Sequence record: PZ445534.1 | Origin: a phage | Strand: one strand, 5' to 3' | DNA: 64,000 nucleotides | Shown: in pieces, positions 1-64,000 of the stretch | Position numbering within the stretch: position 1 is the stretch's first letter | How the letters are laid out: every line of letters begins with the position of its first letter | Program-made: the position numbers and the translations under genes | The notes under the pieces: generated by a model | What the model saw: only the letters and a program-made list of their open reading frames with translations | Told to the model about the DNA's origin: nothing | The model's database searches: none

Positions 1-1602
1 ATGGACTTAAATGCTGTTAAGCAGAAGCGAGTGGAAGATGTTAGGAAAGTCCTAGCTGGAGAGTTGGGGCTTTCTGATGAAGTAAAAGAAATTATCAAAT
101 CATTCGGTAAAGACCCCTCTAAATTCCTTCCAACTCAAATTCTGACTTTATTAAGATACACACCAGACCAAGTTAGACTTATCTTCAAATTGATGACTGA
201 TAAGAATTATGTAGCCCCTCAGCCGGGTTCTCAAGAGGTCTTTTTAAATACTAATGCTGACTTGGTTCTCTATGGTGGTGCTGCTGGTGCTGGTAAAACT
301 GCTGCATTGTTAATGGATTCTTTAAGGTTTATTGAAGACCCTAACTATAATGCTGTATATTTCCGTCGAAATACAACACAGCTACAAGGTGGTTTATGGC
401 CTGCTGCAAAGAAACTATTTGGTAAGTTTGGTGGGGTTCCTCACGAGCAGAAAATGACCATCACATTCCCTTCTGGGGCAACTATCAAGTTTACCTACCT
501 AGAACTTGAAAAGCACGCTGAAGGTCATCAGGGTATTGAATACTCAGCTATTTACTTTGACGAAGGTACACACTTCTCTGCTTCACAGATTTCATACCTA
601 CAAACCCGTCTACGTTCTGGTGCTGAAGGTGATTCATACATGAAGATTTCCATGAACCCAGACAGAGACCACTTTATTTACGATTGGGTAGAGCCATTCT
701 TAGATGAAGAAGGCTATCCAGACCCTGAAAAATGTGGTCGTATTCGTTGGTATGTAATGAATGATGGTGTGATGGTTTCTGATTGGGAGAGAGACAAGAT
801 TCTTGAAATGTTCCCTCTTGAGATTCCTCAAACATACACCTTTATCTCTGGTACGATTGATGATAACCCAATCCTTGACTTCTTAGAACCTAAGTACCGT
901 GGTAAGTTGGAAAACAACACTCCTGTAAACGTTGCAAGACTTCGTTTCGGTAACTGGAAGGCTCGTGCAGAAGGTTCAAACTATTGGCAAAGACAATGGT
1001 GTGAAGTTGTTGATTCACTCCCAGAAGATGTATTTGATGTTAGAGCATGGGACTTAGCAGCAACTTTACCATCTGAGGTTAACCCTAATCCAGACTGGAC
1101 AGCAGGTGTTAAGATGGGTAAATCTAAAAAAGACGGTTGCTATTATATCATTGATGTAGTAAGATTTAGAGATAGACCCTCTGGAGTCGAAACACAAATT
1201 AATTTGACTGCTGAAAGTGACGGTAAGCGAACTGGTATTTTTATCCCTCAAGACCCAGGCGCTGCTGGTAAATCCTACGCAACATCCCTCATCAGGAAAC
1301 TTGCCGAGAAAGGTTATCGAGCAAGAGCCAAACCAACAAATAAAGATAAAGTTACCCGCTTTGCGGGATTTTCTGCTGCTTCTGAAGCTGGACTTGTAAA
1401 AGTCTTGAGAGGTAGTTGGAATGAAGCTTACTTTCAAGAGCTTGAAGGCTTTTGTGGTGATGGTAAAACTAAAGATGACCAAGTGGATGCTACCAGTGAT
1501 GCTTTCAACAGTCTTAACGAAGTTAAATTATTCAAGCCACCATCAATGGGTGCTCACACAGATTTAGTGAGAGGTAACCCGTATGAGGGGCTTAGACGTT
1601 GA
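1..1602 (+). CDS. terL: terminase large subunit; ORF begins at window position 1 so the true start may lie upstream
   Basis: 533 aa; Walker-A-like LYGGAAGAGKTAALL; sits directly upstream of portal gene. Confidence 0.75.
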   Translation: MDLNAVKQKRVEDVRKVLAGELGLSDEVKEIIKSFGKDPSKFLPTQILTLLRYTPDQVRLIFKLMTDKNYVAPQPGSQEVFLNTNADLVLYGGAAGAGKTAALLMDSLRFIEDPNYNAVYFRRNTTQLQGGLWPAAKKLFGKFGGVPHEQKMTITFPSGATIKFTYLELEKHAEGHQGIEYSAIYFDEGTHFSASQISYLQTRLRSGAEGDSYMKISMNPDRDHFIYDWVEPFLDEEGYPDPEKCGRIRWYVMNDGVMVSDWERDKILEMFPLEIPQTYTFISGTIDDNPILDFLEPKYRGKLENNTPVNVARLRFGNWKARAEGSNYWQRQWCEVVDSLPEDVFDVRAWDLAATLPSEVNPNPDWTAGVKMGKSKKDGCYYIIDVVRFRDRPSGVETQINLTAESDGKRTGIFIPQDPGAAGKSYATSLIRKLAEKGYRARAKPTNKDKVTRFAGFSAASEAGLVKVLRGSWNEAYFQELEGFCGDGKTKDDQVDATSDAFNSLNEVKLFKPPSMGAHTDLVRGNPYEGLRR

Positions 1603-1609
1603 TAGCTAG

Positions 1610-3085
1610 GTGAGAAGAATGGCAGATATTACAGAAACACAAGAAAGCTTACCACCATTTAGAATGGGTGAAGTAGGTTCTTTGGGTCTGAAGGTTAAGA
1701 ATGGAAGAATCTATGAAGAACCTCGTCAGGCACTAAGGTTCCCTGAAAGTATTAAAACTTTCCAATTAATGATGCGTGACCCTGCTGTAGCAGCATCTGT
1801 AAATATTATTAAGATGTTTGTCAGAAAAGTCAACTGGAGATTCGTACCTCCAAAGGGAAAAGAGCAAGACCCTAAAATGCTTGAAAGAGCAGACTTCTTT
1901 AATTCTTTAATGGATGACATGGAGCATGATTGGGCAGATTTTATTAATTCTGTAATGTCATTCTGCACTTATGGGTTCTGTGTTAACGAGAAAGTTTATA
2001 AGAAGCGTCAGGGTAAAAAAGGAAAGTACCAGTCTAAATTTGATGATGGTCTAATTGGATGGGCTAAATTACCAATCAGAAACCAATCAACACTTGATAA
2101 GTGGTATTTTGACGAAGACTTTAGAAAAGTTACAGGTGTTAGGCAGAATCTGAGAAATGTTTCACATATTGCTGGAGCAATTAATCTCGGAGAAAGACCA
2201 CTAACAAGAAAACTTCCACGAGCTAAATTCATGCTGTTCAAGTATGACGATGAATATGGAAATCCAGAAGGTCGTTCACCATTACTTAATGCTTATGTAC
2301 CGTGGAAGTATAAAGTACAGATTGAAGAGTATGAAGCTGTTGGTGTTTCAAGAGACTTGGTAGGTATGCCAAAGATTGGTTTACCACCAGATTATCTGGA
2401 TGAAAATGCAGAACCTGAAAAGAAAGCTTTCGTACAATACTGCAAAACTGTTGTCAACGATATGATTGCTAATGACAGAGCAGGCTTAATCTGGCCTAGA
2501 TATATCGACCCAGATACTAAAGAGGATATTTTCGAGTTCTCATTAGTTTCTAGACAGGGTGCTAAAGCATACGATACAGGTTCTATTATTGACAGATATT
2601 CCAAGCAGATTATGATGGCATTTATGTCAGATGTTCTTGCTATGGGTCAGTCAAAATATGGTTCATTCTCTCTTGCAGATTCTAAGACAAGCTTACTAGC
2701 AATGTCAGTAGATATTCTGCTGAAGCAAATTAAGAACGTAATTAACCGTGATTTAGTTGCACAGACTTATGCTCTTAATATGTGGGATGATGAAGAACAT
2801 GTACAAATCACATATGATGATATCGAAACTCCAGACCTTGAAGCAATTGGCTCTTATATTCAGAAGACTGTTGCAGTAGGTGCTTTGGAAGTTGACAAAG
2901 AGCTATCTAACAAGCTTAGAGAGCATATTGGTCTTCCTCCTGCTGATGAGTCTCAGCCAGTATCTGAAAAGCTTTCTCCAAATAGCCAAAGCCGCTCAGG
3001 AGATGGTTATAAGACCGCTGGAGAAGGTACTGCAAAGACACCTTCAGCGAAAGACCCAAGCACAGCAAATAAGGCAAATAAATAA
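1610..3085 (+). CDS. portal protein
   Basis: 491 aa; position after terminase and before prohead protease; acidic/basic C-terminus. Confidence 0.65.
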   Translation: MRRMADITETQESLPPFRMGEVGSLGLKVKNGRIYEEPRQALRFPESIKTFQLMMRDPAVAASVNIIKMFVRKVNWRFVPPKGKEQDPKMLERADFFNSLMDDMEHDWADFINSVMSFCTYGFCVNEKVYKKRQGKKGKYQSKFDDGLIGWAKLPIRNQSTLDKWYFDEDFRKVTGVRQNLRNVSHIAGAINLGERPLTRKLPRAKFMLFKYDDEYGNPEGRSPLLNAYVPWKYKVQIEEYEAVGVSRDLVGMPKIGLPPDYLDENAEPEKKAFVQYCKTVVNDMIANDRAGLIWPRYIDPDTKEDIFEFSLVSRQGAKAYDTGSIIDRYSKQIMMAFMSDVLAMGQSKYGSFSLADSKTSLLAMSVDILLKQIKNVINRDLVAQTYALNMWDDEEHVQITYDDIETPDLEAIGSYIQKTVAVGALEVDKELSNKLREHIGLPPADESQPVSEKLSPNSQSRSGDGYKTAGEGTAKTPSAKDPSTANKANK

Positions 3086-3585
3086 TGGCTGAAGTTATCT
3101 CTATTTCAAATGCTACACGAGTGCATTCGTATAGAGGTGTTCTTATTATCACTGACAAATTATCTGTAGAGGCTGGCTCAAGGGTCAGCCTTTCAGGTTA
3201 TGTAAGTGATGGTGGAACCTCTGACGTTTTCACTATTTGTAGGTTACTTGATGCACCAATGAGTGGAAAACCGTTTATTTCAGGAAATTGTAGTGAAATT
3301 GTTAAAATTCCATTTGACAGTTCATGCCTTTTGGGTGTAAAGTTATATAACTGCGAGAATAAACGTATCAATGTTAATAGCATTGAAGCCGCTTTCATTA
3401 CCCTCGATACTGCATTTCAATCTCCAATGACAGTTAATAAAGAAACAAACAGACTTGAATACATTTTTTCACAAAATGATTACAAAGTACTTGTCAAAGG
3501 TAAAGTATATGATATGATTGTAAATGTGGTAGATGAATCTGGTAACCATTCAACAGTCCTTAAACAAAAAGTAAGGTTTAATTAA
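3085..3585 (+). CDS. hypothetical head-module protein
   Basis: 166 aa ORF translationally coupled (ATGA overlap) to portal gene. Confidence 0.4.
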   Translation: MAEVISISNATRVHSYRGVLIITDKLSVEAGSRVSLSGYVSDGGTSDVFTICRLLDAPMSGKPFISGNCSEIVKIPFDSSCLLGVKLYNCENKRINVNSIEAAFITLDTAFQSPMTVNKETNRLEYIFSQNDYKVLVKGKVYDMIVNVVDESGNHSTVLKQKVRFN

Positions 3586-3917
3586 TGGGAACATTAACTA
3601 TTGATGGTAAGAACAAAATCCTCGCCACGCTAACCCCAACGACTATTATTTTACACAATGTAGACCCAACGGCAGACCCTACAGCAAATAAGGTTACTCA
3701 GCCAGTGGCTATTTATTTTTCTGAACCGGATAATGGCTTAATTGCCTCAGAAGACACAGTTAATATTACTGTTCCAGCTTCTGCAACGGTCTCACACTAT
3801 AGCTTGTGGGATGCTAACGATAAATGCGTGGCAACTGGTGCTCTTAGCAAACCTCAATTCTTTGCTGAAGAAGGTATCTATGTTATCTCTTCAGTCTCTG
3901 TAGATTTAAACAAATAG
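3585..3917 (+). CDS. hypothetical head-module protein
   Basis: 110 aa ORF coupled to upstream ORF. Confidence 0.4.
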   Translation: MGTLTIDGKNKILATLTPTTIILHNVDPTADPTANKVTQPVAIYFSEPDNGLIASEDTVNITVPASATVSHYSLWDANDKCVATGALSKPQFFAEEGIYVISSVSVDLNK

Positions 3918-3928
3918 GGTGAGTAAAA

Positions 3929-5275
3929 ATGAGTTCGAATATCTTCAGACTTGCTGATAGATTATTCAACCAACCTTTACTAGCCACTGAATCATTAGCT
4001 CACTCAGCAGCAACTTATGTGAATAACAGATTGCTGGGTGATGTCCAAGCAGCAGTAAACTTTGATAAACCCAAAGGTGACGCAAGAAGTCTTTTAAAAG
4101 TAAAAGATGACATTGCTATTATCCCTATTATGGGTGGTTTAACCCATCGTATGACATTCATTGATGCAATGTGTACAGGTGGATTAAGCTCTTATGAAGG
4201 TTTGCGTAGAGGCTTTGACGAAGCTTTAGCAGATGAGTCAATTAAGACTATCGTTCTGCACATTGATTCTGGTGGTGGTGAAGCTTCAGGTTGCTTTGAA
4301 TTAGCACGTCACATTATGGCTTCAAGAGGCCAAAAGAAAATTATTGCTTATGTAGATGAGTTCGCTTGTTCCGCTGCATACGCTCTTGCATCTTCTGCTG
4401 AAGAAATTATTGCATCACCAGATGCAGATGTTGGTTCTATTGGTGTAATTATGGTTCATCAGGAATTAACTAAAGCATTTGAAAAGAATGGCGTGACAAT
4501 TAACGTCATCAAAGCTGGTGAGTTTAAAGGTATGGGTTCACCATTCCAAGCACTTTCAGAAGAAAGCAAAGAAAGACTTCAAAAGAGAATTAATGATACC
4601 TACGCAACCTTTACAGGTTTTGTAGCCGAATCTCGTAATCTCTCTGAAGAAGCTGTAAAGAATACTGAGGCGAATGTTTATTCTGCTCAGGAAGCTCTTG
4701 AACTTGGTTTAATTAACTCAATCATGTCTCAAGATGATTTCTTAAATTACTTACAAGGTTCTGAAGAGGCTCCTGTAAGTTTAAACGTTAACAATTCAGG
4801 TGAAGAAATGACTGAACAAGAAAAGCAAGAACTAGAAGCTTTGCGTCTTCAGGTTGCTCAAATGAAAGCTAAAGAACAGGAAGCTGCTTTGTCAGATTTG
4901 ACTAATAAGATTTCTGCTTCTGCTGAAGCTTTTGGGTTTGATGCAAAAGAAGCTGCAACGGCTATTTTAGGTGCTGGTCTTGACAACCCTCTGAGTGTTC
5001 TGTTTATGAATGCTATGGAAGGTGCTAACCAGAAACTTAATGAAACTATCGCGTCCCATGCTTCTGCAATGGAAGAAAAAGAATCAGAAATTACCAAGCT
5101 GAAAGAAACTGCTGGTGCTGTTCTTGAACATTCCAACGCTATGGAAGAAGTGGGTAATGACGGCGAAGCTGATTTGGTTGAAGAAGAAAAAGAACCAGCT
5201 AAGAATGCTTCCGAAGACACCGCTGAACAACGCAAACTGGCTCTCCAGAATGCTCTAAAATCTCTTATCAAATAA
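3929..5275 (+). CDS. prohead serine protease (S49/ClpP-like, lambda gpC-like) fused to coiled-coil scaffold domain
   Basis: N-terminal half has S49 peptidase-like core (IPIMGGLTH...HIDSGGGEASGCFEL...EFACSAAYALASSAEEI); C-terminal 150 aa E/K/A-rich coiled coil typical of scaffold. Confidence 0.75.
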   Translation: MSSNIFRLADRLFNQPLLATESLAHSAATYVNNRLLGDVQAAVNFDKPKGDARSLLKVKDDIAIIPIMGGLTHRMTFIDAMCTGGLSSYEGLRRGFDEALADESIKTIVLHIDSGGGEASGCFELARHIMASRGQKKIIAYVDEFACSAAYALASSAEEIIASPDADVGSIGVIMVHQELTKAFEKNGVTINVIKAGEFKGMGSPFQALSEESKERLQKRINDTYATFTGFVAESRNLSEEAVKNTEANVYSAQEALELGLINSIMSQDDFLNYLQGSEEAPVSLNVNNSGEEMTEQEKQELEALRLQVAQMKAKEQEAALSDLTNKISASAEAFGFDAKEAATAILGAGLDNPLSVLFMNAMEGANQKLNETIASHASAMEEKESEITKLKETAGAVLEHSNAMEEVGNDGEADLVEEEKEPAKNASEDTAEQRKLALQNALKSLIK

Positions 5276-5286
5276 GGAACACAATA

Positions 5287-5664
5287 ATGGCATATCAAGG
5301 TTTTACTAAGTTAGGTAACAGAGAACCTCTGAATGATATCATTCTTTGGGAACAAATTACCCCAACAGGCCACTCTCGTAAAGAGTACACTCCAGTTGCT
5401 TCAACAGAATACCGTGTAGGTGAAGTTCTGAAAGCAGATGGTACTAAGGTACAAGCTGGAGAAGAAGCCCAAGCAGACTCTGTATGTATCGTTAATTTCT
5501 ACGCAGACCTGCAACTGTCTTATCATGGTCAGTTGAAAGTGGTAGGTATCTACCGTGATGCAGAACTAAAAGACATGCTTACTCTTGAAGCGAGCGTTGA
5601 TGCTGCTGCCGTCAAGACAGCTCTGGCTGCTAAAGGTATTGATTTCGTACCAACTGGCCTGTAA
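5287..5664 (+). CDS. putative head decoration protein (lambda gpD-like position)
   Basis: 125 aa ORF between protease/scaffold and major capsid gene; assignment by synteny. Confidence 0.45.
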   Translation: MAYQGFTKLGNREPLNDIILWEQITPTGHSRKEYTPVASTEYRVGEVLKADGTKVQAGEEAQADSVCIVNFYADLQLSYHGQLKVVGIYRDAELKDMLTLEASVDAAAVKTALAAKGIDFVPTGL

Positions 5665-5697
5665 TAACAATAATAAGACATTCTGGAGAATTTTACA

Positions 5698-6807
5698 ATG
5701 TTGACTAATTCTGAAAAAAGCAGATTTTTCCTTGCTGACCTGACTGGTGAAGTCCAGTCTATCCCAAATACTTATGGGTATATTTCCAACTTAGGTCTGT
5801 TCCGTTCAGCACCAATCACCCAAACTACTTTCCTTATGGACTTGACTGATTGGGATGTTAGCTTGCTTGATGCGGTAGACCGCGATAGCCGTAAAGCAGA
5901 GACTAGCGCACCTGAGCGTGTTCGTCAAATCAGCTTCCCAATGATGTACTTCAAAGAAGTTGAAAGCATTACTCCTGATGAGATTCAGGGTGTACGTCAG
6001 CCAGGCACTGCAAACGAACTTACTACTGAAGCTGTAGTACGTGCTAAGAAGCTGATGAAGATTCGTACCAAGTTCGATATTACTCGTGAGTTCCTGTTTA
6101 TGCAAGCTCTGAAGGGTAAAGTTGTTGACGCTCGTGGTACTCTGTACGCTGACCTGTACAAGCAGTTCGACGTTGAGAAGAAGACTATTTACTTCGACCT
6201 TGACAATCCTAATGCTGACATTGACGCTGCTATTGAAGAACTGCGTATGCACATGGAAGACGAAGCTAAGACTGGCACTGTAATCAACGGTGAAGAAATT
6301 CACGTAGTTGTTGACCGTGTATTCTTCAGCAAACTGGTTAAGCATCCTAAGATTCGTGACGCTTATCTTGCACAGCAGACTCCACTGGCTTGGCAACAGA
6401 TTACTGGTTCTCTGAGAACTGGTGGTGCTGACGGCGTTCAGGCTCATATGAACACCTTCTACTACGGTGGTGTTAAGTTTGTCCAGTACAACGGTAAGTT
6501 CAAAGACAAGCGTGGTAAGGTTCATACTCTGGTTAGTATTGATGGTGTTACTCAGGATGGAACTGTAGGTGTAGGTCATGCTTTCCCTAACGTTTCTATG
6601 CTGGGTGAAGCAAACAACATCTTCGAAGTGGCATATGGCCCATGTCCTAAGATGGGTTATGCAAATACTCTGGGTCAGGAACTGTACGTATTCGAATACG
6701 AAAAAGACCGTGACGAAGGTATTGACTTTGAAGCTCACTCTTACATGCTGCCATACTGCACACGCCCTCAGTTGCTGGTAGATGTTCGTTCTGACGCTCA
6801 AGAATAA
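5698..6807 (+). CDS. major capsid protein (lambda gpE-like)
   Basis: 369 aa; C-terminal region resembles lambda E family as recalled (DEGIDFEAHSY...PQLLVDV); strong RBS; position. Confidence 0.7.
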   Translation: MLTNSEKSRFFLADLTGEVQSIPNTYGYISNLGLFRSAPITQTTFLMDLTDWDVSLLDAVDRDSRKAETSAPERVRQISFPMMYFKEVESITPDEIQGVRQPGTANELTTEAVVRAKKLMKIRTKFDITREFLFMQALKGKVVDARGTLYADLYKQFDVEKKTIYFDLDNPNADIDAAIEELRMHMEDEAKTGTVINGEEIHVVVDRVFFSKLVKHPKIRDAYLAQQTPLAWQQITGSLRTGGADGVQAHMNTFYYGGVKFVQYNGKFKDKRGKVHTLVSIDGVTQDGTVGVGHAFPNVSMLGEANNIFEVAYGPCPKMGYANTLGQELYVFEYEKDRDEGIDFEAHSYMLPYCTRPQLLVDVRSDAQE

Positions 6808-6828
6808 TATTCTTAAGGAGGGTTATGA

Positions 6829-7278
6829 ATGTGTTATACAGGCGACCCAGCCAATAACCCTCTTGATAGAGTAAGAATCCTCTGCACAGACACTAATAAC
6901 GATGAAATTCTTATTGAGCAGTCTGTGCTAGAGTGGTTCTATCTAGAATCTGGAAAGGATGAAAAGAAAGCAGCCATCAAAGCTCTTAAATATTTACTCT
7001 TTCAAGTAGCCAAGATGGGAGATGAGAAGGTTGGTGGTGTTTATTTACGTAACTCTTCCAGATTCAAGTCTCTGAAAGCTGTTTATGACGACCTTGTTAA
7101 AAGCTCTGTTTCAGGACTACCCTATGCAGGTGGTATTAATCAGTGTGATATTGACATGCGTCGTCAGAATCCTTGCTCTGTCAAGAAATACACAGAATAT
7201 GGTGATGCTGCCAGATACGAAGGCAGGGATTACTGCAACCGTGTTAATGGCGTATTTATTATCGAGCGAGATGAATAA
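6829..7278 (+). CDS. hypothetical head-tail joining protein
   Basis: 149 aa ORF with GGAGG RBS after capsid gene. Confidence 0.4.
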   Translation: MCYTGDPANNPLDRVRILCTDTNNDEILIEQSVLEWFYLESGKDEKKAAIKALKYLLFQVAKMGDEKVGGVYLRNSSRFKSLKAVYDDLVKSSVSGLPYAGGINQCDIDMRRQNPCSVKKYTEYGDAARYEGRDYCNRVNGVFIIERDE

Positions 7279-7760
7279 TGGTTAAAAGGGTTATTCACCC
7301 CGCTAGAGCAAAATTAGTCGGGGCTATGAAGAACTTGCAAACGGCTAATGCTCAAGTTGGGTATTTTCAAGAACAAGGTCAACATAGCTCTGGTTTTTCT
7401 TATCCTGCTTTAATGTATTTACAAGAAGTTATTGGGGTTCCTTCAGCTTCTGGTAAAGTATATCGTAGGTTGTTTGAAATCACTATGATGCTAAACAAAC
7501 AGACCTTGTTAGAGCAGACTAAGAAGAATCTATATAAGCAACTTAGCAGTCTCAACACAGACCCTTCAAATACCTTAGAAGCATTTGCAAAGAATGCTCA
7601 AAAGGCAATTAAAAGGGGCTTTGGTAATTCTGCTATACTCCCTCCTAACGCACCTTCCACAGTCAAGAAAAAAGGCTTTAACGCACCTCTTGTTGAGACA
7701 GGTGACTTAAGAGATAACCTTGCTTATAAAATTTCTACTAAGAAGGGTATTAAGAAATGA
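7278..7760 (+). CDS. hypothetical head completion/connector protein
   Basis: 160 aa, coupled ORF in structural operon. Confidence 0.4.
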   Translation: MVKRVIHPARAKLVGAMKNLQTANAQVGYFQEQGQHSSGFSYPALMYLQEVIGVPSASGKVYRRLFEITMMLNKQTLLEQTKKNLYKQLSSLNTDPSNTLEAFAKNAQKAIKRGFGNSAILPPNAPSTVKKKGFNAPLVETGDLRDNLAYKISTKKGIKK

Positions 7761-8158
7761 GACTCTTAAACAGACACAGCTTTGTAGTAAAGCGTAAAGT
7801 CTCTGAAGACGGTTATTATAATGATGATGGTGATTGGGTAGCTTCACAAGATATTGTAGAGGTTAACTGTAAAGGTAATATCCAGCCATATATCAAAGGT
7901 TCTGTAAAGAATGGTACACAGATTGCTTTACCGGAAGGTATCAGGCTTACCGATACAAGAATCCTGTATACCACATATAAACTTAGAACTTCAGATGATG
8001 TAGAGTGGAATGAGTCTGATATTGTTATGATTGATGGTCATGAGTATGAAGTATTTATGACTATGGATTGGTCACAGCAATTAGCCCATACATCCCATTA
8101 TGAATATATCATTATTAGAAGGGATAAAATGAATGCAGTTAGAAACAGCAGAACTTGA
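7757..8158 (+). CDS. hypothetical head-tail connector protein
   Basis: 133 aa, overlapping-stop coupling. Confidence 0.4.
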   Translation: MRLLNRHSFVVKRKVSEDGYYNDDGDWVASQDIVEVNCKGNIQPYIKGSVKNGTQIALPEGIRLTDTRILYTTYKLRTSDDVEWNESDIVMIDGHEYEVFMTMDWSQQLAHTSHYEYIIIRRDKMNAVRNSRT

Positions 8159-8732
8159 AAAAGGTCTAGTTAGAACCTTAGTGGGTGTTATTGGTCACAG
8201 ACTAGCTCGTGATAAAAATAATAGACCAAATGTAATTAGAGCTTACCCTTCTGATAACTCAAATGACAAAGGTTTAAAACCTGACCAGCCATTTATTACC
8301 GTATATTGTCAAGATGCTGCAACACCTTATGGTTGGGTTCTTGATAAGTTTGTTGAGGATGATGTAGTTTGCTACAGAATTGCTTTTCAGATTCCAGTAT
8401 TAATTACGGTGAATGGTAAAGGTGCTCACAGTATTATGCTTGAGCTTAAACAACGATTAGAGATGAGTTCAGTCAGAGATTTAATCCTTGAAGAAACAGG
8501 AGCTACAGTACTAGACACTGGAGCTATCCCGAATGACTATACTTATCTCAATACAGATTTCGAAAATTCTGCACCTCTTGTTGTAACTCTTGTAAAAAAC
8601 TCAGTCCTGAAGGATGAACGTGGAAGTATTATTGAGCGTGTCATTGTTGATGGTGAGTTGGTTTATGAAGAAGGACAAGAGCCACCAGAATATACTATCC
8701 ATCTAGATGTAGACTCCAAAGGGGTAAAATAA
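8133..8732 (+). CDS. hypothetical tail completion protein
   Basis: 199 aa ORF preceding putative sheath. Confidence 0.4.
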   Translation: MQLETAELEKGLVRTLVGVIGHRLARDKNNRPNVIRAYPSDNSNDKGLKPDQPFITVYCQDAATPYGWVLDKFVEDDVVCYRIAFQIPVLITVNGKGAHSIMLELKQRLEMSSVRDLILEETGATVLDTGAIPNDYTYLNTDFENSAPLVVTLVKNSVLKDERGSIIERVIVDGELVYEEGQEPPEYTIHLDVDSKGVK

Positions 8733-10085
8733 ATGTGGAATCCAATTGTTAATGTAGATATTACATTGAACACCGCAGGAACTACAAGAGAAGGTTTTGG
8801 TTTGCCACTATTCTTAGCTTCAACAGATAACTTTGAAGAAAGAGTACGTGGTTACACTTCCTTAACTGAAGTTGCTGAAGATTTCGATGAGAATACTGCT
8901 GCATATAAGGCTGCTAAACAACTTTGGAGTCAGACTCCTAAAGTAACTCAGCTTTATATCGGTAGACGCGCTATGCAGTACACTGTATCAATTCCTGATG
9001 CCGTTACCGAAAGTACAGACTACTCAATTACTGTAGCTGTTGGCGGTGGAATTTCTCAACCATACCAGTACACAGCACAAGATTCAGACACTGCTGAGGT
9101 AGTGTTGCAACAGTTTAAAACACAGATTGAAGCTGACCCAACAATCAAAGATAAGGTTTCTGTGAATGTAACTGGTAGCAATGGCTCTGCCACAATGATT
9201 ATTACCAAAGCTGGTGATAATGACTTTGTGAAAGTAACAACCACAGCACAGACTGTATATATTGCAAGTACAACTGCTGATACAGCAGCAACTGCTCTGG
9301 CAGCTATCGAAGCTTACTCTACTGACTGGTATTTCATTGCAGCAGAAGACAGAACTCAACAGTTTGTCTTAGCAATGGCTTCTGAGATTCAGGCTCGTAA
9401 GAAAATCTTCTTTACGGCTAACTCCGATGTAACAGCCCTACAAGGTACAGAATTAGCCAGTGCAAATGATGTTCCAGCACAGCTTGCTAAGAATATGTAC
9501 ACTCGTACAGTTTGCTTGTGGCATCACGCAGCAGCAGAAGATTATCCAGAGATGGCATACATTGCTTATGGTGCTCCATATGATGCAGGCTCAATTGCTT
9601 GGGGTAATGCTCAGCTAACTGGCGTAGCAGCTTCTCTACAACCATCTAATCAGAGACCTCTGACAAGTATTCAGAAGTCTGCTTTAGATGTTCGTCACTG
9701 TAACTTTATTGACCTTGATGGTGGTGTTCCAGTGGTTCGTAGAGGGATTACTTCTGGTGGGGAATGGATTGATATCGTCCGTGGTGTTGACTGGTTAGAA
9801 TCAGACCTGAAAACTTCTCTGAGAGACTTGCTAATTAACCAGAAGGGTGGTAAGATTACTTATGATGATACTGGTATTACCCGTATTCGTCAAGTCATTG
9901 AAACCTCTCTGCAAAGAGCAGTCAACAGAAACTTCCTGTCATCTTACACAGTTAATGTTCCTAAAGCCTCTCAAGTTGCTTTAGCAGACAAGAAAGCACG
10001 TATCCTGAAAGATGTTACCTTCGCAGGTATCTTAGCAGGGGCTATCTTGGATGTTGACTTGAAAGGTACAGTGGCTTACGAATAA
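8733..10085 (+). CDS. putative tail sheath protein
   Basis: 450 aa ORF followed by 148 aa tube-sized ORF, chaperone pair and tape measure; synteny of contractile-tail modules. Confidence 0.45.
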   Translation: MWNPIVNVDITLNTAGTTREGFGLPLFLASTDNFEERVRGYTSLTEVAEDFDENTAAYKAAKQLWSQTPKVTQLYIGRRAMQYTVSIPDAVTESTDYSITVAVGGGISQPYQYTAQDSDTAEVVLQQFKTQIEADPTIKDKVSVNVTGSNGSATMIITKAGDNDFVKVTTTAQTVYIASTTADTAATALAAIEAYSTDWYFIAAEDRTQQFVLAMASEIQARKKIFFTANSDVTALQGTELASANDVPAQLAKNMYTRTVCLWHHAAAEDYPEMAYIAYGAPYDAGSIAWGNAQLTGVAASLQPSNQRPLTSIQKSALDVRHCNFIDLDGGVPVVRRGITSGGEWIDIVRGVDWLESDLKTSLRDLLINQKGGKITYDDTGITRIRQVIETSLQRAVNRNFLSSYTVNVPKASQVALADKKARILKDVTFAGILAGAILDVDLKGTVAYE

Positions 10086-10100
10086 TAGAGGTAAATTGGA

Positions 10101-10547
10101 ATGGCTATGTATCAGCAATATTCCCCTAAAGACGTTGTATGTAGCTGGAATGGTATTGCCATCGAAGGCTTTGCTCCAGACTCATTCTTACGTCTACAGA
10201 GAACTTCTCCACTTGTTACACCAGTTGTTGGTGCAGGTGGTCAGGTTGCTCTGACACGAAATGCAGACAAGACAGGTACTATTGAGATTGAGCTAATGCA
10301 GACTTCTCTCTCTAACCAGATGCTTTCTGCAATTCAAGCTAAACAAGACAATATGGAACTTGAAGAAGATATCTCTTCTAACTTCGTAATCTACGACCCA
10401 TCAGGCTCTGTTCTGGCAACTGGTATTAACGCTTGGTTGCAGGAGTTACCACAGATTGAACTTGGTCGTGACCAGAACTCTAAAACTTGGATTTTTGGTT
10501 GTGAGAAGTTAGACTACACTTCTACAATTCCAGCGTCAAGTGTTTAA
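10101..10547 (+). CDS. putative tail tube protein
   Basis: 148 aa, followed by strong terminator hairpin; synteny. Confidence 0.45.
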   Translation: MAMYQQYSPKDVVCSWNGIAIEGFAPDSFLRLQRTSPLVTPVVGAGGQVALTRNADKTGTIEIELMQTSLSNQMLSAIQAKQDNMELEEDISSNFVIYDPSGSVLATGINAWLQELPQIELGRDQNSKTWIFGCEKLDYTSTIPASSV

Positions 10548-10560
10548 TAAATCCTATAAG

Positions 10561-10591
10561 GGGGAGACTTTAAAAGGTCTTCCCCTTTTTT
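10561..10591 (+). terminator. rho-independent terminator (partial read-through expected)
   Basis: GGGGAGAC...GTCTTCCCC stem followed by TTTTTT. Confidence 0.55.
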
Positions 10592-10619
10592 GTTTCTTTT
10601 AAAGTATTAAGGAATCACA

Positions 10620-11018
10620 ATGAAAACAGAATCTAGAGTAATTAATGGTAAGAAAGTAAATATCGTTCTGCTTGGGGCAAGAGATGGTATTAAGATGTCT
10701 ATGAAGTTGGGTAAGATTGTTGTCCCAACCTTTGCACAGATGCTATCAAGTCTGACTGACAAGGGTAAGAAAGAAGCTCCAATGGTTCCATTTAAAGAAC
10801 TTGTTGAAGCTTGTTTTGACAGAATTGAAGAAATTAACCTTGAAGAGATGGCTACCCTGCTGTTTCAAGGGGCAACTGTTGATGACTTCCCACTTAATAT
10901 TGATACGTACTTCCAAGCAAACTACGGTGAGTTTATTGATTACTTAGCATTTGCGCTGGAGGCAAACTTCGGAAGTTTTTTCGAAGCAAGCATTTTCAAA
11001 AGCCTAACTTCTCAGTAA
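10620..11018 (+). CDS. tail assembly chaperone (G-like)
   Basis: 132 aa ORF immediately upstream of tape measure; contains slippery heptamer near 3' end. Confidence 0.55.
   Translation: MKTESRVINGKKVNIVLLGARDGIKMSMKLGKIVVPTFAQMLSSLTDKGKKEAPMVPFKELVEACFDRIEEINLEEMATLLFQGATVDDFPLNIDTYFQANYGEFIDYLAFALEANFGSFFEASIFKSLTSQ
10976..10982 (+). other. -1 programmed ribosomal frameshift slippery site T_TTT_TTC
   Basis: Heptamer TTTTTTC in X_XXY_YYZ register of the 10620 ORF; -1 frame is open from 10982 into ORF 11021..11260. Confidence 0.55.
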
Positions 11019-11020
11019 AC

Positions 11021-11259
11021 ATGGGTAACACTCTACAGACACCACTAACTGATGCTGCTGTAGAGGCAACCTATGAAGAAGCAGACGAGATGAAATTTGT
11101 GCTTGCTATTTATGGTATGGAAGGGTGTAAAGAAACACTTGACCAACTCTTTGCTATGACATTCTCTGATTTATTATCATTGAGACAATTTCTTGAGATT
11201 CAGAGGTCGTATAAAGAGGAAATTGCTTACAACGAACTTAGAAGAGCAGGAAAAATGTA

Positions 11260-11260
<1 letters not shown>
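11021..11260 (+). CDS. tail assembly chaperone frameshift extension (GT-like C-terminal part), probably expressed as a fusion via the -1 frameshift
   Basis: 79 aa ORF in -1 frame relative to 10620..11018, contiguous open frame from slippery site. Confidence 0.5.
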
Positions 11261-19276
<8,016 letters not shown>

Positions 19277-19278
19277 TA

Positions 19279-20427
19279 ATGGCAGTAGGTGAAATTCAAA
19301 TTAGTGCCTTGCCTCAAGCAGCCTTACCAATTGACCTTAGTGATATCTTCCATCTTAAACAGGGTATCGAGGATAAGAGATGCACTCTTGAGCAATTACT
19401 TGCTCCACACTCAAGCCTAAGAAATAACCCTCATGGTGTTACTAAGACACAAATTGGTTTAGATAACGTTATTAATGCTCTCCAGTTAGTTGCTGAAAAT
19501 AACTTATCAGACATTGTTAATGTAGCTGAGGCAAGAGCAAATCTACAGATTATGTCTTCAGAAGAGGTTAATAATCTTATTCAACAACATATTGATGATA
19601 AGAGCAACCCACACAATACCACTAAGGCACAGGTTGGGTTAAGTAATGTTCAGAACTGGGTGACATCTAACCTTTATAACGAGGATGCAGATAAGTATGC
19701 TACAGCAAGAGCAGTAAATAACTTGTACAAGGCTGTTCAGGCTTCTTATCCAGTAGGTACTATCCATCTCTCTATGAATCCTGCAAACCCTTCTACATAT
19801 TTAATTTGTGGAGGTACTTGGGAGTTAGTTTCAAAAGGAAGAGCACTTGTAGGTTATGATAGTGCTTCTAGGCCAGTTGGCTCAACGTTTGGTTCGCAGA
19901 CTACTGCACTGACAGTTAACAACATTCCTGCACATACTCACTCAGTATACATCACTGGTGGTGGTCACACACACGGTGCAACGGCCTCTGTCAGTGCTTT
20001 TGACTACGGTACTAAAGGGACTACAACGTTTGACTATGGAACAAAGACTGTATCTACTTATGACTATGGTAACAGAACAACCAGTGCTGCTGGTTTAACA
20101 CAAACAACATTCATTAATCGTGGTTATGCTGATGGTGGTTGGAGAGGTTTATCAGTTGAGGGGGCAAGCTATGACCCAAGAGCTACGCTGACAACAGCTA
20201 ACAACCACACTCACTCTGTAGCAATTGGTGCGCATAATCACACAGTTGGTATTGGTGCTCACAGTCATTCTGTTGCAATTGGCTCCCACAACCACTCAGC
20301 AACAGTAACAGTAACCGGAGCAGGTGAGCATTCGCACTCTGGCACAACTGGCACAACTGGTTCTGGTCAAGCATTTAGCGTTGAACAGCCATCCTTCGTA
20401 TTGTATGTATGGCAGAGAACAGCTTAA
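19279..20427 (+). CDS. tail fibre protein with His-x-His repeat C-terminal domain
   Basis: 382 aa; duplicated NPH(G/N)xTK(T/A)Q(I/V)GL motif; C-terminal HTHSV / [24 protein letters not shown] repeats. Confidence 0.7.
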   Translation: MAVGEIQISALPQAALPIDLSDIFHLKQGIEDKRCTLEQLLAPHSSLRNNPHGVTKTQIGLDNVINALQLVAENNLSDIVNVAEARANLQIMSSEEVNNLIQQHIDDKSNPHNTTKAQVGLSNVQNWVTSNLYNEDADKYATARAVNNLYKAVQASYPVGTIHLSMNPANPSTYLICGGTWELVSKGRALVGYDSASRPVGSTFGSQTTALTVNNIPAHTHSVYITGGGHTHGATASVSAFDYGTKGTTTFDYGTKTVSTYDYGNRTTSAAGLTQTTFINRGYADGGWRGLSVEGASYDPRATLTTANNHTHSVAIGAHNHTVGIGAHSHSVAIGSHNHSATVTVTGAGEHSHSGTTGTTGSGQAFSVEQPSFVLYVWQRTA

Positions 20428-20437
20428 TTTCTTTACA

Positions 20438-20457
20438 GGGGCTTTATAGCCCCTTTT
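20438..20457 (+). terminator. rho-independent terminator
   Basis: GGGGCT-ttat-AGCCCC hairpin followed by TTTT. Confidence 0.5.
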
Positions 20458-20473
20458 AAGAGGAAAATTTATA

Positions 20474-22816
20474 ATGGCAGATTACAAGTTGAGTGAATTA
20501 AACTCAATTGATACAATTCGTTCAGACGACCTTCTTCATGTCAGGGTTAAAAAGAGACCTGAAATGCTGGGTGATGAAGACCGTCGAATGACCTATCAAG
20601 ATTTCTTAGCATCTTTTAAACTAGAAAGGTTTGTTCAGATTGCTGGTAGCACTATGACTGGTGACTTAGGGATTGTTAAGTTACTTTATGGTGGTAAGGC
20701 AATCTTTGACCCAACAGGCTCTTCTGAGATTACTATTGGGGATGTTTTAAAGACTTTTAAAATCAACGCAAATGGCCTTAAACTAACTATTGCAGATGCT
20801 TCAAGGTCGGCAACTGTTTATCATACTCTGAATAAGCCAAGTCCTAATGAACTTGGGATGAGAACTAATGAAGAGAATGATGCAAGATACTCAAGATTAG
20901 CTGCAAATAACACCTTTAGAGGTACTCAAGCTATTCTCTCTGATAATGAAGCCCTCATTGTTAAGAATATTACACAAGGGATGCCACTCTATATTCGTGG
21001 TCAAGATGCAGATGGCACTAACAGATGGTATCTAGGCAATGATAATAAAGGCACAGACAACCTTGTTTTAAAAAACGTTAAATATGGTGCATACGTAGCG
21101 ATTTTAGCTAACCTAATCTCTGTGAATAAATCAATTCAAATCAATGGTCAAGTTCAACCTTCTGACTTCTCTAACTTAGATGCTAGATACTTTACTCAGA
21201 CAGCAGCTAATCAGAGATTTGCGCAGCTAGTTGGTAATAACACATTCAGTGGTTTAAACACATTCAACCAACTAAGTGTTTTCAAAAAAGATGGTGAAGC
21301 AATTAGGCTACAGAATGCCAATGCTGCACAACCATTGTACATTAAGGCGATTGATAGCACAGGTGTCAACAGATGGTACATTGGTAATAGTAACGAAGGT
21401 GATAACGTAGCTCTAGAAAACTACAAAACTAGTGGCAAGATTACTGTAGGGACAAGTGTTAATATCAATAAAACACTAACTGTAACTGGTCAAGTTCAAC
21501 CTTCTGACTGGACTAACATTGACTCTCGTTATGTTCTTATCGGTTCATACGCAAATCTTGCTAAGAAGAATGAAGCTAACACATTCACTTTACAGCAGAA
21601 TATTCAATCTGATGGTGAAGCATTAAGAATCTACAGCAAGGCTCAGAATAATTCTTCTTACATTGTTGGTAAGAATACTGATAACACAAATAAGTGGTTT
21701 ATCGGTTGTGGTACTAATGGTTCTGGTACGGCATCATTCCATAACTACTTGACTGGTGCAAGAATTGATTTAGCTGACGAAATTCTTCTGTCTAAATCTC
21801 TACAGATTACTGGACAGGTAAAACCTTCTGATTGGGGTAACTTGGATGCAAGGTACTTCACGCAGACAGCAGCTAACTCAAGATTCATGTTGGCATCAAA
21901 TACTGGTCAGTACACTGCTACAGACTGGAATGCTGTCCCTTGGGATGCTAAAACAGGGCTGTACAACATCATGAATGGTGGTGGTTCGCAGATGATTTTC
22001 CACATGTATCAAGCAGTTGGTTCATGTCGTTCTGCACAACTACGTTTTAACTACAAAAATGGTGGAATGTTTTACAGGTCGTCAAGGGATGGTTTTGGTT
22101 TTGAAGCAGATTGGTCTAAGATTTATACAGAAGCACAGAAACCAACCCCTTCAGAGCTTGGTGCATACACTAAAGCTGAAACTGACCAGAAGATTGCACA
22201 GGCAGTAAGTGACTCTACAGACCTTAACAAAATCTATCCAGTGGGTATTGTGACGTGGTTTAACAGTAATGTTAACCCTAATACAGCACTGCCTGGTCTA
22301 ACTTGGACGTATCTGAACAATGGTGTTGGTAGAACTATCAGAATTGCAGCAGCAAACGGTTCAGATGTTGCTACAACTGGTGGTTCAGACTCTGTGACGT
22401 TAGCTGTTGGGAACTTGCCTTCACACACTCACAGTTTTTCTGCGACTACCTCATCGTTTGACTACGGAACAAAAAACACTAACACGACTGGTGCTCACAC
22501 ACACTCTGTAAGTGGCTCTACTTCATCTGCTGGTAACCACAACCATTCCATTTCGTGGATTGGTCAGAACTCTACACACTACTCTGGTGGTGGTGGTGGT
22601 AAAATCGGTACAGGTCCGGGTTACACTGATGCTGCTGGTGCGCACACCCACTCTGTAAGTGGTACTGCTGGTTCTGCTGGTAACCACGCTCACAGTGTTG
22701 GTATTGGTGCTCACAGTCATACAGTTAGTGGTAACACTGGTGGTACAGGTTCTGGTTCCGCATTTAGTGTTACTAACCAGTTCTATAAGTTAATGGCTTG
22801 GGTAAGAACTGCTTAA
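20474..22816 (+). CDS. long tail fibre protein with three internal tandem repeats and His-x-His C-terminal domain
   Basis: 780 aa; three ~110 aa repeats each carrying GQV(Q/K)PSD(F/W)xN(L/I)D(A/S)RY; C-terminal GAHTHSVSG...NHNHS...[17 protein letters not shown]; C-terminus resembles that of 19279 ORF. Confidence 0.75.
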
Positions 22817-22895
22817 TCCCTTGTTGACTGATTGTTAAGATGGTGTTAATATTCTTTATGGGTATTCTCACCATCTTGGCTGATGAGGTGATTAA

Positions 22896-23093
22896 ATGCC
22901 TACAATCCTAGCAATTCTTCTAAAAAATCTAGGTAGCTTCTTCTGGAAACTCATTTTATCCCTTCTAAGTGAATACATGATTGAGAAAGTGTTCTTTAAG
23001 CTTGCAAGATACCTTGCGAGTAAAACAGACACACCTATTGATGATGAGTTCGTAGATAACTTAGAAAAAGCTTTTAAGGGGGAGAATAAATGA
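22896..23093 (+). CDS. small hydrophobic protein
   Basis: 65 aa, hydrophobic N-terminus. Confidence 0.3.
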   Translation: MPTILAILLKNLGSFFWKLILSLLSEYMIEKVFFKLARYLASKTDTPIDDEFVDNLEKAFKGENK

Positions 23094-23461
23094 AGTGGCT
23101 AGAGGAAGCTTTTAAAAACAATATTGGTGCAATTGTTGTTGGTATTTTTAGTGTTATTGGGATGTATACCACTATGCAAGTTTCAAGTGGTAAGCAAGAA
23201 GTGTCTGTCACAACAAAGTTACAGCAGCTAGATAATTATTCCAAAAGTAACTATTCAGCTATTCGTGATTTACAGTCTGACATGAGACTGATTCAGCTAG
23301 GGATGGAGAACCAGAAAGTTCAGTTAGAGAATGTTAAGGGTGAAAACGCAAAACTCACCAAAACTCTTGATAAATTCTCTGACAGTGTGAACAATCTGGC
23401 TCAATCAGTATCAGCCCTCCAAGCTATTACTGAAAAGAACACAAAGAATACTGAAAAATAA
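23090..23461 (+). CDS. membrane-anchored coiled-coil protein
   Basis: 123 aa; N-terminal TM helix (IGAIVVGIFSVIGMY) then coiled coil. Confidence 0.35.
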   Translation: MKWLEEAFKNNIGAIVVGIFSVIGMYTTMQVSSGKQEVSVTTKLQQLDNYSKSNYSAIRDLQSDMRLIQLGMENQKVQLENVKGENAKLTKTLDKFSDSVNNLAQSVSALQAITEKNTKNTEK

Positions 23462-23468
23462 AGTTTAA

Positions 23469-23494
23469 GGCTCCTTTTTACGGGAGCCTTTTTT
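23469..23494. terminator. bidirectional rho-independent terminator between convergent operons
   Basis: AGGCTCC-tttttac-GGGAGCCT hairpin flanked by T-run (plus) and A-run. Confidence 0.55.
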
Positions 23495-23497
23495 GTT

Positions 23498-24397
23498 TTA
23501 CTTACCTACTGACAAAGGTGCTTCAATCTTTCCTGCATGTTGGTAGTTGCTAATACCACCAATAAAATCACTTGCGGTAAGGTGTTTTAGGTCACTTAGT
23601 GTGTTAAGCTGCACACCAATCTCAAAAGTAGGTGCATGGAACTCTTTATTGTTCATCAGTTCATAAACCTGCTTCATATGGTTCTGATAAATCTGAGTAT
23701 CTCCAAAGACACCTATCAAGTATCGTGGAGTATACCCAGTCATCTTGCAAAGAACTTCCAGAATAAAGCCATAGGATGCAATGTTAAACGGAAGTCCTAA
23801 AAAGGTGTCTACAGAACGTTGATACCATTGTAAATCAACTTCACCCTCATTAGTAATGTAAATCTGAAACAGAACATGACAAGGTGCTAAAGCCATCGAG
23901 TTGGCTGCAATATCTGCTGCATTCCAAGCATTAACAAGCATGTAACGGTCTGTGATATCACCTTTCATCTTCGTTACTAAGGTCTCTAACTGGTCTACAA
24001 CACAACCATTATGACCTTCAAAGTTTCTCCACTGAACCCCGTAGATTCTTCCACCTGCATCTTCTAACCAGTCTTGCTCAGAGGAATAGCTAGAGCTTAA
24101 CCAGCGTTTAAAATCATCTGACCAGATAGTCCAACGTTCCCCATCATTTTCACCCCAAGTACGGTAACGGAGTTCACCAAGTTTATTCTCACCGTTCAGG
24201 AACCATAAAGCTTCCCCAATAACTTGCCGTGTAAACACCTGTTTAGATGTTAAGAGTGGGAAACCAGTACGCATATCAAAACGAAATTTTGGTGGAGCAA
24301 AAGCAGAGATAACATCTCCAGTTCGTGTAGTACGCAGTTCACCAACTGATAAAACATGGTTCAGGATATTTTTGTAGCTTGTATCTGCTTGTGACAT
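23498..24397 (-). CDS. thyA: thymidylate synthase
   Basis: 299 aa; overall resemblance to ThyA family as recalled; adjacent to DHFR as in T4 frd-td. Confidence 0.8.
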   Translation of the reverse strand: MSQADTSYKNILNHVLSVGELRTTRTGDVISAFAPPKFRFDMRTGFPLLTSKQVFTRQVIGEALWFLNGENKLGELRYRTWGENDGERWTIWSDDFKRWLSSSYSSEQDWLEDAGGRIYGVQWRNFEGHNGCVVDQLETLVTKMKGDITDRYMLVNAWNAADIAANSMALAPCHVLFQIYITNEGEVDLQWYQRSVDTFLGLPFNIASYGFILEVLCKMTGYTPRYLIGVFGDTQIYQNHMKQVYELMNNKEFHAPTFEIGVQLNTLSDLKHLTASDFIGGISNYQHAGKIEAPLSVGK

Positions 24398-24398
24398 A

Positions 24399-24944
24399 TT
24401 AAAAGTGCCCTTTTACTTGTGGAACATAAATTTCAAAGGTTGCTTTACCATCCTCTGATGGTTTTGACTGTACCTTTGTAAATACACGGTTATCATACAG
24501 CTTCTCAAAGAAGTTTTCAAAAGGTAAATGCACAGTGGCCTCTTCAGTAACTTTATGGAAAACAGTATGGAACACCACACTAGCATATGGTAAAGCGTTG
24601 ACAAGGATACCTGCACCACCAATTACAAAGATATCTTCATCAATAGAGCTATCAAGATACTTCAAAAATGCTCCAAATGACTCTTTACTGGCTTTAGCAT
24701 ACATTACATCATCTTTGCCAAAGTCTATGCCTAAGTATGGTACAGAATTTGTTAAGATGAGGTTTGCACGTTCTGGTAAAGGTTTACTACCCAGAGTCTT
24801 AAAAGTCTCATTACCCATGACTACTAAGTTATTTTTAGTGAGTCTCTTAAACTCTTGCATGTCCTGTTTATGTCGAGGCCACGGCATACCAGTCGGTGTA
24901 CCAAATTCACCGTTTTCACCACTTGCAAATATTAGTTTAATCAT
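24399..24944 (-). CDS. frd: dihydrofolate reductase
   Basis: 181 aa; N-terminal IFASGENGEFG...MPWP DHFR-like signature; coupled to thyA. Confidence 0.75.
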   Translation of the reverse strand: MIKLIFASGENGEFGTPTGMPWPRHKQDMQEFKRLTKNNLVVMGNETFKTLGSKPLPERANLILTNSVPYLGIDFGKDDVMYAKASKESFGAFLKYLDSSIDEDIFVIGGAGILVNALPYASVVFHTVFHKVTEEATVHLPFENFFEKLYDNRVFTKVQSKPSEDGKATFEIYVPQVKGHF

Positions 24945-25201
24945 TTTGTAAACCCTTTCTTAATGAACCAGTTGATGACACTCTTCACAAATTTACTACG
25001 ATGGTAGATAAAATGTGGAGAGGGTTGGTATGAACCATAAGCCCAGAAAGCGATAATTTCATTACACCCTGTGCATCGGGTACTTTCTTCAGCAATATGA
25101 CCGTTGACTATTTCATTTACCTCACCTTGTAAGTCTGTACACCCACAATGTGGACAACGGATAGGTGTTCCATCAGACTCATAGCAGTGTTCAATTTTCA
25201 T
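24941..25201 (-). CDS. zinc-ribbon protein
   Basis: 86 aa with CPHCGC...CTGC. Confidence 0.4.
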   Translation of the reverse strand: MKIEHCYESDGTPIRCPHCGCTDLQGEVNEIVNGHIAEESTRCTGCNEIIAFWAYGSYQPSPHFIYHRSKFVKSVINWFIKKGFTK

Positions 25202-25717
25202 CTATTTAACCTCAAAAACTGGCTCAAGAACCAATATAAAGTCTACACAGTCATCTTCTTCATCCAGAACACCATCAAAGTTCTTAGGAACGAAGTCGAA
25301 GAGGCTCATAACAAAACAGTCAGAAGTGACCCTGATAGTTCCTCCCATGTTCTCTACAGTTAACACTGTACGACTTTCTTTTACCTCCCTCAGAAGATTA
25401 CCCACAAAGTCATCCAAGAAGTGCTTCATCAGTGACTTAAAACCTTTAGGGTAATCTGTACCAGAGTATGTTTCAATCTGGGGAACAAGCTTAACATTTA
25501 TACTAGTCTTTGTTAAGAATGTATTAGAGAACATACTATCAGGTAACTTACAAACAGTCTTTCCAGTACCTTCATGTTCAATCTCAACAAAACCAGCTTC
25601 ATCGCCACATGTAACTATTTTAAAAGATGCTTCATTCTCATACTGTGAAGCCATAAACTTTTTAAGCATCACTTTAAGGAAGTCTGCATGAGCATCTTGT
25701 AAGAAGATATCAATCAT
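25202..25717 (-). CDS. hypothetical protein
   Basis: 171 aa ORF. Confidence 0.4.
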   Translation of the reverse strand: MIDIFLQDAHADFLKVMLKKFMASQYENEASFKIVTCGDEAGFVEIEHEGTGKTVCKLPDSMFSNTFLTKTSINVKLVPQIETYSGTDYPKGFKSLMKHFLDDFVGNLLREVKESRTVLTVENMGGTIRVTSDCFVMSLFDFVPKNFDGVLDEEDDCVDFILVLEPVFEVK

Positions 25718-25730
25718 AGTTAATCACCTA

Positions 25731-26090
25731 TTATGGGAACAAGCACTTAATGTCATCGTTTTTGAAAACAAAACTTGTGTAGTTATGACCATCAACATCC
25801 AGCCAAACAGCCTGAACATCTACACCATCAAGATTCTGGTAAAGTTCTTTGATGAAGTGGTCTTTCACAATCTGACTGCTAGTTGTTTCCAGCTTAATGT
25901 TCGAGATTGCTGAACCTACAGCCATATAGCCCATGACACGTTTCTTCTCAGTATGCTTAATCTTACCATCTTTGTAAGCCATAATGAGATTGGAAAGAAT
26001 CTTTACACCATAATACTTTTCAAGGTGAGTAGGTACACCATAAAAGCCTAATGCGAAGTTTTCAGAGTGGATAATGTTTTCACGTTTCAT
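25731..26090 (-). CDS. hypothetical protein
   Basis: 119 aa ORF. Confidence 0.4.
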   Translation of the reverse strand: MKRENIIHSENFALGFYGVPTHLEKYYGVKILSNLIMAYKDGKIKHTEKKRVMGYMAVGSAISNIKLETTSSQIVKDHFIKELYQNLDGVDVQAVWLDVDGHNYTSFVFKNDDIKCLFP

Positions 26091-26091
26091 A

Positions 26092-26421
26092 TTAATCTGC
26101 CAGCCTTAAATTAAAATTAACACCAAATTTTTCGCATACTTCCAACATATACTCAAGCGAGACATTACCAGTGAGGTGGACTATGTTGGATACACGAGCT
26201 TGAGAGATACCACAAATTTTAGCAACTTGCTCTTGAGAAAGACCTCTGGATTTAATCTCTCTCTTAAAACGATGTGCAACGAAATCTCTCATTTCGTCTA
26301 CATCCATTGGACAAATATAACTCTCCATTTCAGCCTCTCTGTCAGCCTCCCAATCATCTTGTGGAGCATAAGGGTCAAAAACCTCATTCATCTTTCTTCT
26401 TCCGTTTGCGTGAAGTGTCAA
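26092..26421 (-). CDS. helix-turn-helix DNA-binding protein
   Basis: 109 aa; HTH-like segment LSQEQVAKICGISQARVSNI. Confidence 0.45.
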   Translation of the reverse strand: MTLHANGRRKMNEVFDPYAPQDDWEADREAEMESYICPMDVDEMRDFVAHRFKREIKSRGLSQEQVAKICGISQARVSNIVHLTGNVSLEYMLEVCEKFGVNFNLRLAD

Positions 26422-26596
26422 TCAATGAATCTATGTTTGTAGCCCTAACCTTTTCACGTTCATCATTAAGATAATCGTCAAGAGCCTTTTCAATCTGTGA
26501 ATCATCTTGACAGATAACTGTAAAGACTGTAAAGCCATCTGTATCGTCAATTATCTTGCCATAACCACTTCTGGGATGTAACTTTTTAAGAGCCAT
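26384..26596 (-). CDS. hypothetical protein
   Basis: 70 aa ORF; overlaps downstream ORF so true start may be internal. Confidence 0.25.
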   Translation of the reverse strand: MALKKLHPRSGYGKIIDDTDGFTVFTVICQDDSQIEKALDDYLNDEREKVRATNIDSLIDTSRKRKKKDE

Positions 26597-26597
26597 A

Positions 26598-26981
26598 TCA
26601 AATACCTGTGCAGCTTCTGTTTTCTAAGAAATACTCAACACCATACATAGCTTTTTGCATCAAATCCTCTTTAAACTGGATACGATGATTTAGCATAGCC
26701 TGTACATCAATATTATCAGGGTGCTTCTCTTTAATGTTTGCAGATTGCAAGAAATACTCTGCAAGAACACGATACTGATAGTCAGTTACTTTATCAGTCA
26801 TCTCTGTTAAAGACTCTTCAGAGATTGGTTTAAGTAACTCACCATTAGCCAGAGCAACACCTTTAACAATCTGACAAGTATCTTCTGGAACACCTGATAA
26901 GTCCACATTTGGGAGTTCTGTTGCATTGACTGGTAAATTCATTGCCATAACCATTGCAGCAGCTAATAAAATCTTTTTCAT
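26598..26981 (-). CDS. secreted protein with signal peptide
   Basis: 127 aa; MKKILLAAAMVMAMNLPVNA signal peptide; first gene after long non-coding region. Confidence 0.45.
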   Translation of the reverse strand: MKKILLAAAMVMAMNLPVNATELPNVDLSGVPEDTCQIVKGVALANGELLKPISEESLTEMTDKVTDYQYRVLAEYFLQSANIKEKHPDNIDVQAMLNHRIQFKEDLMQKAMYGVEYFLENRSCTGI

Positions 26982-27025
26982 AATGACCTCAAAGTTATAT
27001 TAAATTTTGTATTACATTGAGTATA

Positions 27026-27054
27026 AAAATAAGCTATAATACCTGACTTGTCAA
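27026..27054 (-). promoter_or_regulatory. sigma70-like promoter (TTGACA-17-TATTTT) for leftward gene at 26981
   Basis: Reverse strand TTGACA at 27054-27049, 17 nt spacer, TATTTT at 27031-27026. Confidence 0.35.
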
Positions 27055-27414
27055 CAGATTTTATAGCTTATTTGGCAGATTTTTTATAAGGCTACTGCCA
27101 TCCTTCCATACCAGACCACACCATGCCAAACCAGACTTCACATCACCTTACCGTGCAATACATTACTTAAAAACCCTCTTAAAAGGGTCTTAAGTGATGC
27201 TGGTGAGTACCCGTTGGTTTATGCTGCTCAGTATACTCACCAAATTTTCTATGTCAACAACTTTTTATATAAAAGTCCTGATAGCTATATGTGTTACAAA
27301 ACAGAAGATTGTGAACAAGACACCCATTGCAAAGGATGTGTTCAAAAGCTTACTTGTGATGTAAGACAACACAAAGATAACTAATGCAAATAGTATGATT
27401 ATGCTTAGCATAGT

Positions 27415-28518
27415 TTACTCATAATCCCTAATAACTAGCCCGACAGGGAACTGTAAAGAACCCTTACGAGTCATCTTCTGGAACTGAACCGTTAGAGGCT
27501 TCCCGATAAACTCTTCAGGATGCTCAGCAAGATACTGTTTCTTCTCATGAGTAGTCTTCCATGAGACATCTACAAAGACGTTAGGAAGAGTCTCTACAAC
27601 GAACTTACCATGACCACGTTTATCAGTCTTTACACCAGTAACTTTAAACTCTTCAGTGTGCATCTTCTTGTGCTTAATCAAGAAGTATGAACGGTGACCA
27701 CACTCATAGAAAGATTCTTCAGAGATTGAACGGTACATTGCACCTTCAAACTTAGCTTCAACCCACTTATCATGAGCTTCATCAAATTCTTCCCAAGAAT
27801 TTACACGACGAGACTTAACAGGAACAACTTTACAGCCATCTCTAAAGTCATTCAATGGTGAAGTCTCAATAATATCTCTACGCTCAGGCCACGTCTTAGT
27901 GCTGTCACAGATATCGTACCAGTAAAACTTGAGTAAATGTCGGTCAGGATTGTCTTCATTTTTAATCATGGAGACAATATCTTCTAAGTCCCACCCATGA
28001 GCATAAATCTCACCATCAAATTCATCAACATCTTTATGGAGCCTCAACATTGCCATAATGTCAGGTATTAGCTCAGTAGGAATTTTATAAATAGTGTTCT
28101 CACGAGAATATGCTGTAAATACACTGCCAATACTCAAGTGTCTTGAAATTCTACAACGGACACCATCAAGTTTTGGTTGAGCATCAGCAGGGAACTTCAG
28201 ATACTTTGCATGGCTAACCTTTGCAGCATCATGAGCAAGCTGTACACCTACCTTCTCAGTATTCTGTGCAGACTCTTTTGTGTAAGCATAACCTTTGCGG
28301 TCTACTTGCTTTTTATACTTAGCAGCAACTTCAAAGAGAGCTTGCTGTTCAGCATTACGCTCATTCTTTTTACCGATGTTCTTAGGCTCTGCTGTGTACT
28401 CTTCAAACATCATCTTGCCATTTTCTTTACCATAGGTTGTAATAACTTTGTTACCTATAGCACCGCATGACCAGATGTTGAAGGAACCGTCTTTATTTTG
28501 TTTGTATAGTGTTGTCAT
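27415..28518 (-). CDS. ATP-dependent DNA ligase
   Basis: 367 aa; adenylation motif I KLDGVR (PKLDGVRC). Confidence 0.8.
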   Translation of the reverse strand: MTTLYKQNKDGSFNIWSCGAIGNKVITTYGKENGKMMFEEYTAEPKNIGKKNERNAEQQALFEVAAKYKKQVDRKGYAYTKESAQNTEKVGVQLAHDAAKVSHAKYLKFPADAQPKLDGVRCRISRHLSIGSVFTAYSRENTIYKIPTELIPDIMAMLRLHKDVDEFDGEIYAHGWDLEDIVSMIKNEDNPDRHLLKFYWYDICDSTKTWPERRDIIETSPLNDFRDGCKVVPVKSRRVNSWEEFDEAHDKWVEAKFEGAMYRSISEESFYECGHRSYFLIKHKKMHTEEFKVTGVKTDKRGHGKFVVETLPNVFVDVSWKTTHEKKQYLAEHPEEFIGKPLTVQFQKMTRKGSLQFPVGLVIRDYE

Positions 28519-28820
28519 TTTCTCTTACCACCAATCTCTACGTCGATAACCTGAACATCACCAGCAACATCAAACTTATGAATGATGCTTTCCACAGTGT
28601 AAGTCCAACCATCAATGCGAACCAACTCACCTTCTCGTGGGACGATTGGATTACGTTGAGCTATGGTTGTAGTGGAGTGAACAACATCATAACGATAGAT
28701 ATAGTTTACTAATACTTCCATCGTGAAAACCTCACTCAATAACCGTAGTATGTGATTGACCATTTTTGCCATAGCTATAAGATGTTGTTGTTTGAGAGTT
28801 TGGGCATCTGACAACAACAA
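28515..28820 (-). CDS. hypothetical protein
   Basis: 101 aa ORF; overlaps next ORF by ~90 nt, start likely internal. Confidence 0.3.
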   Translation of the reverse strand: MLLSDAQTLKQQHLIAMAKMVNHILRLLSEVFTMEVLVNYIYRYDVVHSTTTIAQRNPIVPREGELVRIDGWTYTVESIIHKFDVAGDVQVIDVEIGGKRK

Positions 28821-28989
28821 TATCTCTGCTTATAGCATCACCATTGAGTTTGTAGATTTTGCAGTCTTGCATCTCTGGAGGGAGGCTGTAAGAAGCATCT
28901 TTGTTTTCATAAGATGGGTTGCAGCCAGCCAGAAAAATTACTCCAAGTGCAACCATTGCTTTCACACAACTCTTAACCTTATTGTTCAC
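28732..28989 (-). CDS. putative lipoprotein
   Basis: 85 aa; lipobox LAGC after signal peptide. Confidence 0.4.
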   Translation of the reverse strand: MNNKVKSCVKAMVALGVIFLAGCNPSYENKDASYSLPPEMQDCKIYKLNGDAISRDIVVVRCPNSQTTTSYSYGKNGQSHTTVIE

Positions 28990-29121
28990 GATAGTCTACC
29001 TCTCTGTATGTTTTTAAATAGTGAGTGATGAGTTCTGGTAATTCACTACGTTTAACGTTTGAACGAAGAAGTGTCCAGTCAAAACCCTTACCAACCCTTC
29101 CCCAGAGACTGTACATTTTCT

Positions 29122-29355
29122 TCATAGCAACTCCAGAATATCAATACGTTCGCCTTTGAGTACTCCAGTACGGTCTTTTGCAATCTTACCGTCAACGATA
29201 AGGATGTGTGTAGACCTTAAAGCGTCGTTGTTAAAGGTTTTTACGAACTTGCTAGGCATGACTACAATGGACATCTCCTGAATTAACTCTGGAGTGTAGC
29301 AGTTATCATGAAGTTGCTGAATAACGTCTGCAAGTGTCATTTTTGATGTCTCCAA
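29122..29355 (-). CDS. hypothetical protein
   Basis: 77 aa ORF. Confidence 0.3.
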   Translation of the reverse strand: METSKMTLADVIQQLHDNCYTPELIQEMSIVVMPSKFVKTFNNDALRSTHILIVDGKIAKDRTGVLKGERIDILELL

Positions 29356-29546
29356 TATTCAATATCTACAAGTTCTTGTGCAATGCTTTTCAGATTACCT
29401 TTCAAGAAAACCTTCTCAGAACCTGAAAGAGATGAATTGTCAATTAACCTGTTCATTCTCTCAAACAACTTCTGCTTACGATTTTTGATAGTCTCCTTTG
29501 AAGCACCTTTCATCATCGCTGCATGGGTTCTTCCACGATGGCTCAT
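29337..29546 (-). CDS. hypothetical basic protein
   Basis: 69 aa ORF. Confidence 0.3.
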   Translation of the reverse strand: MSHRGRTHAAMMKGASKETIKNRKQKLFERMNRLIDNSSLSGSEKVFLKGNLKSIAQELVDIEYWRHQK

Positions 29547-29597
29547 AAGCCCTCCTATATAAGATATAGTATAAGGTACTCTTCCATGAGCACCTTG

Positions 29598-30131
29598 TCA
29601 ACTTAGTTTTGCAAACTCTCCGTGGAGTTTAATAGCAGCTTCACAGTAAGCTTTATGGGCTTCTTCAGGTGTGTCATGGTGACCTAAAAACATCTTCTTA
29701 CCTTTATAACTTATCTGTGCGACCCACTTACCAGACTTCTTCTTAAGACTTACACCCTTGTACCCAGATTTATTGGTGACCGGTTTACCTTTATTCCAAG
29801 CACTTTGAAAATCATCTGCTTCCCTTAAGTTTACAATCCTGTTGTCAAGTGAGTCTCCGTTGATATGGTCAATGATACCTTTTGGCATCTTGCCATACAC
29901 GTAAAGCCATGCGAGTCTGTGTGCTTTATGTGCTTTCTTGTCAAAATAGATACTAACCTGTTTATGACCACTTGAATCAGTCTGGATATTACCTGCCACC
30001 TTTCCTGCATAATTACTGTTAAAAACACTAACAGCTCTTGATTTACCTTCTCTACGAAGCCAAGTAAAGACCCCTGTTTCGGGGTCATAGTGCAGCAGCT
30101 CCTTTAAACGTTTTTGTAAAATTAAATCCAT
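29598..30131 (-). CDS. free-standing HNH homing endonuclease with AP2-type DNA-binding domain
   Basis: 177 aa; HNH motif IDHINGDSLDNRIVNLR; AP2-like YKGVS...GKWVAQI...GHHDTPEEAHKAY; immediately downstream of split polymerase. Confidence 0.8.
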   Translation of the reverse strand: MDLILQKRLKELLHYDPETGVFTWLRREGKSRAVSVFNSNYAGKVAGNIQTDSSGHKQVSIYFDKKAHKAHRLAWLYVYGKMPKGIIDHINGDSLDNRIVNLREADDFQSAWNKGKPVTNKSGYKGVSLKKKSGKWVAQISYKGKKMFLGHHDTPEEAHKAYCEAAIKLHGEFAKLS

Positions 30132-30134
30132 TAA

Positions 30135-30689
30135 TCAATGTACCTCATACCAGCTCTTACCAACCTTTGCTGTACCAGTTACAAGTGTTTCTTTCCTCAA
30201 ACCTAAGTTTTTTGAAGCTTGTCCATACATCCAGTCAGCAATTGCTTTCATATCATGTGTCATACCCTCTGGACATTCCCAACTATTTTCATCGTGATAT
30301 GCCAGAAGTAACCTTGCTCCGATAGCTGGTTTTCGAGCATTCAGTTTTGTCAGGCCATCTTCACAGGCTTTTCTTGCTGCTAGGTTGATGGCCTCATTCT
30401 GAATCTGTGCTTCCGAACTCATCAGGAGGTAGTTCAGTAGTTTATGTGGAGATTTGCACCATATCCATGCTCCAGCGACCCTGATATAACCACCTTTAGC
30501 AATTGAAGAATTCTTCCCAAAAACCTCTTCCAGAGCCTTTTTAGACGCCTTAAAATCGGCTTCTAAGCTATCAAGTAACTTCTTAATCTTTGGCAGACGC
30601 ATATAGTAAGTTTGTTTAGTCAATGCACCTTCTTCCGTAGATGATGCCTTGATAGTTTTTGCAAACTTCTCGTCTCCAGCCCCGAACAA
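30135..30689 (-). CDS. DNA polymerase (family A) 3' exon / C-terminal part; ORF-track start is an in-frame TTG, true exon start is the intron 3' splice site
   Basis: Contains motif-B continuation LFGAGDEK (T7 gp5 has YGAGDEK) and motif C LLLAYHDE. Confidence 0.75.
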   Translation of the reverse strand: MFGAGDEKFAKTIKASSTEEGALTKQTYYMRLPKIKKLLDSLEADFKASKKALEEVFGKNSSIAKGGYIRVAGAWIWCKSPHKLLNYLLMSSEAQIQNEAINLAARKACEDGLTKLNARKPAIGARLLLAYHDENSWECPEGMTHDMKAIADWMYGQASKNLGLRKETLVTGTAKVGKSWYEVH

Positions 30690-30962
30690 TACATCTGGTC
30701 AATACACTCGCAAGGTGTACCAGTTCTCTTATGAACTTCTCCGCATTTCTACGGAGTGTCGGACTATATCACGTAGCAGTGGTGCTACCGTTGCACTTGG
30801 GATGGTCATTAGCTTACCACCCTACTCTACTCAGTTCATACGTTAAGTATGCTTTTCGATAGTCTCTGAACGTTCCTCTTAAGAGGCTTCGCTGCTGATT
30901 ACCATATCTTTACAGACTTAGGCTTCCAGCAATTCACAACGTTTTACATGCGCCACTGACGC
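30687..30962 (-). ncRNA. putative ORF-less group I self-splicing intron in DNA polymerase gene (boundaries approximate, +/-10 nt)
   Basis: Separates polymerase motif A/B from motif C; minus strand carries group I P7-like elements AGACTATCG and GATATAGTCCGAC; in-frame TAA just inside 5' end. Confidence 0.6.
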
Positions 30963-33131
30963 ATAAATGCCATTTTTGGCTTTCTTACGACCTTTTGTAA
31001 TCTCGTGGAGAAGTTCCTCATCCTGTGTCTCCCTACAACGAACAATGTCTTCTTCCTTGTTCAGACCAAAGTAAATACTATTCAGTGTATGTGCATCAGT
31101 ACCTGTGTAGACTTCATAGAGGTCATTCTCAGCATCATAACGCAGATACTTGTCAGTTTCTGGGTTAAGATACTTGTCAAGATGCTTGCAGTAGTATCTA
31201 CCATCATCTTGCTTAGTGAACTCAACTGACTCTTTACCCTCAGTTACCGCTTTAGTGAAGTCTTCATCACCCATAAAGTTACAAAGAAGAACTAGCTGGG
31301 CTGAGTTTTGGTCTACAGAGACAACGTTAGTACCTTCTTCACAAATCCACACCTCCCTCATAGGTGCTCCATAGACAGCAGCACCAGACGGTACGTTTAC
31401 AATACCATATTGTGTCATACGTCCAGTTGAAGTACCAAACACCATTGCACCAGCACTAAGGCGACCATCAGGACGAATCTGGTTCAACCAACCTTTTTCA
31501 TCATCTTTTGAGTTCTCAATAGTTCTACGTCGGTGCATCAAAGTATAGTACTTAGCAATCTTCTGTCCAAGCTCACCTTCAATCGTATCATAAGATGATT
31601 CAGTAAGTTTTGGTGAAGTACGGATTAAGCAAGGCTCAAGCAAATCTGTGTATTTCTTCACAGACCAGTTATGCTCAATGTACTGGACACCTTCATGCTC
31701 AACATAGCTCAAACCACACCGCTCAACCATTTCCTGCCACTTAGGATGCTTTGTAATCATCTTTTTATTGTCTTTGAAACGACAAACTTTGATAGGGCGA
31801 CCATCTGAGTCTTTCTTGTAATTCCAGTCATCTGGAATCCAACCAACTGATTTCAAGTAGTCTTTAACAACTGCTACCTGAGTCATACGAGAAACTTCAA
31901 ACTCAATTGGTGTATATGGTGCATCAATCAAACCTGTGTAGCGACTTGACTCAAGTTCAAAGTGGTTAACAACGTGGCTGTTATAGTACTTCACAGTTTT
32001 GACTGTTTTTACTGGCTTCCAGTCTTTGCATTTCTTACCAATCTTTGCGTTCAACTCATTGCAAATTGCACGAGCATCCTTCATTGCTACAAAACCTTCC
32101 TTGTACTCTTCACCAGTTACAGAGTTGGTTGGTGTATAGCAATTCCTTTTTTCAATGTTAAAAATCTTTGTAGTTGGCTTACCAAATGGTTTGATTTCGT
32201 ATGTCTGCATCTCACCATTACGTACCTGCTGACGATACTTTGTCTTAGGGTACTTGGTAATTCTTTTCAGTCCATCTGCATGACCAAATGTTTCAACATA
32301 CTCATTCCAAGCTTTTGCAAACTCTTCTCCAGTGACTTTACCTTTGGTCTTAATAGTTGGAGGAAGATGTGGTTCAACCTCTGAAGCAAGCTCATTAGTC
32401 AACTTGTCAAGTTCCTTTACATGGAACTCCATAAGCTCTTTATCAGCTTTCCAACCATTAATAGCTTGTTGACTCATCCAGAAAGATGTTTCTTTAGCTC
32501 GCATGTAGGTTTCATAAGTGTCTATGCCACACTTCTTAAGCTTGAGATACTCATTATCAAGTGCCCGTTTAGTTTTGGCGTTAATACGGATATCTTCTAC
32601 AACACGAGTGAAGATTTCTGCATTCCACACACCCCAATGTTCAATCTCTGGTTTACGAACACCAACACGAGCACCCCATGCAGCCAAGCCATGAGCACCT
32701 TTATAACCCTTTGGAGTTGGTCTATCCATCCACTGAACACGAGACTGGATAAGAGAATCCTGAAAGAAATTACTCCACGGCTTACACTTTGGATTATCAA
32801 AGTTCCATAAATCCGGTGCAATGTGATTGAAAACCCACCAGTCATAACCTAGACCATTATGAATGCAAAGACGTTTTGCCTTTAACGCAAACTCAACACC
32901 TTCACGTAAGCCACCCTTAATGTACTTGGTATACTTGTGACCGAGGATAGGCTCATCTGTAAAGACCCATACAGGCGGCTCTTTATCGTCAGATTTATAG
33001 TCTGCGAAAGCCATTACGTGCACTTTAGTGAACTCAAGGAGTAAACCATCAGTTTCTGTATCACCAACTAAATGTAAGTTTTTAAAATCTACGTTTTCCA
33101 TTTTTACTCCCTCTAAAATCATTAACCTCAT
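30918..33131 (-). CDS. DNA polymerase (family A) 5' exon: 3'-5' exonuclease domain and N-terminal polymerase domain; last ~14 codons of ORF are intron read-through
   Basis: Exo I motif DTETDGL; motif A VDQNSAQLVLL (cf. DYSQIELR); motif B start RKKAKNGIY. Confidence 0.8.
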   Translation of the reverse strand: MRLMILEGVKMENVDFKNLHLVGDTETDGLLLEFTKVHVMAFADYKSDDKEPPVWVFTDEPILGHKYTKYIKGGLREGVEFALKAKRLCIHNGLGYDWWVFNHIAPDLWNFDNPKCKPWSNFFQDSLIQSRVQWMDRPTPKGYKGAHGLAAWGARVGVRKPEIEHWGVWNAEIFTRVVEDIRINAKTKRALDNEYLKLKKCGIDTYETYMRAKETSFWMSQQAINGWKADKELMEFHVKELDKLTNELASEVEPHLPPTIKTKGKVTGEEFAKAWNEYVETFGHADGLKRITKYPKTKYRQQVRNGEMQTYEIKPFGKPTTKIFNIEKRNCYTPTNSVTGEEYKEGFVAMKDARAICNELNAKIGKKCKDWKPVKTVKTVKYYNSHVVNHFELESSRYTGLIDAPYTPIEFEVSRMTQVAVVKDYLKSVGWIPDDWNYKKDSDGRPIKVCRFKDNKKMITKHPKWQEMVERCGLSYVEHEGVQYIEHNWSVKKYTDLLEPCLIRTSPKLTESSYDTIEGELGQKIAKYYTLMHRRRTIENSKDDEKGWLNQIRPDGRLSAGAMVFGTSTGRMTQYGIVNVPSGAAVYGAPMREVWICEEGTNVVSVDQNSAQLVLLCNFMGDEDFTKAVTEGKESVEFTKQDDGRYYCKHLDKYLNPETDKYLRYDAENDLYEVYTGTDAHTLNSIYFGLNKEEDIVRCRETQDEELLHEITKGRKKAKNGIYASVAHVKRCELLEA

Positions 33132-33161
33132 ACATTACTGCAAAAAATTATAAAAAGCAAG

Positions 33162-33190
33162 TTGACAATGCACTTGACAAGGTGTTAATC
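33162..33190 (+). promoter_or_regulatory. candidate promoter region with tandem TTGACA hexamers in divergent intergenic region
   Basis: TTGACA at 33162 and 33174 in AT-rich 227 bp region between divergent polymerase and rightward operon; -10 element weak. Confidence 0.25.
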
Positions 33191-33358
33191 TTTGCGAAGT
33201 GGGTTTTTACTTAAAAGGTTACTTAACAGTTTAACTATACAGATACTTTAAAACTCTTAAAAGATTATTTAATAGCTTTTAAAAAGCTTTAAAATATAAC
33301 GTATAGAATACGTTAAGATAAAAGATTAAAACTTAATAGTTACTTAAAAGAGGCTTAC

Positions 33359-33781
33359 ATGCAGAAAATGTTTGTTCACCCAGACATAGCTGACTTTGTT
33401 AGAGCTTTGCAGAAGTTGGAAGAACTTGACATTGCTGCTCAACGGGAATATGCTCACCATCACAGGAGAATGGTTGATATACAACATGAAATAGAGTTGT
33501 CTGAAAACTATGAAGATGACTTAAAATGCTCTGTATTTGAGCATATGAAAGATGTTGCTACAGCTAGACGTAAAGCTAAAGACACAGTTGCTTTACTAGA
33601 TTCTCTTAAAAAGAGGTTGCAAAGTGGTACAGACCTGTGTAATCTAGCGTCACTGATTAACGATGTTGAAACTTCTTGGGATAGGCACTATTATCCACGT
33701 TCTGAAAAGACACTTGACTTTTCTTCATCAGAAAACTTAAAATGTTCTAGAAAGAAACTTAACCAACTGAGAGAGAAATAA
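33359..33781 (+). CDS. hypothetical protein
   Basis: 140 aa ORF, first gene of rightward operon. Confidence 0.4.
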   Translation: MQKMFVHPDIADFVRALQKLEELDIAAQREYAHHHRRMVDIQHEIELSENYEDDLKCSVFEHMKDVATARRKAKDTVALLDSLKKRLQSGTDLCNLASLINDVETSWDRHYYPRSEKTLDFSSSENLKCSRKKLNQLREK

Positions 33782-33782
33782 T

Positions 33783-34583
33783 ATGAATATCGATGTAGAA
33801 AAGATGCTTGAAGAGAAAGGTATTGATGAAGCATTTTTAATCAATGCCGTAGAAAGCATGGCTATGATTCTTCGTGGCAACAACTACACAGAAAAGTTTA
33901 TGCCTGCAAGCTATAACTTGCCTGAAGACAAGTCTGATAACGGTGCTTTTGCAGAACAGGTTAATATGATGTTGACAGACACTACACTTGCTCTGGCATC
34001 TATTGCGGTTGGTGTTGATGCACTTGCTGAGTTCATTTTTTATGAAATGCAAAAGAATGACTATATCAGGATGTCAGACGAAGATAAGGAACTGTTGCTG
34101 ACTAAGGACACTGATTTCATTATTGATACGCTTATCTCATCAACGAGTGCTGTTATGGCTGTTCTTGAGAAGCGTATGGAAGAGAAACTTTCACGATATG
34201 AAAAACTTGATTGGGGCGTAGAAGAATTAAACCCACGAATCAAAGAGATTATCCAGCAAACTAAAGAGTCTTTGGAAGAAGCTGTTGAAAATGACTCTGT
34301 AGCTGACATTGAACCACTTCAGGTGAAAGTTGCACTGATGATTCCAGCTATATCTACGATGATGAATATCGTTGCACTAATCCAACTGTCACAGATGATG
34401 GGTGTGAGTATTGAGTTCATTGAGGAAATGACTGGTGGCGTTAGTATGCAAGCAATCAATGATGTTTTGGTGAACATTGGTGCTTCAATCATTGAAGAGA
34501 AACTACGCATTAACTTCGGTGATGATTTTGTGAAGCAAATCTCAGCTATGGCTGAAAAAGAGTCTGCTGAGCAACTGCACTAA
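33783..34583 (+). CDS. hypothetical acidic protein
   Basis: 266 aa ORF. Confidence 0.4.
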   Translation: MNIDVEKMLEEKGIDEAFLINAVESMAMILRGNNYTEKFMPASYNLPEDKSDNGAFAEQVNMMLTDTTLALASIAVGVDALAEFIFYEMQKNDYIRMSDEDKELLLTKDTDFIIDTLISSTSAVMAVLEKRMEEKLSRYEKLDWGVEELNPRIKEIIQQTKESLEEAVENDSVADIEPLQVKVALMIPAISTMMNIVALIQLSQMMGVSIEFIEEMTGGVSMQAINDVLVNIGASIIEEKLRINFGDDFVKQISAMAEKESAEQLH

Positions 34584-34602
34584 GTCTTTATAAATCTTAC
34601 AA

Positions 34603-34626
34603 GCCTCCTTAGTTGGGGGCTTTTTA
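34603..34626 (+). terminator. rho-independent terminator
   Basis: GCCTCC-ttagtt-GGGGGC hairpin + TTTTT. Confidence 0.45.
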
Positions 34627-34644
34627 GTAATTAAGGGAGATAAA

Positions 34645-35388
34645 ATGAGTAATATTATCGCATTTACTGGAAAGGCACGTTCTGGAAAAGACACCTCATG
34701 TTCTATTGTGAAGAACATCTTAGAGGATGAGTATGGCTACAATGTTGCTGTAATGGCCTTTGCAGACAACCTTAAACTATCTGCATCAAAGATATTTGAC
34801 TTGACTTGGAATGACCTGTACGGTGAAACTAAAGAGACTCCGCAGGTATTTGACTTATCATATCATGAACTGATGTTTAAAGTTACGGAAGCTATGGAGT
34901 TCACCTTCAGGGATGAACGTTACCATATGGACTTCAAGCTTATGTCAGAGTTAACCGGACGATTAATCATGGAGCTTAAGAAGGTTGCTAAACCGACTCT
35001 ATTGACACGTCTGGGGTTTAGTAAAAAGTATAAATTCTCATCAAGACAAATTCAACAGATTTGGGGTACTGAAGTTGTCCGTAAAGTAATGGGCGACAAG
35101 TTCTGGTCTAAAGACCTTGAAAAAAGAATGGTTAGATTCCATGAAATGTGCTCACTTAGAAACCAATATGGTTTTGTCTTAATCAGTGATTTAAGATTTG
35201 ACTCTGAAGCTGAATGGCTGAGTAGATTTGCACACCAAACTATTGAAGTAAAAAGAGACAATGTGGACAAAGTTTCATCACATGTTTCAGAAAATGGGAT
35301 TTCTACAAAATATGAGCGTGACATTATTCATAATAATGGTACTCTTGCAGACCTTGAGAACAAGCTAAGAGCCATCATTAAAGTTTAA
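34645..35388 (+). CDS. deoxynucleoside monophosphate kinase (T4 gp1-like)
   Basis: 247 aa; P-loop FTGKARSGKDT; resembles T4 gene 1 product as recalled. Confidence 0.65.
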   Translation: MSNIIAFTGKARSGKDTSCSIVKNILEDEYGYNVAVMAFADNLKLSASKIFDLTWNDLYGETKETPQVFDLSYHELMFKVTEAMEFTFRDERYHMDFKLMSELTGRLIMELKKVAKPTLLTRLGFSKKYKFSSRQIQQIWGTEVVRKVMGDKFWSKDLEKRMVRFHEMCSLRNQYGFVLISDLRFDSEAEWLSRFAHQTIEVKRDNVDKVSSHVSENGISTKYERDIIHNNGTLADLENKLRAIIKV

Positions 35389-35396
35389 AAGAGAGA

Positions 35397-35597
35397 ATGA
35401 AGATGAGAGTAAAAGACAATTTTAAAGTTATTGACCACCGTTTAGTGGAACTCTCATCTCTTTCCAATGAGGTAATGATTGAACGTCTTAAGAGAGTTGA
35501 ATCACGAAGGAAAGAGATTGCAGATGAAATTCATGAACTGGACAAGATTGAAAATGGATTGAAGGCAGAACTACAACGAAGAGGTGCTAATGTCTAA
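35397..35597 (+). CDS. hypothetical coiled-coil protein
   Basis: 66 aa ORF. Confidence 0.3.
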   Translation: MKMRVKDNFKVIDHRLVELSSLSNEVMIERLKRVESRRKEIADEIHELDKIENGLKAELQRRGANV

Positions 35598-37575
35598 AGG
35601 TCGTAAATTGAAAGAGGCTGGTCAGTTTGTTGGTCATTGCGCATGTCCACGTTGTGGTTCATCAGATGCTGGTTCAATCTATCATCATGACGATGATTCT
35701 TATTCAATGACTTGCTTTAGTTGTAACAAAGGTTTCCCAGAGTGGGATTTTGATAAAGGACAAATCGTGAGCACTTATTCTACTGGTTCAGACAATAAAA
35801 ACCGTACTTTCCGTGGAATGGATTTAGACGATGTAAAAGAAAACCTTGAAGCAATGGACTTAAAGGATAGGAAGATTCCTGCAAAAGTCCTTGAACGCTT
35901 AGGTATCAAGGTTGACATTGACAGTGACGGTGAAATTGATGCGCACTTCTATCCAACTTACAAACGTAATGAAGATGGTAAGCTAGAACATGTTGGCTAC
36001 CGTGTTCGTCACCGTTACCCAGAAGACCATCCAAAAGAGCACCTACGTGGTAAGCTAAAAGACTTTTCTGGTGGTGTTGGAGACATTAAAGGTGAACTAG
36101 CAATGTTCGGTTCATGGATTGCTCCAGAAGGTGGTAACCGTCTATTCATCTGGGAAGGTGAGATGGAATGTGCGACAGCAATCTATATGACTTCTCTTGC
36201 GATTAAGGACAAGTCTCGTCGTAAGAATTACTGTCACGTATCTGTTCCATCAGGTGCAAACATTAAGTCTATCAAAGACAACTATCAGTACATCACATCA
36301 TTTGATGAGATTTACTTGTGCTTTGATAACGATGAAGCAGGTGCTAAAGCTACCAAAGAGGCTGCTGGTATCCTACCTATTGAGAAGGTTCGCTTATTCC
36401 AGTATCCAGAAGGCGTAAAAGACCTTAACGAGTGGTGGACAAAGTTCTATAAAGAGAAAGATACAGTTCTGGAAGGATTTAAGCAGCGTATCTACAATGC
36501 ACCTCGTTACTGTCCTGCTGGTATCAAGAACTTTGCAGATGGTTTTGAGGCAATGAAGAATCGTGGTCAGATTCCATTGATTCCTTTCCCAGAATCTTTC
36601 GGAGATTTGAACAGGCTGACTTATGGTGGTTATGGTCTAGGTGAGATTACAACTATTGCAGCCCCATCTTCAGTAGGTAAGTCAGCTTACACTCGTGAGA
36701 TGATTTACTCAGCTTGGAAAGAAACTGATTATAATATCGGTGTAATTCCTGTAGAAGATACCTATGAAGAGTTGATGGAGATGCTCTGTGCAATCCACTT
36801 AAGCAAGCAGATTTCTGAGATTCCTTATGATGAACGAGATTGGGATGAATTAAAGGGAGCACACGCCGAGCTTTCAAAAGGTCGTCGCATCAATATCGTT
36901 GACCATCAAGGGGCAATTGACCAAGATAACCTGCTGGAGTTTGTTGACTATCTTGTTAATAGCTTAGACTGTAAGATTATCATTCTTGACCCTATTACGT
37001 TGGCTCTGTCACGTTCAGATACGGATGAAGAGGAAGTTTTATCTGAGCTATTGCGTCGTTGCAAACGCTACCAGTATGCACAGGTAAACGTCTGTCACGT
37101 TCGTAAGAGTGCAGGTGGTCAGAAAGCTAACTCTGAAGGTGGAGATATCTCTGAAGAGGACATTAAAGGTTCTGGTGCGTATTTCCAGATTTCCATGAAC
37201 AACATTCTGTTAATGCGTAACAAGGTTGACCCAGACCCTGTTAAGAAAAACTTGACAAAAATTAAGTTAACTAAGTGTCGTCGTCATGGCAAGTCAACAG
37301 GTATTGCTGGTCATACTTGGTACAATCCAGACACAGGACGTCTTATCAAAGCTTCTGGATGTGGTGTTGACATTGATGGTGCAGCAGAAAATATTCGTCA
37401 ACAGTTTGGTATTGGTGAAGCCGAAGACCATTATGACGACTCTTTGCCTCATTATGAGGATGAAGTGTTTGACCGTGAGACTGGTGAAGTCTATACTGAA
37501 GAACAGCGTCAAAGCTCAACGATTCCACCTGTATTAAGTGAGGATGCAGATGACTGCCCGTTTGAAACTGAGTGA
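35584..37575 (+). CDS. bifunctional DNA primase-helicase (T7 gp4-like)
   Basis: 663 aa; N-terminal zinc ribbon CPRCG...CFSCN; central primase-like region; helicase Walker A APSSVGKS. Confidence 0.8.
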   Translation: MLMSKGRKLKEAGQFVGHCACPRCGSSDAGSIYHHDDDSYSMTCFSCNKGFPEWDFDKGQIVSTYSTGSDNKNRTFRGMDLDDVKENLEAMDLKDRKIPAKVLERLGIKVDIDSDGEIDAHFYPTYKRNEDGKLEHVGYRVRHRYPEDHPKEHLRGKLKDFSGGVGDIKGELAMFGSWIAPEGGNRLFIWEGEMECATAIYMTSLAIKDKSRRKNYCHVSVPSGANIKSIKDNYQYITSFDEIYLCFDNDEAGAKATKEAAGILPIEKVRLFQYPEGVKDLNEWWTKFYKEKDTVLEGFKQRIYNAPRYCPAGIKNFADGFEAMKNRGQIPLIPFPESFGDLNRLTYGGYGLGEITTIAAPSSVGKSAYTREMIYSAWKETDYNIGVIPVEDTYEELMEMLCAIHLSKQISEIPYDERDWDELKGAHAELSKGRRINIVDHQGAIDQDNLLEFVDYLVNSLDCKIIILDPITLALSRSDTDEEEVLSELLRRCKRYQYAQVNVCHVRKSAGGQKANSEGGDISEEDIKGSGAYFQISMNNILLMRNKVDPDPVKKNLTKIKLTKCRRHGKSTGIAGHTWYNPDTGRLIKASGCGVDIDGAAENIRQQFGIGEAEDHYDDSLPHYEDEVFDRETGEVYTEEQRQSSTIPPVLSEDADDCPFETE

Positions 37576-37984
37576 TAGTTATAAAAGAGAGGGATTCATA
37601 CCCTTCTTTCAAGAAAAAAGTTTAAATGAATTTCAGGAAGAGTGTTTGACAAAGATTGATAGGTTCTATAGAATGCTCTACATGAAATGTGATGGAGGTG
37701 TTGAGGTAGAAGAAAAGTTCCATCATAGTATTATCACAGTCACTATTACTATACCTGAACATAATATTGGTTGGCTGTTTATAATGAAAGAAAATGTGTT
37801 TGAATATCAAGTATATCGGAGAATATCATGAAACACTCTAAAGCATTTGAAAAAGTTTTTGGGGATTCCTTAAAAGCCACTGCTGGAAAACCAGCAAAAT
37901 ACTATGAAGAGAAGCGTGTAAGAACTGGAAAAACTGCACGTAAAGCAGCTTCTAAAGATAAGCACAACTTCCAGTAATTAGTAT

Positions 37985-38013
37985 TTGACAATAGAGTATC
38001 AACAAATTAGAAT
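37985..38013 (+). promoter_or_regulatory. sigma70-like promoter TTGACA-17-TAGAAT upstream of SSB gene
   Basis: TTGACA 37985-37990, 17 nt spacer, TAGAAT 38008-38013. Confidence 0.4.
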
Positions 38014-38049
38014 TGGTACTCTTCATAAATTGAGATAGAGGTTTAAATA

Positions 38050-38907
38050 ATGTCTAAAGTTGTTAAAATGAAAGCTCCGGTAGAGAAGTACAACGGTACT
38101 GAACGTCAAACTCTGCGTTACCTGCTGAAAGATGTCTGGTTTTATTACCTGAACACTTCACCACGTCCGGGAAAAGGTAAGTCTATTGATAAGAAATTCC
38201 CAGGAAAAGATTGTAACTACAGCGTATCAATTCTGGCAGAAGACGGTAACAAACTGTTTAAAGAGTTTACTAAGTCTAAGAAAAATCCAGAAGGCTGGGA
38301 TAAAGTTACTACTGAAGCAGTTGATGCAGATGACTTCGAAGAGAAGTTTGGTTGTAAACCACCTTTTGAAGCAGACACTTACTACATCTTGAAAGTAAGT
38401 CGTGCAGCAGCTTATAAAGATGGTGCTGTATGGACAGCTAAACAGTCATTCCCTGTAATGCTGATTGAAGAAGTAAATGGTAAGCGTGTAGCTGTTAAGC
38501 AGCCGATGAAGAAAATCAAAGCTCAAGCATCTGATAAACATGAAGATGACAAGAACTATGATGTAATTCATCCAGATATTGCAGTTGGCAACGGTTCTTT
38601 TGGTAGTGTGATTCTTTCTACTCACTTCTACACTTTTGAGAACAATGTTCTGACAAAACCTATTCAGGAACAGTTTATCATTGACACTCTTGTACCTTAC
38701 ACTGGTGGTAACGGTGCTAATGGTGAGCCTGAACTGGATGAAGATGAACTGGCTATGCTTGGTCTTGATGGTGTTGAAGATAACGGTGAAATCACTGAAG
38801 AAGACGCAACAGACCATAAACCTTCGAATGCTTCTGATGATGGTGATGATGAAGATTTACCAGACCCAGATGACGAAGAAGATGAAGACTTCGATACAGA
38901 AGACTAA
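38050..38907 (+). CDS. single-stranded DNA-binding protein (T7 gp2.5-like) with acidic C-terminal tail
   Basis: 285 aa; C-terminus DDGDDEDLPDPDDEEDEDFDTED; position between primase-helicase and exonuclease. Confidence 0.55.
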   Translation: MSKVVKMKAPVEKYNGTERQTLRYLLKDVWFYYLNTSPRPGKGKSIDKKFPGKDCNYSVSILAEDGNKLFKEFTKSKKNPEGWDKVTTEAVDADDFEEKFGCKPPFEADTYYILKVSRAAAYKDGAVWTAKQSFPVMLIEEVNGKRVAVKQPMKKIKAQASDKHEDDKNYDVIHPDIAVGNGSFGSVILSTHFYTFENNVLTKPIQEQFIIDTLVPYTGGNGANGEPELDEDELAMLGLDGVEDNGEITEEDATDHKPSNASDDGDDEDLPDPDDEEDEDFDTED

Positions 38908-38926
38908 TCTCTAAAAGTTACTTTAA

Positions 38927-38953
38927 AGCCCTGTACTTAGTATGGGGCTTTTT
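38927..38953 (+). terminator. rho-independent terminator
   Basis: AGCCC...GGGGCT hairpin + TTTTT. Confidence 0.4.
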
Positions 38954-38969
38954 CATATGGAGAGCCATA

Positions 38970-40016
38970 ATGGAGAAGTACACATTAACAAAACTTCCCG
39001 ATTCAGTTACACATGTTTTTATTGACTCTGACAGTATTGCCTATAAAGGTGCTTGTGTAGTTGAGAAAGCAAAGTATAAATATGTCAATAAACTCACAGC
39101 AGAAGAATCTGAACCATTTGATAATGCGAAAGATGCTGCAAGATGGTTAGCAGACCAGAGAATCCTTGTGGAAGAACTTGGCCTGACATTTGATGAAGAT
39201 GAATGGGAAAGACAGACTTGGAAAGAAGCTAAGAGTGAAAAAGAAGCTATCATGGCTACTCAACAGGTTCTTCAGGAATGGCTTAAGGTTGTTGGTAAAG
39301 AGAGAATTTGGGTAGGTTATCTAACAGAGAAAGGTGTGCATAAGCATAAAGACATTAAAGGTCTTGAGCACCAATATCAAGGTAACCGTAAAGATGCTGT
39401 CACACCAACACACTTAGTTGCTTGTCGTGAGTATCTTCTGTCAAGACCAGAGTTCAAACTAATTCTTGATGGATTTGAAGCCGATTCTATCGTTATTGCT
39501 AAAGCTGAAAAGATGGGTAAAAAGGCTGCCTTGATGAGTATTGATAAAGACCTTCGTCAAGCTGAAGGGACTTACTGCATTGATATGACCTATGAAAAGT
39601 CACCTTTGATTTTCATTGCTGACAACAACGTAGGTGAAATTTGGGATTGCCCAATAAAATCGACACCAAAAGCTAAGAAGACAGTTGGGGTAGGTTTTAA
39701 ATTTCTTTGTTACCAAGCTGTGGCTGGTGATAATGCTGATAATTATTTTGGTTTAAAGGGCGTTGGTAAGGCTACTGTAATGAAAGCACTTGAAGGTAAA
39801 ACCACCTACAAAGAGTGTCTTGATGCAATTTATGAGCTTTATGCTAAGAAAGAGTCATACACTTATGTCTCGTGGGATGGTCAAACAATTACCAGAACAC
39901 CTTTAGAGTTAATGCAGCAACACTTTTTCTTAGCTTATCAGGAAAGAAACAAGAAAGACGATTTTACTTTTGATAAGTATGGGTGGACACCAAATGTTAA
40001 CTCAACAAACTCTTAA
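38970..40016 (+). CDS. 5'-3' exonuclease / flap endonuclease (T7 gp6-like)
   Basis: 348 aa; H3TH-like motif AGDNADNYFGLKGVGKATVMKAL; N-terminal FIDSDSIAYK. Confidence 0.65.
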   Translation: MEKYTLTKLPDSVTHVFIDSDSIAYKGACVVEKAKYKYVNKLTAEESEPFDNAKDAARWLADQRILVEELGLTFDEDEWERQTWKEAKSEKEAIMATQQVLQEWLKVVGKERIWVGYLTEKGVHKHKDIKGLEHQYQGNRKDAVTPTHLVACREYLLSRPEFKLILDGFEADSIVIAKAEKMGKKAALMSIDKDLRQAEGTYCIDMTYEKSPLIFIADNNVGEIWDCPIKSTPKAKKTVGVGFKFLCYQAVAGDNADNYFGLKGVGKATVMKALEGKTTYKECLDAIYELYAKKESYTYVSWDGQTITRTPLELMQQHFFLAYQERNKKDDFTFDKYGWTPNVNSTNS

Positions 40017-40485
40017 AGAGTACCTACATTATGACCCCGAAACAGGGGTCTTTACTTGGATTAAGAAATCTGCTAGACACACAAAAATTGGCTCTGTTGC
40101 AGGTACAAACTTAAGAGGGTATACCAGAATTTATTTGTTTGGTAAGGGCTATTATGCACATACCCTAGCCGTTCTGTATATGGATGGATACCTACCTGAG
40201 TGTGTTGACCATAAAAATCATGTAACACTAGACAATCGCTGGGTAAATCTTAGGGCATGTACGTTATCAGAGAACCAATGTAATAGGTTGCTCAATAAGA
40301 ACAATAAATCAGGTGTTAAAGGTGTGTACTACAAAAAACAGTATGGTAAGTGGTCTACACAGATAACTTTTAAGAAGAGGGTTTACTTCTTCGGCAACTA
40401 TGACACTATTGATGAAGCAGCAGAGGTTGTAAATAGGGAACGTCAACGTTTACACAAAGAGTTTGCTAATAAAGGTGATGAATGA
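39970..40485 (+). CDS. free-standing HNH homing endonuclease with AP2 domain (paralog of 29598..30131)
   Basis: 171 aa; HNH motif VDHKNHVTLDNRWVNLR; AP2-like GVKGVYYKKQYGKWSTQI; shares N-terminal LHYDPETGVFTW with the other HNH. Confidence 0.75.
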   Translation: MISMGGHQMLTQQTLKEYLHYDPETGVFTWIKKSARHTKIGSVAGTNLRGYTRIYLFGKGYYAHTLAVLYMDGYLPECVDHKNHVTLDNRWVNLRACTLSENQCNRLLNKNNKSGVKGVYYKKQYGKWSTQITFKKRVYFFGNYDTIDEAAEVVNRERQRLHKEFANKGDE

Positions 40486-40982
40486 GAAAAATAAAAGGTT
40501 TTGGCAATTGCCCTGAATATGGACATTGGGTTTCACTATGTGGTGAAGTTGACCCAGCAAAGCACTTTGGTTTTGTCTACCTAGTGTACTGCAAAAAGAC
40601 TGGACAGTACTATTTGGGTAAAAAACAGCTTAACAGTGTGACCAAAAGAAAAGTTGCTGGGAAGACTCGGAAGAAGATAGTCACTAAGGAAAGTGATTGG
40701 ATGACTTATGAGACTTCTTCTGAGTATATTAAAAAAGATATTGAAAGCTTTGGAAAAGAATTTTTTGACTTTTACATTATTCAGACCTACTACACAAAAG
40801 GTGGCCTAGTCTATGGTGAAGCAAACCTTCAACATAAATTCGATGTAATGACAAAAAGGATTGACTCGAAGCTCAGACTCTTCTACAATGCCAATATTGC
40901 AGCAATTAAGTTTATTACTAAAGAAACTTATGAAGATGCTGAAAAAAGAATCCATAAGGTAATGAAAGCAAACTGTGCTTGA
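40482..40982 (+). CDS. putative GIY-YIG family endonuclease
   Basis: 166 aa; GIY-YIG-like N-terminus GFVYLVYCKKTGQYYLGKK. Confidence 0.5.
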   Translation: MRKIKGFGNCPEYGHWVSLCGEVDPAKHFGFVYLVYCKKTGQYYLGKKQLNSVTKRKVAGKTRKKIVTKESDWMTYETSSEYIKKDIESFGKEFFDFYIIQTYYTKGGLVYGEANLQHKFDVMTKRIDSKLRLFYNANIAAIKFITKETYEDAEKRIHKVMKANCA

Positions 40983-40988
40983 TAACTA

Positions 40989-41234
40989 TTGAGAGAGAAT
41001 AAAATGTTTAACAAAAGTAAAGCTGTGAGTCATGTAGCAAAGGTTGACAGCAAGATTGAAGAACTTGAGCGCATTCTTGCAAATGCCAGAGAGTCAATAA
41101 TTAAAGAAGTTGAAGCTGTTGAATCTCAAATGCAACACCTAATGCTTAAACGTCAAGAGTTACGTGAGCATCTGGAATATATTGAAACACGAGAGCTAAA
41201 GGTTAACAGATTTTTAAGGAGTCCAAATGTTTAA
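40989..41234 (+). CDS. hypothetical coiled-coil protein
   Basis: 81 aa ORF. Confidence 0.3.
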   Translation: MRENKMFNKSKAVSHVAKVDSKIEELERILANARESIIKEVEAVESQMQHLMLKRQELREHLEYIETRELKVNRFLRSPNV

Positions 41235-41982
41235 CTCAAGAGAAGCAGTAAAAAACTGGAATCTTCGTTGTGGAAACACTCAAAAGCAACCTTACAGTGA
41301 TGAGTATTGGGAATCTTTAAAATCCCAGTCTCTGTGTATGCTTGAAGAAGCAAAAGAGCTTGTAAAAGCAATTGAAGAGAAAGACCCCATTGAGACACTG
41401 GATGCTCAGGCAGATTTGCAATATGTTCTTGATGGTCTGATTTATCTGTCACAACATGACCATAACGGTGCTATGAAAGCTGTTTGCCATAATAATGACC
41501 TGAAATACACAGATAACTATGAAGAAGCTTTAAAACGTCTTGCAGATATTGAAAAGCGTACTGGTCAAGAGTGTATTATCAGAATGTCAGTAGTTGATGG
41601 TAAAGAGTGGTATGCAATTGTTCGTGCAGCAGATGGGAAGATTATGAAGCAATCAAATCTCCCTAAAGTACAGCTTGGTGAATACATTGTAGAACTTGAA
41701 AGCCAAGAACTTTTTGTGGTAGTATCTGAGACATGCGTTATCTGCAAAGGTATTGTATGTAGCTTAAAGGATTTGGGTGTAGATGGTTTTGTAGAAGTTA
41801 ATCCAATTACCTCTAAAGCAGATAAAGATTTCTGTAAAGAGAATGGACTATGGATTGCAGATATTGTCTACTATGATGGTGAGCAGTTCCATGTAACCTC
41901 ATACCCGAAACTGAATTATGATGCTAATAACCTGAAGTGCTGGTTAAAAGGGGTTGGTTATAATGGATTCACAGAACATTAA
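41227..41982 (+). CDS. hypothetical protein, possible MazG-like nucleotide pyrophosphohydrolase N-domain
   Basis: 251 aa; N-terminal EEAKELVKAIEEKD...DLQYVLDGLIYL loosely MazG-like. Confidence 0.3.
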   Translation: MFNSREAVKNWNLRCGNTQKQPYSDEYWESLKSQSLCMLEEAKELVKAIEEKDPIETLDAQADLQYVLDGLIYLSQHDHNGAMKAVCHNNDLKYTDNYEEALKRLADIEKRTGQECIIRMSVVDGKEWYAIVRAADGKIMKQSNLPKVQLGEYIVELESQELFVVVSETCVICKGIVCSLKDLGVDGFVEVNPITSKADKDFCKENGLWIADIVYYDGEQFHVTSYPKLNYDANNLKCWLKGVGYNGFTEH

Positions 41983-42286
41983 TAAAGAGGGTGTGGCTCA
42001 GAAGAGCCACTTCTCAAACTACAATATTTCTATGACGGTGTTTATGAATGACCCGTTACTAGAAAAATATGGTGAGACTCCAGATACACTTCTGGACAAT
42101 GAACAAGTTTTAAAAGCAGTCCTGTACAAATATGGGATTGATATTGAGAAAGAGTATTCTTTTGAAATCTGCCAACACAGAAATACTTTTGGGAAAGTTG
42201 TAATGGCTCCACTCTTCATGGGTGTAGAAAGGACTGACTATGGTTGGTTATATCTAAAAAGAAACTTGGAGAAATACCGTGTCTAA
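41954..42286 (+). CDS. hypothetical protein
   Basis: 110 aa ORF. Confidence 0.3.
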   Translation: MVIMDSQNINKEGVAQKSHFSNYNISMTVFMNDPLLEKYGETPDTLLDNEQVLKAVLYKYGIDIEKEYSFEICQHRNTFGKVVMAPLFMGVERTDYGWLYLKRNLEKYRV

Positions 42287-42614
42287 AACAAAAAAGCTAT
42301 CTTATGATGACATTATCTCAGGTGCTAAGTTAGGTGTTGACAGTATCGGACAAGATATCAAGCACGGAGACACAGTCATGTACTGTGATGACCGAAGAGG
42401 AAGAAGTGCAATCTTGTTTGGAAGGATTGTTTGCAAGATGCGAGGTAATTACGTTGTTGCAGACATGGATGTGAACGTTACACAAAAACTTGAAACAATT
42501 ATGGATGATAATACACCATCATGGTTCCTAAATTGTATGCACACCTCGTCAGTCACAAAAGTAAGTGATAAGTTTTACGATATGTGGCAGAATGAGCAAA
42601 TTTTCAAGATTTAA
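42279..42614 (+). CDS. hypothetical protein
   Basis: 111 aa ORF. Confidence 0.3.
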   Translation: MSKTKKLSYDDIISGAKLGVDSIGQDIKHGDTVMYCDDRRGRSAILFGRIVCKMRGNYVVADMDVNVTQKLETIMDDNTPSWFLNCMHTSSVTKVSDKFYDMWQNEQIFKI

Positions 42615-42619
42615 ACTAT

Positions 42620-42644
42620 GGAGCCTCTTCGGAGGCTCTTTTCA
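42620..42644 (+). terminator. rho-independent terminator
   Basis: GGAGCCTC-ttcg-GAGGCTC + TTTTC. Confidence 0.55.
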
Positions 42645-42660
42645 TCTGTAGGATTCAAAA

Positions 42661-44895
42661 ATGATTAAGACAATTAAAAAATCAAACGGTACAGTAGTAA
42701 GCTTTGACCCAGAAAGACTGAATAAGTGGGCATCATGGGCAGATAAACGTGGGATTATCTGGTCAGAAGTCACTATGGAAGCCATGAAACGTGTCTATGA
42801 GGGTTGCACTACAAAAGAGATGCACCAAGCCATGATTGATGTTTGTGTTGATAAACAAACTCAAGAGTACTCAGATATGGCTGGACGACTGCTTTTGGGT
42901 ATTATCTACAAAGAAGCCTTTGGAGGCTTTACTAAGGTTCCTACGCTGGTTACCTTCGTTAAAAATATGGAGAGAGCAGGACTTTGGGAGAAGATGGACT
43001 ATTCACAGGAAGAGCTTGAATATCTGCAAGGTTACATCGTACACTCAAAAGATATCTCTTACGGCTATGCAGTCTTGAAACAGTTCAGAGACAAGTATGG
43101 TATCCGTGATATTAAAACTGGAAGACTTTTTGAGTCACCACAATTTATGTTTATGGGTATGGCTATGAAAGCCTTTGAGAAGCAACCAAAGCACCGTAGA
43201 CTGCAAGATGTTATCAAGCTGTACACTTACCTATCCGACCTGAAGATTAACGCTCCTACGCCTTATTTAAATGGTTTAAGAGCAACTAAATCAGGTTATG
43301 CGTCATGCTGTTTGATTAAGGCAAATGATACTGCTGAGTCTCTCGGTATTGCTGCAAAGGTTGCTTATGATATGACCACAAAGCAAGCTGGTATTGGTAT
43401 GCTGATGGAGACACGTACTATTGGTGATGGTATCCGTCAAAACACTATTGAGCACATGGGTAAACTACCTTATTACAAGCTTGTACGTTCATCTGTAGAG
43501 GCAAACAAACAGAAGAGCCGTGGTGGTTCAGCTAATAACTTCTACACCGCTCTAGACCCGCAGATTGAAGACTTACTGCGTTTGAAGCACCCTACAACGG
43601 TTCCTTCTAAACGTATTAATGAGATGGACTACTCATTCGGCACAAACGATTATTTCTGGCAGTGTGTTCAGTATGATACAGATTGGTTGCTATTCTCGTA
43701 CAAAGATGCACCAAAACTCTATGACATGTTCTACACAGCATCTGCTGATGAGTTTGCTATGGCAGTTGGTCACGCAGTACACTCAGGAGTTAAGCACAGA
43801 CGAGTTAAGGCTCGTGAAATTGCTAAGCTGTTTATTCAACAGCGTTATGCTACAGGACGTGTGTATCCATTCTTCACTAACAATGCAAACACACATACAC
43901 CATTTAAAGAGCCTTTGAAGATGTCAAATCTTTGTATGGAAATTGTGTTGCCAGTGTATGGTTTTGAGAAAGAGACAGACCTTTACAGAGACGATGCTGT
44001 GAAAGAGGATGGTGAGGTGGCTCTTTGCTTCCTAGCTAGTTTGGTTGCAGGGAGAATTTCAGAAGATGAATACGCTGACGTTGCTTATTATGCTCTTGCA
44101 ATGGTTGACTCCGTTATTGACCTTATGGATTATCCGTATCCGTCGATGCGTAACCATGTTCAGAAGCGTCGTTCTGTTGGGATTGGCCTTACAAATGTGG
44201 CTCATTACCTTGCGAAGAACTACGTGAACTACTCTTCACGAGCAGGTAAAACGAAACTTCATGAACTTGCAGAGATGCACTCTTACTATCTGCATGAAGC
44301 TTCTCTGAGACTTGCTAAAGAGCGTGGTGTTCCAGAGTACATGAAGTTCACTAAGTATCCTGAAGGCTGGGTTCCTCCAAAGACAGCTAACAAGAAGATT
44401 GATGAAAAGCATGATGCAAAACTACGATATGATTGGGATGACTTAGCACAACGTATCAAAGAAAATGGTGGAATCCGAAACTCTGTATTAGAAGCTTACA
44501 TGCCTAATGAGAGTTCTTCACTAGCAACTAATACGACAAACGGCTTGTACCCAATTCGTGACTTTATTTTAACTAAAAAGTCTGCAACTGGTAACGTACT
44601 GTTTATTGTTCCAGATTATGAAGAGTTGAAGTATGTCTATGAAATTGCTTGGAATATTGACACCTTTGATATGATTGATTGTTATGCAATTGTTCAAAAG
44701 TTCACTGGTCAAGCTATCTCTTCAGACTTCTATGTTGACTATGCAAAGTCTAAGAAGGTATCATTGGCTCAAGCTCTGAAGTACATGATTTATGCCAACT
44801 CGGTAGGTATGAAAACAATGTACTACCTTAACAGTCGCATTGGTGTAGGTAAATCTGCACTGCAAGATGCTTATTGCGAGGGTTGTGGTGTTTAG
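42661..44895 (+). CDS. nrdA: ribonucleoside-diphosphate reductase large subunit (class I)
   Basis: 744 aa; N-terminal ATP-cone; active-site motif SNLCMEIVLP. Confidence 0.9.
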   Translation: MIKTIKKSNGTVVSFDPERLNKWASWADKRGIIWSEVTMEAMKRVYEGCTTKEMHQAMIDVCVDKQTQEYSDMAGRLLLGIIYKEAFGGFTKVPTLVTFVKNMERAGLWEKMDYSQEELEYLQGYIVHSKDISYGYAVLKQFRDKYGIRDIKTGRLFESPQFMFMGMAMKAFEKQPKHRRLQDVIKLYTYLSDLKINAPTPYLNGLRATKSGYASCCLIKANDTAESLGIAAKVAYDMTTKQAGIGMLMETRTIGDGIRQNTIEHMGKLPYYKLVRSSVEANKQKSRGGSANNFYTALDPQIEDLLRLKHPTTVPSKRINEMDYSFGTNDYFWQCVQYDTDWLLFSYKDAPKLYDMFYTASADEFAMAVGHAVHSGVKHRRVKAREIAKLFIQQRYATGRVYPFFTNNANTHTPFKEPLKMSNLCMEIVLPVYGFEKETDLYRDDAVKEDGEVALCFLASLVAGRISEDEYADVAYYALAMVDSVIDLMDYPYPSMRNHVQKRRSVGIGLTNVAHYLAKNYVNYSSRAGKTKLHELAEMHSYYLHEASLRLAKERGVPEYMKFTKYPEGWVPPKTANKKIDEKHDAKLRYDWDDLAQRIKENGGIRNSVLEAYMPNESSSLATNTTNGLYPIRDFILTKKSATGNVLFIVPDYEELKYVYEIAWNIDTFDMIDCYAIVQKFTGQAISSDFYVDYAKSKKVSLAQALKYMIYANSVGMKTMYYLNSRIGVGKSALQDAYCEGCGV

Positions 44896-45208
44896 TTTTA
44901 ACAACTATGAGGGTCGTAAAAGACCCTCTAAAAATAACTTTGGAGAGACCATGAAAGATTTAATAGAAAAACATGAGCGACCTATATACTTGCTCCACAA
45001 GCCTCGGAAAACGATGTACTATGTGAGTAGCACAGACATGATGATAAAACAAAATGATGACTCATGGGTTGCTGGTATCTCTTACATCTCTACAGCAGAT
45101 GGTAAAATCTATGCAAGACCTTATGAGATGTTTAACAAAGAAAATTGGGAAGTTTTAGACAGAAAACAAGCCTTAGAAATGATAAAGAAAGGAGAAATCA
45201 CACTATGA
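44867..45208 (+). CDS. hypothetical protein (true start probably internal, near 44949)
   Basis: 113 aa ORF bridging nrdA and nrdB. Confidence 0.25.
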   Translation: MLIARVVVFSFNNYEGRKRPSKNNFGETMKDLIEKHERPIYLLHKPRKTMYYVSSTDMMIKQNDDSWVAGISYISTADGKIYARPYEMFNKENWEVLDRKQALEMIKKGEITL

Positions 45209-46278
45209 TTAACCAGCACCCAATCTTTTTAGGTGGTGAGAGAAAAACTTTTGACTCACTTAATAAACACTACCCAAAAATCTTTGAGCTTTATAAGCAA
45301 CAAAAAGCACAAGACTGGTCAGAAGATGAGTTCCCTTTTGAACAATCACGTCTTGATTTTGAGAGTGTCCCAGCATCAATGTCAGGTGTAATGCTTGAGA
45401 TTCTTAAGTGGCAGTGGGAAGCAGATACCCAAGTTGCTAAGAGCTTGGCATTTGCCTTTGCACCATTTATCTCTGATGACATCTATGCAACTGCAATTAT
45501 GAAGCAGTCTGAGATTGAAAACCTACATGCTCTTACTTACTCAGAGATTGTAAGGCAATGTATTAAAAACCCTGAAACAATCTTAGATGAGATTAACCAG
45601 AATGTTGCTGTGCAAGACCGATTAAAAACTGTGAATCGTGTTCTTGAAGAATTACTGGATGAAGGTATAAACTATCGTCTGAATTATGTTCGTGATTCAC
45701 TTCTGGACAAAGACCCTTTACACTTCCATAAAGTGATTCTGAAAGGGCTGTTTGCAGTGACTGCACTTGAAGGTATATCTTTTATGGCATCATTTGCATG
45801 TACTTTTGCACTTGATGCTCAAGATAAATTTCAGGGTATTGCTCAAGCTGTCCAGAAAATTATGCTTGATGAAATCCTTCACACTAAAATTGATATTGAA
45901 GTTTTAAAAGAAACTTTAAGAGATGATGAGTGGCAGAAAGCTTTTCAACAGATTCTTCCAGAGATTAAAGTAATCTTAGATGAAGTAGTTGAAAGTGAAG
46001 AGAAATGGTCGTATTATATCTTCTCCGAAGGACGTGCTGTAGTTGGCTTAAATACAAAGCTTCTTCATGAGTGGGTTTACTATAATGCTGCCCCACTGTA
46101 TGATATGTTTGGCATTCCCAGAGATTTTGTAGCTCCTAAAGAACCACCTTTGAAGTACATGATTAAGAAGATGGAAATTGATAAAGAGCAGAATGCTAAT
46201 CAGGAGCAACAGAACGGTGCGTACCTATTGAATACTGTTGTAGATGATTTGAATAGTGGATTTTTAGAGGTTCCTTAA
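45205..46278 (+). CDS. nrdB: ribonucleoside-diphosphate reductase small subunit (start set at ATG 45205 rather than ORF-track TTG 45145)
   Basis: Follows nrdA; ExxH-type motif (DEILH); RBS AAAGGAG upstream of ATG 45205. Confidence 0.75.
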   Translation: MINQHPIFLGGERKTFDSLNKHYPKIFELYKQQKAQDWSEDEFPFEQSRLDFESVPASMSGVMLEILKWQWEADTQVAKSLAFAFAPFISDDIYATAIMKQSEIENLHALTYSEIVRQCIKNPETILDEINQNVAVQDRLKTVNRVLEELLDEGINYRLNYVRDSLLDKDPLHFHKVILKGLFAVTALEGISFMASFACTFALDAQDKFQGIAQAVQKIMLDEILHTKIDIEVLKETLRDDEWQKAFQQILPEIKVILDEVVESEEKWSYYIFSEGRAVVGLNTKLLHEWVYYNAAPLYDMFGIPRDFVAPKEPPLKYMIKKMEIDKEQNANQEQQNGAYLLNTVVDDLNSGFLEVP

Positions 46279-46520
46279 TGACTTATGTAATTTACTCCAA
46301 AACTGGATGCCCTCAGTGTGAGACTGCAAAGAATTTTGCAAAAGCTCGTGGTATTGACCATGTTGTGAGAATGTTAGGGCAGGATTATGAACTGTCAGAC
46401 CTGATGGATATTGCACAGATGCCAGTCCGTCAGATGCCATTCATCATGAAAACCGATGGACAAAACCTAAAACCTGTTGGGACGCTACAGAATTTTATGG
46501 CAGAGGTGAATAATGCTTAA
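46278..46520 (+). CDS. glutaredoxin-like protein (NrdH/NrdC-like)
   Basis: 80 aa; CPQC redox motif near N-terminus; coupled to nrdB. Confidence 0.65.
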   Translation: MTYVIYSKTGCPQCETAKNFAKARGIDHVVRMLGQDYELSDLMDIAQMPVRQMPFIMKTDGQNLKPVGTLQNFMAEVNNA

Positions 46521-46719
46521 ACGCATTTGGGAAGGTTTGGTTGTTGATGCACCAGCTATTGTGATTGGTATGCTTATTGTTAACCTATTTACTGACTTTG
46601 AACAAGGTTCATTGTTTGGAGCCATGTTACTATGGGTTATCTTCGAAATATTAGAGATACAGCTAGGCATCACTGAAAAACTAAGAGAAATCTTTGCGAA
46701 GTTTTCTAAAAAGATTTAA
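46513..46719 (+). CDS. small membrane protein
   Basis: 68 aa, two hydrophobic segments. Confidence 0.3.
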   Translation: MLKRIWEGLVVDAPAIVIGMLIVNLFTDFEQGSLFGAMLLWVIFEILEIQLGITEKLREIFAKFSKKI

Positions 46720-46724
46720 AATGA

Positions 46725-46748
46725 AAGGGTCTCTTCGGAGACCTTTTT
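46725..46748 (+). terminator. rho-independent terminator
   Basis: GGGTCTC-ttcg-GAGACC + TTTTT. Confidence 0.5.
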
Positions 46749-46767
46749 AGCATGTAAAGGGGCAATA

Positions 46768-47964
46768 ATGAACAAAGTACAGATTATTAAAAAGAATGGC
46801 TCACTTGAAGAACCTGATATCAAAAAAGTTTTAGCAGCAGTCACAAAGTCAGCTAACAGAGTTGGTTATAAAGAGCTTCCACCAGATGTTACTCAAGCTC
46901 TTGAGTCAGCATTTATGAGGATTCTGGTAAAGTCCACTAAGCAGAATAATTTGCTAATTTCGGTAAATGATATTCACAGTATTGTTGAGGGTGCTTTGGC
47001 AGAAGTCAATCACGAGATTTATGAGTCTTACTCAACATATAGAAATTACCGTAAAGAGGTTGCTCAAAATTGGGATGAACTCTACCAGAAGACCAAAGAT
47101 ACACTCTTCTTAGGCGACCGAGAAAACGCTAATTTTGACAGCAGTTTAATTTCTACAAAAGGCTCAATTATTCGTGGTTACCTGACTAAAGAAATCTTTA
47201 AACAGTACCATTTAACACCAGAGGAACTTGAAGCCATTGAAAAAGGATTTATCTATATCCATGATTTAAGAGACCTAATTTTTGGTGGTATCAACTGTTG
47301 CCTGTTTGACATTGGTAAAGTCCTGAAAGGTGGCTTTGAAATGTCTGGCATTGAATATTGTGAACCGAAGTCTGTGCTGTCAGCCTTACAGGTTATTGGT
47401 GATGTAGTTCTTTCAGCAACTGCACAGCAATTTGGTGGCTTTACTTTAGCAGAGATTGATAAGGTACTTGTACCGTATGCTAAGAAGTCTCTACGTTACC
47501 ATGCTGAAAAAGCAACAGCTTATGGTATTCCTAAAGAACATTACCACAACTATGTCATGGAGCAGCTACAGATTGAATTAACTCAAGGTTTTCAGTCTCT
47601 TGAAATGAAGCTCAATACTGTGCCTTGTAGCCGTGGTGATTTTGCATTCACAACTTTGACATTCGGGTTACTTGACTCAGATATGTCTAATGAAGATAAC
47701 CGACTGCAATACATGATTGCGAGCACTCTCCTAGATGTTCGTATGAATGGACAAGGTAAGAGCAAGAAACCTGTTGTATTCCCTAAACTGGTTTATATTT
47801 ATGACCAGAAGAGACACAATGAGAATATCTGTCAAGGCCACCTGTACAGTAAAGCTATTGAGTGTTGCTCTAAAGCTATGTATCCAGATTTCTTAAGTGT
47901 ATCTGGACATGGTGCTGTAGCAGAGGCTTTTGAGCGTTCTGGCAAGGTAATTTCCCCGATGGGT
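46768..47964 (+). CDS. nrdD: anaerobic ribonucleoside-triphosphate reductase, exon 1
   Basis: N-terminal ATP-cone; exon ends ...ISPMG before intron that begins with in-frame TAA. Confidence 0.85.
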
Positions 47965-48280
47965 TAACAAGCTCTATAGCTCATCTAAAACGTGCCTAAA
48001 CAGGGAAACTCTACAGATGTAGACAATCCTGTGCTAAATGATGTACGATGTAAGAAACTATACAACATAGGAGTCTTACATGCCAAATAACTTCGAATAT
48101 GAGTTTGAATACATCTAAATGCCGAACGACTAACCGTGATGAATGTAGCGGTGTAGGGTCAAGCGACTCGAAATGGTACGCTACTTAGAAATAAGTAGAA
48201 GATATAGTCTGGACTTACTGGCGACAGTAAGCAGCTTGAATAAAGCGGGGTAAGCTTAGCGAACTTACTTGAACAACAAG
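47965..48280 (+). ncRNA. group I self-splicing intron (ORF-less, td/nrdD-like) in nrdD
   Basis: 316 nt; strongly resembles T4 td intron core as recalled (CCTAAACAGGGAAACTCTACAGATGTAGACAATCCTGTGCTAAATG; GTAGGGTCAAGCGACTCGAAATGG; AGATATAGTCTGGAC); exon 1 ends in T, intron ends in G, spliced frame preserved. Confidence 0.8.
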
Positions 48281-49228
48281 TGTAGAGCATTTTTATCACC
48301 ATACCATAACGAACATGGTGAAGAGTTTTATGTAGGTCGTGCTAACATTGGTGCTGTATCTTTGAACTTACCAATGATTTATCAGTACACCAAAGAGAAT
48401 GGCTTAGATTTCTGGAAAGAGCTTGATAAGTACCTAGAAATGATTCGCAGCTTCCACAAGAAACGTTACGAAATGATTGCTAATATGCCAGCAAGTTCTA
48501 ACCCTCTTGCATTCACACAGGGTGGTCTGTACAAAGGGAATAAGAAACCTACTGACAAGGTTGGCTGGGATATCGTGAAGTCCTTCACAGCTTCTTTTGG
48601 GGTTACTGCGCTTGATGAGCTATCTGTTCTTGCTGAAGGTAAACGACTCCATGAAGTTGGAAGCTGTAGTTTTGCATATGATGTTCTGGCATACATTAAC
48701 ATGAAAACTGAAGAGTTTAAGAACGAAGATGGCTTCTTGTATGCGGTATATGGCACTCCAGCAGAATCACTTTGTGGAACTCAGTTAAAACAGTTCAGAG
48801 ATATGTTTGGCGTTATTAAAGGTGTCTCTGACAAGGAATACTTTACAAACAGTTTCCATATGAATGTTGCAGCAGACATCTCACCATTTGAGAAGCAGGA
48901 CTTAGAAGAGCCATTCTTCCATATCTGTAGAGGTGGTAGAATCCAGTATGTAAGGGTAGCTAACCCAGAAAACTTAACAGCACTTAAAAGTTGTATTACA
49001 AGAGGGATGTTGAAAGGTTTCTATCAGGGGCTTAACTTTGACTTAGCAATCTGTGAACATTGTGGTAACAGACCAAAGGCTGATGTTGAAGAATGTGAGG
49101 TTTGCCATTCACATGATATCTCTGTGATTAACAGGGTGTGCGGGTACTTGTCATTCACAAAAATTAAAGGTCAGTCTCGAATGAATGACGCTAAGATGGC
49201 AGAAATTAAGGATAGGGTTTCTATGTAA
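48281..49228 (+). CDS. nrdD: anaerobic ribonucleoside-triphosphate reductase, exon 2 (glycyl radical domain)
   Basis: Begins CRAFLS...; C-terminal zinc site CEHCG...CEVCH and glycyl-radical motif RVCGYL. Confidence 0.85.
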   Translation, partial: CRAFLSPYHNEHGEEFYVGRANIGAVSLNLPMIYQYTKENGLDFWKELDKYLEMIRSFHKKRYEMIANMPASSNPLAFTQGGLYKGNKKPTDKVGWDIVKSFTASFGVTALDELSVLAEGKRLHEVGSCSFAYDVLAYINMKTEEFKNEDGFLYAVYGTPAESLCGTQLKQFRDMFGVIKGVSDKEYFTNSFHMNVAADISPFEKQDLEEPFFHICRGGRIQYVRVANPENLTALKSCITRGMLKGFYQGLNFDLAICEHCGNRPKADVEECEVCHSHDISVINRVCGYLSFTKIKGQSRMNDAKMAEIKDRVSM

Positions 49229-49239
49229 AACTTGACAAG

Positions 49240-49626
49240 GTGGTGTGGGTCTTGATAGGCTTACATCACCTTTTTATTTGGAGTTACATTATGGACTTGT
49301 GGCTTTATGTAGCAGTTTGTGGGATTGTATGTCTGATAATCTTATTTATTCTTGGAATAATGCGATTTAGAGACATCATACAGTCAGATTTTTTGCCTGA
49401 GTTTACCATGATAGTTGGAGTTATTACACTTTGTGTCTTGGCTGTGTTCTATTCATACAAAACTGTGATATGGATGGAGGCAAACAATTGTGTAAAAACT
49501 CATCAGCATCGTGAGGTTACTCATTCTGTGAGTGTACTTAGTGGTAGCACCACTATACTTGTCCCACAAACTTCTGTAGAGTATCTTTACACATGTGATA
49601 ATGGTAAAACTATATGGTGGAATTAA
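49240..49626 (+). CDS. membrane protein
   Basis: 128 aa, multiple hydrophobic helices. Confidence 0.3.
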   Translation: MVWVLIGLHHLFIWSYIMDLWLYVAVCGIVCLIILFILGIMRFRDIIQSDFLPEFTMIVGVITLCVLAVFYSYKTVIWMEANNCVKTHQHREVTHSVSVLSGSTTILVPQTSVEYLYTCDNGKTIWWN

Positions 49627-49829
49627 CAATGACAACACTCTTAAAAGTATTGATACCCATACTACATATAGCAGTCTTCTTTTTTGGTGTTAGTGTTATG
49701 GTATGGGGATTTTCAGACCCACAATGGAGTTTCTCATATCATGGTCAGATGGATTTATGGTCATGCTTCAAACCATTTTTAGGGTTAGCTATAGCATTCA
49801 GTGCATTACCAACTAAGGTGAAATTATGA
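49614..49829 (+). CDS. small membrane protein
   Basis: 71 aa, two hydrophobic helices. Confidence 0.3.
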   Translation: MVELTMTTLLKVLIPILHIAVFFFGVSVMVWGFSDPQWSFSYHGQMDLWSCFKPFLGLAIAFSALPTKVKL

Positions 49830-50221
49830 TTAAGTTGAACCAAAAACAGTTAGAGTGGCTTAAAGATTACGCCTCAGAGTGTGGCTCTTGCGAAAAGAAT
49901 CACGTAAAATACTCAACATTCCATACAACCTTCACATTGTATATTGGCGACAACGTTCTAAGTGATTCCGTAGAAGATGGTGTACCGTTGCCTAATGAAT
50001 TGCTTGACAAATTAGCTGTAGTCACTGGAACTTGGTCTGAAGAAGACGGTCATGAATTATCTGACAATGTTGTCTTCTACAGTCTTGAAAATATTATGAA
50101 TCCAGAGTACATTATGCTAATGACTTGTGCACAAGATTGTGTGCCATTGCAAAACTTCATTAAAGAGCACTGTGAAGAATTTATTACTAAACAGGTTCCC
50201 TGTCAGGTAGTGTTTGAATGA
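49826..50221 (+). CDS. hypothetical protein
   Basis: 131 aa ORF. Confidence 0.35.
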   Translation: MIKLNQKQLEWLKDYASECGSCEKNHVKYSTFHTTFTLYIGDNVLSDSVEDGVPLPNELLDKLAVVTGTWSEEDGHELSDNVVFYSLENIMNPEYIMLMTCAQDCVPLQNFIKEHCEEFITKQVPCQVVFE

Positions 50222-50280
50222 GTAAAACAATTCGAAGAAAAGGTTTAAAGAGCGATTAAATAAATTGGTGAGGTAACTAG

Positions 50281-50766
50281 ATGAATTACATGGAGATTAG
50301 ACCATTCGATACATCTAATGGTGAAGGGGTTCGTGTAAGCCTCTTCGTAGCTGGTTGTAAGCATCACTGTGAAGGCTGCTTTAACAGGGAGTCTTGGAAG
50401 TTTAATGCTGGTAAAGTATTTACTTATGCAAACTTCTACGGCATCATTAAGTTAATGGATGATGATGCTGTCAGTGGGCTGTCAATACTTGGTGGAGAAC
50501 CTCTGGATGATAGAAATATTCAAGAGGTTACCAACATATGCAAACGTATTAAAACCGTTTACCCAGAAAAATCTATCTGGCTCTGGACAGGTTTTCAGTT
50601 ACACGAAAAAATTCACCTAGATGTGATGAAATATGTTGACGTGGTGATTGATGGTAAGTATGATTCATCTAAACCAACAGTTAAACCATATCGTGGTTCT
50701 GATAACCAAAACCTCTGGAGAAAAGAGTATGGATGGCAAGGCGATTGTCAATGGCGAGCAGAGTGA
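50281..50766 (+). CDS. nrdG: anaerobic ribonucleotide reductase activating protein (radical SAM)
   Basis: 161 aa; CxxxCxxC cluster motif GCKHHCEGC. Confidence 0.8.
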   Translation: MNYMEIRPFDTSNGEGVRVSLFVAGCKHHCEGCFNRESWKFNAGKVFTYANFYGIIKLMDDDAVSGLSILGGEPLDDRNIQEVTNICKRIKTVYPEKSIWLWTGFQLHEKIHLDVMKYVDVVIDGKYDSSKPTVKPYRGSDNQNLWRKEYGWQGDCQWRAE

Positions 50767-51004
50767 TTATTCTGGCAAATGGACTTACGACATCAACAAG
50801 TTAGATGCTTGGATGATTTATACGAGAGAAAAATTTGGTGCAAGTTCATTATGTGCTCTTGCAACGATGGTGAAGAACGTTACCTTTGACATTCATGACT
50901 CAGATAAGTTTGGAGACTTCTACAGGATTCAAAACATCAGAGAAGGCATGACTCCAATTGGTATCACTGAAGAAGAACTTCATAAGTTCTGTATTAAACT
51001 TTAA
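50648..51004 (+). CDS. hypothetical protein (start probably internal)
   Basis: 118 aa ORF overlapping nrdG 3' end in another frame. Confidence 0.25.
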   Translation: MMVSMIHLNQQLNHIVVLITKTSGEKSMDGKAIVNGEQSDYSGKWTYDINKLDAWMIYTREKFGASSLCALATMVKNVTFDIHDSDKFGDFYRIQNIREGMTPIGITEEELHKFCIKL

Positions 51005-51285
51005 TGAGAGAGACTAAAATGGGAATTTTAGGTAATATGAAAGCTGGCTTCTTGAAGGCACTGGCAAAAGCAGCAGCAATCATTTCTATGACTGGAAAGC
51101 AGGTTGGTGTAGATGCTTCAGCAGTTGCACAAGTTCTTACAAGCCAAATTGAACAGCAACCTTACATCTACGTAGGCCGTGGCAAAGGTGGTAAAAAACA
51201 AGCACATCGACCAACTGGTGCAGCAGCAATTAAACGTGCAGCTAAAAAAGCTCGTAACCGTAAACGTAATAAGAAGGCTAAATAA
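51004..51285 (+). CDS. small basic protein
   Basis: 93 aa; Lys/Arg-rich C-terminus. Confidence 0.35.
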   Translation: MRETKMGILGNMKAGFLKALAKAAAIISMTGKQVGVDASAVAQVLTSQIEQQPYIYVGRGKGGKKQAHRPTGAAAIKRAAKKARNRKRNKKAK

Positions 51286-51287
51286 TC

Positions 51288-51608
51288 ATGAGCAAAGTTT
51301 ATAACACTCGCAAATTACAGATTTTCGTACTGTGCCAGTTTATGGCTAAAGAATACAACTTCTACTATTGCGGCACAGGTTTTATTAGCGACGATGATGG
51401 TTCATACCTACCATTCAAAGAAGCTGTAAAACTCTTTAATGAAGAGAAAAGCTCTAAGAAAGATATTGAAAAGGTTAAGCTAACTTACAGTAAGAAAGAT
51501 AAGAAGATTATCTGCCTAGATAACTTTGTAAAAGTTACTGGAGAAGCAAAAGAGTTTATGGATGAGAGTGAGATTTCATTCACAAGCATCTTGAAAGTAG
51601 CTCAGTAA
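51288..51608 (+). CDS. hypothetical protein
   Basis: 106 aa ORF. Confidence 0.35.
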   Translation: MSKVYNTRKLQIFVLCQFMAKEYNFYYCGTGFISDDDGSYLPFKEAVKLFNEEKSSKKDIEKVKLTYSKKDKKIICLDNFVKVTGEAKEFMDESEISFTSILKVAQ

Positions 51609-51619
51609 ACAGATACTAT

Positions 51620-51650
51620 AAGGGAACTGTAAAGGTTCCCTTTTTATTTT
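51620..51650 (+). terminator. rho-independent terminator
   Basis: GGGAAC-tgtaaag-GTTCCC + TTTTT. Confidence 0.55.
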
Positions 51651-51772
51651 GGAGATGATATGTATCTGTCAAACCTAAAACGTTCTGCTGCAATGTCAGT
51701 GTTAAGACTTAGCTTTGAGGAACGTCAAGAGTTCATTGACTCCACCAATACGACCCCTCAAACTCCAATCAC

Positions 51773-52045
51773 ATGATTCTCTGGAATCGTGAAAGTACTC
51801 GTGAAAGAGTACTATTCCGTTATTACCCACACTACACTATAGATAACCTGTATGAATGTTTTGTTGTGAAGAACACCATTGCAGTGCTCAATAAGCTTTG
51901 TAGATACACAGGTAGTCAATCCTTCACATTAGGCCACCACAAACCTGTTACAAAAGGTGGTGAACATCACTGTGCAAACTGGTTTATTCAGACTAAAGCT
52001 GATAACCAGAAGCAAGGAGATAACCTTTTAAGTGCCCTAAGATGA
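51773..52045 (+). CDS. small HNH endonuclease
   Basis: 90 aa; HNH-like LGHHKPVTKGGEHHCANWFIQTKADNQKQGDN. Confidence 0.45.
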   Translation: MILWNRESTRERVLFRYYPHYTIDNLYECFVVKNTIAVLNKLCRYTGSQSFTLGHHKPVTKGGEHHCANWFIQTKADNQKQGDNLLSALR

Positions 52046-52165
52046 CCTATGAAGAGCAAGAGAGATATATCAAAAATAATATGCCAGATGTGCTTGACAA
52101 CAACTATACAGATTTGGCAATATCTCTCCTGTTGAAGTTCGAGACAGTTTATAGGGCAACTTATA

Positions 52166-52444
52166 ATGGCTAAAGAAAAGTGGGAGATTTTACCATTAGT
52201 CAGTGAAGGAGGTAATGGTTGTGAAATGTACATGATACGTGGTCATGTTCCAGAGCCAATTGCACTTGAGATGGTAAACAACTTTACAGATGGTTCTTAC
52301 AAAGACTTAGGCGAACCAACTGTCAAGCAACAATGGGTTAAACCTGTACCAGACAGCACAGGTAACTGTAGTGTACTTTATCACGTTGTAGACCCTGCAA
52401 AATGCAAATCTGCAATGGCAGTAACAAACGTAACTTTTGATTGA
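52166..52444 (+). CDS. hypothetical protein
   Basis: 92 aa ORF. Confidence 0.3.
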   Translation: MAKEKWEILPLVSEGGNGCEMYMIRGHVPEPIALEMVNNFTDGSYKDLGEPTVKQQWVKPVPDSTGNCSVLYHVVDPAKCKSAMAVTNVTFD

Positions 52445-53337
52445 GAGAGAAAACTATGAAAACTGTTATTGAAGCCGTCATCACCGCTCAAGAGAAATTC
52501 TTCCACACAGAAAAATTTAATATCATTCAATTCCCATCTGGAGAAATTGGTGGAAACTTCTCTGAAGATTTTGTTAAGTTTACTGAGCGTAATGCCGGTA
52601 AGATTGATAATGTTATAATTACTGTACAGGGATATGACAAAGATACACTGTTTGCATTAGCTTTGGCTAAGGATGCCGTTGACAGTCTTGTTCCCCAGAA
52701 ATCAGCGATGAAAACCGTTGTTTTCGGGTTCTTACCAAATGCTCGATATGACCGCCACATGTTCAAAGGTGATGCAGCAGCACTGAAAGTCTTTGCCAAC
52801 CTAGTTAATGCAATGGGTTTTGATGCAGTATGTGCTCTTGACCCTCATAGTAATGTTGCAGAAAACTTATTTAAGTGCTTTCAAAGCATGAAGCAAAAAG
52901 ATGTGGCAGTACACTTTGCAAGTGACCCACGCATTGATTTCTTGGTAGCCCCAGATGCAGGTGCAGCTAAGAAGACTGAAGATACCGCTAAAGAGGTGGA
53001 TAAACCGTATATCACAATGTCTAAGGTGCGCAATCTTAAGACTGGAGAAATCACTGGTATGCGAATCCTAGACGATGTTGATTTGACCGATAAAACTGTC
53101 ATGATTCTTGATGATATCTGTGATGGTGGTCGAACCTTCGTAGAGGCAGCTAAACACCTACGTGAAGCAGGTGCAAAACGTGTGGAACTCTATGTAACTC
53201 ATGGTATTTTCTCTAAAGGTGTTGAAAACTTACTTGACAACGGTATTGACCATATCTACACTACAAACACCTTAGGTGAAGCTAAAGACCGTGGCTTAAC
53301 ACATTACGCCCAAGTTACTGTAGCAACCATTGATTGA
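52441..53337 (+). CDS. prs: ribose-phosphate pyrophosphokinase (PRPP synthetase)
   Basis: 298 aa; PRPP-binding motif MILDDICDGGRTFVEAAKHLREAGAKRV and overall resemblance to E. coli Prs as recalled. Confidence 0.8.
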   Translation: MREKTMKTVIEAVITAQEKFFHTEKFNIIQFPSGEIGGNFSEDFVKFTERNAGKIDNVIITVQGYDKDTLFALALAKDAVDSLVPQKSAMKTVVFGFLPNARYDRHMFKGDAAALKVFANLVNAMGFDAVCALDPHSNVAENLFKCFQSMKQKDVAVHFASDPRIDFLVAPDAGAAKKTEDTAKEVDKPYITMSKVRNLKTGEITGMRILDDVDLTDKTVMILDDICDGGRTFVEAAKHLREAGAKRVELYVTHGIFSKGVENLLDNGIDHIYTTNTLGEAKDRGLTHYAQVTVATID

Positions 53338-53386
53338 AACTTTATATGGGCTTGAAAGCCCCACTTTGAGAGAGAGAGATTAAAAG

Positions 53387-55168
53387 ATGACTAAATCACT
53401 TTACGCAGTACCAGCAGGTCTTAATGCAGATGCTTACAAGGCATCACATATATATCAGTATCCAGATGCTACGCAATATCTTATGTTGAACCTGACACCA
53501 CGTAGTGATAAATGGTTTAACAGCCCTTTGGCAATTGACGGTGTAGTGGCTTTTGGTATTCAACGTTTCGTTAAAGATTACTTGATAGACCACTGGAACG
53601 CCACTTTCTTTGAACGTGATAAAAAAGAAGCCATTGATGAAATCTTAGAAGTCATGAATGGTGTTCTGGGTAAAGATGCTATCGGTCGAGAGCACTGGGA
53701 AGCACTTCACGACTTAGGTTATCTACCAGTTGAAGTATACGCTGTAGAAGAAGGTACAGTTGTCCCTATGCGCGTCCCAATGATTGTCTTCCAGAACACT
53801 GTTTCAGGCTTCCATTGGGTAGCGGGGTATCTGGAAGATGCTTTCTCTGCTGAGATTTGGAAGGCTTGTACCATTGCAACTATTGCATTGCACTACAAAC
53901 GTATCTGTAAGAAGTGGGCTGACCTTACTTGTGACAACGACTTGCATTTGCCTTATCAGTGCCATGACTTTGCTATGCGTGGTATGTCCGGCTTTACTGA
54001 TGACGCATTTAACGCTGTAGGCCACTTAACCAGCTTTAAAGGAACTGATAGCTTCCCTGCTGTGTATACGGCTAAACGAATCTATGGACAGTCCTACCCA
54101 ATCTCTGATATTGGTAGCTCTGTACCAGCCACTGAGCACTCTGTAATGTGTGCAAACATTGCTTGGGAAGGTGGTAATGAGTTGATTGAAGAAGAAAGAC
54201 GCTTTAAAGGTGAGTTACAAACCTTCCGTCGTTTCTTAACAGAAACTTACCCAACTGGTATTGCAAGTGTTGTTTCAGACACTTATAACTTCTGGAGAAC
54301 TGTGTCAGAAATTTTACCAGCACTTCGTAAAGAAATTATGGAACGTGATGGCAAACTGGTAATTCGTCCTGACTCTGGAGACCCTGTACATATTGTCACA
54401 GGTTATAAAGCAATCCACTTAGAATGTGCTAAAAAGGCTTATTACGAGCACCTAAGCAAGCTGGAAGCCAGTGACACAATGTTGAATGCTGTTCTGAACA
54501 TGAAGCTTGAAAATATCAACTATGGTATTGCTGGATGGCTACTGTCAGAAGGCTACGAAATGGTTGTTGACAGAGAAGACTTTGAAGTTGCTGATACAGT
54601 GATGTTGAAAAATGCTTATATGGTTGGTTCTGCAAACGTTGTAACACGTCCTGTAGCTGAGATTGATGGAGCTATTAAGACACTGTACAACATCTTCGGA
54701 GGGACTATTAACTCTAAAGGGTTTAAGGTACTGGATGAGCACATCGGCCTTATCTATGGTGACTCTATCACGCTGGAACGTGCAAACGAAATCCTGAAGC
54801 GTCTGTATGAAATGGGTTTTGCAAGCTCTAACGTAGTGTTTGGTGTAGGCTCTTACACTTACCAGTACATGACTCGTGACACCTTTGCATTTGCTGTCAA
54901 AGCAACTCTTGCAAGCATTGGTGGTAAAGAGATTATGCTTGCAAAAGACCCTAAAACAGATAGTGGTGTTAAGAAATCTGCCTTTGGTGGTGTAGCACCT
55001 ATGTGGGATGGTGATAAGCTGAAAGCTGTAGATGGCTATGGATTCCAGAGTTTTGCAGATGTACTTGACCACCAAGCTTGTGCTTTACGTTTAGTCTTTA
55101 GCGACTCTGAGCAGTTCGGTTATACAACTCTTGGAGATATTCGAAATAATATTGACAAGCAGCTTTAA
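53387..55168 (+). CDS. nadV: nicotinamide phosphoribosyltransferase (NadV/NAMPT-like)
   Basis: 593 aa; N-terminal DAYKASHIYQYP matches NAMPT signature DSYKVTHYKQYP as recalled; adjacent to prs. Confidence 0.75.
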   Translation: MTKSLYAVPAGLNADAYKASHIYQYPDATQYLMLNLTPRSDKWFNSPLAIDGVVAFGIQRFVKDYLIDHWNATFFERDKKEAIDEILEVMNGVLGKDAIGREHWEALHDLGYLPVEVYAVEEGTVVPMRVPMIVFQNTVSGFHWVAGYLEDAFSAEIWKACTIATIALHYKRICKKWADLTCDNDLHLPYQCHDFAMRGMSGFTDDAFNAVGHLTSFKGTDSFPAVYTAKRIYGQSYPISDIGSSVPATEHSVMCANIAWEGGNELIEEERRFKGELQTFRRFLTETYPTGIASVVSDTYNFWRTVSEILPALRKEIMERDGKLVIRPDSGDPVHIVTGYKAIHLECAKKAYYEHLSKLEASDTMLNAVLNMKLENINYGIAGWLLSEGYEMVVDREDFEVADTVMLKNAYMVGSANVVTRPVAEIDGAIKTLYNIFGGTINSKGFKVLDEHIGLIYGDSITLERANEILKRLYEMGFASSNVVFGVGSYTYQYMTRDTFAFAVKATLASIGGKEIMLAKDPKTDSGVKKSAFGGVAPMWDGDKLKAVDGYGFQSFADVLDHQACALRLVFSDSEQFGYTTLGDIRNNIDKQL

Positions 55169-55181
55169 AAGTATATGATAA

Positions 55182-55206
55182 GAGGCTCCTACGGGAGCCT
55201 TTTTAA
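55182..55206 (+). terminator. rho-independent terminator
   Basis: GAGGCTCC-tacg-GGAGCCT + TTTT. Confidence 0.55.
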
Positions 55207-55221
55207 TTTCTGGAGAAGACT

Positions 55222-55557
55222 ATGAAAATCAAAGAAATGAACATCAACATTGTCTTAGAAGAACGTTGGGAGAACATCAAGAAGCCTGAAGATGGTAAAA
55301 AGTTCCTTAACAAAATTTTAGTAGCAGCTAAAGAAGAACTGACTGGCAAGATTGCAGCAGCAATCACAATAAAAATCTGTGTAAAAGGTCTTCCACAACA
55401 TCACCAATTTGCACTTGACGAGTTTAAAGAAAGCTTCTACAATCCAAACAAACAGATGCTTGAAAGTAACTTTGCAGTGTCTACAAGTATCGTCCATGAC
55501 AGAAGCTTTATCCTTTACAAGAATATGAGAGGTGAGTCATGCAAGCATATTGGATAG
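55222..55557 (+). CDS. hypothetical protein
   Basis: 111 aa ORF. Confidence 0.35.
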   Translation: MKIKEMNINIVLEERWENIKKPEDGKKFLNKILVAAKEELTGKIAAAITIKICVKGLPQHHQFALDEFKESFYNPNKQMLESNFAVSTSIVHDRSFILYKNMRGESCKHIG

Positions 55558-55715
55558 AAATTTTACTGTCACTTGGTAGTGTAGCAGTATTTGTTTACCT
55601 TCTTTGCAAGTACTATGCAGAGCACAAGAAGTGTGATTACTGCAACGGGGAAGGGTACACAAGAGCAGGCTGTTGCCCTATGTGTGGTGGTTCTGGTAAA
55701 ATGTTTAATAAGTAA
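55539..55715 (+). CDS. small membrane-anchored Cys-rich (CxxCxGxG-type) protein, not in ORF track
   Basis: 58 aa from ATG 55539; N-terminal TM helix then CDYCNGEG...CCPMCGGSG zinc-finger-like repeats. Confidence 0.3.
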   Translation: MQAYWIEILLSLGSVAVFVYLLCKYYAEHKKCDYCNGEGYTRAGCCPMCGGSGKMFNK

Positions 55716-55743
55716 TTTAACAGTAAACTAAGAGGAAAGTATT

Positions 55744-58110
55744 ATGCGCATGGTAAATGACCACGCAGAAGTGATTAAGAGTTCAACTTCTTTAGAGACG
55801 TCTCAAGCACAGATTACAATGACACCTGAGATGTTCAGCCTTTTGAGTTCTGGTGTATACACCTTTAAAGAAAGGGCAGTGATTCGCGAACTGTCATGTA
55901 ACGCAGTAGATGCTCAGAAAGAAGCTGGAAAAGAGAACATCCCATTCCATGTGCATTTACCTACTCGTTTTGAGCCTTACTTCGAAGTTCGTGATTTTGG
56001 AACTGGATTGACTCATGATAAAGTTATGAGTTTGTACCTAAACTATGGAGCTTCTACGAAGAATGACTCTAATGACTACATTGGTGCAATGGGTATCGGC
56101 TCAAAGTCACCATTTGCAATTGCTCAGTCATTCACAGTATCTAGCTATGTTGACGGTGTTGTTAATAAATACTCTGTTTATCTTGAGAATGGTATCCCTC
56201 AAGTAACTAAGCTGACAACTAACCCAACAAAAGAACCTAATGGTTTGGCTGTACGTGTGGCAGTTGCTGACCACCGTATCTCAAAGTTCTTTGAAGAAGC
56301 TGGAAATGTGTACTCATACTTCACTGTAAAACCAGAAAGTAATATTGAGTACGACGATGTATTAGCAGATATGAACGTCATTGCCCGTGAAGAAGGTGTT
56401 TATGATGCCATGATTCATAAGCAAAGCTGGCGTTCTAGTGGTAACAGGACAGAGTTTAATGTGGTGATGGGTAATATTGCCTATCCAGTGAACATGGAAG
56501 CATTACTTGGTGATGATTTCTTCAAAGTCTTGCCAGAGTTTTTCCGTAGGAGCGTAGACCTTGTAAACATCTACATGCCTATTGGTTCAGTTGCTATAGC
56601 AGCTTCTCGTGAAGCATTGCAGATGAATGATACGACAAAAAATGTTATCATCGAGGCTACCAAAAAGATAACTGAAGCAATTACAAAGGATGTTATCAAG
56701 AAAGTTAATAGTCAACCTACACTTATGGATGCTGCACAGGCTTATGCTGAGTTACGTTTGAACTCACGAGAGATGTTTAATGCTGTGTGTCCAAAGCTAG
56801 AGTGGGGAGGCGTTAAGCTTGATTCTCTGGAAGAAGAATTACTAAACATTCGTCGTGGAATTATCTACGCAGAAGACGGCTCAGTCATTTATGAACGTGA
56901 CGGCAAAGGTAATATTAAGGTTGATAGGAATGGGAACAATATCCCTAAAGTAGATTATCTTTATGACCCAGTTGCTTATGTCAAGTTCAACTCTTTAGAG
57001 AGTAAGATTCGTGCAACATCACTTTCCTACACTCAAGAGGCAAGTATGTTCAATATCTTTGGCGCAATGCGTAAAAGCCAAATTGAACAGTTTTTGTTTG
57101 TTATAAATGACCGTCGAAATAAAAACGGTACTGAGAAGACTGTAGGACGCAACCAAATCTTGCGTGGTGCATGTCGAGACTATGCCAGTGAATCAAGTCT
57201 GTTTCACAGATACAATGGTATTGTCTTTGTATTCTCTACAGAGAAAGAGCTAGACGACTTAATCAATCTGCACAAACTTGATAAAAGCTTGTTAAAGATT
57301 GTGAAGATGTCTGATAAGGAACATCATTATCAGCGTAAAGAAGCTGTAAGAGGCGTTGTAAAACTTTGGAAAGCTGTTCCAGCAGAAGGTGTAGCTTCCT
57401 ATAAAGAGGTTTCAGAGGACTTTGATACAATTGAAGAACCTCAGCTTTACATTAAGGCAGTCGGTGACACAGTTGATGGTGAATGTTTTTGCTCATCTCC
57501 AGAAGATGTAGCTAAGTCAGTTGCTAATGTTACAGGTAAGACAGTCTATGTTTTCCGAAAAGCAAATTGGAAAAAGATACCAGAAGACTGGATTGAAGTA
57601 GATGAGAAACTCTTGAACGACAGCTTAACTGATGTTCATTGGATTAATCATAACAGGTATATGACACGTATCTATATGAATGGTGTCCTCGACCTTACAA
57701 GCAGTTGGATTATTGCCAGAAACTTTACGTTCAATAACAGGAAGATTTCTCGTGGCTATTGTTATTCACGGGATACAAACAAAACTATCTTCTTAGAAGG
57801 TAATGAAGATGCTGTAGAGGCAATGTTTGGTAAAATCCAATACGTTGCTGCGCCTTTTGCATACACTTACACTATTAGTGTGTTGCAAGATTTAAAAAGC
57901 TGTCTTGATAATGATACAAAGCTGTACAAGAAAATTAAGAAAGCTGGTGACCGTATGGTCATCAAGGTGACAAACTACCTTTCAAAAAGAAAACAAGAAA
58001 ACTTCTTGCTTTCTCATTTAGATTGGAATAAAGTGTCACCCATCGAAGTGAGTAAGTTCTTAGGCTTTGATGTGAAGTGTGTTCCAGAAGGGACTACAAT
58101 TTACGATTAA
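55744..58110 (+). CDS. rIIA: rIIA-like protein with N-terminal GHKL (histidine-kinase-like) ATPase domain
   Basis: 788 aa; GHKL N-box RELSCNAVDA, G1 box DFGTGL, G2 box GAMGIGSKS; followed by rIIB homolog. Confidence 0.7.
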   Translation: MRMVNDHAEVIKSSTSLETSQAQITMTPEMFSLLSSGVYTFKERAVIRELSCNAVDAQKEAGKENIPFHVHLPTRFEPYFEVRDFGTGLTHDKVMSLYLNYGASTKNDSNDYIGAMGIGSKSPFAIAQSFTVSSYVDGVVNKYSVYLENGIPQVTKLTTNPTKEPNGLAVRVAVADHRISKFFEEAGNVYSYFTVKPESNIEYDDVLADMNVIAREEGVYDAMIHKQSWRSSGNRTEFNVVMGNIAYPVNMEALLGDDFFKVLPEFFRRSVDLVNIYMPIGSVAIAASREALQMNDTTKNVIIEATKKITEAITKDVIKKVNSQPTLMDAAQAYAELRLNSREMFNAVCPKLEWGGVKLDSLEEELLNIRRGIIYAEDGSVIYERDGKGNIKVDRNGNNIPKVDYLYDPVAYVKFNSLESKIRATSLSYTQEASMFNIFGAMRKSQIEQFLFVINDRRNKNGTEKTVGRNQILRGACRDYASESSLFHRYNGIVFVFSTEKELDDLINLHKLDKSLLKIVKMSDKEHHYQRKEAVRGVVKLWKAVPAEGVASYKEVSEDFDTIEEPQLYIKAVGDTVDGECFCSSPEDVAKSVANVTGKTVYVFRKANWKKIPEDWIEVDEKLLNDSLTDVHWINHNRYMTRIYMNGVLDLTSSWIIARNFTFNNRKISRGYCYSRDTNKTIFLEGNEDAVEAMFGKIQYVAAPFAYTYTISVLQDLKSCLDNDTKLYKKIKKAGDRMVIKVTNYLSKRKQENFLLSHLDWNKVSPIEVSKFLGFDVKCVPEGTTIYD

Positions 58111-58121
58111 AGTGTTTGACA

Positions 58122-58139
58122 AGGGGCTTCAAAGCCCCT
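58122..58139 (+). other. stem-loop without T-run between rIIA and rIIB
   Basis: AGGGGCTT-caa-AAGCCCCT inverted repeat. Confidence 0.35.
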
Positions 58140-58189
58140 TAGAATAGCCTTACAAAATGATTTATTAACTAACAAGAGAGAGTAATAAG

Positions 58190-59299
58190 ATGACTACTAA
58201 AACTAAAGCACAGATTGACGCAGAAATTTACGAACTGGTTAAAGAAGGTAAGCTGACTAAAACAGCTATTGCACAGAAGTTCAATACTTCAACCCGTTCA
58301 GTTGGTCGTGCTGTAGAGCGTCATGAAGCAACCTTAAAAGGTAAGAAGAAGGTGACTTCTACACCAGCTAAGAAGACCCTAAAGCAAGTTGCTAAGTCAG
58401 TTAAAAAGAAAGCTGGCAAACCAGTTGAAAAGGCCGTTAAAGATGCTGTACAGAAAGCCCCAGTAAATAAACTGCATGAAGCTATGCAGAAAGATGACAA
58501 GATTGAGTACATGATTACTGGTGACTCTGTAATTATGACTTACGGTTCAGAATCTGAAATTGTTGAGTCTACTCATCCGAACTATCAAGAAATTGTAGTC
58601 CATGTTGTGAAAGGTGAGTTCAAGAAAGCATTTGAACTAATGAACATTCGTAAGTCTATCGAAAACTTCACTCAGGGTGCTATCACAATCAAAGGCGATA
58701 AGCTCTTCTACGGTGCTGTTGAGATGCGTTCTACTCTGGTTGACCGTATTCTTCACATGATGAAGACTGGAGATAAGGGTTTTGAACGCCTTGTGATGTT
58801 CTTCGAAAAACTGATGGAAAACCCATCTAAAGATTCTGTAGAACAACTTTGGGGATTCGTATCTCACCTTGATGTTGAAATTGATGAAGAAGGCTACATC
58901 ATTGGTTGGAAGAAAGTCTCTACTCATGAAGGCAAGCTGGTTGACTCCCACACCTACAGAGTACCTAATGATTTGGGTAACATTGTAGAAATGCCACGTT
59001 GGATGGTTGATAATAACCGTAACGTGACTTGCTCTCAGGGTCTTCACGTTGGTGCTTGGGATTATGTTCGTTGCTTCTCAGGTGATACAATCCTGAAGGT
59101 TCGTGTCCATCCACGAGATGTTGTATCTGTTCCAACTGATTACAACGATATGAAGATGCGTTCGTCTCGTTATGAAGTTGCAGCAATCGTTGATAATCAA
59201 CGTAAAGTGCTGAAAGAATGGGATGGCAAGACTGAAGCTTTGCATGTCATCGTTGGCACTGCTGGTGAACTAATCTCCCAACGTAAACGTGAAATCTAA
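58190..59299 (+). CDS. rIIB: rIIB-like protein
   Basis: 369 aa; blocks resembling T4 rIIB as recalled (LFYGAVEMRSTLVDRIL; ENPSKDSV; TCSQGLHVGAWDYVR; KVRVHPRDVVSVPTDYNDMKMRSSRYEV). Confidence 0.75.
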   Translation: MTTKTKAQIDAEIYELVKEGKLTKTAIAQKFNTSTRSVGRAVERHEATLKGKKKVTSTPAKKTLKQVAKSVKKKAGKPVEKAVKDAVQKAPVNKLHEAMQKDDKIEYMITGDSVIMTYGSESEIVESTHPNYQEIVVHVVKGEFKKAFELMNIRKSIENFTQGAITIKGDKLFYGAVEMRSTLVDRILHMMKTGDKGFERLVMFFEKLMENPSKDSVEQLWGFVSHLDVEIDEEGYIIGWKKVSTHEGKLVDSHTYRVPNDLGNIVEMPRWMVDNNRNVTCSQGLHVGAWDYVRCFSGDTILKVRVHPRDVVSVPTDYNDMKMRSSRYEVAAIVDNQRKVLKEWDGKTEALHVIVGTAGELISQRKREI

Positions 59300-59314
59300 T
59301 AAGTAATTTCTTAA

Positions 59315-59340
59315 AAGGCTGCTTCGGCGGCCTTTTTTAT
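59315..59340 (+). terminator. rho-independent terminator
   Basis: AGGCTGC-ttcg-GCGGCCT + TTTTTT. Confidence 0.55.
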
Positions 59341-59399
59341 TTGTATTTTGTGCAGAGTGCTGTATAATTGTTGTCACGATAAACTAAACAGGAGAACCA

Positions 59400-59948
59400 A
59401 TGAAGAAATTGATTCTAGGTTTGTGCTTAATGTTTACAGCACACTTATCTTATGCAGTTGACTGCCCAGAGCTATCAATTAGCCAAAAAGTAAACATGTT
59501 AAAAGCTTACCAGTATGGTGAGAATAACATGGGTAAAGGTTGGGGTATCACTCTAGCTGCTATAGCCTTACAAGAGTCAGAGTTAGGTCTGAAGGTAGAG
59601 AATAAAAAGACACATGACTATGGTATTTTCCAGAATCACTTGAAGACTGTTGTAAAGCGTAACAAAATCAGTCCTAATGTGGCTAAAAAGAAACTCTTAA
59701 AAGATTTTGATTATGCTGCGAAGGAAACGCACAAAGAACTTGAGTTTTGGACAAAGGTGCATGGTCAGCCAAAGTCAAAGAAGGCTTTACAAAAAGTTTT
59801 AGCATCTTATAATGCTGGGTATTCGTACAGAATCCCTAAAGCTAAGAAATATTCTCAAGATGTCTATAACAATATGAAAGTAATTGCTCAATGTGAATTT
59901 GCAACAAACATTTCTAAGGTAAACCATGAAAAAATTAAGAAAGTCTGA
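59400..59948 (+). CDS. secreted lytic transglycosylase-like protein (candidate endolysin)
   Basis: 182 aa; signal peptide; SLT-like catalytic region ALQESELG...YGIFQN. Confidence 0.55.
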   Translation: MKKLILGLCLMFTAHLSYAVDCPELSISQKVNMLKAYQYGENNMGKGWGITLAAIALQESELGLKVENKKTHDYGIFQNHLKTVVKRNKISPNVAKKKLLKDFDYAAKETHKELEFWTKVHGQPKSKKALQKVLASYNAGYSYRIPKAKKYSQDVYNNMKVIAQCEFATNISKVNHEKIKKV

Positions 59949-60621
59949 TGAAGTACTGTGTCATGCTTATGACTTACATCCTCATGAGTTGGGTCTTGAT
60001 TCCTGTGTATGGACTCCAGAACAGTGTAGAGACTTTGAAGACACCGCAAGAGAAGTTGTATGTTCACTTGAAGAGTTCCACACATCAGAACCAATTGTGA
60101 ACGTTGTGGACAAAGAGACTGGGCAATCCATAGGTGTAAAACGTGATAGCTTAGTCATAGTCAACAAAGACCTTGTAGAGAAAGGTAATCTTATCTTAGC
60201 AGATATTGATGGAGTTCTTACAAATTTTAATCACGAAGATTGTTCAACGGAATTGACTGATGGTTCATTTTCACAGTACACTAATCTTCTTGATTCTGTA
60301 AGAGCAAAACCAACGTATGTTTTCAATATCATTGATGCAATTGCTAATCATGCTGCCGTTGGACTCTTGACAGCGAGAGGCGAATCTCAGAGAATACCCA
60401 CTGAGATGTTTTTAAGGCATAACACAGAGCATAACTACATGCTTTTTATGCGTGGTTTTGGTACTAACTCTATAAGTGCAGAAAGTTTGAAAGTGAGGAT
60501 GATTCAGTCTTGCATTCTGCCTTACTTTAATATAGTATGTTTTATAGAAGATACAGAGAAGAATGTGCAGAAGGTGAACAGAATCCTTCCACACATCAAA
60601 ACCATGTTAGTTAAACATTGA
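59926..60621 (+). CDS. HAD-superfamily hydrolase-like protein
   Basis: 231 aa; HAD motif I-like LADIDGVLT. Confidence 0.35.
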   Translation: MKKLRKSDEVLCHAYDLHPHELGLDSCVWTPEQCRDFEDTAREVVCSLEEFHTSEPIVNVVDKETGQSIGVKRDSLVIVNKDLVEKGNLILADIDGVLTNFNHEDCSTELTDGSFSQYTNLLDSVRAKPTYVFNIIDAIANHAAVGLLTARGESQRIPTEMFLRHNTEHNYMLFMRGFGTNSISAESLKVRMIQSCILPYFNIVCFIEDTEKNVQKVNRILPHIKTMLVKH

Positions 60622-60631
60622 GAGAAAACTT

Positions 60632-61096
60632 ATGAACAATATCATTACGGTAGCACTGGACGTTACGGCAAACAAATCTGAAGTAGTTCGTAACATTATC
60701 AAGAGCAACTTTGAGGGTAAAATCTTCCGTGCTGTCAATGTAAAAGCAGACGGCAACATCCGAGAGTATCGTGCTCTTTTGAATGTTAAGAAACACGTAA
60801 AAGGTTCTGGTTCAACGACAGCACACAAAGAAAACCTGATGACCATCTATGATATGGGGATGGCTTCAGAATTAGGTGCTGAAGGTATCGTTAAAGAAGG
60901 TGCTCCGTATCGCTCTTTCAATCTGGAAACTGCTCTCATGCTTTCCTTTACAAGTGGTTCTAAAACAACTACTTATCTCTTTACTGATGCTGCAACGGTA
61001 TCTGCTATCAAGGATAGCACTGTCAAAGCTGGGGTAGCTGCTGCTGCAAAAGCTTCTTCGATGGCTGCAAATGTCCTTGCTAAAGTCCTCGGTTAA
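60632..61096 (+). CDS. hypothetical protein
   Basis: 154 aa ORF with RBS. Confidence 0.35.
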   Translation: MNNIITVALDVTANKSEVVRNIIKSNFEGKIFRAVNVKADGNIREYRALLNVKKHVKGSGSTTAHKENLMTIYDMGMASELGAEGIVKEGAPYRSFNLETALMLSFTSGSKTTTYLFTDAATVSAIKDSTVKAGVAAAAKASSMAANVLAKVLG

Positions 61097-61106
61097 GGTT
61101 AAGATA

Positions 61107-61129
61107 CAGGCTCCTTCGGGAGCCTTTTT
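61107..61129 (+). terminator. rho-independent terminator
   Basis: GGCTCC-ttcg-GGAGCC + TTTTT. Confidence 0.55.
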
Positions 61130-61148
61130 CATTTCAGGAGATTGTTAA

Positions 61149-61496
61149 ATGACATTTAAAGAGTTCTGTCAAGCTACTTTCATAATTGTTTTCTTAGTTG
61201 GGGCAGGTGTCTGGGGAGGATACTCTTACAGAGACTACCAAGTTGCTGAAGCTGAGTTAAGCAATGAGAAACTAATAAGTGTTGCTAAAGATGCTTATCA
61301 GGAAGGTTTAGCCACACTCAGCACCAATTACAAAAATGATTTGAAAGATGTGCTTGCTAAGAATAAGCATACAAAAGAGGTACTAACATATGAAAAAACT
61401 AAGCCAGAGTTTTATAATGTTTGTGTTACTGATAATTATGTCAGGGTGTTCAACCAACAAAGTGAACAGTACATTCAAAAACTCCCAAGTAAGTGA
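61149..61496 (+). CDS. i-spanin (Rz-like)
   Basis: 115 aa; N-terminal TM helix then coiled-coil periplasmic domain; overlaps lipoprotein ORF in another frame. Confidence 0.5.
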   Translation: MTFKEFCQATFIIVFLVGAGVWGGYSYRDYQVAEAELSNEKLISVAKDAYQEGLATLSTNYKNDLKDVLAKNKHTKEVLTYEKTKPEFYNVCVTDNYVRVFNQQSEQYIQKLPSK

Positions 61497-61659
61497 GAGT
61501 GACAAGTACACTCAAGATGAGTCAAGATTCACTGTCAAAGGTAATACCGGTAGTGATGTGGCAGCAGCCCTTGAGTTTTACCGTGATGGATTCTACCAGT
61601 GTACAATCAAAGCTAATAACCTTATTGATATGATTTTATTAGGAAACAAACAGCAATGA
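61390..61659 (+). CDS. o-spanin (Rz1-like outer-membrane lipoprotein)
   Basis: 89 aa; signal peptide with lipobox MSGC; start embedded in 3' end of i-spanin gene. Confidence 0.5.
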   Translation: MKKLSQSFIMFVLLIIMSGCSTNKVNSTFKNSQVSESDKYTQDESRFTVKGNTGSDVAAALEFYRDGFYQCTIKANNLIDMILLGNKQQ

Positions 61660-61925
61660 CAGAGAATGAAGATACTTTTTACGTAGAAGGTTACTTACTG
61701 TTACCACGACCAAAAGAAACTTATATGCGGGTTGATTTCTCACCAACCATTATGGATAACGTGATGTGTCATATCTTTATGCAAGGTGTCACAGCACAGC
61801 TTAAGCACGTTGATAAAGAGTGCAAAATAAAGGTTGACACTCATCCAGAAATCAAAGAGAATCACTACACATGGTTCTTACCAGACTCTAAAGAAATCTT
61901 AGCAGTTCTTAAAACGAGGAAGTAA
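61656..61925 (+). CDS. hypothetical protein
   Basis: 89 aa coupled ORF. Confidence 0.3.
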   Translation: MTENEDTFYVEGYLLLPRPKETYMRVDFSPTIMDNVMCHIFMQGVTAQLKHVDKECKIKVDTHPEIKENHYTWFLPDSKEILAVLKTRK

Positions 61926-61927
61926 CT

Positions 61928-62254
61928 ATGCAGATTAATGGAAGAGATTTTGTAGCCGTTTACTACGAGAAAGATAAAGAGGTTGGTGTAGCACAAGTAA
62001 CTTACGGCAATGGTAAGTGGCTATATGGAACAATCGCAGTAGTAGGAACAAGAAGTGATACAAAAACTTTTAAAGATTGTGTTGACCTTCTTGAAGAATC
62101 CATCCACAATCATTGGTGTCTGATATGGATGACTGACAATGAAGTGATGGAACGTTTCAAAAAGATTGATATCAACATAGACAGCATTGAGCATGTTGAC
62201 TTGTATGAACTGACTGAGAAGGTAAATTATGAAAGTAATTCTAGCCAGAGATAA
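61928..62254 (+). CDS. hypothetical protein
   Basis: 108 aa ORF. Confidence 0.3.
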   Translation: MQINGRDFVAVYYEKDKEVGVAQVTYGNGKWLYGTIAVVGTRSDTKTFKDCVDLLEESIHNHWCLIWMTDNEVMERFKKIDINIDSIEHVDLYELTEKVNYESNSSQR

Positions 62255-62456
62255 AAAGACACGGAAAATTATCCGGTCAGCAGTATTTATTGGAAGAAAT
62301 GAAGTGATTCCTTTTACAGCAAATGATGTGATAGTCTACAGGAAAAAATTAGCATTCAGTTATTGCTTACGTGGCTTTATCTCCCAGCCATTAGAAGATT
62401 TTAAAAATCGTTGTGGTAAAGGCATCATCATTCAAGAGGCAATTATTCATGGCTGA
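62229..62456 (+). CDS. hypothetical protein
   Basis: 75 aa ORF. Confidence 0.25.
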   Translation: MKVILARDKKTRKIIRSAVFIGRNEVIPFTANDVIVYRKKLAFSYCLRGFISQPLEDFKNRCGKGIIIQEAIIHG

Positions 62457-62649
62457 CTTCTGTAAAGATTGTTCTATCGAAATGTTCGGACGTGATACAG
62501 GTGACTTAAAAGGTCTTATCACTGAAGATGACTTTAAAGCTGGTTATGCAATGCCAGTAATCTGTGAAGGTTGTGGGTGCATCTGGGTAGACCACGAAGG
62601 GCAGCGTGTAAAACCTTCAGAAGATAAAGAATCTTGGGAGAGATGTTAA
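62413..62649 (+). CDS. Cys-rich small protein (probable zinc-binding)
   Basis: 78 aa; CKDC...CEGCGC. Confidence 0.3.
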   Translation: MVKASSFKRQLFMADFCKDCSIEMFGRDTGDLKGLITEDDFKAGYAMPVICEGCGCIWVDHEGQRVKPSEDKESWERC

Positions 62650-63435
62650 ATGGGTATTGTAAAAATCATCAATGGCGATATCTTTGCCGCATTTGATAAA
62701 GGTAAGTTTGACATTATTGGTCACGGTTGCAACTGTATGAATTTAATGGGTGCAGGTATCGCTGACAAGATTTCTAAACTTTACCCAAAAGCATATGAGA
62801 CAGATACAGAAGTCTATCTATATGCAGGTGGCATAGGTCACAAACCCTGTGAAAATTTACTGGGTAATTTCTCTGTAGCACGTTTAAAACAAGGTCGTAT
62901 AGCTAACCTTTACACTCAGCTTAAGACTGGTAAAGATGCCCGATACAGTGCTTTAGAGTCATCTTTGAAGCAACTTAACAGATACTGTGAAGTTAATCAG
63001 TTGAAGAAAGTTGGTTTACCTATGATTGGTGCAGGTATCGGTGGACTTGACCCTCAAGCCGTCACAGTTATCATCAATCAGGTGATGAAGAGCGTAGATG
63101 TTTATCTATATGTCTATGAAGGAGAGATGTACCATAAGTTACTCTCAGGTTGGAAGAACTACTGTGAACCAGAATACTTTGCAGGTGTAGCAGTGTTCAC
63201 AGATAACGCAGTTACCCTCTTCAGACGAAGAAAAGGTAAGATACATCAAAGTAACCCTCCGGTTGAAAAGATGTCTCTAAGTAACGCTCTAGTTACCCAC
63301 CTGTCAAAGAGCAATCACAGAATTGCTGTAACATTTGGTAGTGATGCAGAAGCTTATATCTATGCAAGAACTGATGAGGATATTGAGGCAATCTTCTCTT
63401 CACCAGAAGTTACCTTCTTAGACGCAAAGAACTAA
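62650..63435 (+). CDS. macro-domain (ADP-ribose binding/processing) protein
   Basis: 261 aa; macro-domain-like blocks IINGDIF...IIGHGCNCMNLMGAGIADKI and VGLPMIGAGIGGLD (cf. YmdB-type GDIT...NAAN...GGGGV and FPAISTGVYG). Confidence 0.5.
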   Translation: MGIVKIINGDIFAAFDKGKFDIIGHGCNCMNLMGAGIADKISKLYPKAYETDTEVYLYAGGIGHKPCENLLGNFSVARLKQGRIANLYTQLKTGKDARYSALESSLKQLNRYCEVNQLKKVGLPMIGAGIGGLDPQAVTVIINQVMKSVDVYLYVYEGEMYHKLLSGWKNYCEPEYFAGVAVFTDNAVTLFRRRKGKIHQSNPPVEKMSLSNALVTHLSKSNHRIAVTFGSDAEAYIYARTDEDIEAIFSSPEVTFLDAKN

Positions 63436-63508
63436 GAAACTCTGTAGGATATTCACAATAGACTAAGCCTTTCTTATCTGGTAAATTTTTCAGGTAAGGA
63501 GGGCTTTT

Positions 63509-63687
63509 TCATTTCAGATTTGTGCAGGTAGAGTTCTGTAGAGAAATCTATAGAGAAAATTTTGAACTCCAAAGAGAAAATTCATTCTCAAACTGTGCAG
63601 GTAATCTCCAAAGAGCTTTTTCATTTTCAAAACGTGCAGACCCCGCTCAGGTCGGGCAAGAAAAATCATTTTAGAATTGTGCAGGTA
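63509..63687 (+). repeat. four imperfect direct repeats (~22 nt, TTCATTTTCAAANTGTGCAGGTA) in non-coding region
   Basis: Copies at 63509-63530, 63581-63603, 63620-63640, 63665-63687; spacing 72/39/45 nt. Confidence 0.6.
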
Positions 63688-63706
63688 GGTTTTTATAGAC
63701 AGCCAG

Positions 63707-63742
63707 CCCAACCCCTCTCCCCCTCTTACTCCCCCTCTCCCC
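63707..63742. repeat. polypyrimidine C-tract; opposite strand has G-quadruplex-forming potential
   Basis: CCCAACCCCTCTCCCCCTCTTACTCCCCCTCTCCCC; complement has five G3+ runs with short loops. Confidence 0.6.
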
Positions 63743-63863
63743 AAAAGTCAAGAGAAAAATTTGTAGCGGATTGAAAAATAATTCTTGATTTGCGTTCTGT
63801 TTTGTGGTAGTCGTGCGCACCCGTTTCATTACAGTTTTGCCAAAAATATTTTTAAAATTTTTA

Positions 63864-63892
63864 TTGACTCTTTGAACGTGGTTATCTAATAT
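63864..63892 (+). promoter_or_regulatory. sigma70-like promoter TTGACT-17-TAATAT
   Basis: TTGACT 63864-63869, 17 nt spacer, TAATAT 63887-63892, ~65 nt upstream of ATG 63959. Confidence 0.4.
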
Positions 63893-63958
63893 TTGCATCA
63901 ACGGAGAGGGAATAACCTTCCCCACTAAATAACTAACCTTAAACTAGGAGACTCTAAA

Positions 63959-64000
63959 ATGGCATATCGTGCACCTAAATTCATCAATAAAGACAACTTT
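63959..64000 (+). CDS. 5' end of a CDS truncated by window edge
   Basis: ATG with upstream AGGAG RBS; open to window end (MAYRAPKFINKDNF). Confidence 0.3.
   Translation, partial: MAYRAPKFINKDNF

What the first reader, a model, noticed from the sequence alone, without database searches (positions are those of the whole stretch)
10620..11260. Programmed -1 frameshift in the tail assembly chaperone pair
A T_TTT_TTC slippery heptamer (10976-10982) sits in the correct X_XXY_YYZ register near the 3' end of ORF 10620-11018. The -1 frame is open from 10982 through ORF 11021-11260, immediately upstream of the tape measure gene. This is the conserved G/GT-type (P2 E/E+E'-like) chaperone arrangement, so the second ORF is probably not independently initiated.
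Basis: partly seen in the sequence, partly recalled or inferred. Interest (0 to 1): 0.45.

Follow-up and report, generated by a model that had tools for sequence, protein, structure and literature searches.

The report
Known tail-chaperone −1 frameshift, Felix O1-like phage
This is the standard programmed −1 ribosomal frameshift that tailed phages use to make a short and a long tail-assembly chaperone from one start codon, here in a Felix O1-like phage; it is real and strongly conserved, but it is already annotated in close relatives.

Summary
T_TTT_TTC (10976-10982) lies in X_XXY_YYZ register in the 132-aa ORF 10620-11018 (Pfam PF21822 Phage_TAC_15). The −1 frame is open from 10940 to 11260 and ends on the tape-measure start codon. 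The window is a Felixounavirus.

- The same slip is already annotated in Salmonella phage Mushroom and Citrobacter phage Michonne, and mentioned in the Moogle and Mijalis genome papers.
- All 24 protein clusters of this chaperone family (20-49% identity to the window protein outside its own cluster, GC 35-66%) keep NNT-TTT-TTY in register with a 78-105-codon −1 extension.
- Most relatives have no start codon for the second ORF. The window's ATG 11021 has no Shine-Dalgarno.
- A Buttiauxella prophage lacks the slippery codons and instead carries a separate in-frame G+T gene, which aligns across the window's predicted junction.

Additions and corrections:
- No downstream hairpin or pseudoknot exists here or in other Ounavirinae.
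- A strong internal Shine-Dalgarno-like GGAGG (10958-10962) sits 13 nt upstream of the heptamer and recurs in 18 of 24 clusters.
- The proteins are not sequence homologues of P2 E or lambda G; only the arrangement is shared.

Novelty: already known. Interest: low.

The parts
10558..10597 (+). Intrinsic terminator-like hairpin plus T-run between the tail tube gene and the chaperone gene (context only).
   Evidence: 13-pair stem (6 G-C pairs) followed by TTTTGTTTCT. The same site is annotated 'rho-independent terminator' in phages AYO145A and Michonne.
10609..10614 (+). Ribosome-binding site (AAGGAA) of the chaperone gene, 5 nt before ATG 10620. It is the single initiation site for both products.
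   Evidence: anti-SD duplex −6.1 kcal/mol. An RBS is annotated at the equivalent place in Mushroom and Michonne.
10620..11018 (+). 0-frame tail assembly chaperone, 'G-like', 132 aa. This is the major product.
   Evidence: PF21822 Phage_TAC_15, E = 1.7e-19, 71 bits against a cut-off of 22. phrog_1613 and phrog_3840, tail assembly chaperone. It lies between the tube gene (10101-10547) and the tape measure gene.
10958..10962 (+). Internal Shine-Dalgarno-like GGAGG, separated from the heptamer by a 13-nt spacer. Proposed 5' stimulator of the −1 shift (inferred).
   Evidence: Anti-SD duplex −9.3 kcal/mol; only 0.8% of background 9-mers reach −8 or lower. It meets the Sharma et al. [quoted passage not shown] An SD-like motif sits at this place in 18 of 24 clusters against a 14% background. 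The Glu codon there is GAG in 17 of 21 clusters against 9.5 expected, p = 4e-4. No start codon follows it.
10976..10982 (+). Slippery heptamer T_TTT_TTC (Ser-Phe-Phe), the site of the tandem −1 slip.
   Evidence: Register verified. NNT-TTT-TTY is kept in all 24 clusters; the codon-usage chance product is about 1e-23. Michonne's annotated slippage position falls inside the T-run. U_UU.U_UU.C/U are frameshift-prone heptamers in E. coli (PMC4066793).
10982..11020 (+). −1-frame linker RSKHFQKPNFSVN, translated only after the shift. It overlaps the 0-frame tail EASIFKSLTSQ* (dual-coding stretch).
   Evidence: Synonymous-site conservation peaks at 10968-11003: 7-codon windows score 0.87-0.94 against about 0.3-0.75 elsewhere in the gene. 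Window 10965-11005 is the only DNA patch still alignable with Erwinia phages. The linker aligns with a contiguous ORF of a Buttiauxella prophage.
11021..11260 (+). 'T-like' C-terminal domain. Most database records annotate it as a separate 79-aa ORF.
   Evidence: phrog_4963, tail assembly chaperone, E = 2.8e-55. No SD before ATG 11021 (+0.7 kcal/mol, against −5.1 to −7.9 for neighbouring genes). Homologous −1 extensions in relatives have no early start codon. Its stop overlaps the tape measure ATG.
10620..11260 (+). Frameshift product 'GT-like', join(10620..10982,10982..11260), 213 aa. This is the minor product.
   Evidence: The fusion matches phrog_3840 over positions 6-157 of 158, further than ORF1 alone. 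BLASTP against a contiguous 201-aa prophage protein runs across the junction, E = 5e-13.
11260..13488 (+). Tape measure protein gene, the client of the chaperones (context only).
   Evidence: PF20155 TMP_3, E = 2e-16. phrog_4036, 1532 bits.

Best explanation
Proposed mechanism (the sequence facts and their conservation are shown; the slip, the role of GGAGG and the protein functions are inferred):

1. Ribosomes start at ATG 10620 and translate the tail assembly chaperone gene.
2. Most ribosomes terminate at TAA 11016-11018 and yield the 132-aa G-like chaperone.
3. A minority slip back one base when the two tRNA-Phe occupy UUU-UUC within U_UUU_UUC (10976-10982).
4. Those ribosomes continue in the −1 frame through the linker RSKHFQKPNFSVN and the 79-aa 'ORF2'. 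They stop at 11258-11260 and yield a 213-aa GT-like fusion.
5. The slip is probably helped by pairing of the 16S rRNA 3' end with the internal GGAGG (10958-10962), 13 nt upstream, as in dnaX and IS911. It is not helped by a downstream RNA structure.
6. By analogy with lambda G/GT, both products bind the tape measure protein through the shared G part. The T part of the rare fusion would recruit the tail tube protein. Neither product is expected in the virion.

The ATG at 11021 is a lineage-specific in-frame Met. It causes gene callers to split the gene in two.
For: Identity and synteny:
- The order is sheath, tube, TAC, TMP in a Felixounavirus.

Prior annotation:
- Mushroom (join) and Michonne (note 'ribosomal slippage') annotate the same slip.
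- The Moogle and Mijalis papers mention it.

Conservation of the signal:
- All 24 clusters at under 70% amino-acid identity, spanning GC 35-66%, keep NNT-TTT-TTY in register with a 78-105-codon −1 extension.
- Four of five loci found without conditioning on the SFF peptide also carry it.
- The fifth, a Buttiauxella prophage, has non-slippery TCA-TTC-TTC and a separate in-frame G+T gene. That gene aligns through the window's junction at E = 5e-13.

Against independent initiation of ORF2:
- In 16 of the 24 clusters the first ATG/GTG/TTG in the −1 frame lies 24 or more codons after the shift site; two further metagenomic loci have none before codon 39.
- In the window ATG 11021 has no SD, whereas all neighbouring genes have one.

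Constraint on the overlap:
- Synonymous variation is most strongly suppressed from the heptamer through the overlap.
- This is the only DNA patch conserved as far as Erwinia phages.

Slipperiness and stimulator:
- U6Y heptamers are shift-prone in E. coli.
- The SD-like element meets the published criterion for sequence and spacing and is enriched in the family.
Against: - No protein or reporter data for this phage group were found. All support is comparative or comes from annotation.
- The window has an ATG (11021) two bases after the ORF1 stop, so some independent reinitiation cannot be excluded.
- The nearest outgroups that keep the frameshift (Erwinia, Yersinia and related loci L006, L007, L036, L083) lack the SD-like motif. 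It is therefore not essential, and part of its enrichment follows from the conserved Leu-Glu-Ala/Val peptide.
- Nineteen of the 24 clusters were retrieved with a peptide pattern containing SFF. Only the codon-level and −1-ORF features are unbiased for them.
- A U6 run could in principle also give the same protein by RNA polymerase slippage.
Confidence: 0.9

Rival explanations
1. There is no frameshift. ORF2 (11021-11260) is made as a free 79-aa protein by termination-reinitiation or translational coupling, because its ATG lies 2 nt after the ORF1 stop. The heptamer is incidental.
For: An ATG is present at 11021, and an in-frame Met is also found near this position in Suspvirus and Mooglevirus relatives. 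Most GenBank and RefSeq Felixounavirus records annotate two separate CDS.
Against: - ATG 11021 has no SD (+0.7 kcal/mol).
- The Erwinia phages and most distant clusters have no start codon for the homologous −1 ORF.
- Codon-level conservation of the heptamer has a chance product of about 1e-23.
- The −1 linker upstream of the ATG is conserved and aligns with a contiguous protein.
- Where the heptamer is lost, T is fused in frame to a G-like domain rather than free-standing.
Confidence: 0.04
2. The same 213-aa fusion is produced by transcriptional slippage. RNA polymerase would add one U in the U6 run, giving mRNAs that encode S-F-F-R... without any ribosomal slip.
For: - The product of a U7 transcript is identical to the −1 frameshift product (sequence logic).
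- Relatives have T-runs of 6 (14 clusters), 7 (9 clusters) and 8 (1 cluster).
- A weak hairpin, CTGGAG..CTTCGG, precedes the T-run.
Against: - By general knowledge, runs of 6-7 are short for efficient bacterial RNAP slippage, which usually needs 8-9 or more. The family does not select for longer runs.
- An SD-like motif at the spacing that stimulates ribosomal −1 shifts is enriched. It would be irrelevant to the polymerase.
- The hairpin is weak (6 pairs, 2 of them G-T) and within the chance expectation for the region.
- The precedents with U6N or G_GGA_AAG in P2 and lambda are described as translational frameshifts in the sources read.
Confidence: 0.05
3. The heptamer and the open −1 frame are a chance coincidence with no function.
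For: The in-frame X_XXY_YYZ rate is 0.0037 per codon, so a 26-codon overlap would contain one about 9% of the time.
Against: It is the only one of 69 in-frame heptamers with a −1 frame longer than 28 codons. It is conserved across 24 clusters and the full GC range. The −1 peptide is a recognised family, phrog_4963.
Confidence: 0.01

Closest known systems
Annotated tape-measure-chaperone frameshift of Felix O1-like phages (Salmonella phage Mushroom KP143762; Citrobacter phages Michonne NC_028247, Moogle, Mijalis)
   Same: Same genes, same heptamer and flanks (AGTTTTTTCGA[A/G]GCAAGCATTTTCAAAAGCC), and the same joined product. Michonne's annotated slippage position lies inside the same T-run.
   Different: None of substance. 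The window's nearest records (DaR-2019b at 100% over the 741 bases compared, heid, AYO145A RefSeq) annotate two separate ORFs instead.
Bacteriophage lambda gpG/gpGT (Levin et al. 1993; Xu, Hendrix & Duda 2004, 2013, 2014)
   Same: Position between the major tail gene and the tape measure gene. [quoted passage not shown] Neither product is found in virions (summarised in PMC5009743).
   Different: The heptamer differs (G_GGA_AAG in lambda, from my own knowledge). No sequence-family match was found. Lambda is a siphovirus, whereas this is a contractile-tailed phage. A strong upstream SD-like element is present here.
Bacteriophage P2 E / E+E' (Christie et al. 2002)
   Same: A myovirus with a U6N slip site (TTTTTTG in P2) and a −1 extension. 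No downstream hairpin is present in P2 (PMC3091744) or here.
   Different: P2 E is 91 aa and E+E' 142 aa, against 132 and 213 aa here. No P2 GpE Pfam family matched ORF1 or the fusion at E <= 0.1. The last base of the heptamer is C/T here, not G.
dnaX and IS911/IS3 −1 frameshift signals (SD-stimulated)
   Same: A slippery heptamer preceded by an internal Shine-Dalgarno-like sequence at a spacing shown experimentally to stimulate −1 shifts (6-17 nt rule in PMC4066793). [quoted passage not shown]
   Different: Those signals also use a downstream hairpin or pseudoknot, and none is detectable here. The heptamer is U6C rather than A6G. The role of the SD here is inferred, not tested.

Membership tests
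G/GT-type programmed −1 frameshift of tailed-phage tail assembly chaperones (Xu, Hendrix & Duda 2004) | Two overlapping ORFs located between the major tail/tube gene and the tape measure gene. | tested here: met
   Tube 10101-10547, ORF1 10620-11018, −1 ORF open 10940-11260, TMP 11260-13488.
G/GT-type programmed −1 frameshift of tailed-phage tail assembly chaperones (Xu, Hendrix & Duda 2004) | A slippery X_XXY_YYZ heptamer in the 0-frame register inside the overlap. | tested here: met
   T_TTT_TTC at 10976-10982. It is the only in-frame heptamer inside the overlap 10940-11018.
G/GT-type programmed −1 frameshift of tailed-phage tail assembly chaperones (Xu, Hendrix & Duda 2004) | The downstream ORF lacks its own translation initiation signals. 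| tested here: inconclusive
   The window has ATG 11021 but no SD (+0.7 kcal/mol). Most relatives have no start codon before the conserved T domain. Reinitiation at 11021 cannot be excluded by sequence alone.
G/GT-type programmed −1 frameshift of tailed-phage tail assembly chaperones (Xu, Hendrix & Duda 2004) | The slip site and −1 extension are conserved among diverged relatives. | tested here: met
   24 of 24 clusters. Four of five loci sampled without motif conditioning carry it; the fifth encodes GT as a separate in-frame gene.
G/GT-type programmed −1 frameshift of tailed-phage tail assembly chaperones (Xu, Hendrix & Duda 2004) | The fusion protein is detected and is required, in a fixed low ratio, for tail assembly. 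| not testable with these tools
   This needs mass spectrometry, a reporter assay or phage genetics. No such data for Felix O1-like phages were found in the literature searches.
Pfam PF21822 Phage_TAC_15 | HMM score above the curated gathering threshold. | tested here: met
   ORF1 scores 71 bits against a cut-off of 22, E = 1.7e-19, covering profile positions 1-124 of 127.
P2 gpE / E+E' protein family | Sequence homology to P2 gpE (a Pfam P2 GpE-type model). | tested here: not met
   The Pfam scan of ORF1, ORF2 and the fusion at E <= 0.1 returned only PF21822 and one chance hit. P2 E itself was not compared directly.
Lambda gpG / gpGT protein family | Sequence or fold homology to lambda gpG-type chaperones. 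| tested here: not met
   [not shown]
SD-stimulated −1 frameshift signals (dnaX / IS911 type) | [quoted passage not shown] | tested here: met
   GGAG at 15 nt and GAGG at 14 nt. Anti-SD duplex −9.3 kcal/mol. The rule is taken from PMC4066793.
SD-stimulated −1 frameshift signals (dnaX / IS911 type) | A downstream stem-loop or pseudoknot 5-9 nt after the heptamer. | tested here: not met
   Folding 48-118 nt downstream gave z = +0.84, +0.35 and −1.68. The first 55 nt gave z = +1.03. RNAalifold on 8 Ounavirinae-type sequences predicted 0 pairs. No Rfam match reached a family's gathering score, and none lay in the frameshift region.

The most novel reading that the evidence does not exclude
The most novel reading not excluded is this. 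Across the whole PF21822 chaperone family the U6Y slip site is paired with a positionally fixed internal Shine-Dalgarno-like element, 12-15 nt upstream and written into the conserved Leu-Glu-Ala/Val codons. That element, rather than any downstream RNA structure, would be the ancestral stimulator that sets the G:GT ratio. Lineages that lost it (Erwinia and Yersinia phages) or gained downstream hairpins (high-GC clades) would have retuned the ratio. The Buttiauxella prophage would show an escape route in which G and GT became two genes.
Probability: 0.45. Interest if true: 0.3.

Novelty: already known. Interest (0 to 1): 0.17.

Why it matters
The practical value is in annotation. Most Felixounavirus records, including RefSeq entries and the record that is 100% identical to the window over the 741 bases compared, list two separate small ORFs. 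The biologically relevant products are a 132-aa chaperone and a 213-aa frameshift fusion.

The family-wide analysis adds a small mechanistic point. This chaperone family appears to rely on U6Y plus an upstream rRNA-pairing element rather than a downstream structure. It also offers a natural control, a prophage with no slippery codons and a separate in-frame GT gene. Together these make the G:GT ratio question testable in a phage group used for Salmonella typing and biocontrol.

It does not change what is known about phage tail assembly.

Tried and rejected
- **Downstream stimulator.** Single-sequence folds, 55-nt folds with dinucleotide shuffles for 24 clusters, RNAalifold on 8 Ounavirinae-type sequences and Rfam found nothing for the window's clade. 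Only some distant clades have significant hairpins (L062, L039, L059).
- **Hairpin embedding the slip site.** CUUCGGAA-GUUU-UUUCGAAG and the terminator-like CTGGAG..CTTCGG plus T-run were set aside. Both are weak, are not conserved outside close relatives, and could not form under a ribosome positioned on the heptamer.
- **Unbiased sampling of the family.** The third attempt gave one genome locus.
- **Search with the −1 peptide for natural in-frame fusions.** It returned only 6 short hits and was uninformative.
- **Search with the fusion protein.** It returned only G-type proteins covering 54-61% of the query.
- **Literature.** No experimental demonstration of the fusion in Felix O1-like phages was found.
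- **Alternative slip sites in the overlap.** A U_UUC tetramer at 10994-10997 exists, but its P-site re-pairing (AUU to CAU) is poor. I judged it minor by inspection only.

Full report
**What the window is.** Megablast of 8700-13500 finds 298 phage records. About 250 cover the query at 90-98.5% identity, and all are Felix O1-like myophages (Ounavirinae, Felixounavirus), including Felix O1 itself. The 741 bases around the finding are 100% identical to Salmonella phage DaR-2019b. The local gene order is:
- tail sheath, 8733-10085 (phrog_205)
- tube-type structural protein, 10101-10547 (PF11681, phrog_280)
- ORF1, 10620-11018
- ORF2, 11021-11260
- tape measure protein, 11260-13488 (PF20155, phrog_4036)

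ORF1 is Pfam PF21822 Phage_TAC_15 (71 bits against a cut-off of 22). ORF2 is phrog_4963, 'tail assembly chaperone'.

**Checking the observation.** The codon register of ORF1 puts AGT-TTT-TTC at 10974-10982. T_TTT_TTC (10976-10982) is therefore a correctly phased X_XXY_YYZ heptamer. The −1 frame is open from 10940 to 11260. A shift at the heptamer gives a 213-aa product, …ANFGSFF|RSKHFQKPNFSVNMGNT….

The site stands out within the window. The large ORFs contain 69 in-frame heptamers in 18,881 codons. This is the only in-frame T_TTT_TTC, and the only heptamer whose −1 frame outruns the 0-frame stop (92 codons against at most 28 for the rest). TTTTTTC as a word is under-represented: 13 copies against 27.8 ± 5.1 expected.

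**Prior knowledge.** The same site is already annotated. Salmonella phage Mushroom has a two-piece joined CDS covering exactly ORF1 plus ORF2. The Moogle and Mijalis genome announcements state that the tape measure chaperone has a translational frameshift (PMC4319497, PMC5543628). Most other records, including RefSeq AYO145A and the best match DaR-2019b, list two separate ORFs. I found no experimental demonstration for this phage group.

**Comparative test.** A scan of IMG/VR with a family alignment gave 75 loci. Together with GenBank loci these fall into 24 clusters at under 70% amino-acid identity. Identity to the window protein falls to 20%, and GC ranges from 35% to 66%.
- Every cluster has NNT-TTT-TTY in register, followed by a −1 frame open for 78-105 codons.
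- Nineteen clusters were retrieved through a peptide pattern containing SFF, so the peptide itself is partly a selection effect.
- The codon choices are not. Using each locus's own codon usage, the joint probability of a T-ending Ser/Thr codon plus TTT for the first Phe in all 24 clusters is about 1e-23. This is most striking in high-GC genomes, where each choice has a probability of 0.1-0.3.
- Five loci were obtained without that conditioning. Four have TTTTTTC with a 93-95-codon extension.

**A natural control.** The fifth unconditioned locus is a Buttiauxella noackiae prophage. Its first chaperone gene reads GGC TCA TTC TTC, so it has no slippery run. It is followed by a 201-aa ORF with a weak PF21822 match. 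BLASTP aligns that ORF with the window's conceptual fusion continuously from residue 81 to 208, across the junction (NFGSF--FRSKHFQKPNF against NFGVFLSFVVKPFVKPDF), at E = 5e-13. Where the slip site is absent, GT is encoded as a normal in-frame gene. This supports two points: the T part works as a fusion to a G-like domain, and the −1 linker upstream of ATG 11021 is protein-coding.

**Independent initiation of ORF2.** ATG 11021 has no Shine-Dalgarno (best anti-SD duplex +0.7 kcal/mol). The sheath, tube, ORF1 and tape measure genes have −5.1 to −7.9 kcal/mol. In Erwinia phage phiEa21-4 the homologous −1 ORF has no ATG/GTG/TTG before codon 55 and is left unannotated. In 16 of the 24 clusters the first possible start lies 24 or more codons into the extension. 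In two metagenomic relatives gene callers left a gap there. The ATG in the window is therefore a lineage-specific in-frame Met. Some reinitiation two bases after the ORF1 stop cannot be excluded from sequence alone.

**Constraint on the overlap.** In divergent Ounavirinae pairs (under 85% nucleotide identity), identity at synonymous codons peaks from 10968 to 11003. Seven-codon windows there score 0.87-0.94, against roughly 0.3-0.75 elsewhere in the gene. Window 10965-11005 is the only stretch that blastn still aligns with Erwinia phages (92.7% over 41 nt). This is expected if both frames are translated there: EASIFKS in frame 0 and RSKHFQK in frame −1.

**Stimulatory elements.** None is supported:
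- Folds of 48, 78 and 118 nt downstream give z = +0.84, +0.35 and −1.68.
- The first 55 nt give z = +1.03 in the window and at least −0.23 in the other three Ounavirinae clusters.
- RNAalifold on eight sequences predicts no pairs.
- No Rfam match reaches a family's gathering score, and none lies in the frameshift region.

Some distant clades do have strong hairpins (L062 z = −3.2, L039 z = −2.8, L059 z = −2.5). P2's U6G site also lacks a downstream structure (PMC3091744).

What the window does have is GGAGG at 10958-10962, 13 nt before the heptamer.
- Its duplex with the 16S 3' end is −9.3 kcal/mol. That is stronger than any true RBS nearby, and only 0.8% of background 9-mers reach −8 or lower.
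- No start codon follows it.
- Across the family the anti-SD affinity profile has a single sharp trough at this offset. Fourteen of 24 clusters reach −6 kcal/mol or lower there, against 3.2% of background positions.
- Eighteen of 24 clusters meet the motif rule, against a 14% background.
- Part of this follows from the conserved Leu-Glu-Ala/Val peptide. However, the Glu codon is GAG in 17 of 21 clusters against 9.5 expected from local codon usage (p = 4e-4).
- The Erwinia, Yersinia and related loci lack the motif. It is therefore a probable enhancer, not a requirement.

U_UU.U_UU.C and U_UU.U_UU.U are among the frameshift-prone heptamers in E. coli, and U_UU.U_UU.C is also found among IS-element frameshift motifs.

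**Mechanism and rivals.** The best-supported account is a tandem −1 slip of the two tRNA-Phe on U_UUU_UUC, probably enhanced by rRNA pairing with the upstream GGAGG. It yields a minor 213-aa GT-like fusion alongside the major 132-aa chaperone. Their roles are inferred from lambda G/GT. Three rivals were weighed:
- *Transcriptional slippage* on the U6 run would give the identical protein and cannot be excluded by sequence. It is disfavoured by the short run lengths in the family (6, 7 or 8) and by the SD-like enrichment.
- *Independent initiation only* is contradicted by the comparative data above.
- *Pure chance* is contradicted by the conservation and by the length of the −1 frame.

**Verdict.** The feature is ordinary and already known for this phage group. 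New here are:
- the negative result for a downstream structure
- the upstream SD-like element and its recurrence across the family
- the family-wide invariance of U6Y at codon level
- the prophage with a split G and GT gene pair

Noticed in passing
L084 4001-4986 (Buttiauxella noackiae JPRU01000001, prophage): A relative of the chaperone gene has non-slippery TCA-TTC-TTC. It is followed by a separate 201-aa in-frame G-like+T-like gene and then the tape measure gene. This looks like a natural 'unfused' solution to making G and GT.
   Followed up: partly
window 10558-10597: A strong intrinsic-terminator-like hairpin (13-pair stem plus T-run) sits between the tube gene and the chaperone gene. Relatives annotate it as a terminator. 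It could lower transcription of the chaperone and tape measure genes relative to sheath and tube.
   Followed up: partly
window 11547-11553: An in-frame A_AAA_AAG, the most shift-prone heptamer in E. coli, lies early in the tape measure gene. Its −1 extension is only 5 codons, so a slip would truncate the protein. It is probably incidental.
   Followed up: no
whole window: TTTTTTC is under-represented: 13 copies against 27.8 ± 5.1 in dinucleotide shuffles. This is consistent with avoidance of slippery U-runs outside the programmed site.
   Followed up: no
[not shown]
   Followed up: no
GenBank/RefSeq records MN850577, MW006474, OK272490, NC_028825, MK965970 (L001-L003, L085, L086): These Felixounavirus records annotate the two chaperone ORFs as separate CDS without the ribosomal-slippage join that Mushroom and Michonne use. 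The annotation is inconsistent across the genus.
   Followed up: yes
L062, L039, L059, L042 (IMG/VR loci), 0-55 nt after their heptamers: Some distant clades of the same chaperone family have strong, statistically unusual hairpins just downstream of the U6Y site (z = −3.2, −2.8, −2.5, −1.7), unlike the window's clade. Stimulator type appears to vary within the family.
   Followed up: partly
window 10956-10982: A weak hairpin, CTGGAG-GCAAA-CTTCGG (6 pairs, 2 of them G-T), immediately precedes the T-run and was flagged as terminator-like. It overlaps the SD-like GGAGG. It is within the chance expectation for the region (2 found against 1.1 ± 0.8).
   Followed up: no

Follow-up and report, generated by a model that had tools for sequence, protein, structure and literature searches.

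The two adjacent open reading frames at positions 19279 to 22816 of the phage DNA analysed here (PZ445534.1, a stretch of 64,000 nucleotides referred to as the window) very probably encode the two tail fibres, a short one (STF) of 382 aa and a long one (LTF) of 780 aa, of an Escherichia coli myovirus related to Felix O1 (Ounavirinae, Felixounavirus), with tips of the T4 gp37 type and an LTF shaft built from cassettes. The initial annotation had called both frames tail fibres; both are present exactly at its coordinates with all the peptide strings that it quoted, and phrog matches and close identity to fibre proteins of the genus bear out the assignment. The two-fibre architecture with T4 gp37-like HxH tips is already known, by sequence from vB_EcoM_VpaE1 in 2015 and by cryo-EM from Sf14 and Bas63 in 2025. 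The finding is therefore real but ordinary, and the window adds only new alleles to that architecture. What the present comparison adds is the constancy of three shaft repeats in all 121 close LTFs, with four or five in rare syntenic Ounavirinae contigs, the assortment of shaft cassettes, and heads and STF HxH numbers that follow the isolation host in the few phages compared.

The fibre genes and their neighbourhood

The structural module of the window is ~97% identical to that of phages dune and ekra (Felixounavirus). The STF gene shares 97–100% DNA identity with genes annotated as tail fibres in E. coli felixounaviruses (including JK55, momo and allfine), and its protein is 97% identical to that of P0121. 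The nearest homologues of the LTF, in phage ekra and P0001, are 91–92% identical. The genes of the region are as follows.

16645..18114, + strand: baseplate wedge 2, Baseplate_J-like, 489 aa (Pfam PF04865, E=3.5e-16; phrog_6)
18117..18974, + strand: baseplate wedge 1, 285 aa (phrog_4017 baseplate protein, E=8e-175; weak DUF2612/Phage_Wedge1 match)
18974..19276, + strand: 100-aa protein, putative long-fibre platform (phrog_4141; synteny)
19279..20427, + strand: STF gene, 382 aa (phrog_2097 tail fibre, E=3e-127)
20474..22816, + strand: LTF gene, 780 aa (phrog_4277, covering residues 1–780 of 780)

The order wedge 2 (~489 aa), wedge 1 (~285), platform (~100), STF (~380–400) and LTF (~780–800) is identical in 14 GenBank relatives and two metagenomic contigs. 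It is also the order described for Bas63 (Escherichia phage JohannRWettstein; cryo-EM, Sci Adv 2025, PMC12609058), a member of the same genus whose STF and LTF are gp26 and gp27. Wedge 2 agrees with Bas63 gp23 in length and gene order and wedge 1 with gp24 in length, and a 100-aa gene lies between wedge 1 and the STF gene in all relatives retrieved, as in Bas63. By synteny, this small protein would be the equivalent of gp25, the long-fibre platform. In Bas63, the wedge 2 protein is the attachment site for the short fibre (PMC12609058). Each fibre of the window is presumably a homotrimer held at the baseplate through the conserved N-terminal end; by analogy with Bas63, the STF would sit on wedge 2 and the LTF on the 100-aa protein.

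Two fibres of ~390 and ~790 aa are likewise described for Sf14 (gp52/gp53; Shigella, Mooglevirus; Commun Biol 2025, PMC11821841) and VpaE1 (gp74/gp75; Viruses 2015, PMC4690856), both with a shaft resembling those of T7 gp17 and Mu, a tip resembling that of T4 gp37 and an ED(R/K)x(C/M)T N-terminal motif, as here. In T4, gp37 makes up the distal end of a fibre built from four proteins, and the assembly factor gp38 is encoded directly downstream of it, whereas the tips of the window belong to fibres of one protein each and tblastn found no gp38 homologue in the window (best E=0.19), that is, in 64 kb of the ~87-kb genome. The ORFs 3' of the LTF gene match phrog_402 and phrog_4038, with function unassigned or a holin annotation. 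For Sf14, homologues of the Mu chaperone were not found (PMC11821841).

Histidine-rich tips related to T4 gp37

The STF and the distal part of the LTF were divided as follows.

19279..19413, + strand: STF N-terminal baseplate-binding region with EDKRCT motif (weak similarity to LTF 33–153; boundaries approximate)
19705..19932, + strand: STF collar domain, gp10_C-like (Pfam PF21939, E=3e-17; T4 gp10/gp37 alignments; AlphaFold2 pLDDT 87–92)
19933..20064, + strand: STF ascending needle strand, 2 HxH (aa 219, 230) and three F/YDYG(T/N)(K/R) repeats (alignment to T4 gp37)
20065..20205, + strand: STF head (turn) region (homologue alignment; pLDDT <50; boundaries approximate)
20206..20337, + strand: STF descending needle strand, 5 HxH (aa 310, 319, 328, 337, 351; alignment to T4 966–1000)
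20338..20424, + strand: STF C-terminal strand back to the collar (...GSGQAFSVEQPSFVLYVWQRTA; conserved in homologues, aligns to the T4 gp37 C-terminus)
22220..22423, + strand: LTF collar domain (PF21939; 97–99% conserved; aligns to the T4 gp37 collar)
22424..22549, + strand: LTF ascending needle strand (HxH at aa 651, 675, 689)
22550..22639, + strand: LTF head domain, putative receptor contact (located where the chain turns when aligned to T4)
22640..22726, + strand: LTF descending needle strand (HxH at aa 724, 738, 747; Pfam PF03335 Phage_fiber repeat)
22727..22813, + strand: LTF C-terminal strand back to the collar (97–99% conserved; aligns to the T4 gp37 C-terminus)

The N-terminal motif of the STF is of the same kind as the ED(R/K)xCT and EDRxMT motifs described for Sf14 (PMC11821841). 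The dense H-x-H repeats noted earlier in both C-termini are well above chance: the STF has seven motifs (mean of 0.96 and maximum of 6 over 5000 shuffled sequences) and the LTF six (mean of 0.34 and maximum of 3 after shuffling). In the STF descending strand, 20206–20297 consists of a 27-nt (9-aa) tandem unit in 3.4 copies (Tandem Repeats Finder, period 27). As had also been noted, the two C-termini are alike, with 30% identity between STF 66–382 and LTF 486–780 (E=2e-28).

The proposed resemblance to the T4 gp37 needle proved to be homology. Both C-termini matched the T4 gp37 tip structure (2XGF, residues 811–1026) in phmmer searches (STF 146–352, E=2.9e-14; LTF 649–759, E=7.7e-14) and more strongly with family profiles (E=1.4e-31 and 9.4e-20, respectively). 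The homologous parts are the collar, the HxH needle and the C-terminal return strand, and the FDYGTK motif and GIGAHxHxV boxes are common to T4 gp37 and the fibres of the window. The spacing of the LTF motifs (24-14-35-14-9) is colinear with that of T4 (32-14-37-14-9-9); six of the seven T4 sites are matched, three on the ascending and three on the descending strand, while the seventh is lacking and the heads are unrelated to that of T4 gp37. The STF, with two ascending and five descending motifs, is unlike T4 gp37 in this respect, although four of its motifs align in all three sequences (STF, LTF and T4 gp37). Across 85 LTF sequences, none of the 12 motif histidines varies, and six motifs are present in 119 of 120 LTF homologues; H219, H221, H337 and H339 of the STF are invariant in 75 sequences, and its W378 and R380 are invariant across homologues. 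AlphaFold2 models of the tips as monomers had low confidence (pLDDT ~30 for the LTF tip and 35–70 for the STF needle and head), and a Foldseek search with the STF monomer model gave only weak matches, to the gp10 collar and C24, and did not retrieve 2XGF.

The tips of both Bas63 fibres were seen by cryo-EM as collar, needle and head, with seven and six HxH motifs, in density too poor for side-chain placement (PMC12609058). The Bas63 allele differs from the window in having HHxH at 692–695 in place of NHNH at 688–691. Elsewhere the tips depart further: the LTF of Sf13 (Mooglevirus, a relative of Sf14) has only four HxH motifs and a much larger head, and Mooglevirus STFs have nine motifs against the seven of the window.

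With a gp37-like tip, each chain would run through the collar, up the needle, turn in a small head and come back down, and therefore a trimer would form a six-stranded β needle, an arrangement that the domain fit in the Bas63 cryo-EM map backs indirectly. Each HxH motif from three chains would then form one His6 metal site (Fe2+ in T4), giving seven predicted sites in the STF and six in the LTF that would staple the needle together. The number of occupied STF sites is uncertain because the ascending strand has only two motifs and departs from the T4 layout. We infer the trimer state, the metal identity and the site occupancy of both tips. In T4 gp12, a His6 site is occupied by zinc, and with this precedent the ladders of the window may bind a metal other than iron or stabilise the needle metal-free. 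Sequence cannot reveal the identity of a metal, the layout of the STF is unlike that of gp37, and no side-chain or metal density is reported for Ounavirinae fibres (PMC12609058). We nevertheless regard a needle without iron as distinctly unlikely: the strong colinear homology is to gp37, in which Fe ions are coordinated by di-histidine motifs according to the Bas63 paper (PMC12609058), and the invariance of every LTF motif histidine argues for a ligand role.

Repeats and cassettes in the long-fibre shaft

The N-terminal part of the LTF and its shaft comprise the following segments.

20474..20893, + strand: LTF conserved N-terminus, baseplate-binding region (EDRRMT) and first β domain (conservation, model)
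20894..21235, + strand: repeat R1, aa 141–254, with a variable body at nt ~20899–21138 and a conserved junction at 21139–21258 (Pfam PF20744; repeat-unit HMM; mosaic map)
21236..21577, + strand: repeat R2, aa 255–368, with a variable body at nt ~21259–21498 (PF20744; repeat-unit HMM; mosaic map)
21578..21901, + strand: repeat R3, aa 369–476, with a variable body that stops near nt ~21824, at the GQVKPSD motif (nt 21812) (PF20744; repeat-unit HMM; mosaic map)
21902..22219, + strand: fifth domain, Mu S / P2 H type (Pfam gp37_C, PF12604, E=6e-18; 8JU3, E=3e-27)

The shaft in the AlphaFold2 model consists of five β domains with helices between them, the N-terminal region having β strands at aa 84–106; the Bas63 LTF shaft is likewise described as five β domains with helix-turn motifs between (PMC12609058). 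Domains 2–4 are the paralogous PF20744 repeats, and domain 5 is of the Mu S / P2 H kind. In Foldseek searches, the LTF model matched the Mu fibre 8JU3 (4e-8) and, over ~420 columns of the repeat region, the T4 gp34 rod (4UXG/5NXH, E=3e-6); the R2 pyocin fibre and T7 gp17 were also matched. R3 weakly matched the C-terminal fragment of T7 gp17 (4A0T/4A0U, E=3e-4 to 3e-6, the latter with a profile) over a stretch that we take to be the pyramid domain. The fifth domain scored 65.3 bits against PF12604 (gathering threshold 22.5) and matched residues ~327–427 of 488 in the chain of protein S, the tail fibre of Mu (8JU3, E=2.6e-27). These likenesses of the shaft to gp34, gp17 and the Mu tail fibre (8JU3/5YVQ) are at the fold or domain level, with 12–30% identity. 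In Mu, the S domain is near the distal end of the fibre, whereas here the S-type domain lies inside the fibre, ahead of the gp37-type tip.

The three tandem repeats of ~110 aa that the initial annotation had recognised in the LTF are real: PF20744 (gp37_trimer) matched three stretches (E=3e-63; 210.3 bits against a cut-off of 21.7). The three copies of GQV(Q/K)PSD begin at nt 21146, 21488 and 21812, in agreement with the positions first noted (~21143, 21481 and 21811); the third copy of the NRWY(L/I)GN marker, however, reads NKWFIGC. The description of the DNA blocks as near-identical did not hold, because the units are only 31–47% identical as protein and 58–62% as DNA. Even the 65-nt core is 69–72% identical, the longest exact run is 23 nt, and Tandem Repeats Finder detected no ~330-nt period in the LTF gene.

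The variation in repeat number anticipated among relatives is absent from close ones and was seen only in two rare, more distant lineages. Three repeats were found in 121 of the 121 closest LTFs and in all 14 GenBank relatives retrieved, Suspvirus and Mooglevirus members included. Four (P0242) and five (P0241) repeats occur in rare syntenic Ounavirinae contigs that belong to two rare lineages of ~70% identity. These lie outside the species set of the Bas63 paper, whose authors found no variation in repeat number among the ICTV felixounaviruses that they compared (PMC12609058). It is thus most improbable that the repeats are a contingency locus in which unequal recombination often shifts copy number, fibre length and host range. 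The two expanded contigs, a J2-type junction that is present three times in the five-repeat LTF and looks like a tandem expansion, and alleles common to the R1 and R3 bodies, which indicate out-of-register exchange, all favour such a locus. Against it stand the constancy of copy number just described, the low identity and short shared runs of the units, and the LTF length variants of 795–847 aa, which result from domain 5 replacement or head changes and not from repeat gain. For Felixounavirus, this explanation is already largely refuted.

Each repeat body, and likewise the fifth domain, is a cassette that assorts independently of the others. DNA identity flips between 95–100% and 40–55% by segment, independently in nine phages, with breakpoints at the conserved GQVxPSD and xRY..NTF repeat junctions. 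Each cassette has 16–23 alleles, which occur in 79 combinations in 121 proteins; distances correlate between cassettes at r=0–0.3, all four allele combinations of R2 and R3 are present, and R1 and R3 draw on one allele pool (up to 86% identity). The fifth domain is the most variable LTF segment (23 alleles in 121 proteins). Only 2 of 120 homologues carry the allele of the window at 90% identity or more, and JK55 and momo carry unrelated domains in the same slot, i.e. whole domains are swapped. The median identity to the window is 0.36–0.60 for the rod bodies and domain 5 versus 0.90–0.99 for the tip, and the LTF N-terminus is 92–99% identical over 120 homologues, with one allele at the 80% level. 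Thus, the suggestion that the repeats are substrates for recombination is borne out by the junction breakpoints and the shared R1/R3 pool, but not by copy number, which is fixed among close relatives.

The N-terminus, collar and needle are conserved. The cassettes would pass from one Ounavirinae phage to another during co-infection, by homologous recombination in the conserved junctions (GQVxPSD...xRY...NTF). Felixounavirus keeps three repeats, plausibly because the length of the fibre must fit the tail. The T-even gp37/gp38 genes reportedly recombine between conserved 'His boxes', a finding attributed to Tetart, Desplats and Krisch (J Mol Biol, 1998); there too, short conserved motifs flanking variable segments would be the exchange points between phages, whereas the clearest exchange points here are the shaft-repeat junctions and not His boxes. 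The published structural papers remark on the sequence variation of the shaft, and we found no description of cassette assortment or copy-number variants in the available parts of the Bas63 and Sf14 papers.

Association with the host

Among a handful of phages compared by isolation host rather than by measured receptors, the tip heads and the number of STF HxH motifs (seven versus nine) follow the host, unlike the rod cassettes. In the four K-12 isolates compared, including SUSP2 of another genus, the identity of the LTF head is 90% or higher, against 21–29% in Salmonella, Shigella, Citrobacter and O157 phages. All nine of the relatives that came from laboratory E. coli strains have a 382-aa STF. 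Its HxH number is seven in the window, ekra and SUSP2 (two relatives counted) and nine in five Salmonella, Shigella, Citrobacter and O157 phages. The two allele types diverge between the FDYGTK and IGxHxH motifs, and the head is the part that diverges most between STF alleles. The link first drawn between the repeats and host range is not seen in this small set: the rod cassettes vary freely among phages of the same K-12 host, and it is the head and the STF tip type that follow the host. Contact with the receptor is probably made by the head, where the chain turns, and the receptor for K-12-infecting relatives would be the LPS core, which is the receptor of VpaE1 (PMC4690856).

Host specificity might come mainly from lateral sites in the rod cassettes and domain 5, with the HxH tip serving as a structural end-piece or a generic LPS-core binder. 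We consider this rather unlikely, since phages of the same K-12 host share one head despite many rod and domain 5 alleles, head and STF tip type differ in phages of other hosts, and the head of the homologous T4 tip touches its receptor according to the Bas63 paper (PMC12609058). The proposal draws on the rod and domain 5 being the most variable parts of the fibre, on the homology of domain 5 to a part of Mu protein S (8JU3), and on mutations reported at LTF aa 497 and 534, in domain 5 rather than in the tip, after host challenge of a Salmonella felixounavirus; receptor contacts proximal to the tip are also an idea raised by the Sf14 authors (PMC11821841).

More tentatively, and on balance doubtfully, the LTF shaft might be a combinatorial cassette system of four slots (R1, R2, R3 and domain 5), with deeply diverged alleles in each, rather than a passive spacer, expanded to four or five units in some uncultured Ounavirinae, whose cassettes contribute to host range if they bear lateral glycan-binding sites or tune the reach of the fibre. 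If glycan sites are present, or if reach is tuned to the thickness of the O-antigen or capsule, the shaft would contribute to natural host range beside the HxH tip. The comparison also provides a map of the conserved scaffold (N-terminus, junctions, collar and needle) and of the exchangeable segments (three repeat bodies, domain 5 and head) with the natural breakpoints between them, which may be of use in engineering the host range of Felix O1-like phages. The long fibres with four and five repeats indicate that shaft length is not absolutely fixed in Ounavirinae.

Fibre genes and their genomic setting

The window belongs to the genome of a Felix O1-like myovirus (Ounavirinae, Felixounavirus). 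Its first 25 kb is 96.5–97.5% identical to the Escherichia coli phages dune, ekra and LNA1, and the 3.5 kb fibre region is the least conserved stretch, with a best identity of 94%. Two fibre genes, for the short (STF) and long tail fibre (LTF), lie exactly where the initial annotation had placed them. They and the genes on their 3' side are:

19279–20427 (+), STF, ORF of 382 aa
20474–22816 (+), LTF, ORF of 780 aa
22896–23093, ORF of 65 aa 3' of the LTF gene and overlapping the next ORF; phrog_402, hydrophobic N-terminus
23090–23461, ORF of 123 aa; phrog_4038, annotated as "holin" in relatives, weak Rz-like spanin match
23498–24397 (−), first gene of an opposite-strand block
24399–24944 (−), second gene of this block

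The 5' flank encodes two wedge proteins, the first Baseplate_J-like and 489 aa long, the second 285 aa long, and then a product of 100 aa. Order and lengths are the same as those of gp23–gp27 of phage Bas63 (wedge 2, wedge 1, long-fibre platform, STF, and LTF). Near the N-terminus, both fibres carry ED(K/R)R(C/M)T, as EDKRCT at STF residues 29–34 (19363–19380) and as EDRRMT at LTF residues 35–40 (20576–20593); in the Sf14 report, the same pair is discussed in relation to disulfide-mediated or other attachment to the baseplate (PMC11821841). Felix O1-like fibre genes are also filed under Staphylococcus phage SA1 (GU169904), two "Campylobacter" phage records and a Methanobrevibacter gottschalkii protein (P0105), which are probably contaminated or mislabelled entries.

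Homologues of the 65-aa protein match PF26925 (Phage_PM2_Gpl). The label "L-fuculose phosphate aldolase" on the homologue in phage JLBYU32 is almost certainly a mis-annotation. The opposite-strand block directly follows the fibre and holin module, and the GC skew changes sign there. Its first genes encode thymidylate synthase and dihydrofolate reductase, as named by the annotation of relatives and by Pfam matches in the contigs of the five- and four-repeat fibres described below (L012 and L013). ARAGORN detected no tRNA genes in window positions 1–64000, although 22 tRNAs are reported for the published Felix O1 genome; if this phage has such genes, they would have to lie beyond the window.

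Fibre tips of the T4 gp37 type

The dense HxH motifs, the similarity of the two C-termini and their resemblance to the T4 tip, all proposed in the initial annotation, were borne out. STF contains 7 HxH motifs (mean 0.96 and maximum 6 in 5000 shuffled sequences) and LTF contains 6 (shuffled mean 0.34, maximum 3). The C-terminal halves of the two fibres are 30% identical over 339 columns (E = 2e-28). In phmmer searches of PDB sequences, STF residues 146–352 (E = 2.9e-14) and LTF residues 649–759 (E = 7.7e-14) matched 2XGF with HxH aligned on HxH, and family profiles improved the matches to 1.4e-31 (STF, 75 homologues) and 9.4e-20 (LTF, 85 homologues). Judged by these alignments, homology with the receptor-binding tip of T4 gp37 is genuine for both C-termini. 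The collar is also similar to the C-terminal domain of T4 gp10 (PF21939). No homologue of T4 gp38 was found within the 64-kb window.

In the aligned residues 811–1026 of T4 gp37, HxH motifs occur at positions 883, 915, 929, 966, 980, 989, and 998 (spacings 32-14-37-14-9-9). The LTF spacings (24-14-35-14-9) are colinear with these, which gives counterparts for six of the seven T4 sites and leaves the last one missing. STF differs from T4 gp37 in its layout, with two ascending and five descending HxH motifs and three F/YDYG repeats between them. All 12 motif histidines of LTF are invariant among 85 sequences, while in the STF family His219, His221, His337, and His339 are invariant and most of the others are at least 90% conserved. 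STF clusters of the Ounavirinae have 6 to 11 HxH motifs, and a 27-nt HxH unit in the STF gene was the sole tandem repeat reported by Tandem Repeats Finder. At the DNA level, the longest stretch that the two fibre genes share without a mismatch is 24 nt (GTTGGTATTGGTGCTCACAGTCAT, 20247–20270 and 22699–22722) and encodes VGIGAHSH. The proteins are only 30% identical overall, and the match may result from strong constraint or from a small gene conversion event between the tips.

AlphaFold2 models of the fibres were built as monomers. The STF model (alignment of 75 sequences) had a mean pLDDT of 64.6; its collar was well modelled and its head scored below 50. Its Foldseek matches in the PDB were weak ones to gp10 and C24, and 2XGF was not among them. 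The LTF model (85 sequences) had a mean pLDDT of 53, with the tip at about 30, and was of use for the shaft only; the low values in the tip are probably due to its nearly invariant alignment columns and an intertwined trimer fold. Homology and the published cryo-EM domain fit of Bas63 suggest that the tips would form trimeric, metal-binding needles.

Similar tips have been described before. Both fibre C-termini of VpaE1 were reported in 2015 as homologous to the T4 gp37 adhesin, and the middle of its long fibre as highly variable (PMC4690856). In the 2025 report on Sf14, the two fibres are described as retracted, with parts of the shaft resembling T7 gp17 and Mu and a tip resembling T4 gp37, and homologues of the Mu chaperone were not found (PMC11821841). 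The 2025 Bas63 study assigns collar, needle and head to the tips of both fibres, with 7 HxH in STF and 6 in LTF, and explicitly compares them with the iron-binding needle of T4 (PMC12609058). The main text of a PhageMaP preprint on Bas63 essentiality does not address these fibres. The VpaE1, Sf14, and Bas63 descriptions indicate that the core interpretation of the initial annotation is right and not new: tail fibre pairs of this kind are well described in phages, and the window adds new alleles only.

Repeat number and cassette exchange in the LTF shaft

The LTF model comprises five predicted beta-rich domains with short helices between them, in agreement with the "five beta-helix repeat domains" and helix-turn linkers of the Bas63 LTF (PMC12609058). 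Foldseek matched the model to the Mu tail fibre (8JU3, E = 4e-8) and the T4 gp34 rod (4UXG/5NXH, 3e-6 to 4e-5, about 420 columns), with further matches to Mu 5YVQ, an R2 pyocin fibre, and T7 gp17. At the sequence level, LTF residues 475–575 are similar to Mu protein S (E = 2.6e-27), and the third repeat is weakly similar to a C-terminal fragment of T7 gp17, in a stretch taken as the pyramid domain.

The independent, curated Pfam model PF20744 (gp37_trimer, E = 3e-63) matched LTF three times; the repeat units delimited in this analysis are residues 141–254 (R1), 255–368 (R2), and 369–476 (R3). The GQV(Q/K)PSD motif starts at nt 21146, 21488, and 21812, where the initial annotation had located its repeat blocks; the third NRWY motif is actually NKWFIGC. 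The blocks had been described as near-identical DNA, and this did not hold: the 65-nt core is 69–72% identical and whole units 58–62%, the longest exact run is 23 nt, and protein identity is 31–47%. The 330-nt repeats are too diverged for Tandem Repeats Finder, which did not detect them. When the whole LTF was compared with itself by BLASTP, the identity match alone came back; the repeats were cut out and then modelled separately. No fourth repeat in LTF and no copy in STF was detectable by sequence.

The initial annotation had also suggested checking relatives for variation in repeat copy number. Exactly three repeats are present in all 121 proteins compared (the window LTF and its 120 best homologues, 753–796 aa; six HxH in 119 of the 120) and in 14 GenBank relatives from Felixounavirus, Suspvirus, and Mooglevirus. 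The Bas63 paper notes that LTF repeat domains differ in sequence and not in number among the ICTV felixounaviruses compared (PMC12609058). Longer LTFs (JK55, 795 aa; momo, 843 aa; Mushroom, 839 aa; HY02, 847 aa) were considered as repeat-number variants and rejected, since all of these 795–847-aa proteins have three repeats and their extra length is due to an exchanged fifth domain or to an enlarged head.

An exhaustive profile search over 1.84 billion representative proteins gave two exceptions, both from uncultured Ounavirinae-like phages: P0241, with five repeats (1015 aa; L012:6001-9048, Logan SRR22802239 contig 169), and P0242, with four (901 aa as called, its start probably called too late; L013:6001-8706, ENA ERZ28599557 scaffold 93). 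They lie on phage-sized contigs of 77 and 87 kb, in loci fully syntenic with the window and with flanking genes about 70–72% identical to it. Their repeats are mutually divergent (18–62% amino acid identity) and thus are not assembly artefacts of identical repeats. In P0241 the J2-type junction occurs three times, a pattern suggestive of tandem expansion. The number of repeats is thus fixed in this genus, but not across the subfamily.

A sliding comparison of DNA identity with nine relatives showed the LTF gene to be a sharp mosaic. The N-terminal part (20474–20898), the junctions, and the collar and needle (22159–22816) are kept at 90–100%, and four segments switch between levels independently in different phages.

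Segments of the LTF gene that switch between 95–100% and 40–55% identity.
R1 body, ~20899–21138
R2 body, ~21259–21498
R3 body, up to ~21824
Fifth domain, ~21859–22158

Breakpoints cluster at GQVxPSD on the 3' side and just past xRY..NTF on the 5' side. The Suspvirus SUSP2 is 85–97% identical to the window across R3 only (21499–21858), with roughly 70–90% in conserved segments elsewhere and 30–57% in R1 and R2; this excess over the background points to one repeat cassette having recently been exchanged between genera. Among the 121 proteins, R1, R2, R3, and the fifth domain have 16, 17, 17, and 23 alleles at the 80% level, respectively, in 79 distinct combinations; between-slot distance correlations are r = 0 to 0.3, and the common alleles of R2 and R3 occur in all four possible pairings. 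R1 and R3 draw on a common allele pool (71 cross-position pairs with at least 70% identity, top 86%), and R2 lies outside it (maximum 57%). The junction breakpoints and the sharing between R1 and R3 support the proposal that the repeats are recombination substrates in a modified sense: conserved junctions serve as points of cassette exchange between phages, occasionally out of register, and copy number in the genus is unchanged.

The fifth domain is Mu S-like in the window (PF12604), and this allele is rare (at least 90% identity in only 2 of 120 homologues). The equivalent of 21851–22198 is replaced by domains of about 105 aa in JK55 (L002:2873-3220) and about 155 aa in momo (L007:2873-3370), neither with a Pfam or PDB sequence match, so the fifth slot accepts unannotated domains. 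The cassette map and the rare four- and five-repeat fibres are modest additions to the known architecture.

Fibre variation and isolation host

The initial annotation had suggested that the repeats are linked with host range, and no such link was seen: in the few phages compared, rod cassettes are free to vary among phages with the same K-12 host, and the heads and the STF tip type follow the isolation host. Identity of the LTF head is 90% or more in the four phages from K-12 in this comparison, SUSP2 included, and 21–29% in phages of Salmonella (Mushroom, BPS15Q2), Shigella (Sf13), Citrobacter (Michonne), and O157 (HY02). In HY02 and Sf13 the LTF head is much larger, and the LTF contains only 4 HxH motifs. 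All nine relatives isolated on laboratory E. coli hosts (E. coli C or derivatives of K-12) share the 382-aa STF with the window; 7 HxH motifs were counted in the window, ekra, and SUSP2 (two of these nine relatives counted), and the five phages of other hosts have STFs of 388–402 aa with 9 HxH. Host-challenge mutations have been reported at LTF residues 497 and 534 in a Salmonella felixounavirus, and domain 5 may thus have a role in host range. Within a small sample that records isolation host only, the finding that heads and STF tip type follow the host and rods do not favours a receptor-determining role for the heads, as is the case in T4.

Follow-up and report, generated by a model that had tools for sequence, protein, structure and literature searches.

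The family-A DNA polymerase of the Felixounavirus (Felix O1-like myophage) studied here lies in two minus-strand open reading frames (ORFs) and is directly followed by an HNH gene. What separates the two polymerase parts, and does the neighbouring gene have a share in moving it? The locus was analyzed in a window of 64,000 nucleotides (the whole stretch of sequence record PZ445534.1), which contains the following features:

30959 to 33131, minus strand: exon 1 of the family-A DNA polymerase (ORF list, splice-site deduction and translation, colinearity with intron-less polymerases)
30692 to 30958, minus strand: ORF-less group I intron, 267 nt, IA2-like (RF00028, helices on the sequence, folding, variant comparison)
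30948 to 30964, minus strand: P1 (direct sequence reading)
30875 to 30886, minus strand: P6a hairpin CCUCUUAAGAGG (alignment of intron variants)
30762 to 30864, minus strand: P7 pseudoknot with strands GACUAU (30864-30859) and AUAGUC (30767-30762) (RF00028 match and helix check)
30135 to 30691, minus strand: polymerase exon 2, covering the remainder of motif B, motif C, and the stop codon (ORF list, Pfam, translation, junction sequence)
29598 to 30131, minus strand: predicted free-standing homing-endonuclease gene with HNH_3 and AP2 domains, 177 amino acids (Pfam, junction sequence)

The interrupted polymerase gene

The polymerase motifs named in the first-pass annotation are all present in the two ORFs. 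The 5' ORF (30918-33131, minus strand, 737 amino acids) contains DTETDGL, VDQNSAQLVLL, and RKKAKNGIY, and the 3' ORF (30135-30689, minus strand, 184 amino acids) contains LFGAGDEK and LLLAYHDE and matches DNA_pol_A in Pfam. The start codon is at 33131 or 33101, with relatives being annotated from MENVDF at 33101, and the stop codon is TGA at 30137-30135. By its sequence and predicted structure, the polymerase gap is a group I intron in motif B. The covariance-model search suggested earlier yielded a minus-strand match to Rfam RF00028 at 30739-31021 (61.7 bits, E = 3e-13, gathering score 50), whose boundaries lie 63 nt beyond the 5' splice site and 47 nt before the 3' splice site; a variant of the intron, the garuso type, scores 63.3 bits. 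The intron had been placed in the gap between the ORFs. A group I intron is indeed found there, but it spans 30692-30958 (267 nt) and not merely the 228-nt gap, as the exon 1 ORF reads 13 codons past the splice site into the intron.

The last base of exon 1, U30959, opens a Leu codon; the intron runs from 30958 to a terminal G at 30692, and exon 2 starts at 30691. This solution is unique given P1, P10, and the terminal G, and it is the only one that restores the reading frame. In P1, the internal guide GCGCAU (30953-30948) pairs with AUGCGU at the end of exon 1 (30964-30959), so that the 5' splice site has a U.G pair, directly before the first intron bases CAGUG. These bases (30958-30954) can in turn form P10 with UAUUG of exon 2 (30691-30687). 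The deduced ligation restores motif B as ...RKKAKNGIYA-L-LFGAGDEK..., confirming that the break falls inside this motif, and yields one polymerase of 909 amino acids that reads ...KNGIYALLFGAGDEK... across the junction. The 19 intron-less loci compared (Felix O1, HY02, AN17P8, SP116, SUSP2, and wV8-like) have zero gap at the deduced junction. TATGCGT/TATTG (slash, insertion site) is kept in all intron-containing alleles, whereas intron-less alleles have up to eight synonymous changes within about 25 nt around the site.

The intron is predicted to be active in splicing; the exons must be joined because the polymerase is essential in these independently isolated lytic phages. Briefly, the internal guide sequence would pair with the last six bases of exon 1 to form the U.G pair at the 5' splice site, and an external guanosine would attack after U30959. 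The first five bases of exon 2 would then pair with the guide (P10), and the exons would be ligated after the terminal G30692.

The intron has P1, P3-P9, P7.1/P7.2, and P9.1/P9.2, and lacks P2. All core helices from P3 to P9, including the P3/P7 pseudoknot, are made of canonical pairs on the sequence, and free folding (MFE/centroid) recovers P4-P6a, P7.1, P7.2, P8, and P9-P9.2. Two strings previously flagged as P7-like, AGACTATCG (30865-30857) and GATATAGTCCGAC (30769-30757), proved to be both strands of P7 (GACUAU with AUAGUC), and P7.1, P7.2, the 3' strand of P3, and P8 lie between them. Among 13 intron variants, 14 substitutions were found, ten of which are unpaired and four of which form two compensatory pairs (C-G to U-A in P6a, and C-G to U-A with a U.G intermediate in P8); none disrupts a helix. 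The criteria used for phage polymerase introns in PMC3428280 point to subgroup IA2: P7.1 is at intron nucleotides 108-122 and P7.2 at 137-159, no helix lies from P1 to P3, and the ORF of sister copies sits in the P6a loop. The 'G-U-A linker' has a loose counterpart in a GUA immediately 5' of P7.2. As proposed earlier, the window's copy is ORF-less, with no endonuclease ORF or any other ORF within its 267 nt.

Could the two ORFs be translated apart and assemble into a naturally split polymerase without splicing, the intervening RNA being a dead intron remnant? Two separate 'DNA polymerase' CDSs are annotated in most GenBank records, and the ribonucleotide reductase of a T4-related phage (cited in PMC4392139) is a precedent for an enzyme with genes in pieces. 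However, the break lies inside the O-helix, with the motif B Lys on one side and the aromatic residues on the other. Exon 2 lacks an ATG, and its only in-frame TTG is part of the conserved Leu-Leu-Phe. The intron core is structurally constrained, with compensatory and no disruptive changes, and the exon bases of P1 and P10 never differ among intron-containing alleles, whereas they vary freely where the intron is absent. We therefore regard a split polymerase as highly improbable.

An assembly or sequencing artefact (frameshift, chimeric insert) is excluded by recurrence. The insert of 267-268 nt recurs at the same position and with 96-99.6% identity in dozens of phages that were sequenced independently, and the group I covariance model recognizes it.

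Origin of the ORF-less intron

The introns of phages JH2, FSL SP-010, and VSe102 are 96-99% identical to the window's intron on both sides of a 536-nt insert in P6a. This insert is located between the equivalents of 30882 and 30879 and encodes a 160-amino-acid homing endonuclease of the Endonuclease_7 family (Pfam PF02945, 1e-19 for JH2). Fang et al. 2018 (PMC6083498) list the proteins of JH2, FSL SP-010, and VSe102 as intron-encoded homing endonucleases. The intron of JH2, EC6, and FSL SP-010 described there shares site, exon context, and ribozyme core (96-99% identical) with the window's intron, which differs in lacking the Endonuclease-VII-motif gene (DHHRN family) in P6a. A second ORF-less form, the garuso-type intron (311 nt), still has the two ends of the insert, fused at a CTAA(A/G)CAAA microhomology, and is thus visibly a product of deletion of the Endonuclease-VII-motif gene.

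The window's intron is probably an ORF-less sibling of a conventional mobile intron, itself without means to home, and most likely persists and spreads passively. Passive spread could follow two routes. The intron could be co-converted with the neighbouring HNH module, be it by trans-homing or by turnover of homing-endonuclease genes, or it could profit from breaks that the intron-encoded enzyme of sister phages would make in mixed infections.

We infer the direction of ORF gain or loss from comparison of these forms. In the window's intron, P6a is short (CCUCUUAAGAGG) and has a C-G pair in place of the U-A of ORF-containing copies; it could represent the state ancestral to invasion and not a deletion product. 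In that case, the JH2/FSL SP-010 type would derive from it by entry of an Endonuclease-VII-type gene into the P6a loop. The window-type hairpin has a clean stem of 4 bp, closed by a stronger C-G pair and capped by a UUAA loop, and, contrary to the garuso type, no remnants of the insert. In ORF-containing copies, an inverted repeat (GTTAGGA...TCCTAAC) on either side of the insert extends P6a, as would be seen had the insert entered as a unit, and invasion of introns by endonuclease genes is an established model (PMC3984707). However, ORF-less and ORF-containing forms are about 98% identical, so the event was recent, and the garuso type demonstrates that ORF deletion does occur among the polymerase introns of these phages. 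In addition, the distant phage LUZ24 has a homologous Endonuclease-VII gene (51% amino acid identity) in a polymerase intron about 6 nt away in the gene, which suggests an old unit of intron and endonuclease. An ancestral ORF-less form appears rather unlikely, though clearly worth weighing.

The downstream HNH-AP2 gene and intron mobility

An HNH-AP2 gene had been noted directly 3' of the polymerase, and it is intact at 29598-30131, with both domains found by Pfam: HNH_3 at the N-terminus (PF13392, 9e-15) and AP2 at the C-terminus (PF00847, 1e-12). The AP2 domain also resembles plant AP2 structures in a structure match. The ATG lies 3 nt past the polymerase stop, and a GAGG lies within the last polymerase codons. 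In JH2, FSL SP-010, and wV8-like genomes, the slot after the polymerase stop is empty; other relatives have one of several divergent HNH alleles there (about 48% amino acid identity). An HNH-AP2 ORF within a related intron of Gamaleyavirus ZQ2 shares 33% identity with the window's HNH. Judged from its sequence and position, this is a separate free-standing homing-endonuclease gene in a polymorphic slot. Its product is predicted to be an active, site-specific endonuclease, and cleavage of the intron insertion site by it is putative. No consistent 'immunity' patch was located when genomes with and without the HNH gene were compared.

Felixounavirus-type records in GenBank were surveyed for the form of the intron and for an HNH-AP2 gene downstream of the polymerase. 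All phages checked that carry an ORF-less intron have the gene (46 of 46), whereas among those with an ORF-containing intron it is present in 12 of 33 and absent from the other 21; these counts are not phylogenetically independent, as there are two independent ORF-less forms only. Three of the four possible combinations of intron ORF and HNH thus exist, and the missing one, an ORF-less intron without a downstream HNH, was found zero times in this census. The co-occurrence may merely reflect that HNH is rarely lost once acquired.

In a strict form of collaborative homing, HNH-AP2 would cut intron-less genes at or near the motif B site, and repair would copy intron, exon 2, and HNH together. The skewed distribution in the census is in line with this. 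At loci with a window-type HNH (at least 94% amino acid identity), moreover, the site is always either split by the intron or recoded by about eight clustered synonymous substitutions (ATCTACGCCC/TGTTATTTGGAGCC), which is the expected look of self-immunity. Precedents exist in cyanophage S-PM2 and T3/T7-like phages (summarised in PMC3984707, PMC2988022, and PMC10448857).

Sequence exchange among the genomes argues against it. The window and AN17P8 are identical in exon 2 from position +15 on, their HNH genes are 98.5% identical, and besides scattered exon 1 differences they differ in the intron and at most about 50 nt around the site; therefore, the intron moved, or was lost, independently of HNH. 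HY02 and AN17P8 carry the window's HNH (97-99% identical) without the intron. Conversely, other HNH alleles accompany the same intron in Meda, phiWec177, fKMPT1, and tootiki. At least three HNH alleles occur next to this intron, and intron and HNH are not co-inherited as a unit. Tracts of HNH presence/absence and allele swaps start at exon 2 positions +71, about +300, about +400, or about +540, and none of the exchange tracts linked to HNH in the compared Felixounavirus-type genomes begins at the insertion site. As these tracts stop short of the intron, hitch-hiking with HNH is not directly evidenced either. wV8-like genomes with HNH (L014, L015, L024) and without it (L016-L022) share the same insertion-site sequence, TATGCAC/TGCTGTTCGG, and in SUSP2-type genomes, which have HNH and no intron, the site is one mismatch from the intron-compatible sequence. 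The Endonuclease_7-family gene in P6a of the JH2, FSL SP-010, and VSe102 introns would be a simpler origin of mobility. In view of these patterns, we consider strict collaborative homing unlikely. The layout proposed in the first-pass annotation stands, with an ORF-less intron and an intact free-standing HNH-AP2 gene directly 3' of the interrupted gene, but the two are exchanged as separate modules.

It is tempting, if tentative, to read the locus as a time series of endonuclease turnover. The intron would have started with an Endonuclease-VII-type gene inside it, a free-standing HNH-AP2 gene would next have settled behind the polymerase, and only later would the intronic gene have been lost, at least twice independently, leaving an ORF-less intron that thereafter depends on HNH to spread. 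We hold this to be possible rather than probable. VSe102/Si3-type phages, which have both the intronic gene and a downstream HNH, would represent the intermediate state of such a series.

Comparison with known systems and implications

The intron has already been reported for Salmonella phages Mushroom (2015) and Meda (2019), and its ORF-containing form in 2018. Meda (MH586731; PMC6486253) has the same intron, 99.6% identical over all 267 nt, and its record joins the two polymerase exons, but its HNH-AP2 is another allele (513 nt) than the window's. Mushroom (KP143762; PMC4392139) has the garuso-type ORF-less variant; its polymerase was reported as two genes with a gap and no endonuclease ORF (PMC4392139). 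The two papers (PMC6486253, PMC4392139) give one sentence each on the intron, without splice sites, structure, or subgroup, and neither ties it to the ORF-containing copies or analyses the downstream HNH. In LUZ24 (2008, cited in PMC6083498), a Bruynoghevirus of a different family, motif B of the family-A polymerase is likewise split by an intron. The Endonuclease-VII-type protein that this intron encodes shares 51% identity with the JH2 intron ORF, and there is similarity in the P7/P9 sequences. However, the 5' splice site is inferred to lie two codons further upstream (KTFI-T/AT versus IYA-T/TA here), the ORF lies within the intron, and no HNH gene follows the polymerase.

A match to the arrangement of T7-like phages, as suggested in the first-pass annotation, holds in part. 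The idea of 'collaborative homing' derives from PhiI/W31 and T3 (Bonocora & Shub 2004, 2009, summarised in PMC3428280, PMC3984707, and PMC10448857). T3 has an HNH_3-domain gene immediately 3' of its family-A polymerase, as in the window, but the protein has 101 amino acids, lacks AP2, and does not resemble the window's HNH significantly over its whole length. The PhiI/W31 introns share the IA2-type architecture (P7.1/P7.2, no P2, ORF site in P6a) but interrupt E. coli Pol I position 881 (motif C) with the HNH inside P6a (PMC3428280), whereas the window's site is 763/764 (motif B). The T7-like precedent is an analogy only. In the psbA intron of S-PM2 with F-CphI and the T4 nrdB intron with mobE (PMC2988022, PMC2790892), an intron with no or a defunct ORF adjoins, as here, a free-standing endonuclease gene, which in those systems can take the intron along. 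For the trans homing in S-PM2 and T4, cleavage sites and co-inheritance were measured, whereas separate exchange of intron and HNH is seen in the sequences here.

As to annotation, most of the approximately 97 intron-carrying GenBank records have two 'DNA polymerase' CDSs that should be joined at ...GCGT/TATTG...; among the records inspected, only that of Meda has them joined. Felixounaviruses are widely used in biocontrol and typing. Nothing about the locus is categorically new, as group I introns in phage family-A polymerases, HNH-AP2 genes, and partnerships of introns and endonucleases are all established. It is ordinary phage mobile DNA, with modest value as a system of culturable and well-sampled E. 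coli and Salmonella phages, in which the pattern of three out of four combinations can be used for testing trans-homing and turnover of endonuclease genes. If true, the turnover reading would be field evidence for the proposal of Barth et al. 2023 (PMC10448857) that 'collaborative homing' loci originate by turnover.

The interrupted DNA polymerase gene and its splice sites

Over its full length, the region 29400-33300 shares 96-97% identity with many Felix O1-like myophages (Felixounavirus; e.g., L27, pSJ21, and REP5-12). It has matches in 263 GenBank phage records; in nearly all of them the polymerase is entered as two separate 'DNA polymerase' CDSs, with an 'HNH endonuclease' after them. Two records labelled 'Campylobacter phage A132/A126' (MG065664.1 and MG065668.1) contain the same polymerase-intron-HNH block at 96-98% identity; they probably reflect mislabelling or contamination of the assemblies and not phages of Campylobacter. 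Both minus-strand polymerase ORFs of the first-pass annotation were found in the window with the motifs quoted there. Pfam assigns DNA_pol_A to the 3' ORF and HNH_3 plus AP2 to ORF 29598-30131, the expected HNH-AP2 gene directly 3' of the polymerase, whose ATG lies 3 nt past the polymerase TGA; the domain assignments of these proteins are unambiguous. No promoter-like or terminator-like site was found between this TGA and the HNH ATG.

Scanning the whole window with Rfam at gathering thresholds gave two group I intron matches (30739-31021, minus strand; 47850-48231, plus strand). The first (61.7 bits, E = 3e-13) lies in the polymerase gap, where a group I intron had been suspected. Its boundaries were ruled out as splice sites, as the model put P1/P2 on exon sequence, which overshot the 5' side by 63 nt, and ended before P9.1/P9.2. 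At the end of exon 1, which reads ...GGCAUUUAUGCGU/CAGUGGCGCAUGUAAAA... (slashes mark splice sites or junctions), a P1 of 6 bp pairs AUGCGU with GCGCAU, which is positioned six bases inside the intron, and the last pair is the U.G that a 5' splice site should have. The five intervening intron bases, CAGUG, can form P10 with UAUUG, 3' of G 30692. Based on P1 with its U.G pair and on this P10, we place the predicted splice sites, which the first-pass annotation had left open, at 30959/30958 and 30692/30691.

Predicted group I introns of the window and exon boundaries at the polymerase gene
Exon 1: ends at 30959, minus strand; P1 with U.G pair
Intron: 30958-30692, minus strand, 267 nt; P1, P10, and G at 30692
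Exon 2: starts at 30691, minus strand; P10
nrdD intron: 47850-48231, plus strand, between ORFs 46768-47967 and 48269-49228; RF00028, 54.6 bits

Once joined, the exons form a single 909-codon open frame, ...GRKKAKNGIYALLFGAGDEKFAK..., with the predicted ligated junction ...AAUGGCAUUUAUGCGU/UAUUGUUCGGGG.... In E. coli Pol I numbering (K758, F762, Y766), the codon that corresponds to residue 764, within motif B, is divided by the junction behind its first base. An alternative 3' splice site after G30695 (...YAYVLFG) was ruled out; it would make the protein one residue longer than in every intron-less homologue and is without P10 pairing. The exons abut with zero gap at the deduced junction in intron-less Felix O1, HY02, AN17P8, SP116, SUSP2, Bas63, and a dozen IMG/VR contigs (the scan of IMG/VR for further loci yielded 16, mostly intron-less), which confirms the junction. 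Felix O1 was reported with a single 906-aa polymerase and without introns (PMC3185647).

The second Rfam match is a further ORF-less group I intron, which splits nrdD (anaerobic ribonucleotide reductase). Papers on the relatives UAB_Phi87, Meda, and Mushroom describe a homing endonuclease gene that interrupts nrdD, apparently at the same position.

Intron structure, relatives, and earlier reports

Helices P1, P3, P4, P5/P5a, P6/P6a, P7, P7.1, P7.2, P8, P9, P9.1, and P9.2 could all be placed on the intron sequence with canonical pairs; no P2 was found in the window intron. This layout is IA2-like, as in other phage polymerase introns (PMC3428280). Free folding recovered most of the placed helices, with an MFE of -78.6 kcal/mol and a z-score of -2.35 against shuffled sequences. 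The 14 related loci gave 13 different intron variants, in which we counted 14 substitutions relative to the window copy; of these, ten are unpaired and four form two compensatory pairs (C-G to U-A in P6a; C-G to U-A in P8 with a U.G intermediate). None of the 13 variants carries a helix-breaking substitution. The exon bases TATGCGT/TATTG, needed for P1 and P10, are kept in all intron-containing alleles; intron-less alleles specify identical amino acids there, with at most 8 synonymous differences within ~25 nt (e.g., ATCTACGCCC/TGTTATTTGGAGCC). Taken together, the helices, the fold, the compensatory substitutions, and the kept exon bases favour a functional ribozyme over a dead spacer. About 8 synonymous substitutions cluster in ~25 nt around the insertion site (30935-30985 and homologous positions in comparison loci L002, L003, L005, and L009) in the Felix O1/HY02/AN17P8/SP116 type of intron-less allele, whose exons are otherwise 95-100% identical; the patch could be a co-conversion footprint or endonuclease-resisting recoding.

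The introns of JH2, FSL SP-010, and VSe102 are 96-99% identical to that of the window on either side of a 536-nt insert, which sits between intron nt 77 and 80, in the P6a loop, and encodes a 160-aa Endonuclease_7 family protein (PF02945, 1e-19). The proteins of JH2, EC6, and FSL SP-010 and that of LUZ24 were recognized in 2018 as intron-encoded homing endonucleases with an Endo VII motif (DHHRN) (PMC6083498). LUZ24 resembles the window phage in that its polymerase is interrupted in motif B; its intron endonuclease is 51% identical to that of JH2, and the 5' splice site inferred for LUZ24 is two codons farther upstream than in the window. The 311-nt intron of garuso, Mushroom, and NJ12 still has the two insert ends, joined at a short microhomology, and by this signature clearly reads as an ORF deletion. 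P6a of the window intron is minimal (CCUCUUAAGAGG) and may represent a cleaner ORF deletion or the state before invasion.

Outside Felixounavirus, the closest relative of the window intron core (72.7% over 208 nt) is an unannotated group I intron in Escherichia phage vB_EcoP-ZQ2 (MW630115.1, 460-703; RF00028, 91.8 bits). It splits the RNA polymerase gene and is followed by an ORF (764-1408) for a 214-aa HNH_3+AP2 protein annotated as hypothetical. Crass-like phage cr3_1 (MT774381.1, ~2500-3570) has a DNA polymerase annotated as two CDSs, and the spacer between them resembles the window intron core, with 74% identity over 117 nt, and holds a GIY-YIG ORF; it scores below the Rfam gathering score, and intron annotation is absent from the record.

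The Mushroom announcement (2015) described the polymerase as two genes 383 bp apart with no endonuclease ORF between them (PMC4392139). A DNA polymerase gene with an intron lacking an HNH endonuclease was announced for Meda in 2019 (PMC6486253); the Meda and window introns share 99.6% identity, and the GenBank record of Meda joins the CDS. The form that carries the ORF had been listed in 2018 (PMC6083498), and the SPJ41 paper (2023) lists 'two introns' among non-coding RNAs (PMC9951933). The first-pass observation of a polymerase interrupted by a group I intron with HNH downstream is confirmed. The element is real, and its limits are now precisely set, but in view of the Mushroom, Meda, and 2018 reports it was known before. 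For phage family-A polymerases, intron sites had been tabulated at positions 674, 676, and 881 (PMC3428280); the window and LUZ24 use a further one, in motif B, which is not new either.

The downstream HNH-AP2 gene and intron mobility

Genomes differ in the slot just 3' of the polymerase stop codon. JH2, FSL SP-010, and wV8-like genomes have it empty, and filled slots hold several alleles of 504-537 nt, all HNH_3+AP2, with a mutual identity of only ~48%. The HNH-AP2 architecture is a recognized class of homing endonuclease genes (PMC10448857), and the related RNA polymerase gene intron of Gamaleyavirus ZQ2 encodes a relative of the window protein with 33% identity over 165 aa. The HNH gene 3' of the T3 polymerase has only the HNH_3 domain in common with that of the window. 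In a comparison with loci L005, L008, and L004, the last 79 nt of the window HNH gene (29598-30131) match the Felix O1 and garuso alleles at 99-100% identity, and the remainder shares only ~48% protein identity; such mosaic alleles suggest recombination inside endonuclease genes or a conserved downstream element.

A GenBank census used chimeric long BLAST queries, and the locus was inspected in 20 records; a 52-nt probe for the ORF-less P6a was dropped, as it returned only 34 records, megablast requiring an exact word of 28 nt. The intron was present in ~97 of ~258 related records. All 46 phages with an ORF-less intron of the window or garuso type carried HNH-AP2 downstream, in at least four allele types (none of the 46 lacked it), whereas the gene was present in 12 and absent in 21 of the 33 phages with an ORF-containing intron (Fisher p = 5e-11, a value that overstates the link, given the relatedness of the genomes and just two independent ORF-less forms).

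The same intron stands beside at least three HNH allele types. Window and AN17P8 are identical in exon 2 from +15 (counted from the exon 2 start) on and 98.5% identical in the HNH gene, and otherwise differ only by the intron, at most ~50 nt around it, and scattered exon 1 positions. HNH presence or absence and allele swaps go with divergent tracts that start at exon 2 +71/+88, ~+302-318, ~+350-450, or ~+536, and wV8-like genomes with and without HNH have the same insertion-site sequence. The first-pass reading is partly supported: the ORF-less group I intron and the adjoining HNH-AP2 gene stand, and the exchange patterns speak against both moving as one unit begun at the insertion site. That the HNH protein cuts this site itself, in the strict sense, is possible but unsupported. 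Comparison of tracts and footprints between genomes with and without HNH did not locate the HNH target; deducing it from co-conversion footprints was dropped, as tract boundaries vary by comparison, and a variable patch at exon 2 +318-328 fails to split the two groups.

We read the intron and the HNH gene as separate mobile modules. An ORF-less intron cannot home alone, and it was found only where an endonuclease gene adjoins. Its position beside such a gene fits trans-homing (PMC2790892, PMC2988022) or endonuclease turnover (PMC10448857). The population pattern, in which ORF loss is linked to a downstream HNH gene, appears to be undescribed in the literature searched.

Follow-up and report, generated by a model that had tools for sequence, protein, structure and literature searches.

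A polymorphic HNH gene, probably a mobile homing endonuclease cassette, beside a conserved GIY-YIG nuclease gene at the exonuclease locus of a Felixounavirus

The 64,000-nucleotide stretch of phage DNA analysed here (record PZ445534.1; hereafter the window) comes from a Felixounavirus, i.e., a Felix O1-like phage, with 97.3% identity to VpaE1. Three genes stand in a row at the locus of interest:

38970-40016, + strand: 5'-3' exonuclease (FEN/RNase H-like; phrog_107, E 7e-66; Pfam 5_3_exonuc, weak match)
39994-40485, + strand: free-standing gene of the HNH_3 plus AP2 homing endonuclease type, allele A (Pfam HNH_3; phrog_99, E 7e-69)
40482-40982, + strand: SegE-type GIY-YIG nuclease of 166 aa, catalytic domain alone (Pfam SegE_GIY-YIG, E 1.1e-26)

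The exonuclease gene lies immediately 5' of the HNH ORF, which had been called by the program from a TTG at 39970 (39970-40485, + strand). An ATG at 39994 is kept in all alleles, and 6 nt 5' of it is the Shine-Dalgarno-like sequence GGGTGGA (39981-39987). The preliminary description of this DNA, made from the letters alone, had the HNH ORF overlapping the 3' end of the exonuclease gene, and it does so by 47 nt from the TTG or by 23 nt from the ATG. The HNH and GIY-YIG ORFs adjoin through an ATGA stop/start overlap. The last ~9 codons of the exonuclease (TPNVNSTNS and the stop) come from the HNH cassette; in relatives that lack the HNH gene, the exonuclease terminates in WEPCMNED or WEPVMNED.

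The domains from which the two ORFs had been named were recovered by profile searches in the respective ORFs, with HNH_3 at E 1.2e-11 (44.4 bits, cut-off 24.8) and SegE_GIY-YIG as listed above, and an NCBIfam profile search of four ORFs gave no usable matches. The AP2 region of the HNH protein scored 20.9 bits, under the Pfam cut-off of 33.3, and it aligned throughout with the AP2 domain of a paralogue elsewhere in the window (48.4 bits). The protein also matched the HNH-AP2 families phrog_99 and phrog_33760, and residues D72, H73, N81, N85 and N97 (numbering of the 163-aa form) did not vary between the aligned paralogues. Felix O1 ORF106 is a member of the same phage HNH-AP2 family, i.e., that of Magnani et al. 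(2004; cited in PMC10448857). A search of genome contigs with the HNH sequence yielded six distant relatives only, from bacteria or metagenome-assembled genomes.

Comparison with related phages bore out the expectation that presence of the HNH gene would be polymorphic. A gene of this kind occupied the exact junction of the exonuclease and GIY-YIG genes in ~92 of ~261 related genomes (~35%), and the remaining ~65% were cleanly empty; in 60 records sampled across the set, 39 junctions were empty and 21 filled. The empty sites were base-precise, with the exonuclease stop overlapping the GIY-YIG start, and because the outgroups phiEa104 and SUSP1 have the same overlap, the empty junction was taken as ancestral. 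At this single site, there were at least three allele families, i.e., allele A in 21 records, the Felix O1 type in 43 and a third type in ~28, which had the insertion site and the first 22 codons in common and were ~57% identical to each other. Allele A also occurred in Mooglevirus, where its divergence had kept pace with that of the flanks (80% nucleotide identity). Since the copy in Sf14 was as diverged as the sequence around it, there was no sign of recent transfer between the genera, and that possibility was rejected. Against this Sf14 copy the HNH gene gave an omega of 0.044 at a dS of 1.4, and these values together with the retained catalytic D-H...N...N residues suggest a gene that is functional and old.

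The sequence around the HNH gene was found to be a patchwork, with the following features:

39965-39993, + strand: left cassette junction, with 10 donor-type SNPs and the Shine-Dalgarno-like GGGTGGA; warpig-type sequence ends at 39950 and HNH-carrier type begins at 39965
39965-40637 (minimal) or 39951-41041 (maximal), no strand: putative gene-conversion (co-conversion) tract with the HNH gene, delimited by informative sites and mismatch counts

The backbone was warpig-like, with 0 mismatches to warpig over 39213-39964 (0.75 kb) and 40842-42515 (1.67 kb). Informative sites were of warpig type at 21 consecutive positions up to 39950, of donor type at ~33 consecutive positions from 39965 to 40637, and of warpig type again from 41042, the tract being patchy between 40677 and 40841. 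Within the tract, the window differed from SP-010, GLBO_sp7 and NBEco004 at 0 of 29 and 2-3 of 488 positions, against 4-5% outside it. The patch was 0.67-1.1 kb in size and 99.4% identical to distant HNH carriers. These patterns show an exchange, centred on the HNH gene, of the segment from 39965 to ~40637 between this lineage and one like SP-010 and GLBO_sp7; gain here and loss in the warpig lineage would fit equally well. There is a precedent in the ICP1-like phages, where Barth et al. (2023; PMC10448857) found T5orf172 and IPA-HNH genes at mosaic boundaries, and here too a nuclease gene coincides exactly with the edge of a patch recombined between relatives, but in a Felixounavirus.

The reading that we favour, with a probability of about 0.7, is that the HNH gene is a mobile homing endonuclease cassette, that the GIY-YIG gene encodes a fixed core nuclease and that the HNH genes of the window are old paralogues. 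On this reading, the cassette of ~490 bp would come with a ribosome-binding site and a start codon of its own and would replace the last few exonuclease codons, and its terminal ATGA overlap would keep the following gene translationally coupled. In a mixed infection, the HNH enzyme would nick or cut the uninterrupted junction of a relative that lacks the gene, the insertion having abolished the target site in its own genome, and recombinational repair would then copy the cassette with some flanking sequence into the recipient. The target is predicted to lie at the uninterrupted exonuclease/GIY-YIG junction, as in warpig and JK55, near TGGGAGCCGTGTATGAATGAAGATTAAAGG, and with its position so predicted the enzyme is directly testable.

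Could the cassette be no more than a polymorphic accessory gene, moved by ordinary homologous recombination alone, its nuclease inactive or engaged in some other job such as defence, exclusion or help with packaging? The sequences fit either direction of exchange, Felixounaviruses are generally mosaic (their backbone divergence shifts in blocks), and the authors of PMC10448857 caution that homing by a nuclease gene cannot be proven from sequence alone. We nonetheless consider this quite unlikely, as the left crossover falls within 15 bp, at a distance of just 30-45 bp from the start of the HNH gene, and the tract fits closely around that gene, three unrelated alleles occupy one exact site whose empty versions are base-precise, and purifying selection is strong on a gene that is missing from 65% of relatives.

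A mobile cassette of this kind would be in keeping with the T4 MobE/HNH-AP2 family. The similarities are an N-terminal HNH_3 nuclease domain with a putative C-terminal AP2 DNA-binding domain (the latter under the Pfam cut-off here), an intergenic position among conserved genes of replication and nucleotide metabolism, and presence/absence polymorphism with co-conversion of the flanks. It differs from that family in having at least three allele families at one insertion site and in a cassette that supplies new 3'-terminal codons to the gene upstream, and its Felixounavirus members are putative homing endonucleases. The value of the case is mostly that of a worked example and an annotation correction, the example being a homing-type patch resolved base by base in a natural Felixounavirus genome. 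In addition, these phages are used in the biocontrol of Salmonella and E. coli, and which of their nuclease genes are mobile therefore matters for genome stability and for phylogenies.

The preliminary description had also counted the GIY-YIG gene as a mobile element, one of two homing endonucleases in tandem. That the ORFs are back to back and that the HNH gene is polymorphic both held, but the GIY-YIG gene proved to be a conserved core gene, present in every relative, at the same position and without a DNA-binding domain. All ~261 records with the locus kept it, and no sporadic distribution was seen. It occurred in all four genera of the Ounavirinae and in a Naomviridae phage, always directly 3' of the exonuclease gene and usually overlapping it. 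Many T4-like cyanophages have a more distant homologue that does not adjoin an exonuclease gene. Its dN/dS between genera was 0.03-0.05, equal to that of the exonuclease, and that of MazG was higher (0.10-0.15). Within the three close genera, amino acid identity was 85-88% for the GIY-YIG protein and 88-90% for the exonuclease; for the Kolesnikvirus copies, it was 62% for GIY-YIG, 54% for the exonuclease and 38% for MazG, and for those of Noahvirus DSS3_VP1, 43% for GIY-YIG and 24% for the exonuclease. As the gene is conserved as well as or better than its neighbours, it would be unusual for a purely selfish one.

The Pfam catalytic domain of the GIY-YIG protein spans residues 22-139 of the 166, is followed by one helix only (151-165), and retains the conserved Tyr, Tyr, Glu and Asn; no other Pfam domain was found, nor any recognisable DNA-targeting tail. 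The fold is I-TevI-like, the best structural match being the catalytic domain of I-TevI; solved structures gave no match in sequence searches, whether the protein itself or a profile of 50 sequences was used. A word-based search for homologues found 10 proteins only, and an exhaustive search was used instead. The relative P0010 (270 aa) carries a NUMOD-like tail at its C-terminus, which is missing from the 166-aa protein, and short forms account for much of the SegE family. T4 SegE, the namesake of that family, is a genuine homing enzyme. The protein described here differs from SegE and the other Seg enzymes (PF19835), and from the I-TevI domain (PDB 1LN0), in having no C-terminal DNA-binding region, and from the Seg enzymes in being universal and syntenic where they are sporadic, and in a constraint that equals that on the exonuclease. 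T4 endonuclease II (DenA; PDB 2WSH) is likewise small, stand-alone and without a separate targeting domain, and its gene lies among those for nucleotide metabolism and replication; it is a housekeeping enzyme of host DNA breakdown, not a selfish one.

We read the GIY-YIG protein as a SegE-family catalytic domain that has no DNA-targeting tail and whose gene, not mobile in this lineage, is a fixed and strongly constrained part of the replication module. From its conservation, synteny and architecture, we infer that it would act as a housekeeping nuclease partnering the exonuclease. It may work on intermediates of replication or recombination, or on host DNA in the manner of T4 endonuclease II; a literature search on the role of this gene or on host-DNA degradation by Felix O1 found nothing decisive. 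The gene may thereby exemplify a homing nuclease domain recruited to phage housekeeping. It is also conceivable that it is an anciently fixed homing or "marker exclusion" endonuclease, kept for cutting distant competitors that lack the gene, in line with its SegE family membership, its intact catalytic residues, I-TevI as its best structural match and the existence of longer relatives with NUMOD-like tails. A recognisable DNA-targeting domain is missing, however, the position after the exonuclease gene recurs in another phage family, where identity is 43%, and conservation is similar to or above that of the neighbours (62% against 54% in Kolesnikvirus, 43% against 24% in Noahvirus), and we regard such a role as unlikely.

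A further claim had been that the HNH gene was recently duplicated from, or to, a site beside the DNA polymerase gene. The features in question are:

29598-30131, - strand: paralogous HNH_3 plus AP2 gene (Pfam HNH_3, 9e-15; AP2, 1.2e-12), immediately 3' of DNA polymerase exon 2
40030-40059, + strand: 30-nt block TATGACCCCGAAACAGGGGTCTTTACTTGG, the same in both HNH paralogues (0 matches expected by chance)
30060-30089, - strand: second copy of the 30-nt block and its hairpin, by nucleotide identity

The segment LHYDPETGVFTW is indeed identical in the two proteins, as are the 30 nt, and the polymerase-adjacent locus is likewise highly polymorphic. A recent origin did not survive the alignment of the two proteins, which are 41% identical. 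Outside the 30-nt block, nucleotide identity in 10-codon windows was ~27-70%, mostly 45-60%, and the shared peptide YDPETGVF is a family-wide motif found in at least 507 viral contigs, which are unrelated. The two HNH genes of the window thus appear to be old paralogues.

These results bear directly on the view that both ORFs at the exonuclease locus are currently selfish homing endonucleases in tandem, an island of such genes, with the HNH gene a recent duplicate of the polymerase-adjacent one. Nuclease domains typical of homing endonucleases in both ORFs, the 30-nt stretch identical in two HNH genes, and the GenBank annotation of both genes as "homing endonuclease" in pinkbiff, warpig and Sf14 would all suit it. 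It is very improbable and is largely refuted by the present data, given a GIY-YIG gene that is universal, syntenic, without a DNA-binding tail and under purifying selection matching that of the exonuclease, and HNH proteins of such low identity whose shared peptide is a family motif. As far as tested, the GIY-YIG gene fits neither the label "homing endonuclease" nor that of "NAD synthetase", which it carries in many records and in PHROG 447. With the HNH gene probably mobile but the GIY-YIG gene core and the HNH gene no recent duplicate, the finding is largely ordinary, and near-identical genes are already so annotated in public records.

Other mobile elements had been listed for the window, and these were reviewed as well:

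30739-31021, - strand: ORF-less group I intron in the DNA polymerase gene (Rfam RF00028, 61.7 bits; gathering score 50)
47850-48231, + strand: ORF-less group I intron in nrdD, as identified by position (Rfam RF00028, 54.6 bits; threshold 50)
51660-52170, + strand: Felix O1 ORF125 homologue in three reading frames (tblastn segments in frames +3, +2 and +1)

Both introns were thus confirmed, each above the Rfam gathering threshold and each splitting its host gene. The polymerase exon ORFs, 30918-33131 and 30135-30689, both match DNA_pol_A, and the polymerase gene of Felix O1 is uninterrupted. The place of the ORFs 46768-47967 and 48269-49228 matches that of the single nrdD of Felix O1, right after the glutaredoxin gene, and it was by this position that they were assigned to nrdD. 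What had been taken for a third small HNH gene (51773-52045) is the middle piece of the ORF125 homologue, broken by two frameshifts; it had no Pfam or NCBIfam match to an HNH profile, even with the full-length Felix O1 homologue, and a weak PHROG match (E 1e-4) was the sole HNH hint. Nor is the load of selfish elements unusually high, as had been proposed, since Felix O1 has six HNH genes (PMC3185647) and members of the genus are reported to carry 2-3 homing endonuclease genes each (PMC8300805).

The 30-nt block contains a perfect hairpin, GACCCC-GAAACA-GGGGTC (40033-40050), made of codons that are rare in the genome, where CCC encodes 3.5% of Pro and GGG 7.6% of Gly; for a fixed peptide sequence, the probability of this codon combination is ~1e-4. 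The hairpin recurs in HNH paralogues at different loci with several loop sequences, some of which change amino acids. It was absent from homologous genes at all 67 loci sampled outside the Ounavirinae, and on that count the idea that the HNH-AP2 family has it in general was rejected. As a canonical intrinsic terminator it is a weak candidate, for while a simple scan flags it, the U-tract is poor and not conserved in other paralogues; the folding of the 141-nt region around it was not unusually stable (z -1.6). We raise, tentatively, the possibility that GACCCC-N6-GGGGTC within the first ~20 codons of Felix O1-like HNH-AP2 genes is a functional nucleic-acid element and not a by-product of encoding YDPxxGV. 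It could act in the RNA, as a hairpin or weak terminator by which a toxic nuclease is kept at low expression, or it could be a recombination junction for swapping N-terminal and C-terminal HNH modules. Divergence between the HNH alleles begins abruptly just 3' of the hairpin.

The two open reading frames at 39970-40982, which a preliminary description had taken for tandem homing endonucleases, were both found as described; the finding is real but ordinary, and the earlier interpretation of it was half right. The surrounding region (38900-42300) is 97.3% identical to that of Escherichia phage VpaE1 and matched 259 phage records, nearly all of them from the subfamily Ounavirinae (Felixounavirus and sister genera). 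The gene order around the HNH and GIY-YIG genes is that of Felix O1:

upstream: primase/helicase, then a 285-aa acidic-tailed protein
38970-40016, (+), 5'-3' exonuclease
39994-40485, (+), HNH
40482-40982, (+), GIY-YIG
downstream: small ORF, MazG, nrdA

Profile searches recovered domains of both kinds, the HNH ORF matching Pfam HNH_3 (E 1.2e-11) and PHROG 99, "HNH endonuclease" (E 7e-69), with Pfam AP2 at 20.9 bits against a cut-off of 33.3 bits, and the ORF at 40482-40982 matching Pfam SegE_GIY-YIG (E 1.1e-26). The mechanical start of the HNH ORF is a TTG at 39970, within the exonuclease gene; the start common to every allele in every genus, and also picked by several GenBank annotators, is the ATG at 39994, 6 nt 3' of GGGTGGA. 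The overlap with the exonuclease gene that had been noted is therefore present, at 23 nt, and at the other end ATGA combines the stop of the HNH gene with the start of the GIY-YIG gene. The product is predicted to be a typical free-standing HNH-AP2 homing endonuclease, and near-identical copies already carry that annotation.

By all available sequence criteria the HNH gene qualifies as mobile, as had been proposed. The single exonuclease/GIY-YIG junction exists in three states among relatives, being either empty or filled with one of several alleles. The window's type, allele A, occurs in 21 records (18 Felixounavirus at 88-99.5% identity and three Mooglevirus at 80%), the Felix O1 type in 43, and a third type (wV8, garuso, Moogle) in approximately 28; between alleles protein identity is ~57%, with the N-terminus MLTQQTLKE.LHYDPETGVFTW common to all. 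A 241-nt probe across the junction of warpig, an HNH-less relative with a backbone like the window's, matched 261 records, and in an even sample of 60 of these the junction was uninterrupted in 39 and split by an insert in 21 (~65% empty, ~35% filled), consistent with the allele counts. Where no insert is present, the end of the exonuclease gene, stop codon included, runs 11 nt into the start of the GIY-YIG gene; SUSP1 and Erwinia phage phiEa104, both outgroups, share this arrangement, so the empty site is the ancestral state. Purifying selection acts on the HNH (omega 0.015-0.054 among allele-A copies), and in Mooglevirus its divergence is similar to that of the flanking sequence (dS 1.4 vs 1.6-1.7); the polymorphism is therefore old, and recent movement from one genus to another is not indicated.

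Between lineages, the HNH has been swapped together with a short flank, in a tract that hugs the gene. Relative to warpig, the window had no mismatches over 39213-39964, 10 in 39965-39989 followed by a 490-bp insert, 30 in 40490-40841 that became sparser with distance, and none again over 40842-42515. The opposite was seen with SP-010, GLBO_sp7 and NBEco004, which carry allele A: 0/29 mismatches at the junction and 2-3/488 in the HNH, but a divergence outside the tract of 4-5% to the left and 3-4% to the right. Informative sites switch type around the gene: 21 were of warpig type up to 39950, ~33 of the type of these three carriers over 39965-40637, a few mixed up to 40841, and warpig type resumed at 41042. 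The exchanged flank comprises 29 bp on the left and at least 156 bp on the right, reaching into the GIY-YIG gene. The exchange is seen without direction, and could represent either gain of the cassette by the window's lineage or its loss by that of warpig.

The HNH had also been considered recently duplicated from the copy at the polymerase locus (29598-30131, (-)), yet the proteins at 39970-40485 and 29598-30131 are only 41% identical, and the window held no HNH paralogue besides these two. They do share an identical N-terminal segment, but it does not indicate recent duplication, as this motif is common to the family: in viral contigs, the degenerate pattern Y[DE]P[ED][TK]G[VL].. produced at least 600 stretches, at least 507 of them encoding relatives. 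At the nucleotide level, 30 nt (TATGACCCCGAAACAGGGGTCTTTACTTGG) are identical in the two genes (40030-40059, (+), and 30060-30089, (-)), and HNH alleles diverge abruptly directly 3' of this block. Inside it lies a perfect hairpin with a 6-bp stem, GACCCC-GAAACA-GGGGTC, which requires GAC, CCC, GGG and GTC and so draws on rare codons; genome usage is 3.5% of Pro for CCC, 7.6% of Gly for GGG and 12.6% of Val for GTC, and the chance of the combination, given the peptide, is ~1.3e-4. Among loci selected by protein similarity, the perfect stem was present in all 10 from Ounavirinae, and none of 67 from other phages exceeded four Watson-Crick pairs, two of these forced by the amino acids. The stem persists with varied loops (among them GACAAA in Felix O1 ORF95, peptide DPDKG; GATACA in Sf13; GAAATA in SUSP1), and is lacking in the Felix O1 paralogue ORF128 (peptide EPETGL). 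Either selection on a hairpin or repeated short gene conversion may account for the block, and this lineage-specific hairpin is one of two leads worth following.

The polymerase locus is very polymorphic, with 74 of 260 relatives covering at least 80% of its 2.2 kb. The last ~20 codons of its HNH alleles are common at 93-100% nucleotide identity; the alleles there are mosaics, that of the window being 100% identical to Felix O1 ORF95 (L037 15287-15790) over these codons (TPEEAHKAYCEAAIKLHGEFAKLS) and unrelated to it in the N-terminal half. The HNH motif of the window's copy (..FQSAWNK) has Ser at its second conserved Asn position, where the other paralogues have Asn, and the enzyme may therefore be impaired. 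The two introns that had been claimed are both real:

30739-31021, (-), ORF-less group I intron splitting the DNA polymerase gene (30135-33131)
47850-48231, (+), ORF-less group I intron in nrdD (gene identified by position)

The nrdD gene of T4 is also intron-bearing. Polymerase exon 2 is directly followed by a free-standing HNH gene, and an ORF-less intron with an adjoining HNH recalls "collaborative homing", in which intron and endonuclease are separate. Both genes are uninterrupted in Felix O1, which has neither intron (PMC3185647). The mobile-element load, thought unusually high, proved normal for the genus, with six HNH genes in Felix O1 (PMC3185647) and 2-3 HEGs per genome (PMC8300805). 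A supposed third small HNH at 51773-52045, whose ORF gave no match to an HNH profile, is instead the middle third of a gene with two frameshifts:

51660-52170, (+), homologue of Felix O1 ORF125 (171 aa, phrog_3500), split over three reading frames

A pseudogene, a recoding site or an error in sequencing may explain the split. ORF125 has an HH...N...N-like stretch.

The GIY-YIG gene is not mobile; it is a core gene, occupying an identical position in all records that include the locus. Its omega between genera, 0.03-0.05, matches the exonuclease (0.04) and falls below the 0.10-0.15 of MazG. Kolesnikvirus phages and the roseophage DSS3_VP1 (Naomviridae) also have it, as a translated search showed, and both place it directly 3' of the 5'-3' exonuclease gene. 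At the distances of phiEa104 (62% identity; exonuclease 54%, upstream protein 45%, MazG 38%) and DSS3_VP1 (43%; exonuclease 24%) its conservation exceeds that of the neighbouring genes. Several hundred T4-like cyanophage records have short homologues, there not adjacent to an exonuclease, and an exhaustive profile search gave 2200 cluster representatives of ~120 to 390 aa. In a 50-member alignment Y44, G46, K48, W73, Y76, S79, E113 and N136 were invariant and Y33 nearly so, and the window's protein keeps all nine. It belongs to the SegE catalytic-domain family and is essentially that domain alone, without the NUMOD-like tail of a 270-aa relative. Seg homing endonucleases are defined by a targeting domain and a sporadic distribution, and it has neither; from its conservation, synteny and architecture, we infer a housekeeping role in which this nuclease is linked with the exonuclease. 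Such a tail-less core nuclease is the other lead worth following.

The name "NAD synthetase", given to this family in PHROG 447 and in hundreds of GenBank records, T4-like cyanophages included, was supported by no search made and looks like a propagated annotation error. In EC6 (NC_027369) the GIY-YIG gene is annotated in two pieces (87 + 91 aa), as is the Felix O1-type HNH of FG1m (PP068123); frameshifts in these copies or errors in sequencing may account for both. Records of Campylobacter phages A132/A126 (MG065664/MG065668) and Staphylococcus phage SA1 (GU169904) contain Felix O1-like sequence with 87-96% identity to this locus, which suggests contamination or chimeric assemblies.

Follow-up and report, generated by a model that had tools for sequence, protein, structure and literature searches.

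It is textbook knowledge that group I introns are found in conserved parts of phage genes for nucleotide metabolism, and the T4 td and nrdD introns are experimentally self-splicing. We take the paired extensions P7.1/P7.2 and P9.1/P9.2 to be the mark of subgroup IA2, the type of the T4 td, nrdB and nrdD introns. In td, the ORF for the GIY-YIG enzyme I-TevI lies in the P6a loop; in nrdD (formerly sunY), the GIY-YIG enzyme I-TevII is encoded in the P9.1 region. The T4 nrdB intron, also of the phage IA2 type, contains the inactive I-TevIII, an HNH gene that is internally deleted while the ribozyme persists, and phage introns in general favour functionally critical sequence (PMC2988022).

In the paper on the Felix O1 genome, that phage is reported to have no introns (PMC3185647), and the statement is correct for Felix O1. 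An nrdD gene ‘split’ by a homing endonuclease gene has been reported for Felixounavirus, without reference to a ribozyme (PMC4837284), and ‘two introns’ are listed without comment among the non-coding RNAs of the Felixounavirus phage SPJ41 (PMC9951933). Our literature search found no splicing experiment on the Felixounavirus nrdD intron.

The window analysed here is a 64,000-nt stretch of phage DNA (PZ445534.1). To judge from a comparison with phage records, in which positions 40000-60000 are 94-96% identical to FSL SP-010/012, momo and EC6 and match no record exactly, it comes from a Felixounavirus, a Felix O1-like myovirus. Its nrdD gene contains, between the codons for Gly399 and Cys400, a 316-nt insert that is, by its sequence and predicted fold, a group I intron of the phage IA2 type. 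The best explanation of the locus, to which we assign a probability of roughly 0.88, is that this Felixounavirus nrdD is broken by a 316-nt IA2-type group I intron that represents an endonuclease-deleted copy of a mobile element. Introns of this class are well known, and this one is common among sequenced relatives. The features of the locus are collected in Table 1.

Table 1. Features of the intron-containing nrdD locus, with positions in the window and the basis of each assignment.
Feature	Position	Strand	Basis or remark
nrdD exon 1	46768-47964	+	399 codons, phase 0; ORF list
P1 5' strand, GAUGGGU, last 7 nt of exon 1	47958-47964	+	Rfam model, RNAalifold
Group I intron, IA2-like, 316 nt	47965-48280	+	RF00028; absence from Felix O1, wV8 and E9; covariation; minimum free energy (MFE)
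Internal guide sequence	47972-47985	+	CUCUAUA (47972-47978) then GCUCAUC (47979-47985); read from sequence
P3 5' strand	47991-47996	+	Compensatory changes
P4	48000-48005 with 48027-48032	+	Compensatory changes
P5	48010-48013 with 48020-48023	+	Compensatory changes
P6 5' strand	48033-48034	+	Helix map; single-sequence MFE
P6a, GAUGUA/UACAUC	48040-48045 with 48110-48115	+	5 of 6 pairs compensatory
P6a loop, 64 nt	48046-48109	+	HNH gene position in relatives
HNH homing endonuclease gene remnant	48066-48118	+	Alignment with Mushroom and REP8; exact string matching
P6 3' strand	48121-48122	+	Helix map
P7, GACUA/UAGUC	48128-48132 with 48205-48209	+	Invariant in 5 of 5 introns
P7.1	48133-48137 with 48148-48152	+	Covariation
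P7.2	48156-48160 with 48165-48169	+	Covariation
P3 3' strand	48175-48180	+	Helix map
P8, GAAA loop	48181-48187 with 48192-48198	+	6 of 7 pairs compensatory
P9, GCGA loop	48214-48220 with 48225-48231	+	Covariation set
P9.1, GCUU/AAGC	about 48234-48246	+	MFE fold
P9.2	48248-48254 with 48264-48270	+	Covariation
nrdD exon 2	48281-49228	+	315 codons and stop

The ORF at 46768-47967 encodes the N-terminal 399 residues of NrdD, a class III ribonucleotide reductase, comprising the ATP-cone and the N-terminal half of the NrdD barrel and ending ...SPMG in the protein (...ATGGGT in the DNA). The first codon of exon 2, TGT, encodes the cysteine that aligns to T4 NrdD Cys290, which we take to be the catalytic thiyl-radical cysteine of the active site. 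Joining 47964 to 48281 yields a 714-aa protein (...KVISPMG/CRAFLSPY..., the slash marking the junction) from a predicted joined-exon DNA of ...CCGATGGGT/TGTAGAGCA.... Pfam NRDD (PF13597) matches the joined protein in a single stretch across the junction (residues 119-712, E = 7e-114), covering profile positions 1-560 of 562, and the ATP-cone model matches residues 5-97. The joined protein is 97.5% identical to Felix O1 NrdD (697/715). It is 31% identical to T4 NrdD over 635 columns, and T4 does read VSPMGCRSFLS at the aligned position, as the sequence-only reading had it. The nrdD genes of Felix O1, wV8 and E9 have no insert and are base-for-base collinear with the joined exons (...CCGATGGGT/TGC...), so the insert is a precise, optional element. 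The suggestion that the two ORFs are halves of one NrdD is thereby confirmed: the Felix O1 gene is unbroken and collinear, and the NRDD match spans the junction.

The insert begins with an in-frame TAA and ends ...CAACAAG, with G48280 as its last base, and its three forward frames contain 10, 10 and 8 stop codons. The extent, the stops in all frames and both ends are thus as first read from the letters, and the three motif strings then quoted are all found in the insert. The likeness to the T4 td intron core that had been pointed out is also real (71% identical in a 164-nt stretch and 79% in a 53-nt one). The Rfam group I model RF00028 scores 54.6 bits (E 4e-11) in a scan of the whole window and 50.4 bits on 47950-48295 alone, both exceeding the gathering score of 50 by a small margin. 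The whole-window alignment set P1/P2 in upstream exon sequence (47850-47950) and was distrusted; P1 was instead taken from the rerun on 47950-48295, which uses the true splice site. Together with this match, the full set of IA2 helices with covariation and the placement of P1 and P10 at the proposed splice sites uphold the group I identity.

The predicted guide sequence reaches both exons. P1 (7 bp) pairs the end of exon 1 with GCUCAUC, placing a U47964.G47979 wobble at the 5' splice site, and P10 (7 bp) pairs CUCUAUA with UGUAGAG at the start of exon 2 (48281-48287). The P10 segment lies directly 5' of the P1 segment, which is the classical adjacent P10/P1 layout.

Covariation was assessed by aligning the core of the window intron with four homologous introns from which the large loops had been trimmed, namely those of T4 td, T4 nrdD and HMD-6 nrdD and the second of the nrdD introns in Vibrio phage F95. 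The T4 nrdB intron was excluded, its 5' half being too divergent for reliable alignment. Unguided, RNAalifold recovered P1, P3, P4, P5, P6, P6a, P7.1, P7.2, P8, P9 and P9.2 from these five sequences. Once P7 is included as a pseudoknot, the named structure has standard pairs in 95.2% of cells and changes on both sides in 31 of 68 pairs, figures to be read with the structure having been derived in part from the same five sequences. These values are reached by none of 500 shuffles; with the partners slid by 1-3 columns, pairing falls to 34-42% and the compensatory pairs to 1-5. In the block from P3 to P6 (47991-48034), every pair is retained. Since P7 is invariant in all five introns, its backing is conservation rather than compensatory change. 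Folded as a single sequence, the intron has an MFE z of -3.5, a stability that 0 of 100 shuffles match, and shows the same helices plus P9.1. In P9.2 the window has a G.U at 48249/48269 in place of G-C, which is probably harmless.

With P7.1/P7.2 and P9.1/P9.2 both present, the window intron groups with the T4-type IA2 introns. The td intron shares the IA2 core and these paired extensions, retains the same helices by compensatory changes, encodes its endonuclease in the same P6a loop, and like the window intron has an in-frame UAA as its first codon. However, it differs in its host gene (thymidylate synthase), its P2 hairpin (P2 is absent from the window intron), its guide sequence and its GIY-YIG enzyme. 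The T4 nrdD intron matches the window intron as well as td does or better, at 82% identity in the 62 nt at the 5' end and 75% in 122 nt from P6-P9. It shares with the window intron the host gene, an IA2-type core, the absence of P2, the GCUCAU guide and an early stop, which in T4 nrdD is an in-frame UAA lying two codons beyond the codon that the junction splits. The two differ in the endonuclease, which in introns of the window type is an HNH enzyme encoded in P6a instead of a GIY-YIG enzyme in the P9.1 region, and in the insertion site.

The idea that both introns occupy the same site, put forward in the sequence-only reading, does not survive alignment. The annotated T4 nrdD gene spans 2851 nt and encodes a 605-aa product, and the intron is thus 1033 nt long. 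When 1033 nt are excised at every T4 position, the frame stays open only for junctions at CDS nt 499-544. Within this range, a preceding U, a terminal G and the P1 pairing (AUGAGU/GCUCAU) place the junction after nt 538, in codon 180 (AYE/YEVNT). This T4 junction aligns to window residues about 281-282, whereas the window junction falls between residues 399 and 400, before the Cys290-equivalent codon. The window junction aligns with T4 G289/C290, where T4 is uninterrupted at SPMG/C; the T4 intron lies ~118 codons upstream of that point. Insertion beside the Cys290-equivalent codon fits the preference of phage introns for functionally critical sequence.

Does the window intron splice? By analogy with the T4 introns, we infer that it does. 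The guide CUCUAUA-GCUCAUC would hold exon 2 (through P10) and exon 1 (through P1, with its U.G pair) side by side. Exogenous guanosine bound at P7 would attack after U47964, and the freed exon 1 would then attack after G48280 to give an mRNA for the 714-aa NrdD. The in-frame UAA that forms the first intron codon would halt ribosomes ahead of the ribozyme.

It could be argued instead that the intron is a dead relic, which ceased to splice after losing its endonuclease and left nrdD as a two-piece pseudogene. The marginal Rfam score (50.4-54.6 against a threshold of 50) would be in keeping with this, as would the tolerated loss of the anaerobic reductase illustrated by ST11 (below). We nevertheless consider it very improbable, as all core helices are intact, the deletion is confined to a peripheral loop, and both exons are open. 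Moreover, exon 2 changes among three deleted-intron genomes are mainly synonymous (52 synonymous and 10 non-synonymous codon changes between the window and EC6; 22 and 6 between the window and REP8), which argues for purifying selection on an exon 2 that is still translated within a selected protein. Among the deleted-form copies checked, no more than 2-4 of the 316 intron positions vary, and the flanking exons differ by 3-8%. The 64 nt left in the P6a loop could in principle misfold.

In Salmonella phage ST11 (MF370225.1), the corresponding locus (about 1650-1660) reads ...ATGGGTTAA/TTTTTATCACC.... A 322-nt deletion there removes the intron except for its first three bases, the in-frame TAA, together with the first 9 nt of exon 2. 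As the deletion takes the catalytic Cys codon, ST11 nrdD is inactivated; nrdG of this phage is also annotated in two pieces. The deletion may reflect a genuine but imprecise loss of the intron, or a fault of assembly. That nrdD is destroyed without loss of the phage indicates that loss of the anaerobic reductase is tolerated, so that in the laboratory selection for splicing may be weak.

The window intron had been described as ORF-less. This is accurate in that it has no intact or functional endonuclease ORF, but the absence is not native, as a 12-codon remnant of a deleted gene is present. The remnant consists of an AGGAG ribosome-binding site, an ATG at 48080 and a mini-ORF (48080-48118) encoding MPNNFEYEFEYI followed by a stop. 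In many relatives, including Mushroom, Si3 and FSL SP-010/012, the intron is 742 nt long. In Mushroom, the additional 426 nt (142 codons) map inside the P6a loop and complete a 154-aa ORF, which matches Pfam HNH_3 and is annotated as an HNH homing endonuclease. In the window mini-ORF, 8 nt from the start of this ORF are fused in frame to 31 nt from its end, and the 31-nt 3' part comprises the last nine sense codons and the stop. The 426-nt segment absent from the window contains neither the start nor the stop codon. Deletion endpoints were set by exact string matching, the MAFFT alignment with Mushroom having misplaced the gap. The deletion junction in REP8 and EC6 is exactly as in the window, which suggests one deletion event.

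We conclude from these comparisons that the window intron is, in all likelihood, a degenerate mobile intron in which an in-frame 426-nt deletion removed most of the HNH gene. The HNH-bearing introns of Mushroom, FSL SP-010/012, UAB_Phi87 and other Felixounavirus occupy the same site as the window intron and share its exon-2 haplotype. Leaving the 426-nt segment aside, they are 99.4% identical to it (2 differences in 316 nt); unlike the window, they retain the intact 154-aa HNH_3 endonuclease. The situation recalls T4 nrdB, although that intron lies in another gene and keeps a 97-aa endonuclease fragment, compared with 12 codons in the window. An intact intron-encoded homing endonuclease gene, the criterion for a mobile intron, is thus lacking from the window intron, and because its HNH gene is deleted this copy would be unable to move alone. 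How the deleted copy persists we can likewise only infer: it could spread only via ordinary recombination or by means of the endonuclease of a co-infecting relative.

The direction of change could also have been the reverse, with an ancestral, never-invaded 316-nt form and a later arrival of the HNH gene in the P6a loop of some Felixounavirus lineages. That free-standing endonuclease genes can invade introns which lack one is accepted, the route being collaborative homing (PMC2988022). Further, carriers vary more in the HNH segment (89-100% identity) than in the ribozyme (95-99.7%). However, the 426-nt difference is an internal ORF fragment without start or stop, both ends of the gene (ribosome-binding site and ATG; in-frame C-terminal codons and stop) survive in the short form, and every distant homologue at this site has a homologous HNH gene in that loop. 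Parsimony therefore favours deletion, and we regard an ancestral short form as less probable still than a dead relic. Finally, it is hardly credible that nrdD is a truly split gene whose two ORFs are translated apart and assembled without splicing, even though two CDS are annotated in almost every GenBank carrier and phage ribonucleotide reductases offer a precedent in the mobE-split NrdA of Aeromonas phage Aeh1, the insert of which does not splice (PMC3653736, PMC7344957), since the break falls one codon ahead of the catalytic cysteine, exon 2 begins without a start codon (the annotated downstream CDS starts at least 30 codons later, without the cysteine), and the insert is a complete group I ribozyme with a guide that pairs with both exon ends.

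Introns at the same nrdD site occur in phages with unrelated backbones. HMD-6 and navn (Vequintavirus) have an nrdD intron at ...TSMG/CRSFLS, and the second nrdD intron of F95 lies at ...SYMG/CRSLLS. These introns share with the window intron the site equivalent to SPMG/C, a homologous core, and a homologous HNH gene in P6a. The GCUCAU guide is common to all of them and to T4 nrdD. Their HNH proteins are 49% and 40% identical over the full length to that of the Felixounavirus intron. They differ from the window intron in nucleotide sequence (~70-75% identity) and in having an intact ORF. Two of these phages have further nrdD introns. The upstream intron of F95 (F95 locus 225-1383) carries a 309-aa HNH gene. 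That of navn (navn locus 1384-1691), with a different core, lies at ...SVNG/QTPF, ~10 codons away from the T4 site; it was considered as a T4-site intron and rejected, SVNG/QTPF being a third site. As the T4, SPMG/C and SVNG/QTPF positions differ, phage nrdD has at least three distinct intron sites, and introns enter it at several conserved positions.

The sequence that flanks the Felixounavirus intron may bear on how it spreads. The first ~33 nt of exon 2 (48281-48313) are the same in all four intron-carrying alleles examined, and three intronless Felixounavirus alleles show 7-9 mostly synonymous differences in this tract. The Cys codon is TGT in intron carriers versus TGC in intronless alleles, and TGT improves P10. 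The tract may be a co-conversion tract or a haplotype of endonuclease recognition or resistance. Under one pair of linked readings, the deleted intron spreads by trans-homing and the intron family has moved between nrdD sites; we offer the pair tentatively, and think it rather doubtful. In trans-homing, the HNH enzyme of a co-infecting relative may cut an intronless nrdD, and the defective intron may be copied in with a short co-conversion tract. This reading would fit the pattern seen: ~33 genomes have the identical deletion, the intron copies checked are near-identical, the flanking nrdD exons are more divergent (4-8%) and the exon-2 tract is shared. The introns with the GCUCAU guide follow AUGGGU in the window family versus AUGAGU in T4 nrdD, ~118 codons apart, and an ectopic move within nrdD could have occurred by reverse splicing, with a different endonuclease gained afterwards.

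The window holds a second ORF-free group I intron, on the minus strand at 30692-30958 (RF00028, 61.7 bits; Rfam match 30739-31021). It splits a family A DNA polymerase gene inside motif B (ORFs 30918-33131 and 30135-30689), with a P1 of AUGCGU and GCGCAU and a predicted join, read by eye, of ...KNGIYAL/LFGAGDEK.... Directly downstream of polymerase exon 2 and beside this intron, also on the minus strand, lies a free-standing endonuclease gene with HNH_3 and AP2 domains (177 aa, 29598-30131). By analogy, this layout recalls ‘collaborative homing’ (the concept is described in PMC2988022).

Among the GenBank carriers (matches H1-H30), nearly all give nrdD as two CDS and none has an annotated intron. 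The downstream CDS in the carrier records starts at an internal ATG, and so omits the catalytic cysteine. In all, ~94 deposited Felixounavirus genomes show two nrdD genes, in many cases separated by a ‘hypothetical’ or ‘HNH’ gene, where a single spliced gene should be annotated.

The intron is present at ≥ 95% identity in 94 phage records. The HNH segment occurs in 61 of these, and the remainder have the deleted form. A joined-exon query matches 230 records. In 165 of them a single place accounts for 80% or more of the query; these are intronless or short-intron forms, which puts the intronless genomes at roughly 130. In the genus, one nrdD site shows all three stages of the homing cycle: empty (~130 records), intron with endonuclease (61) and endonuclease deleted (~33). 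The nrdD gene of Felixounavirus is thus a compact natural data set on the invasion, decay and persistence of mobile introns.
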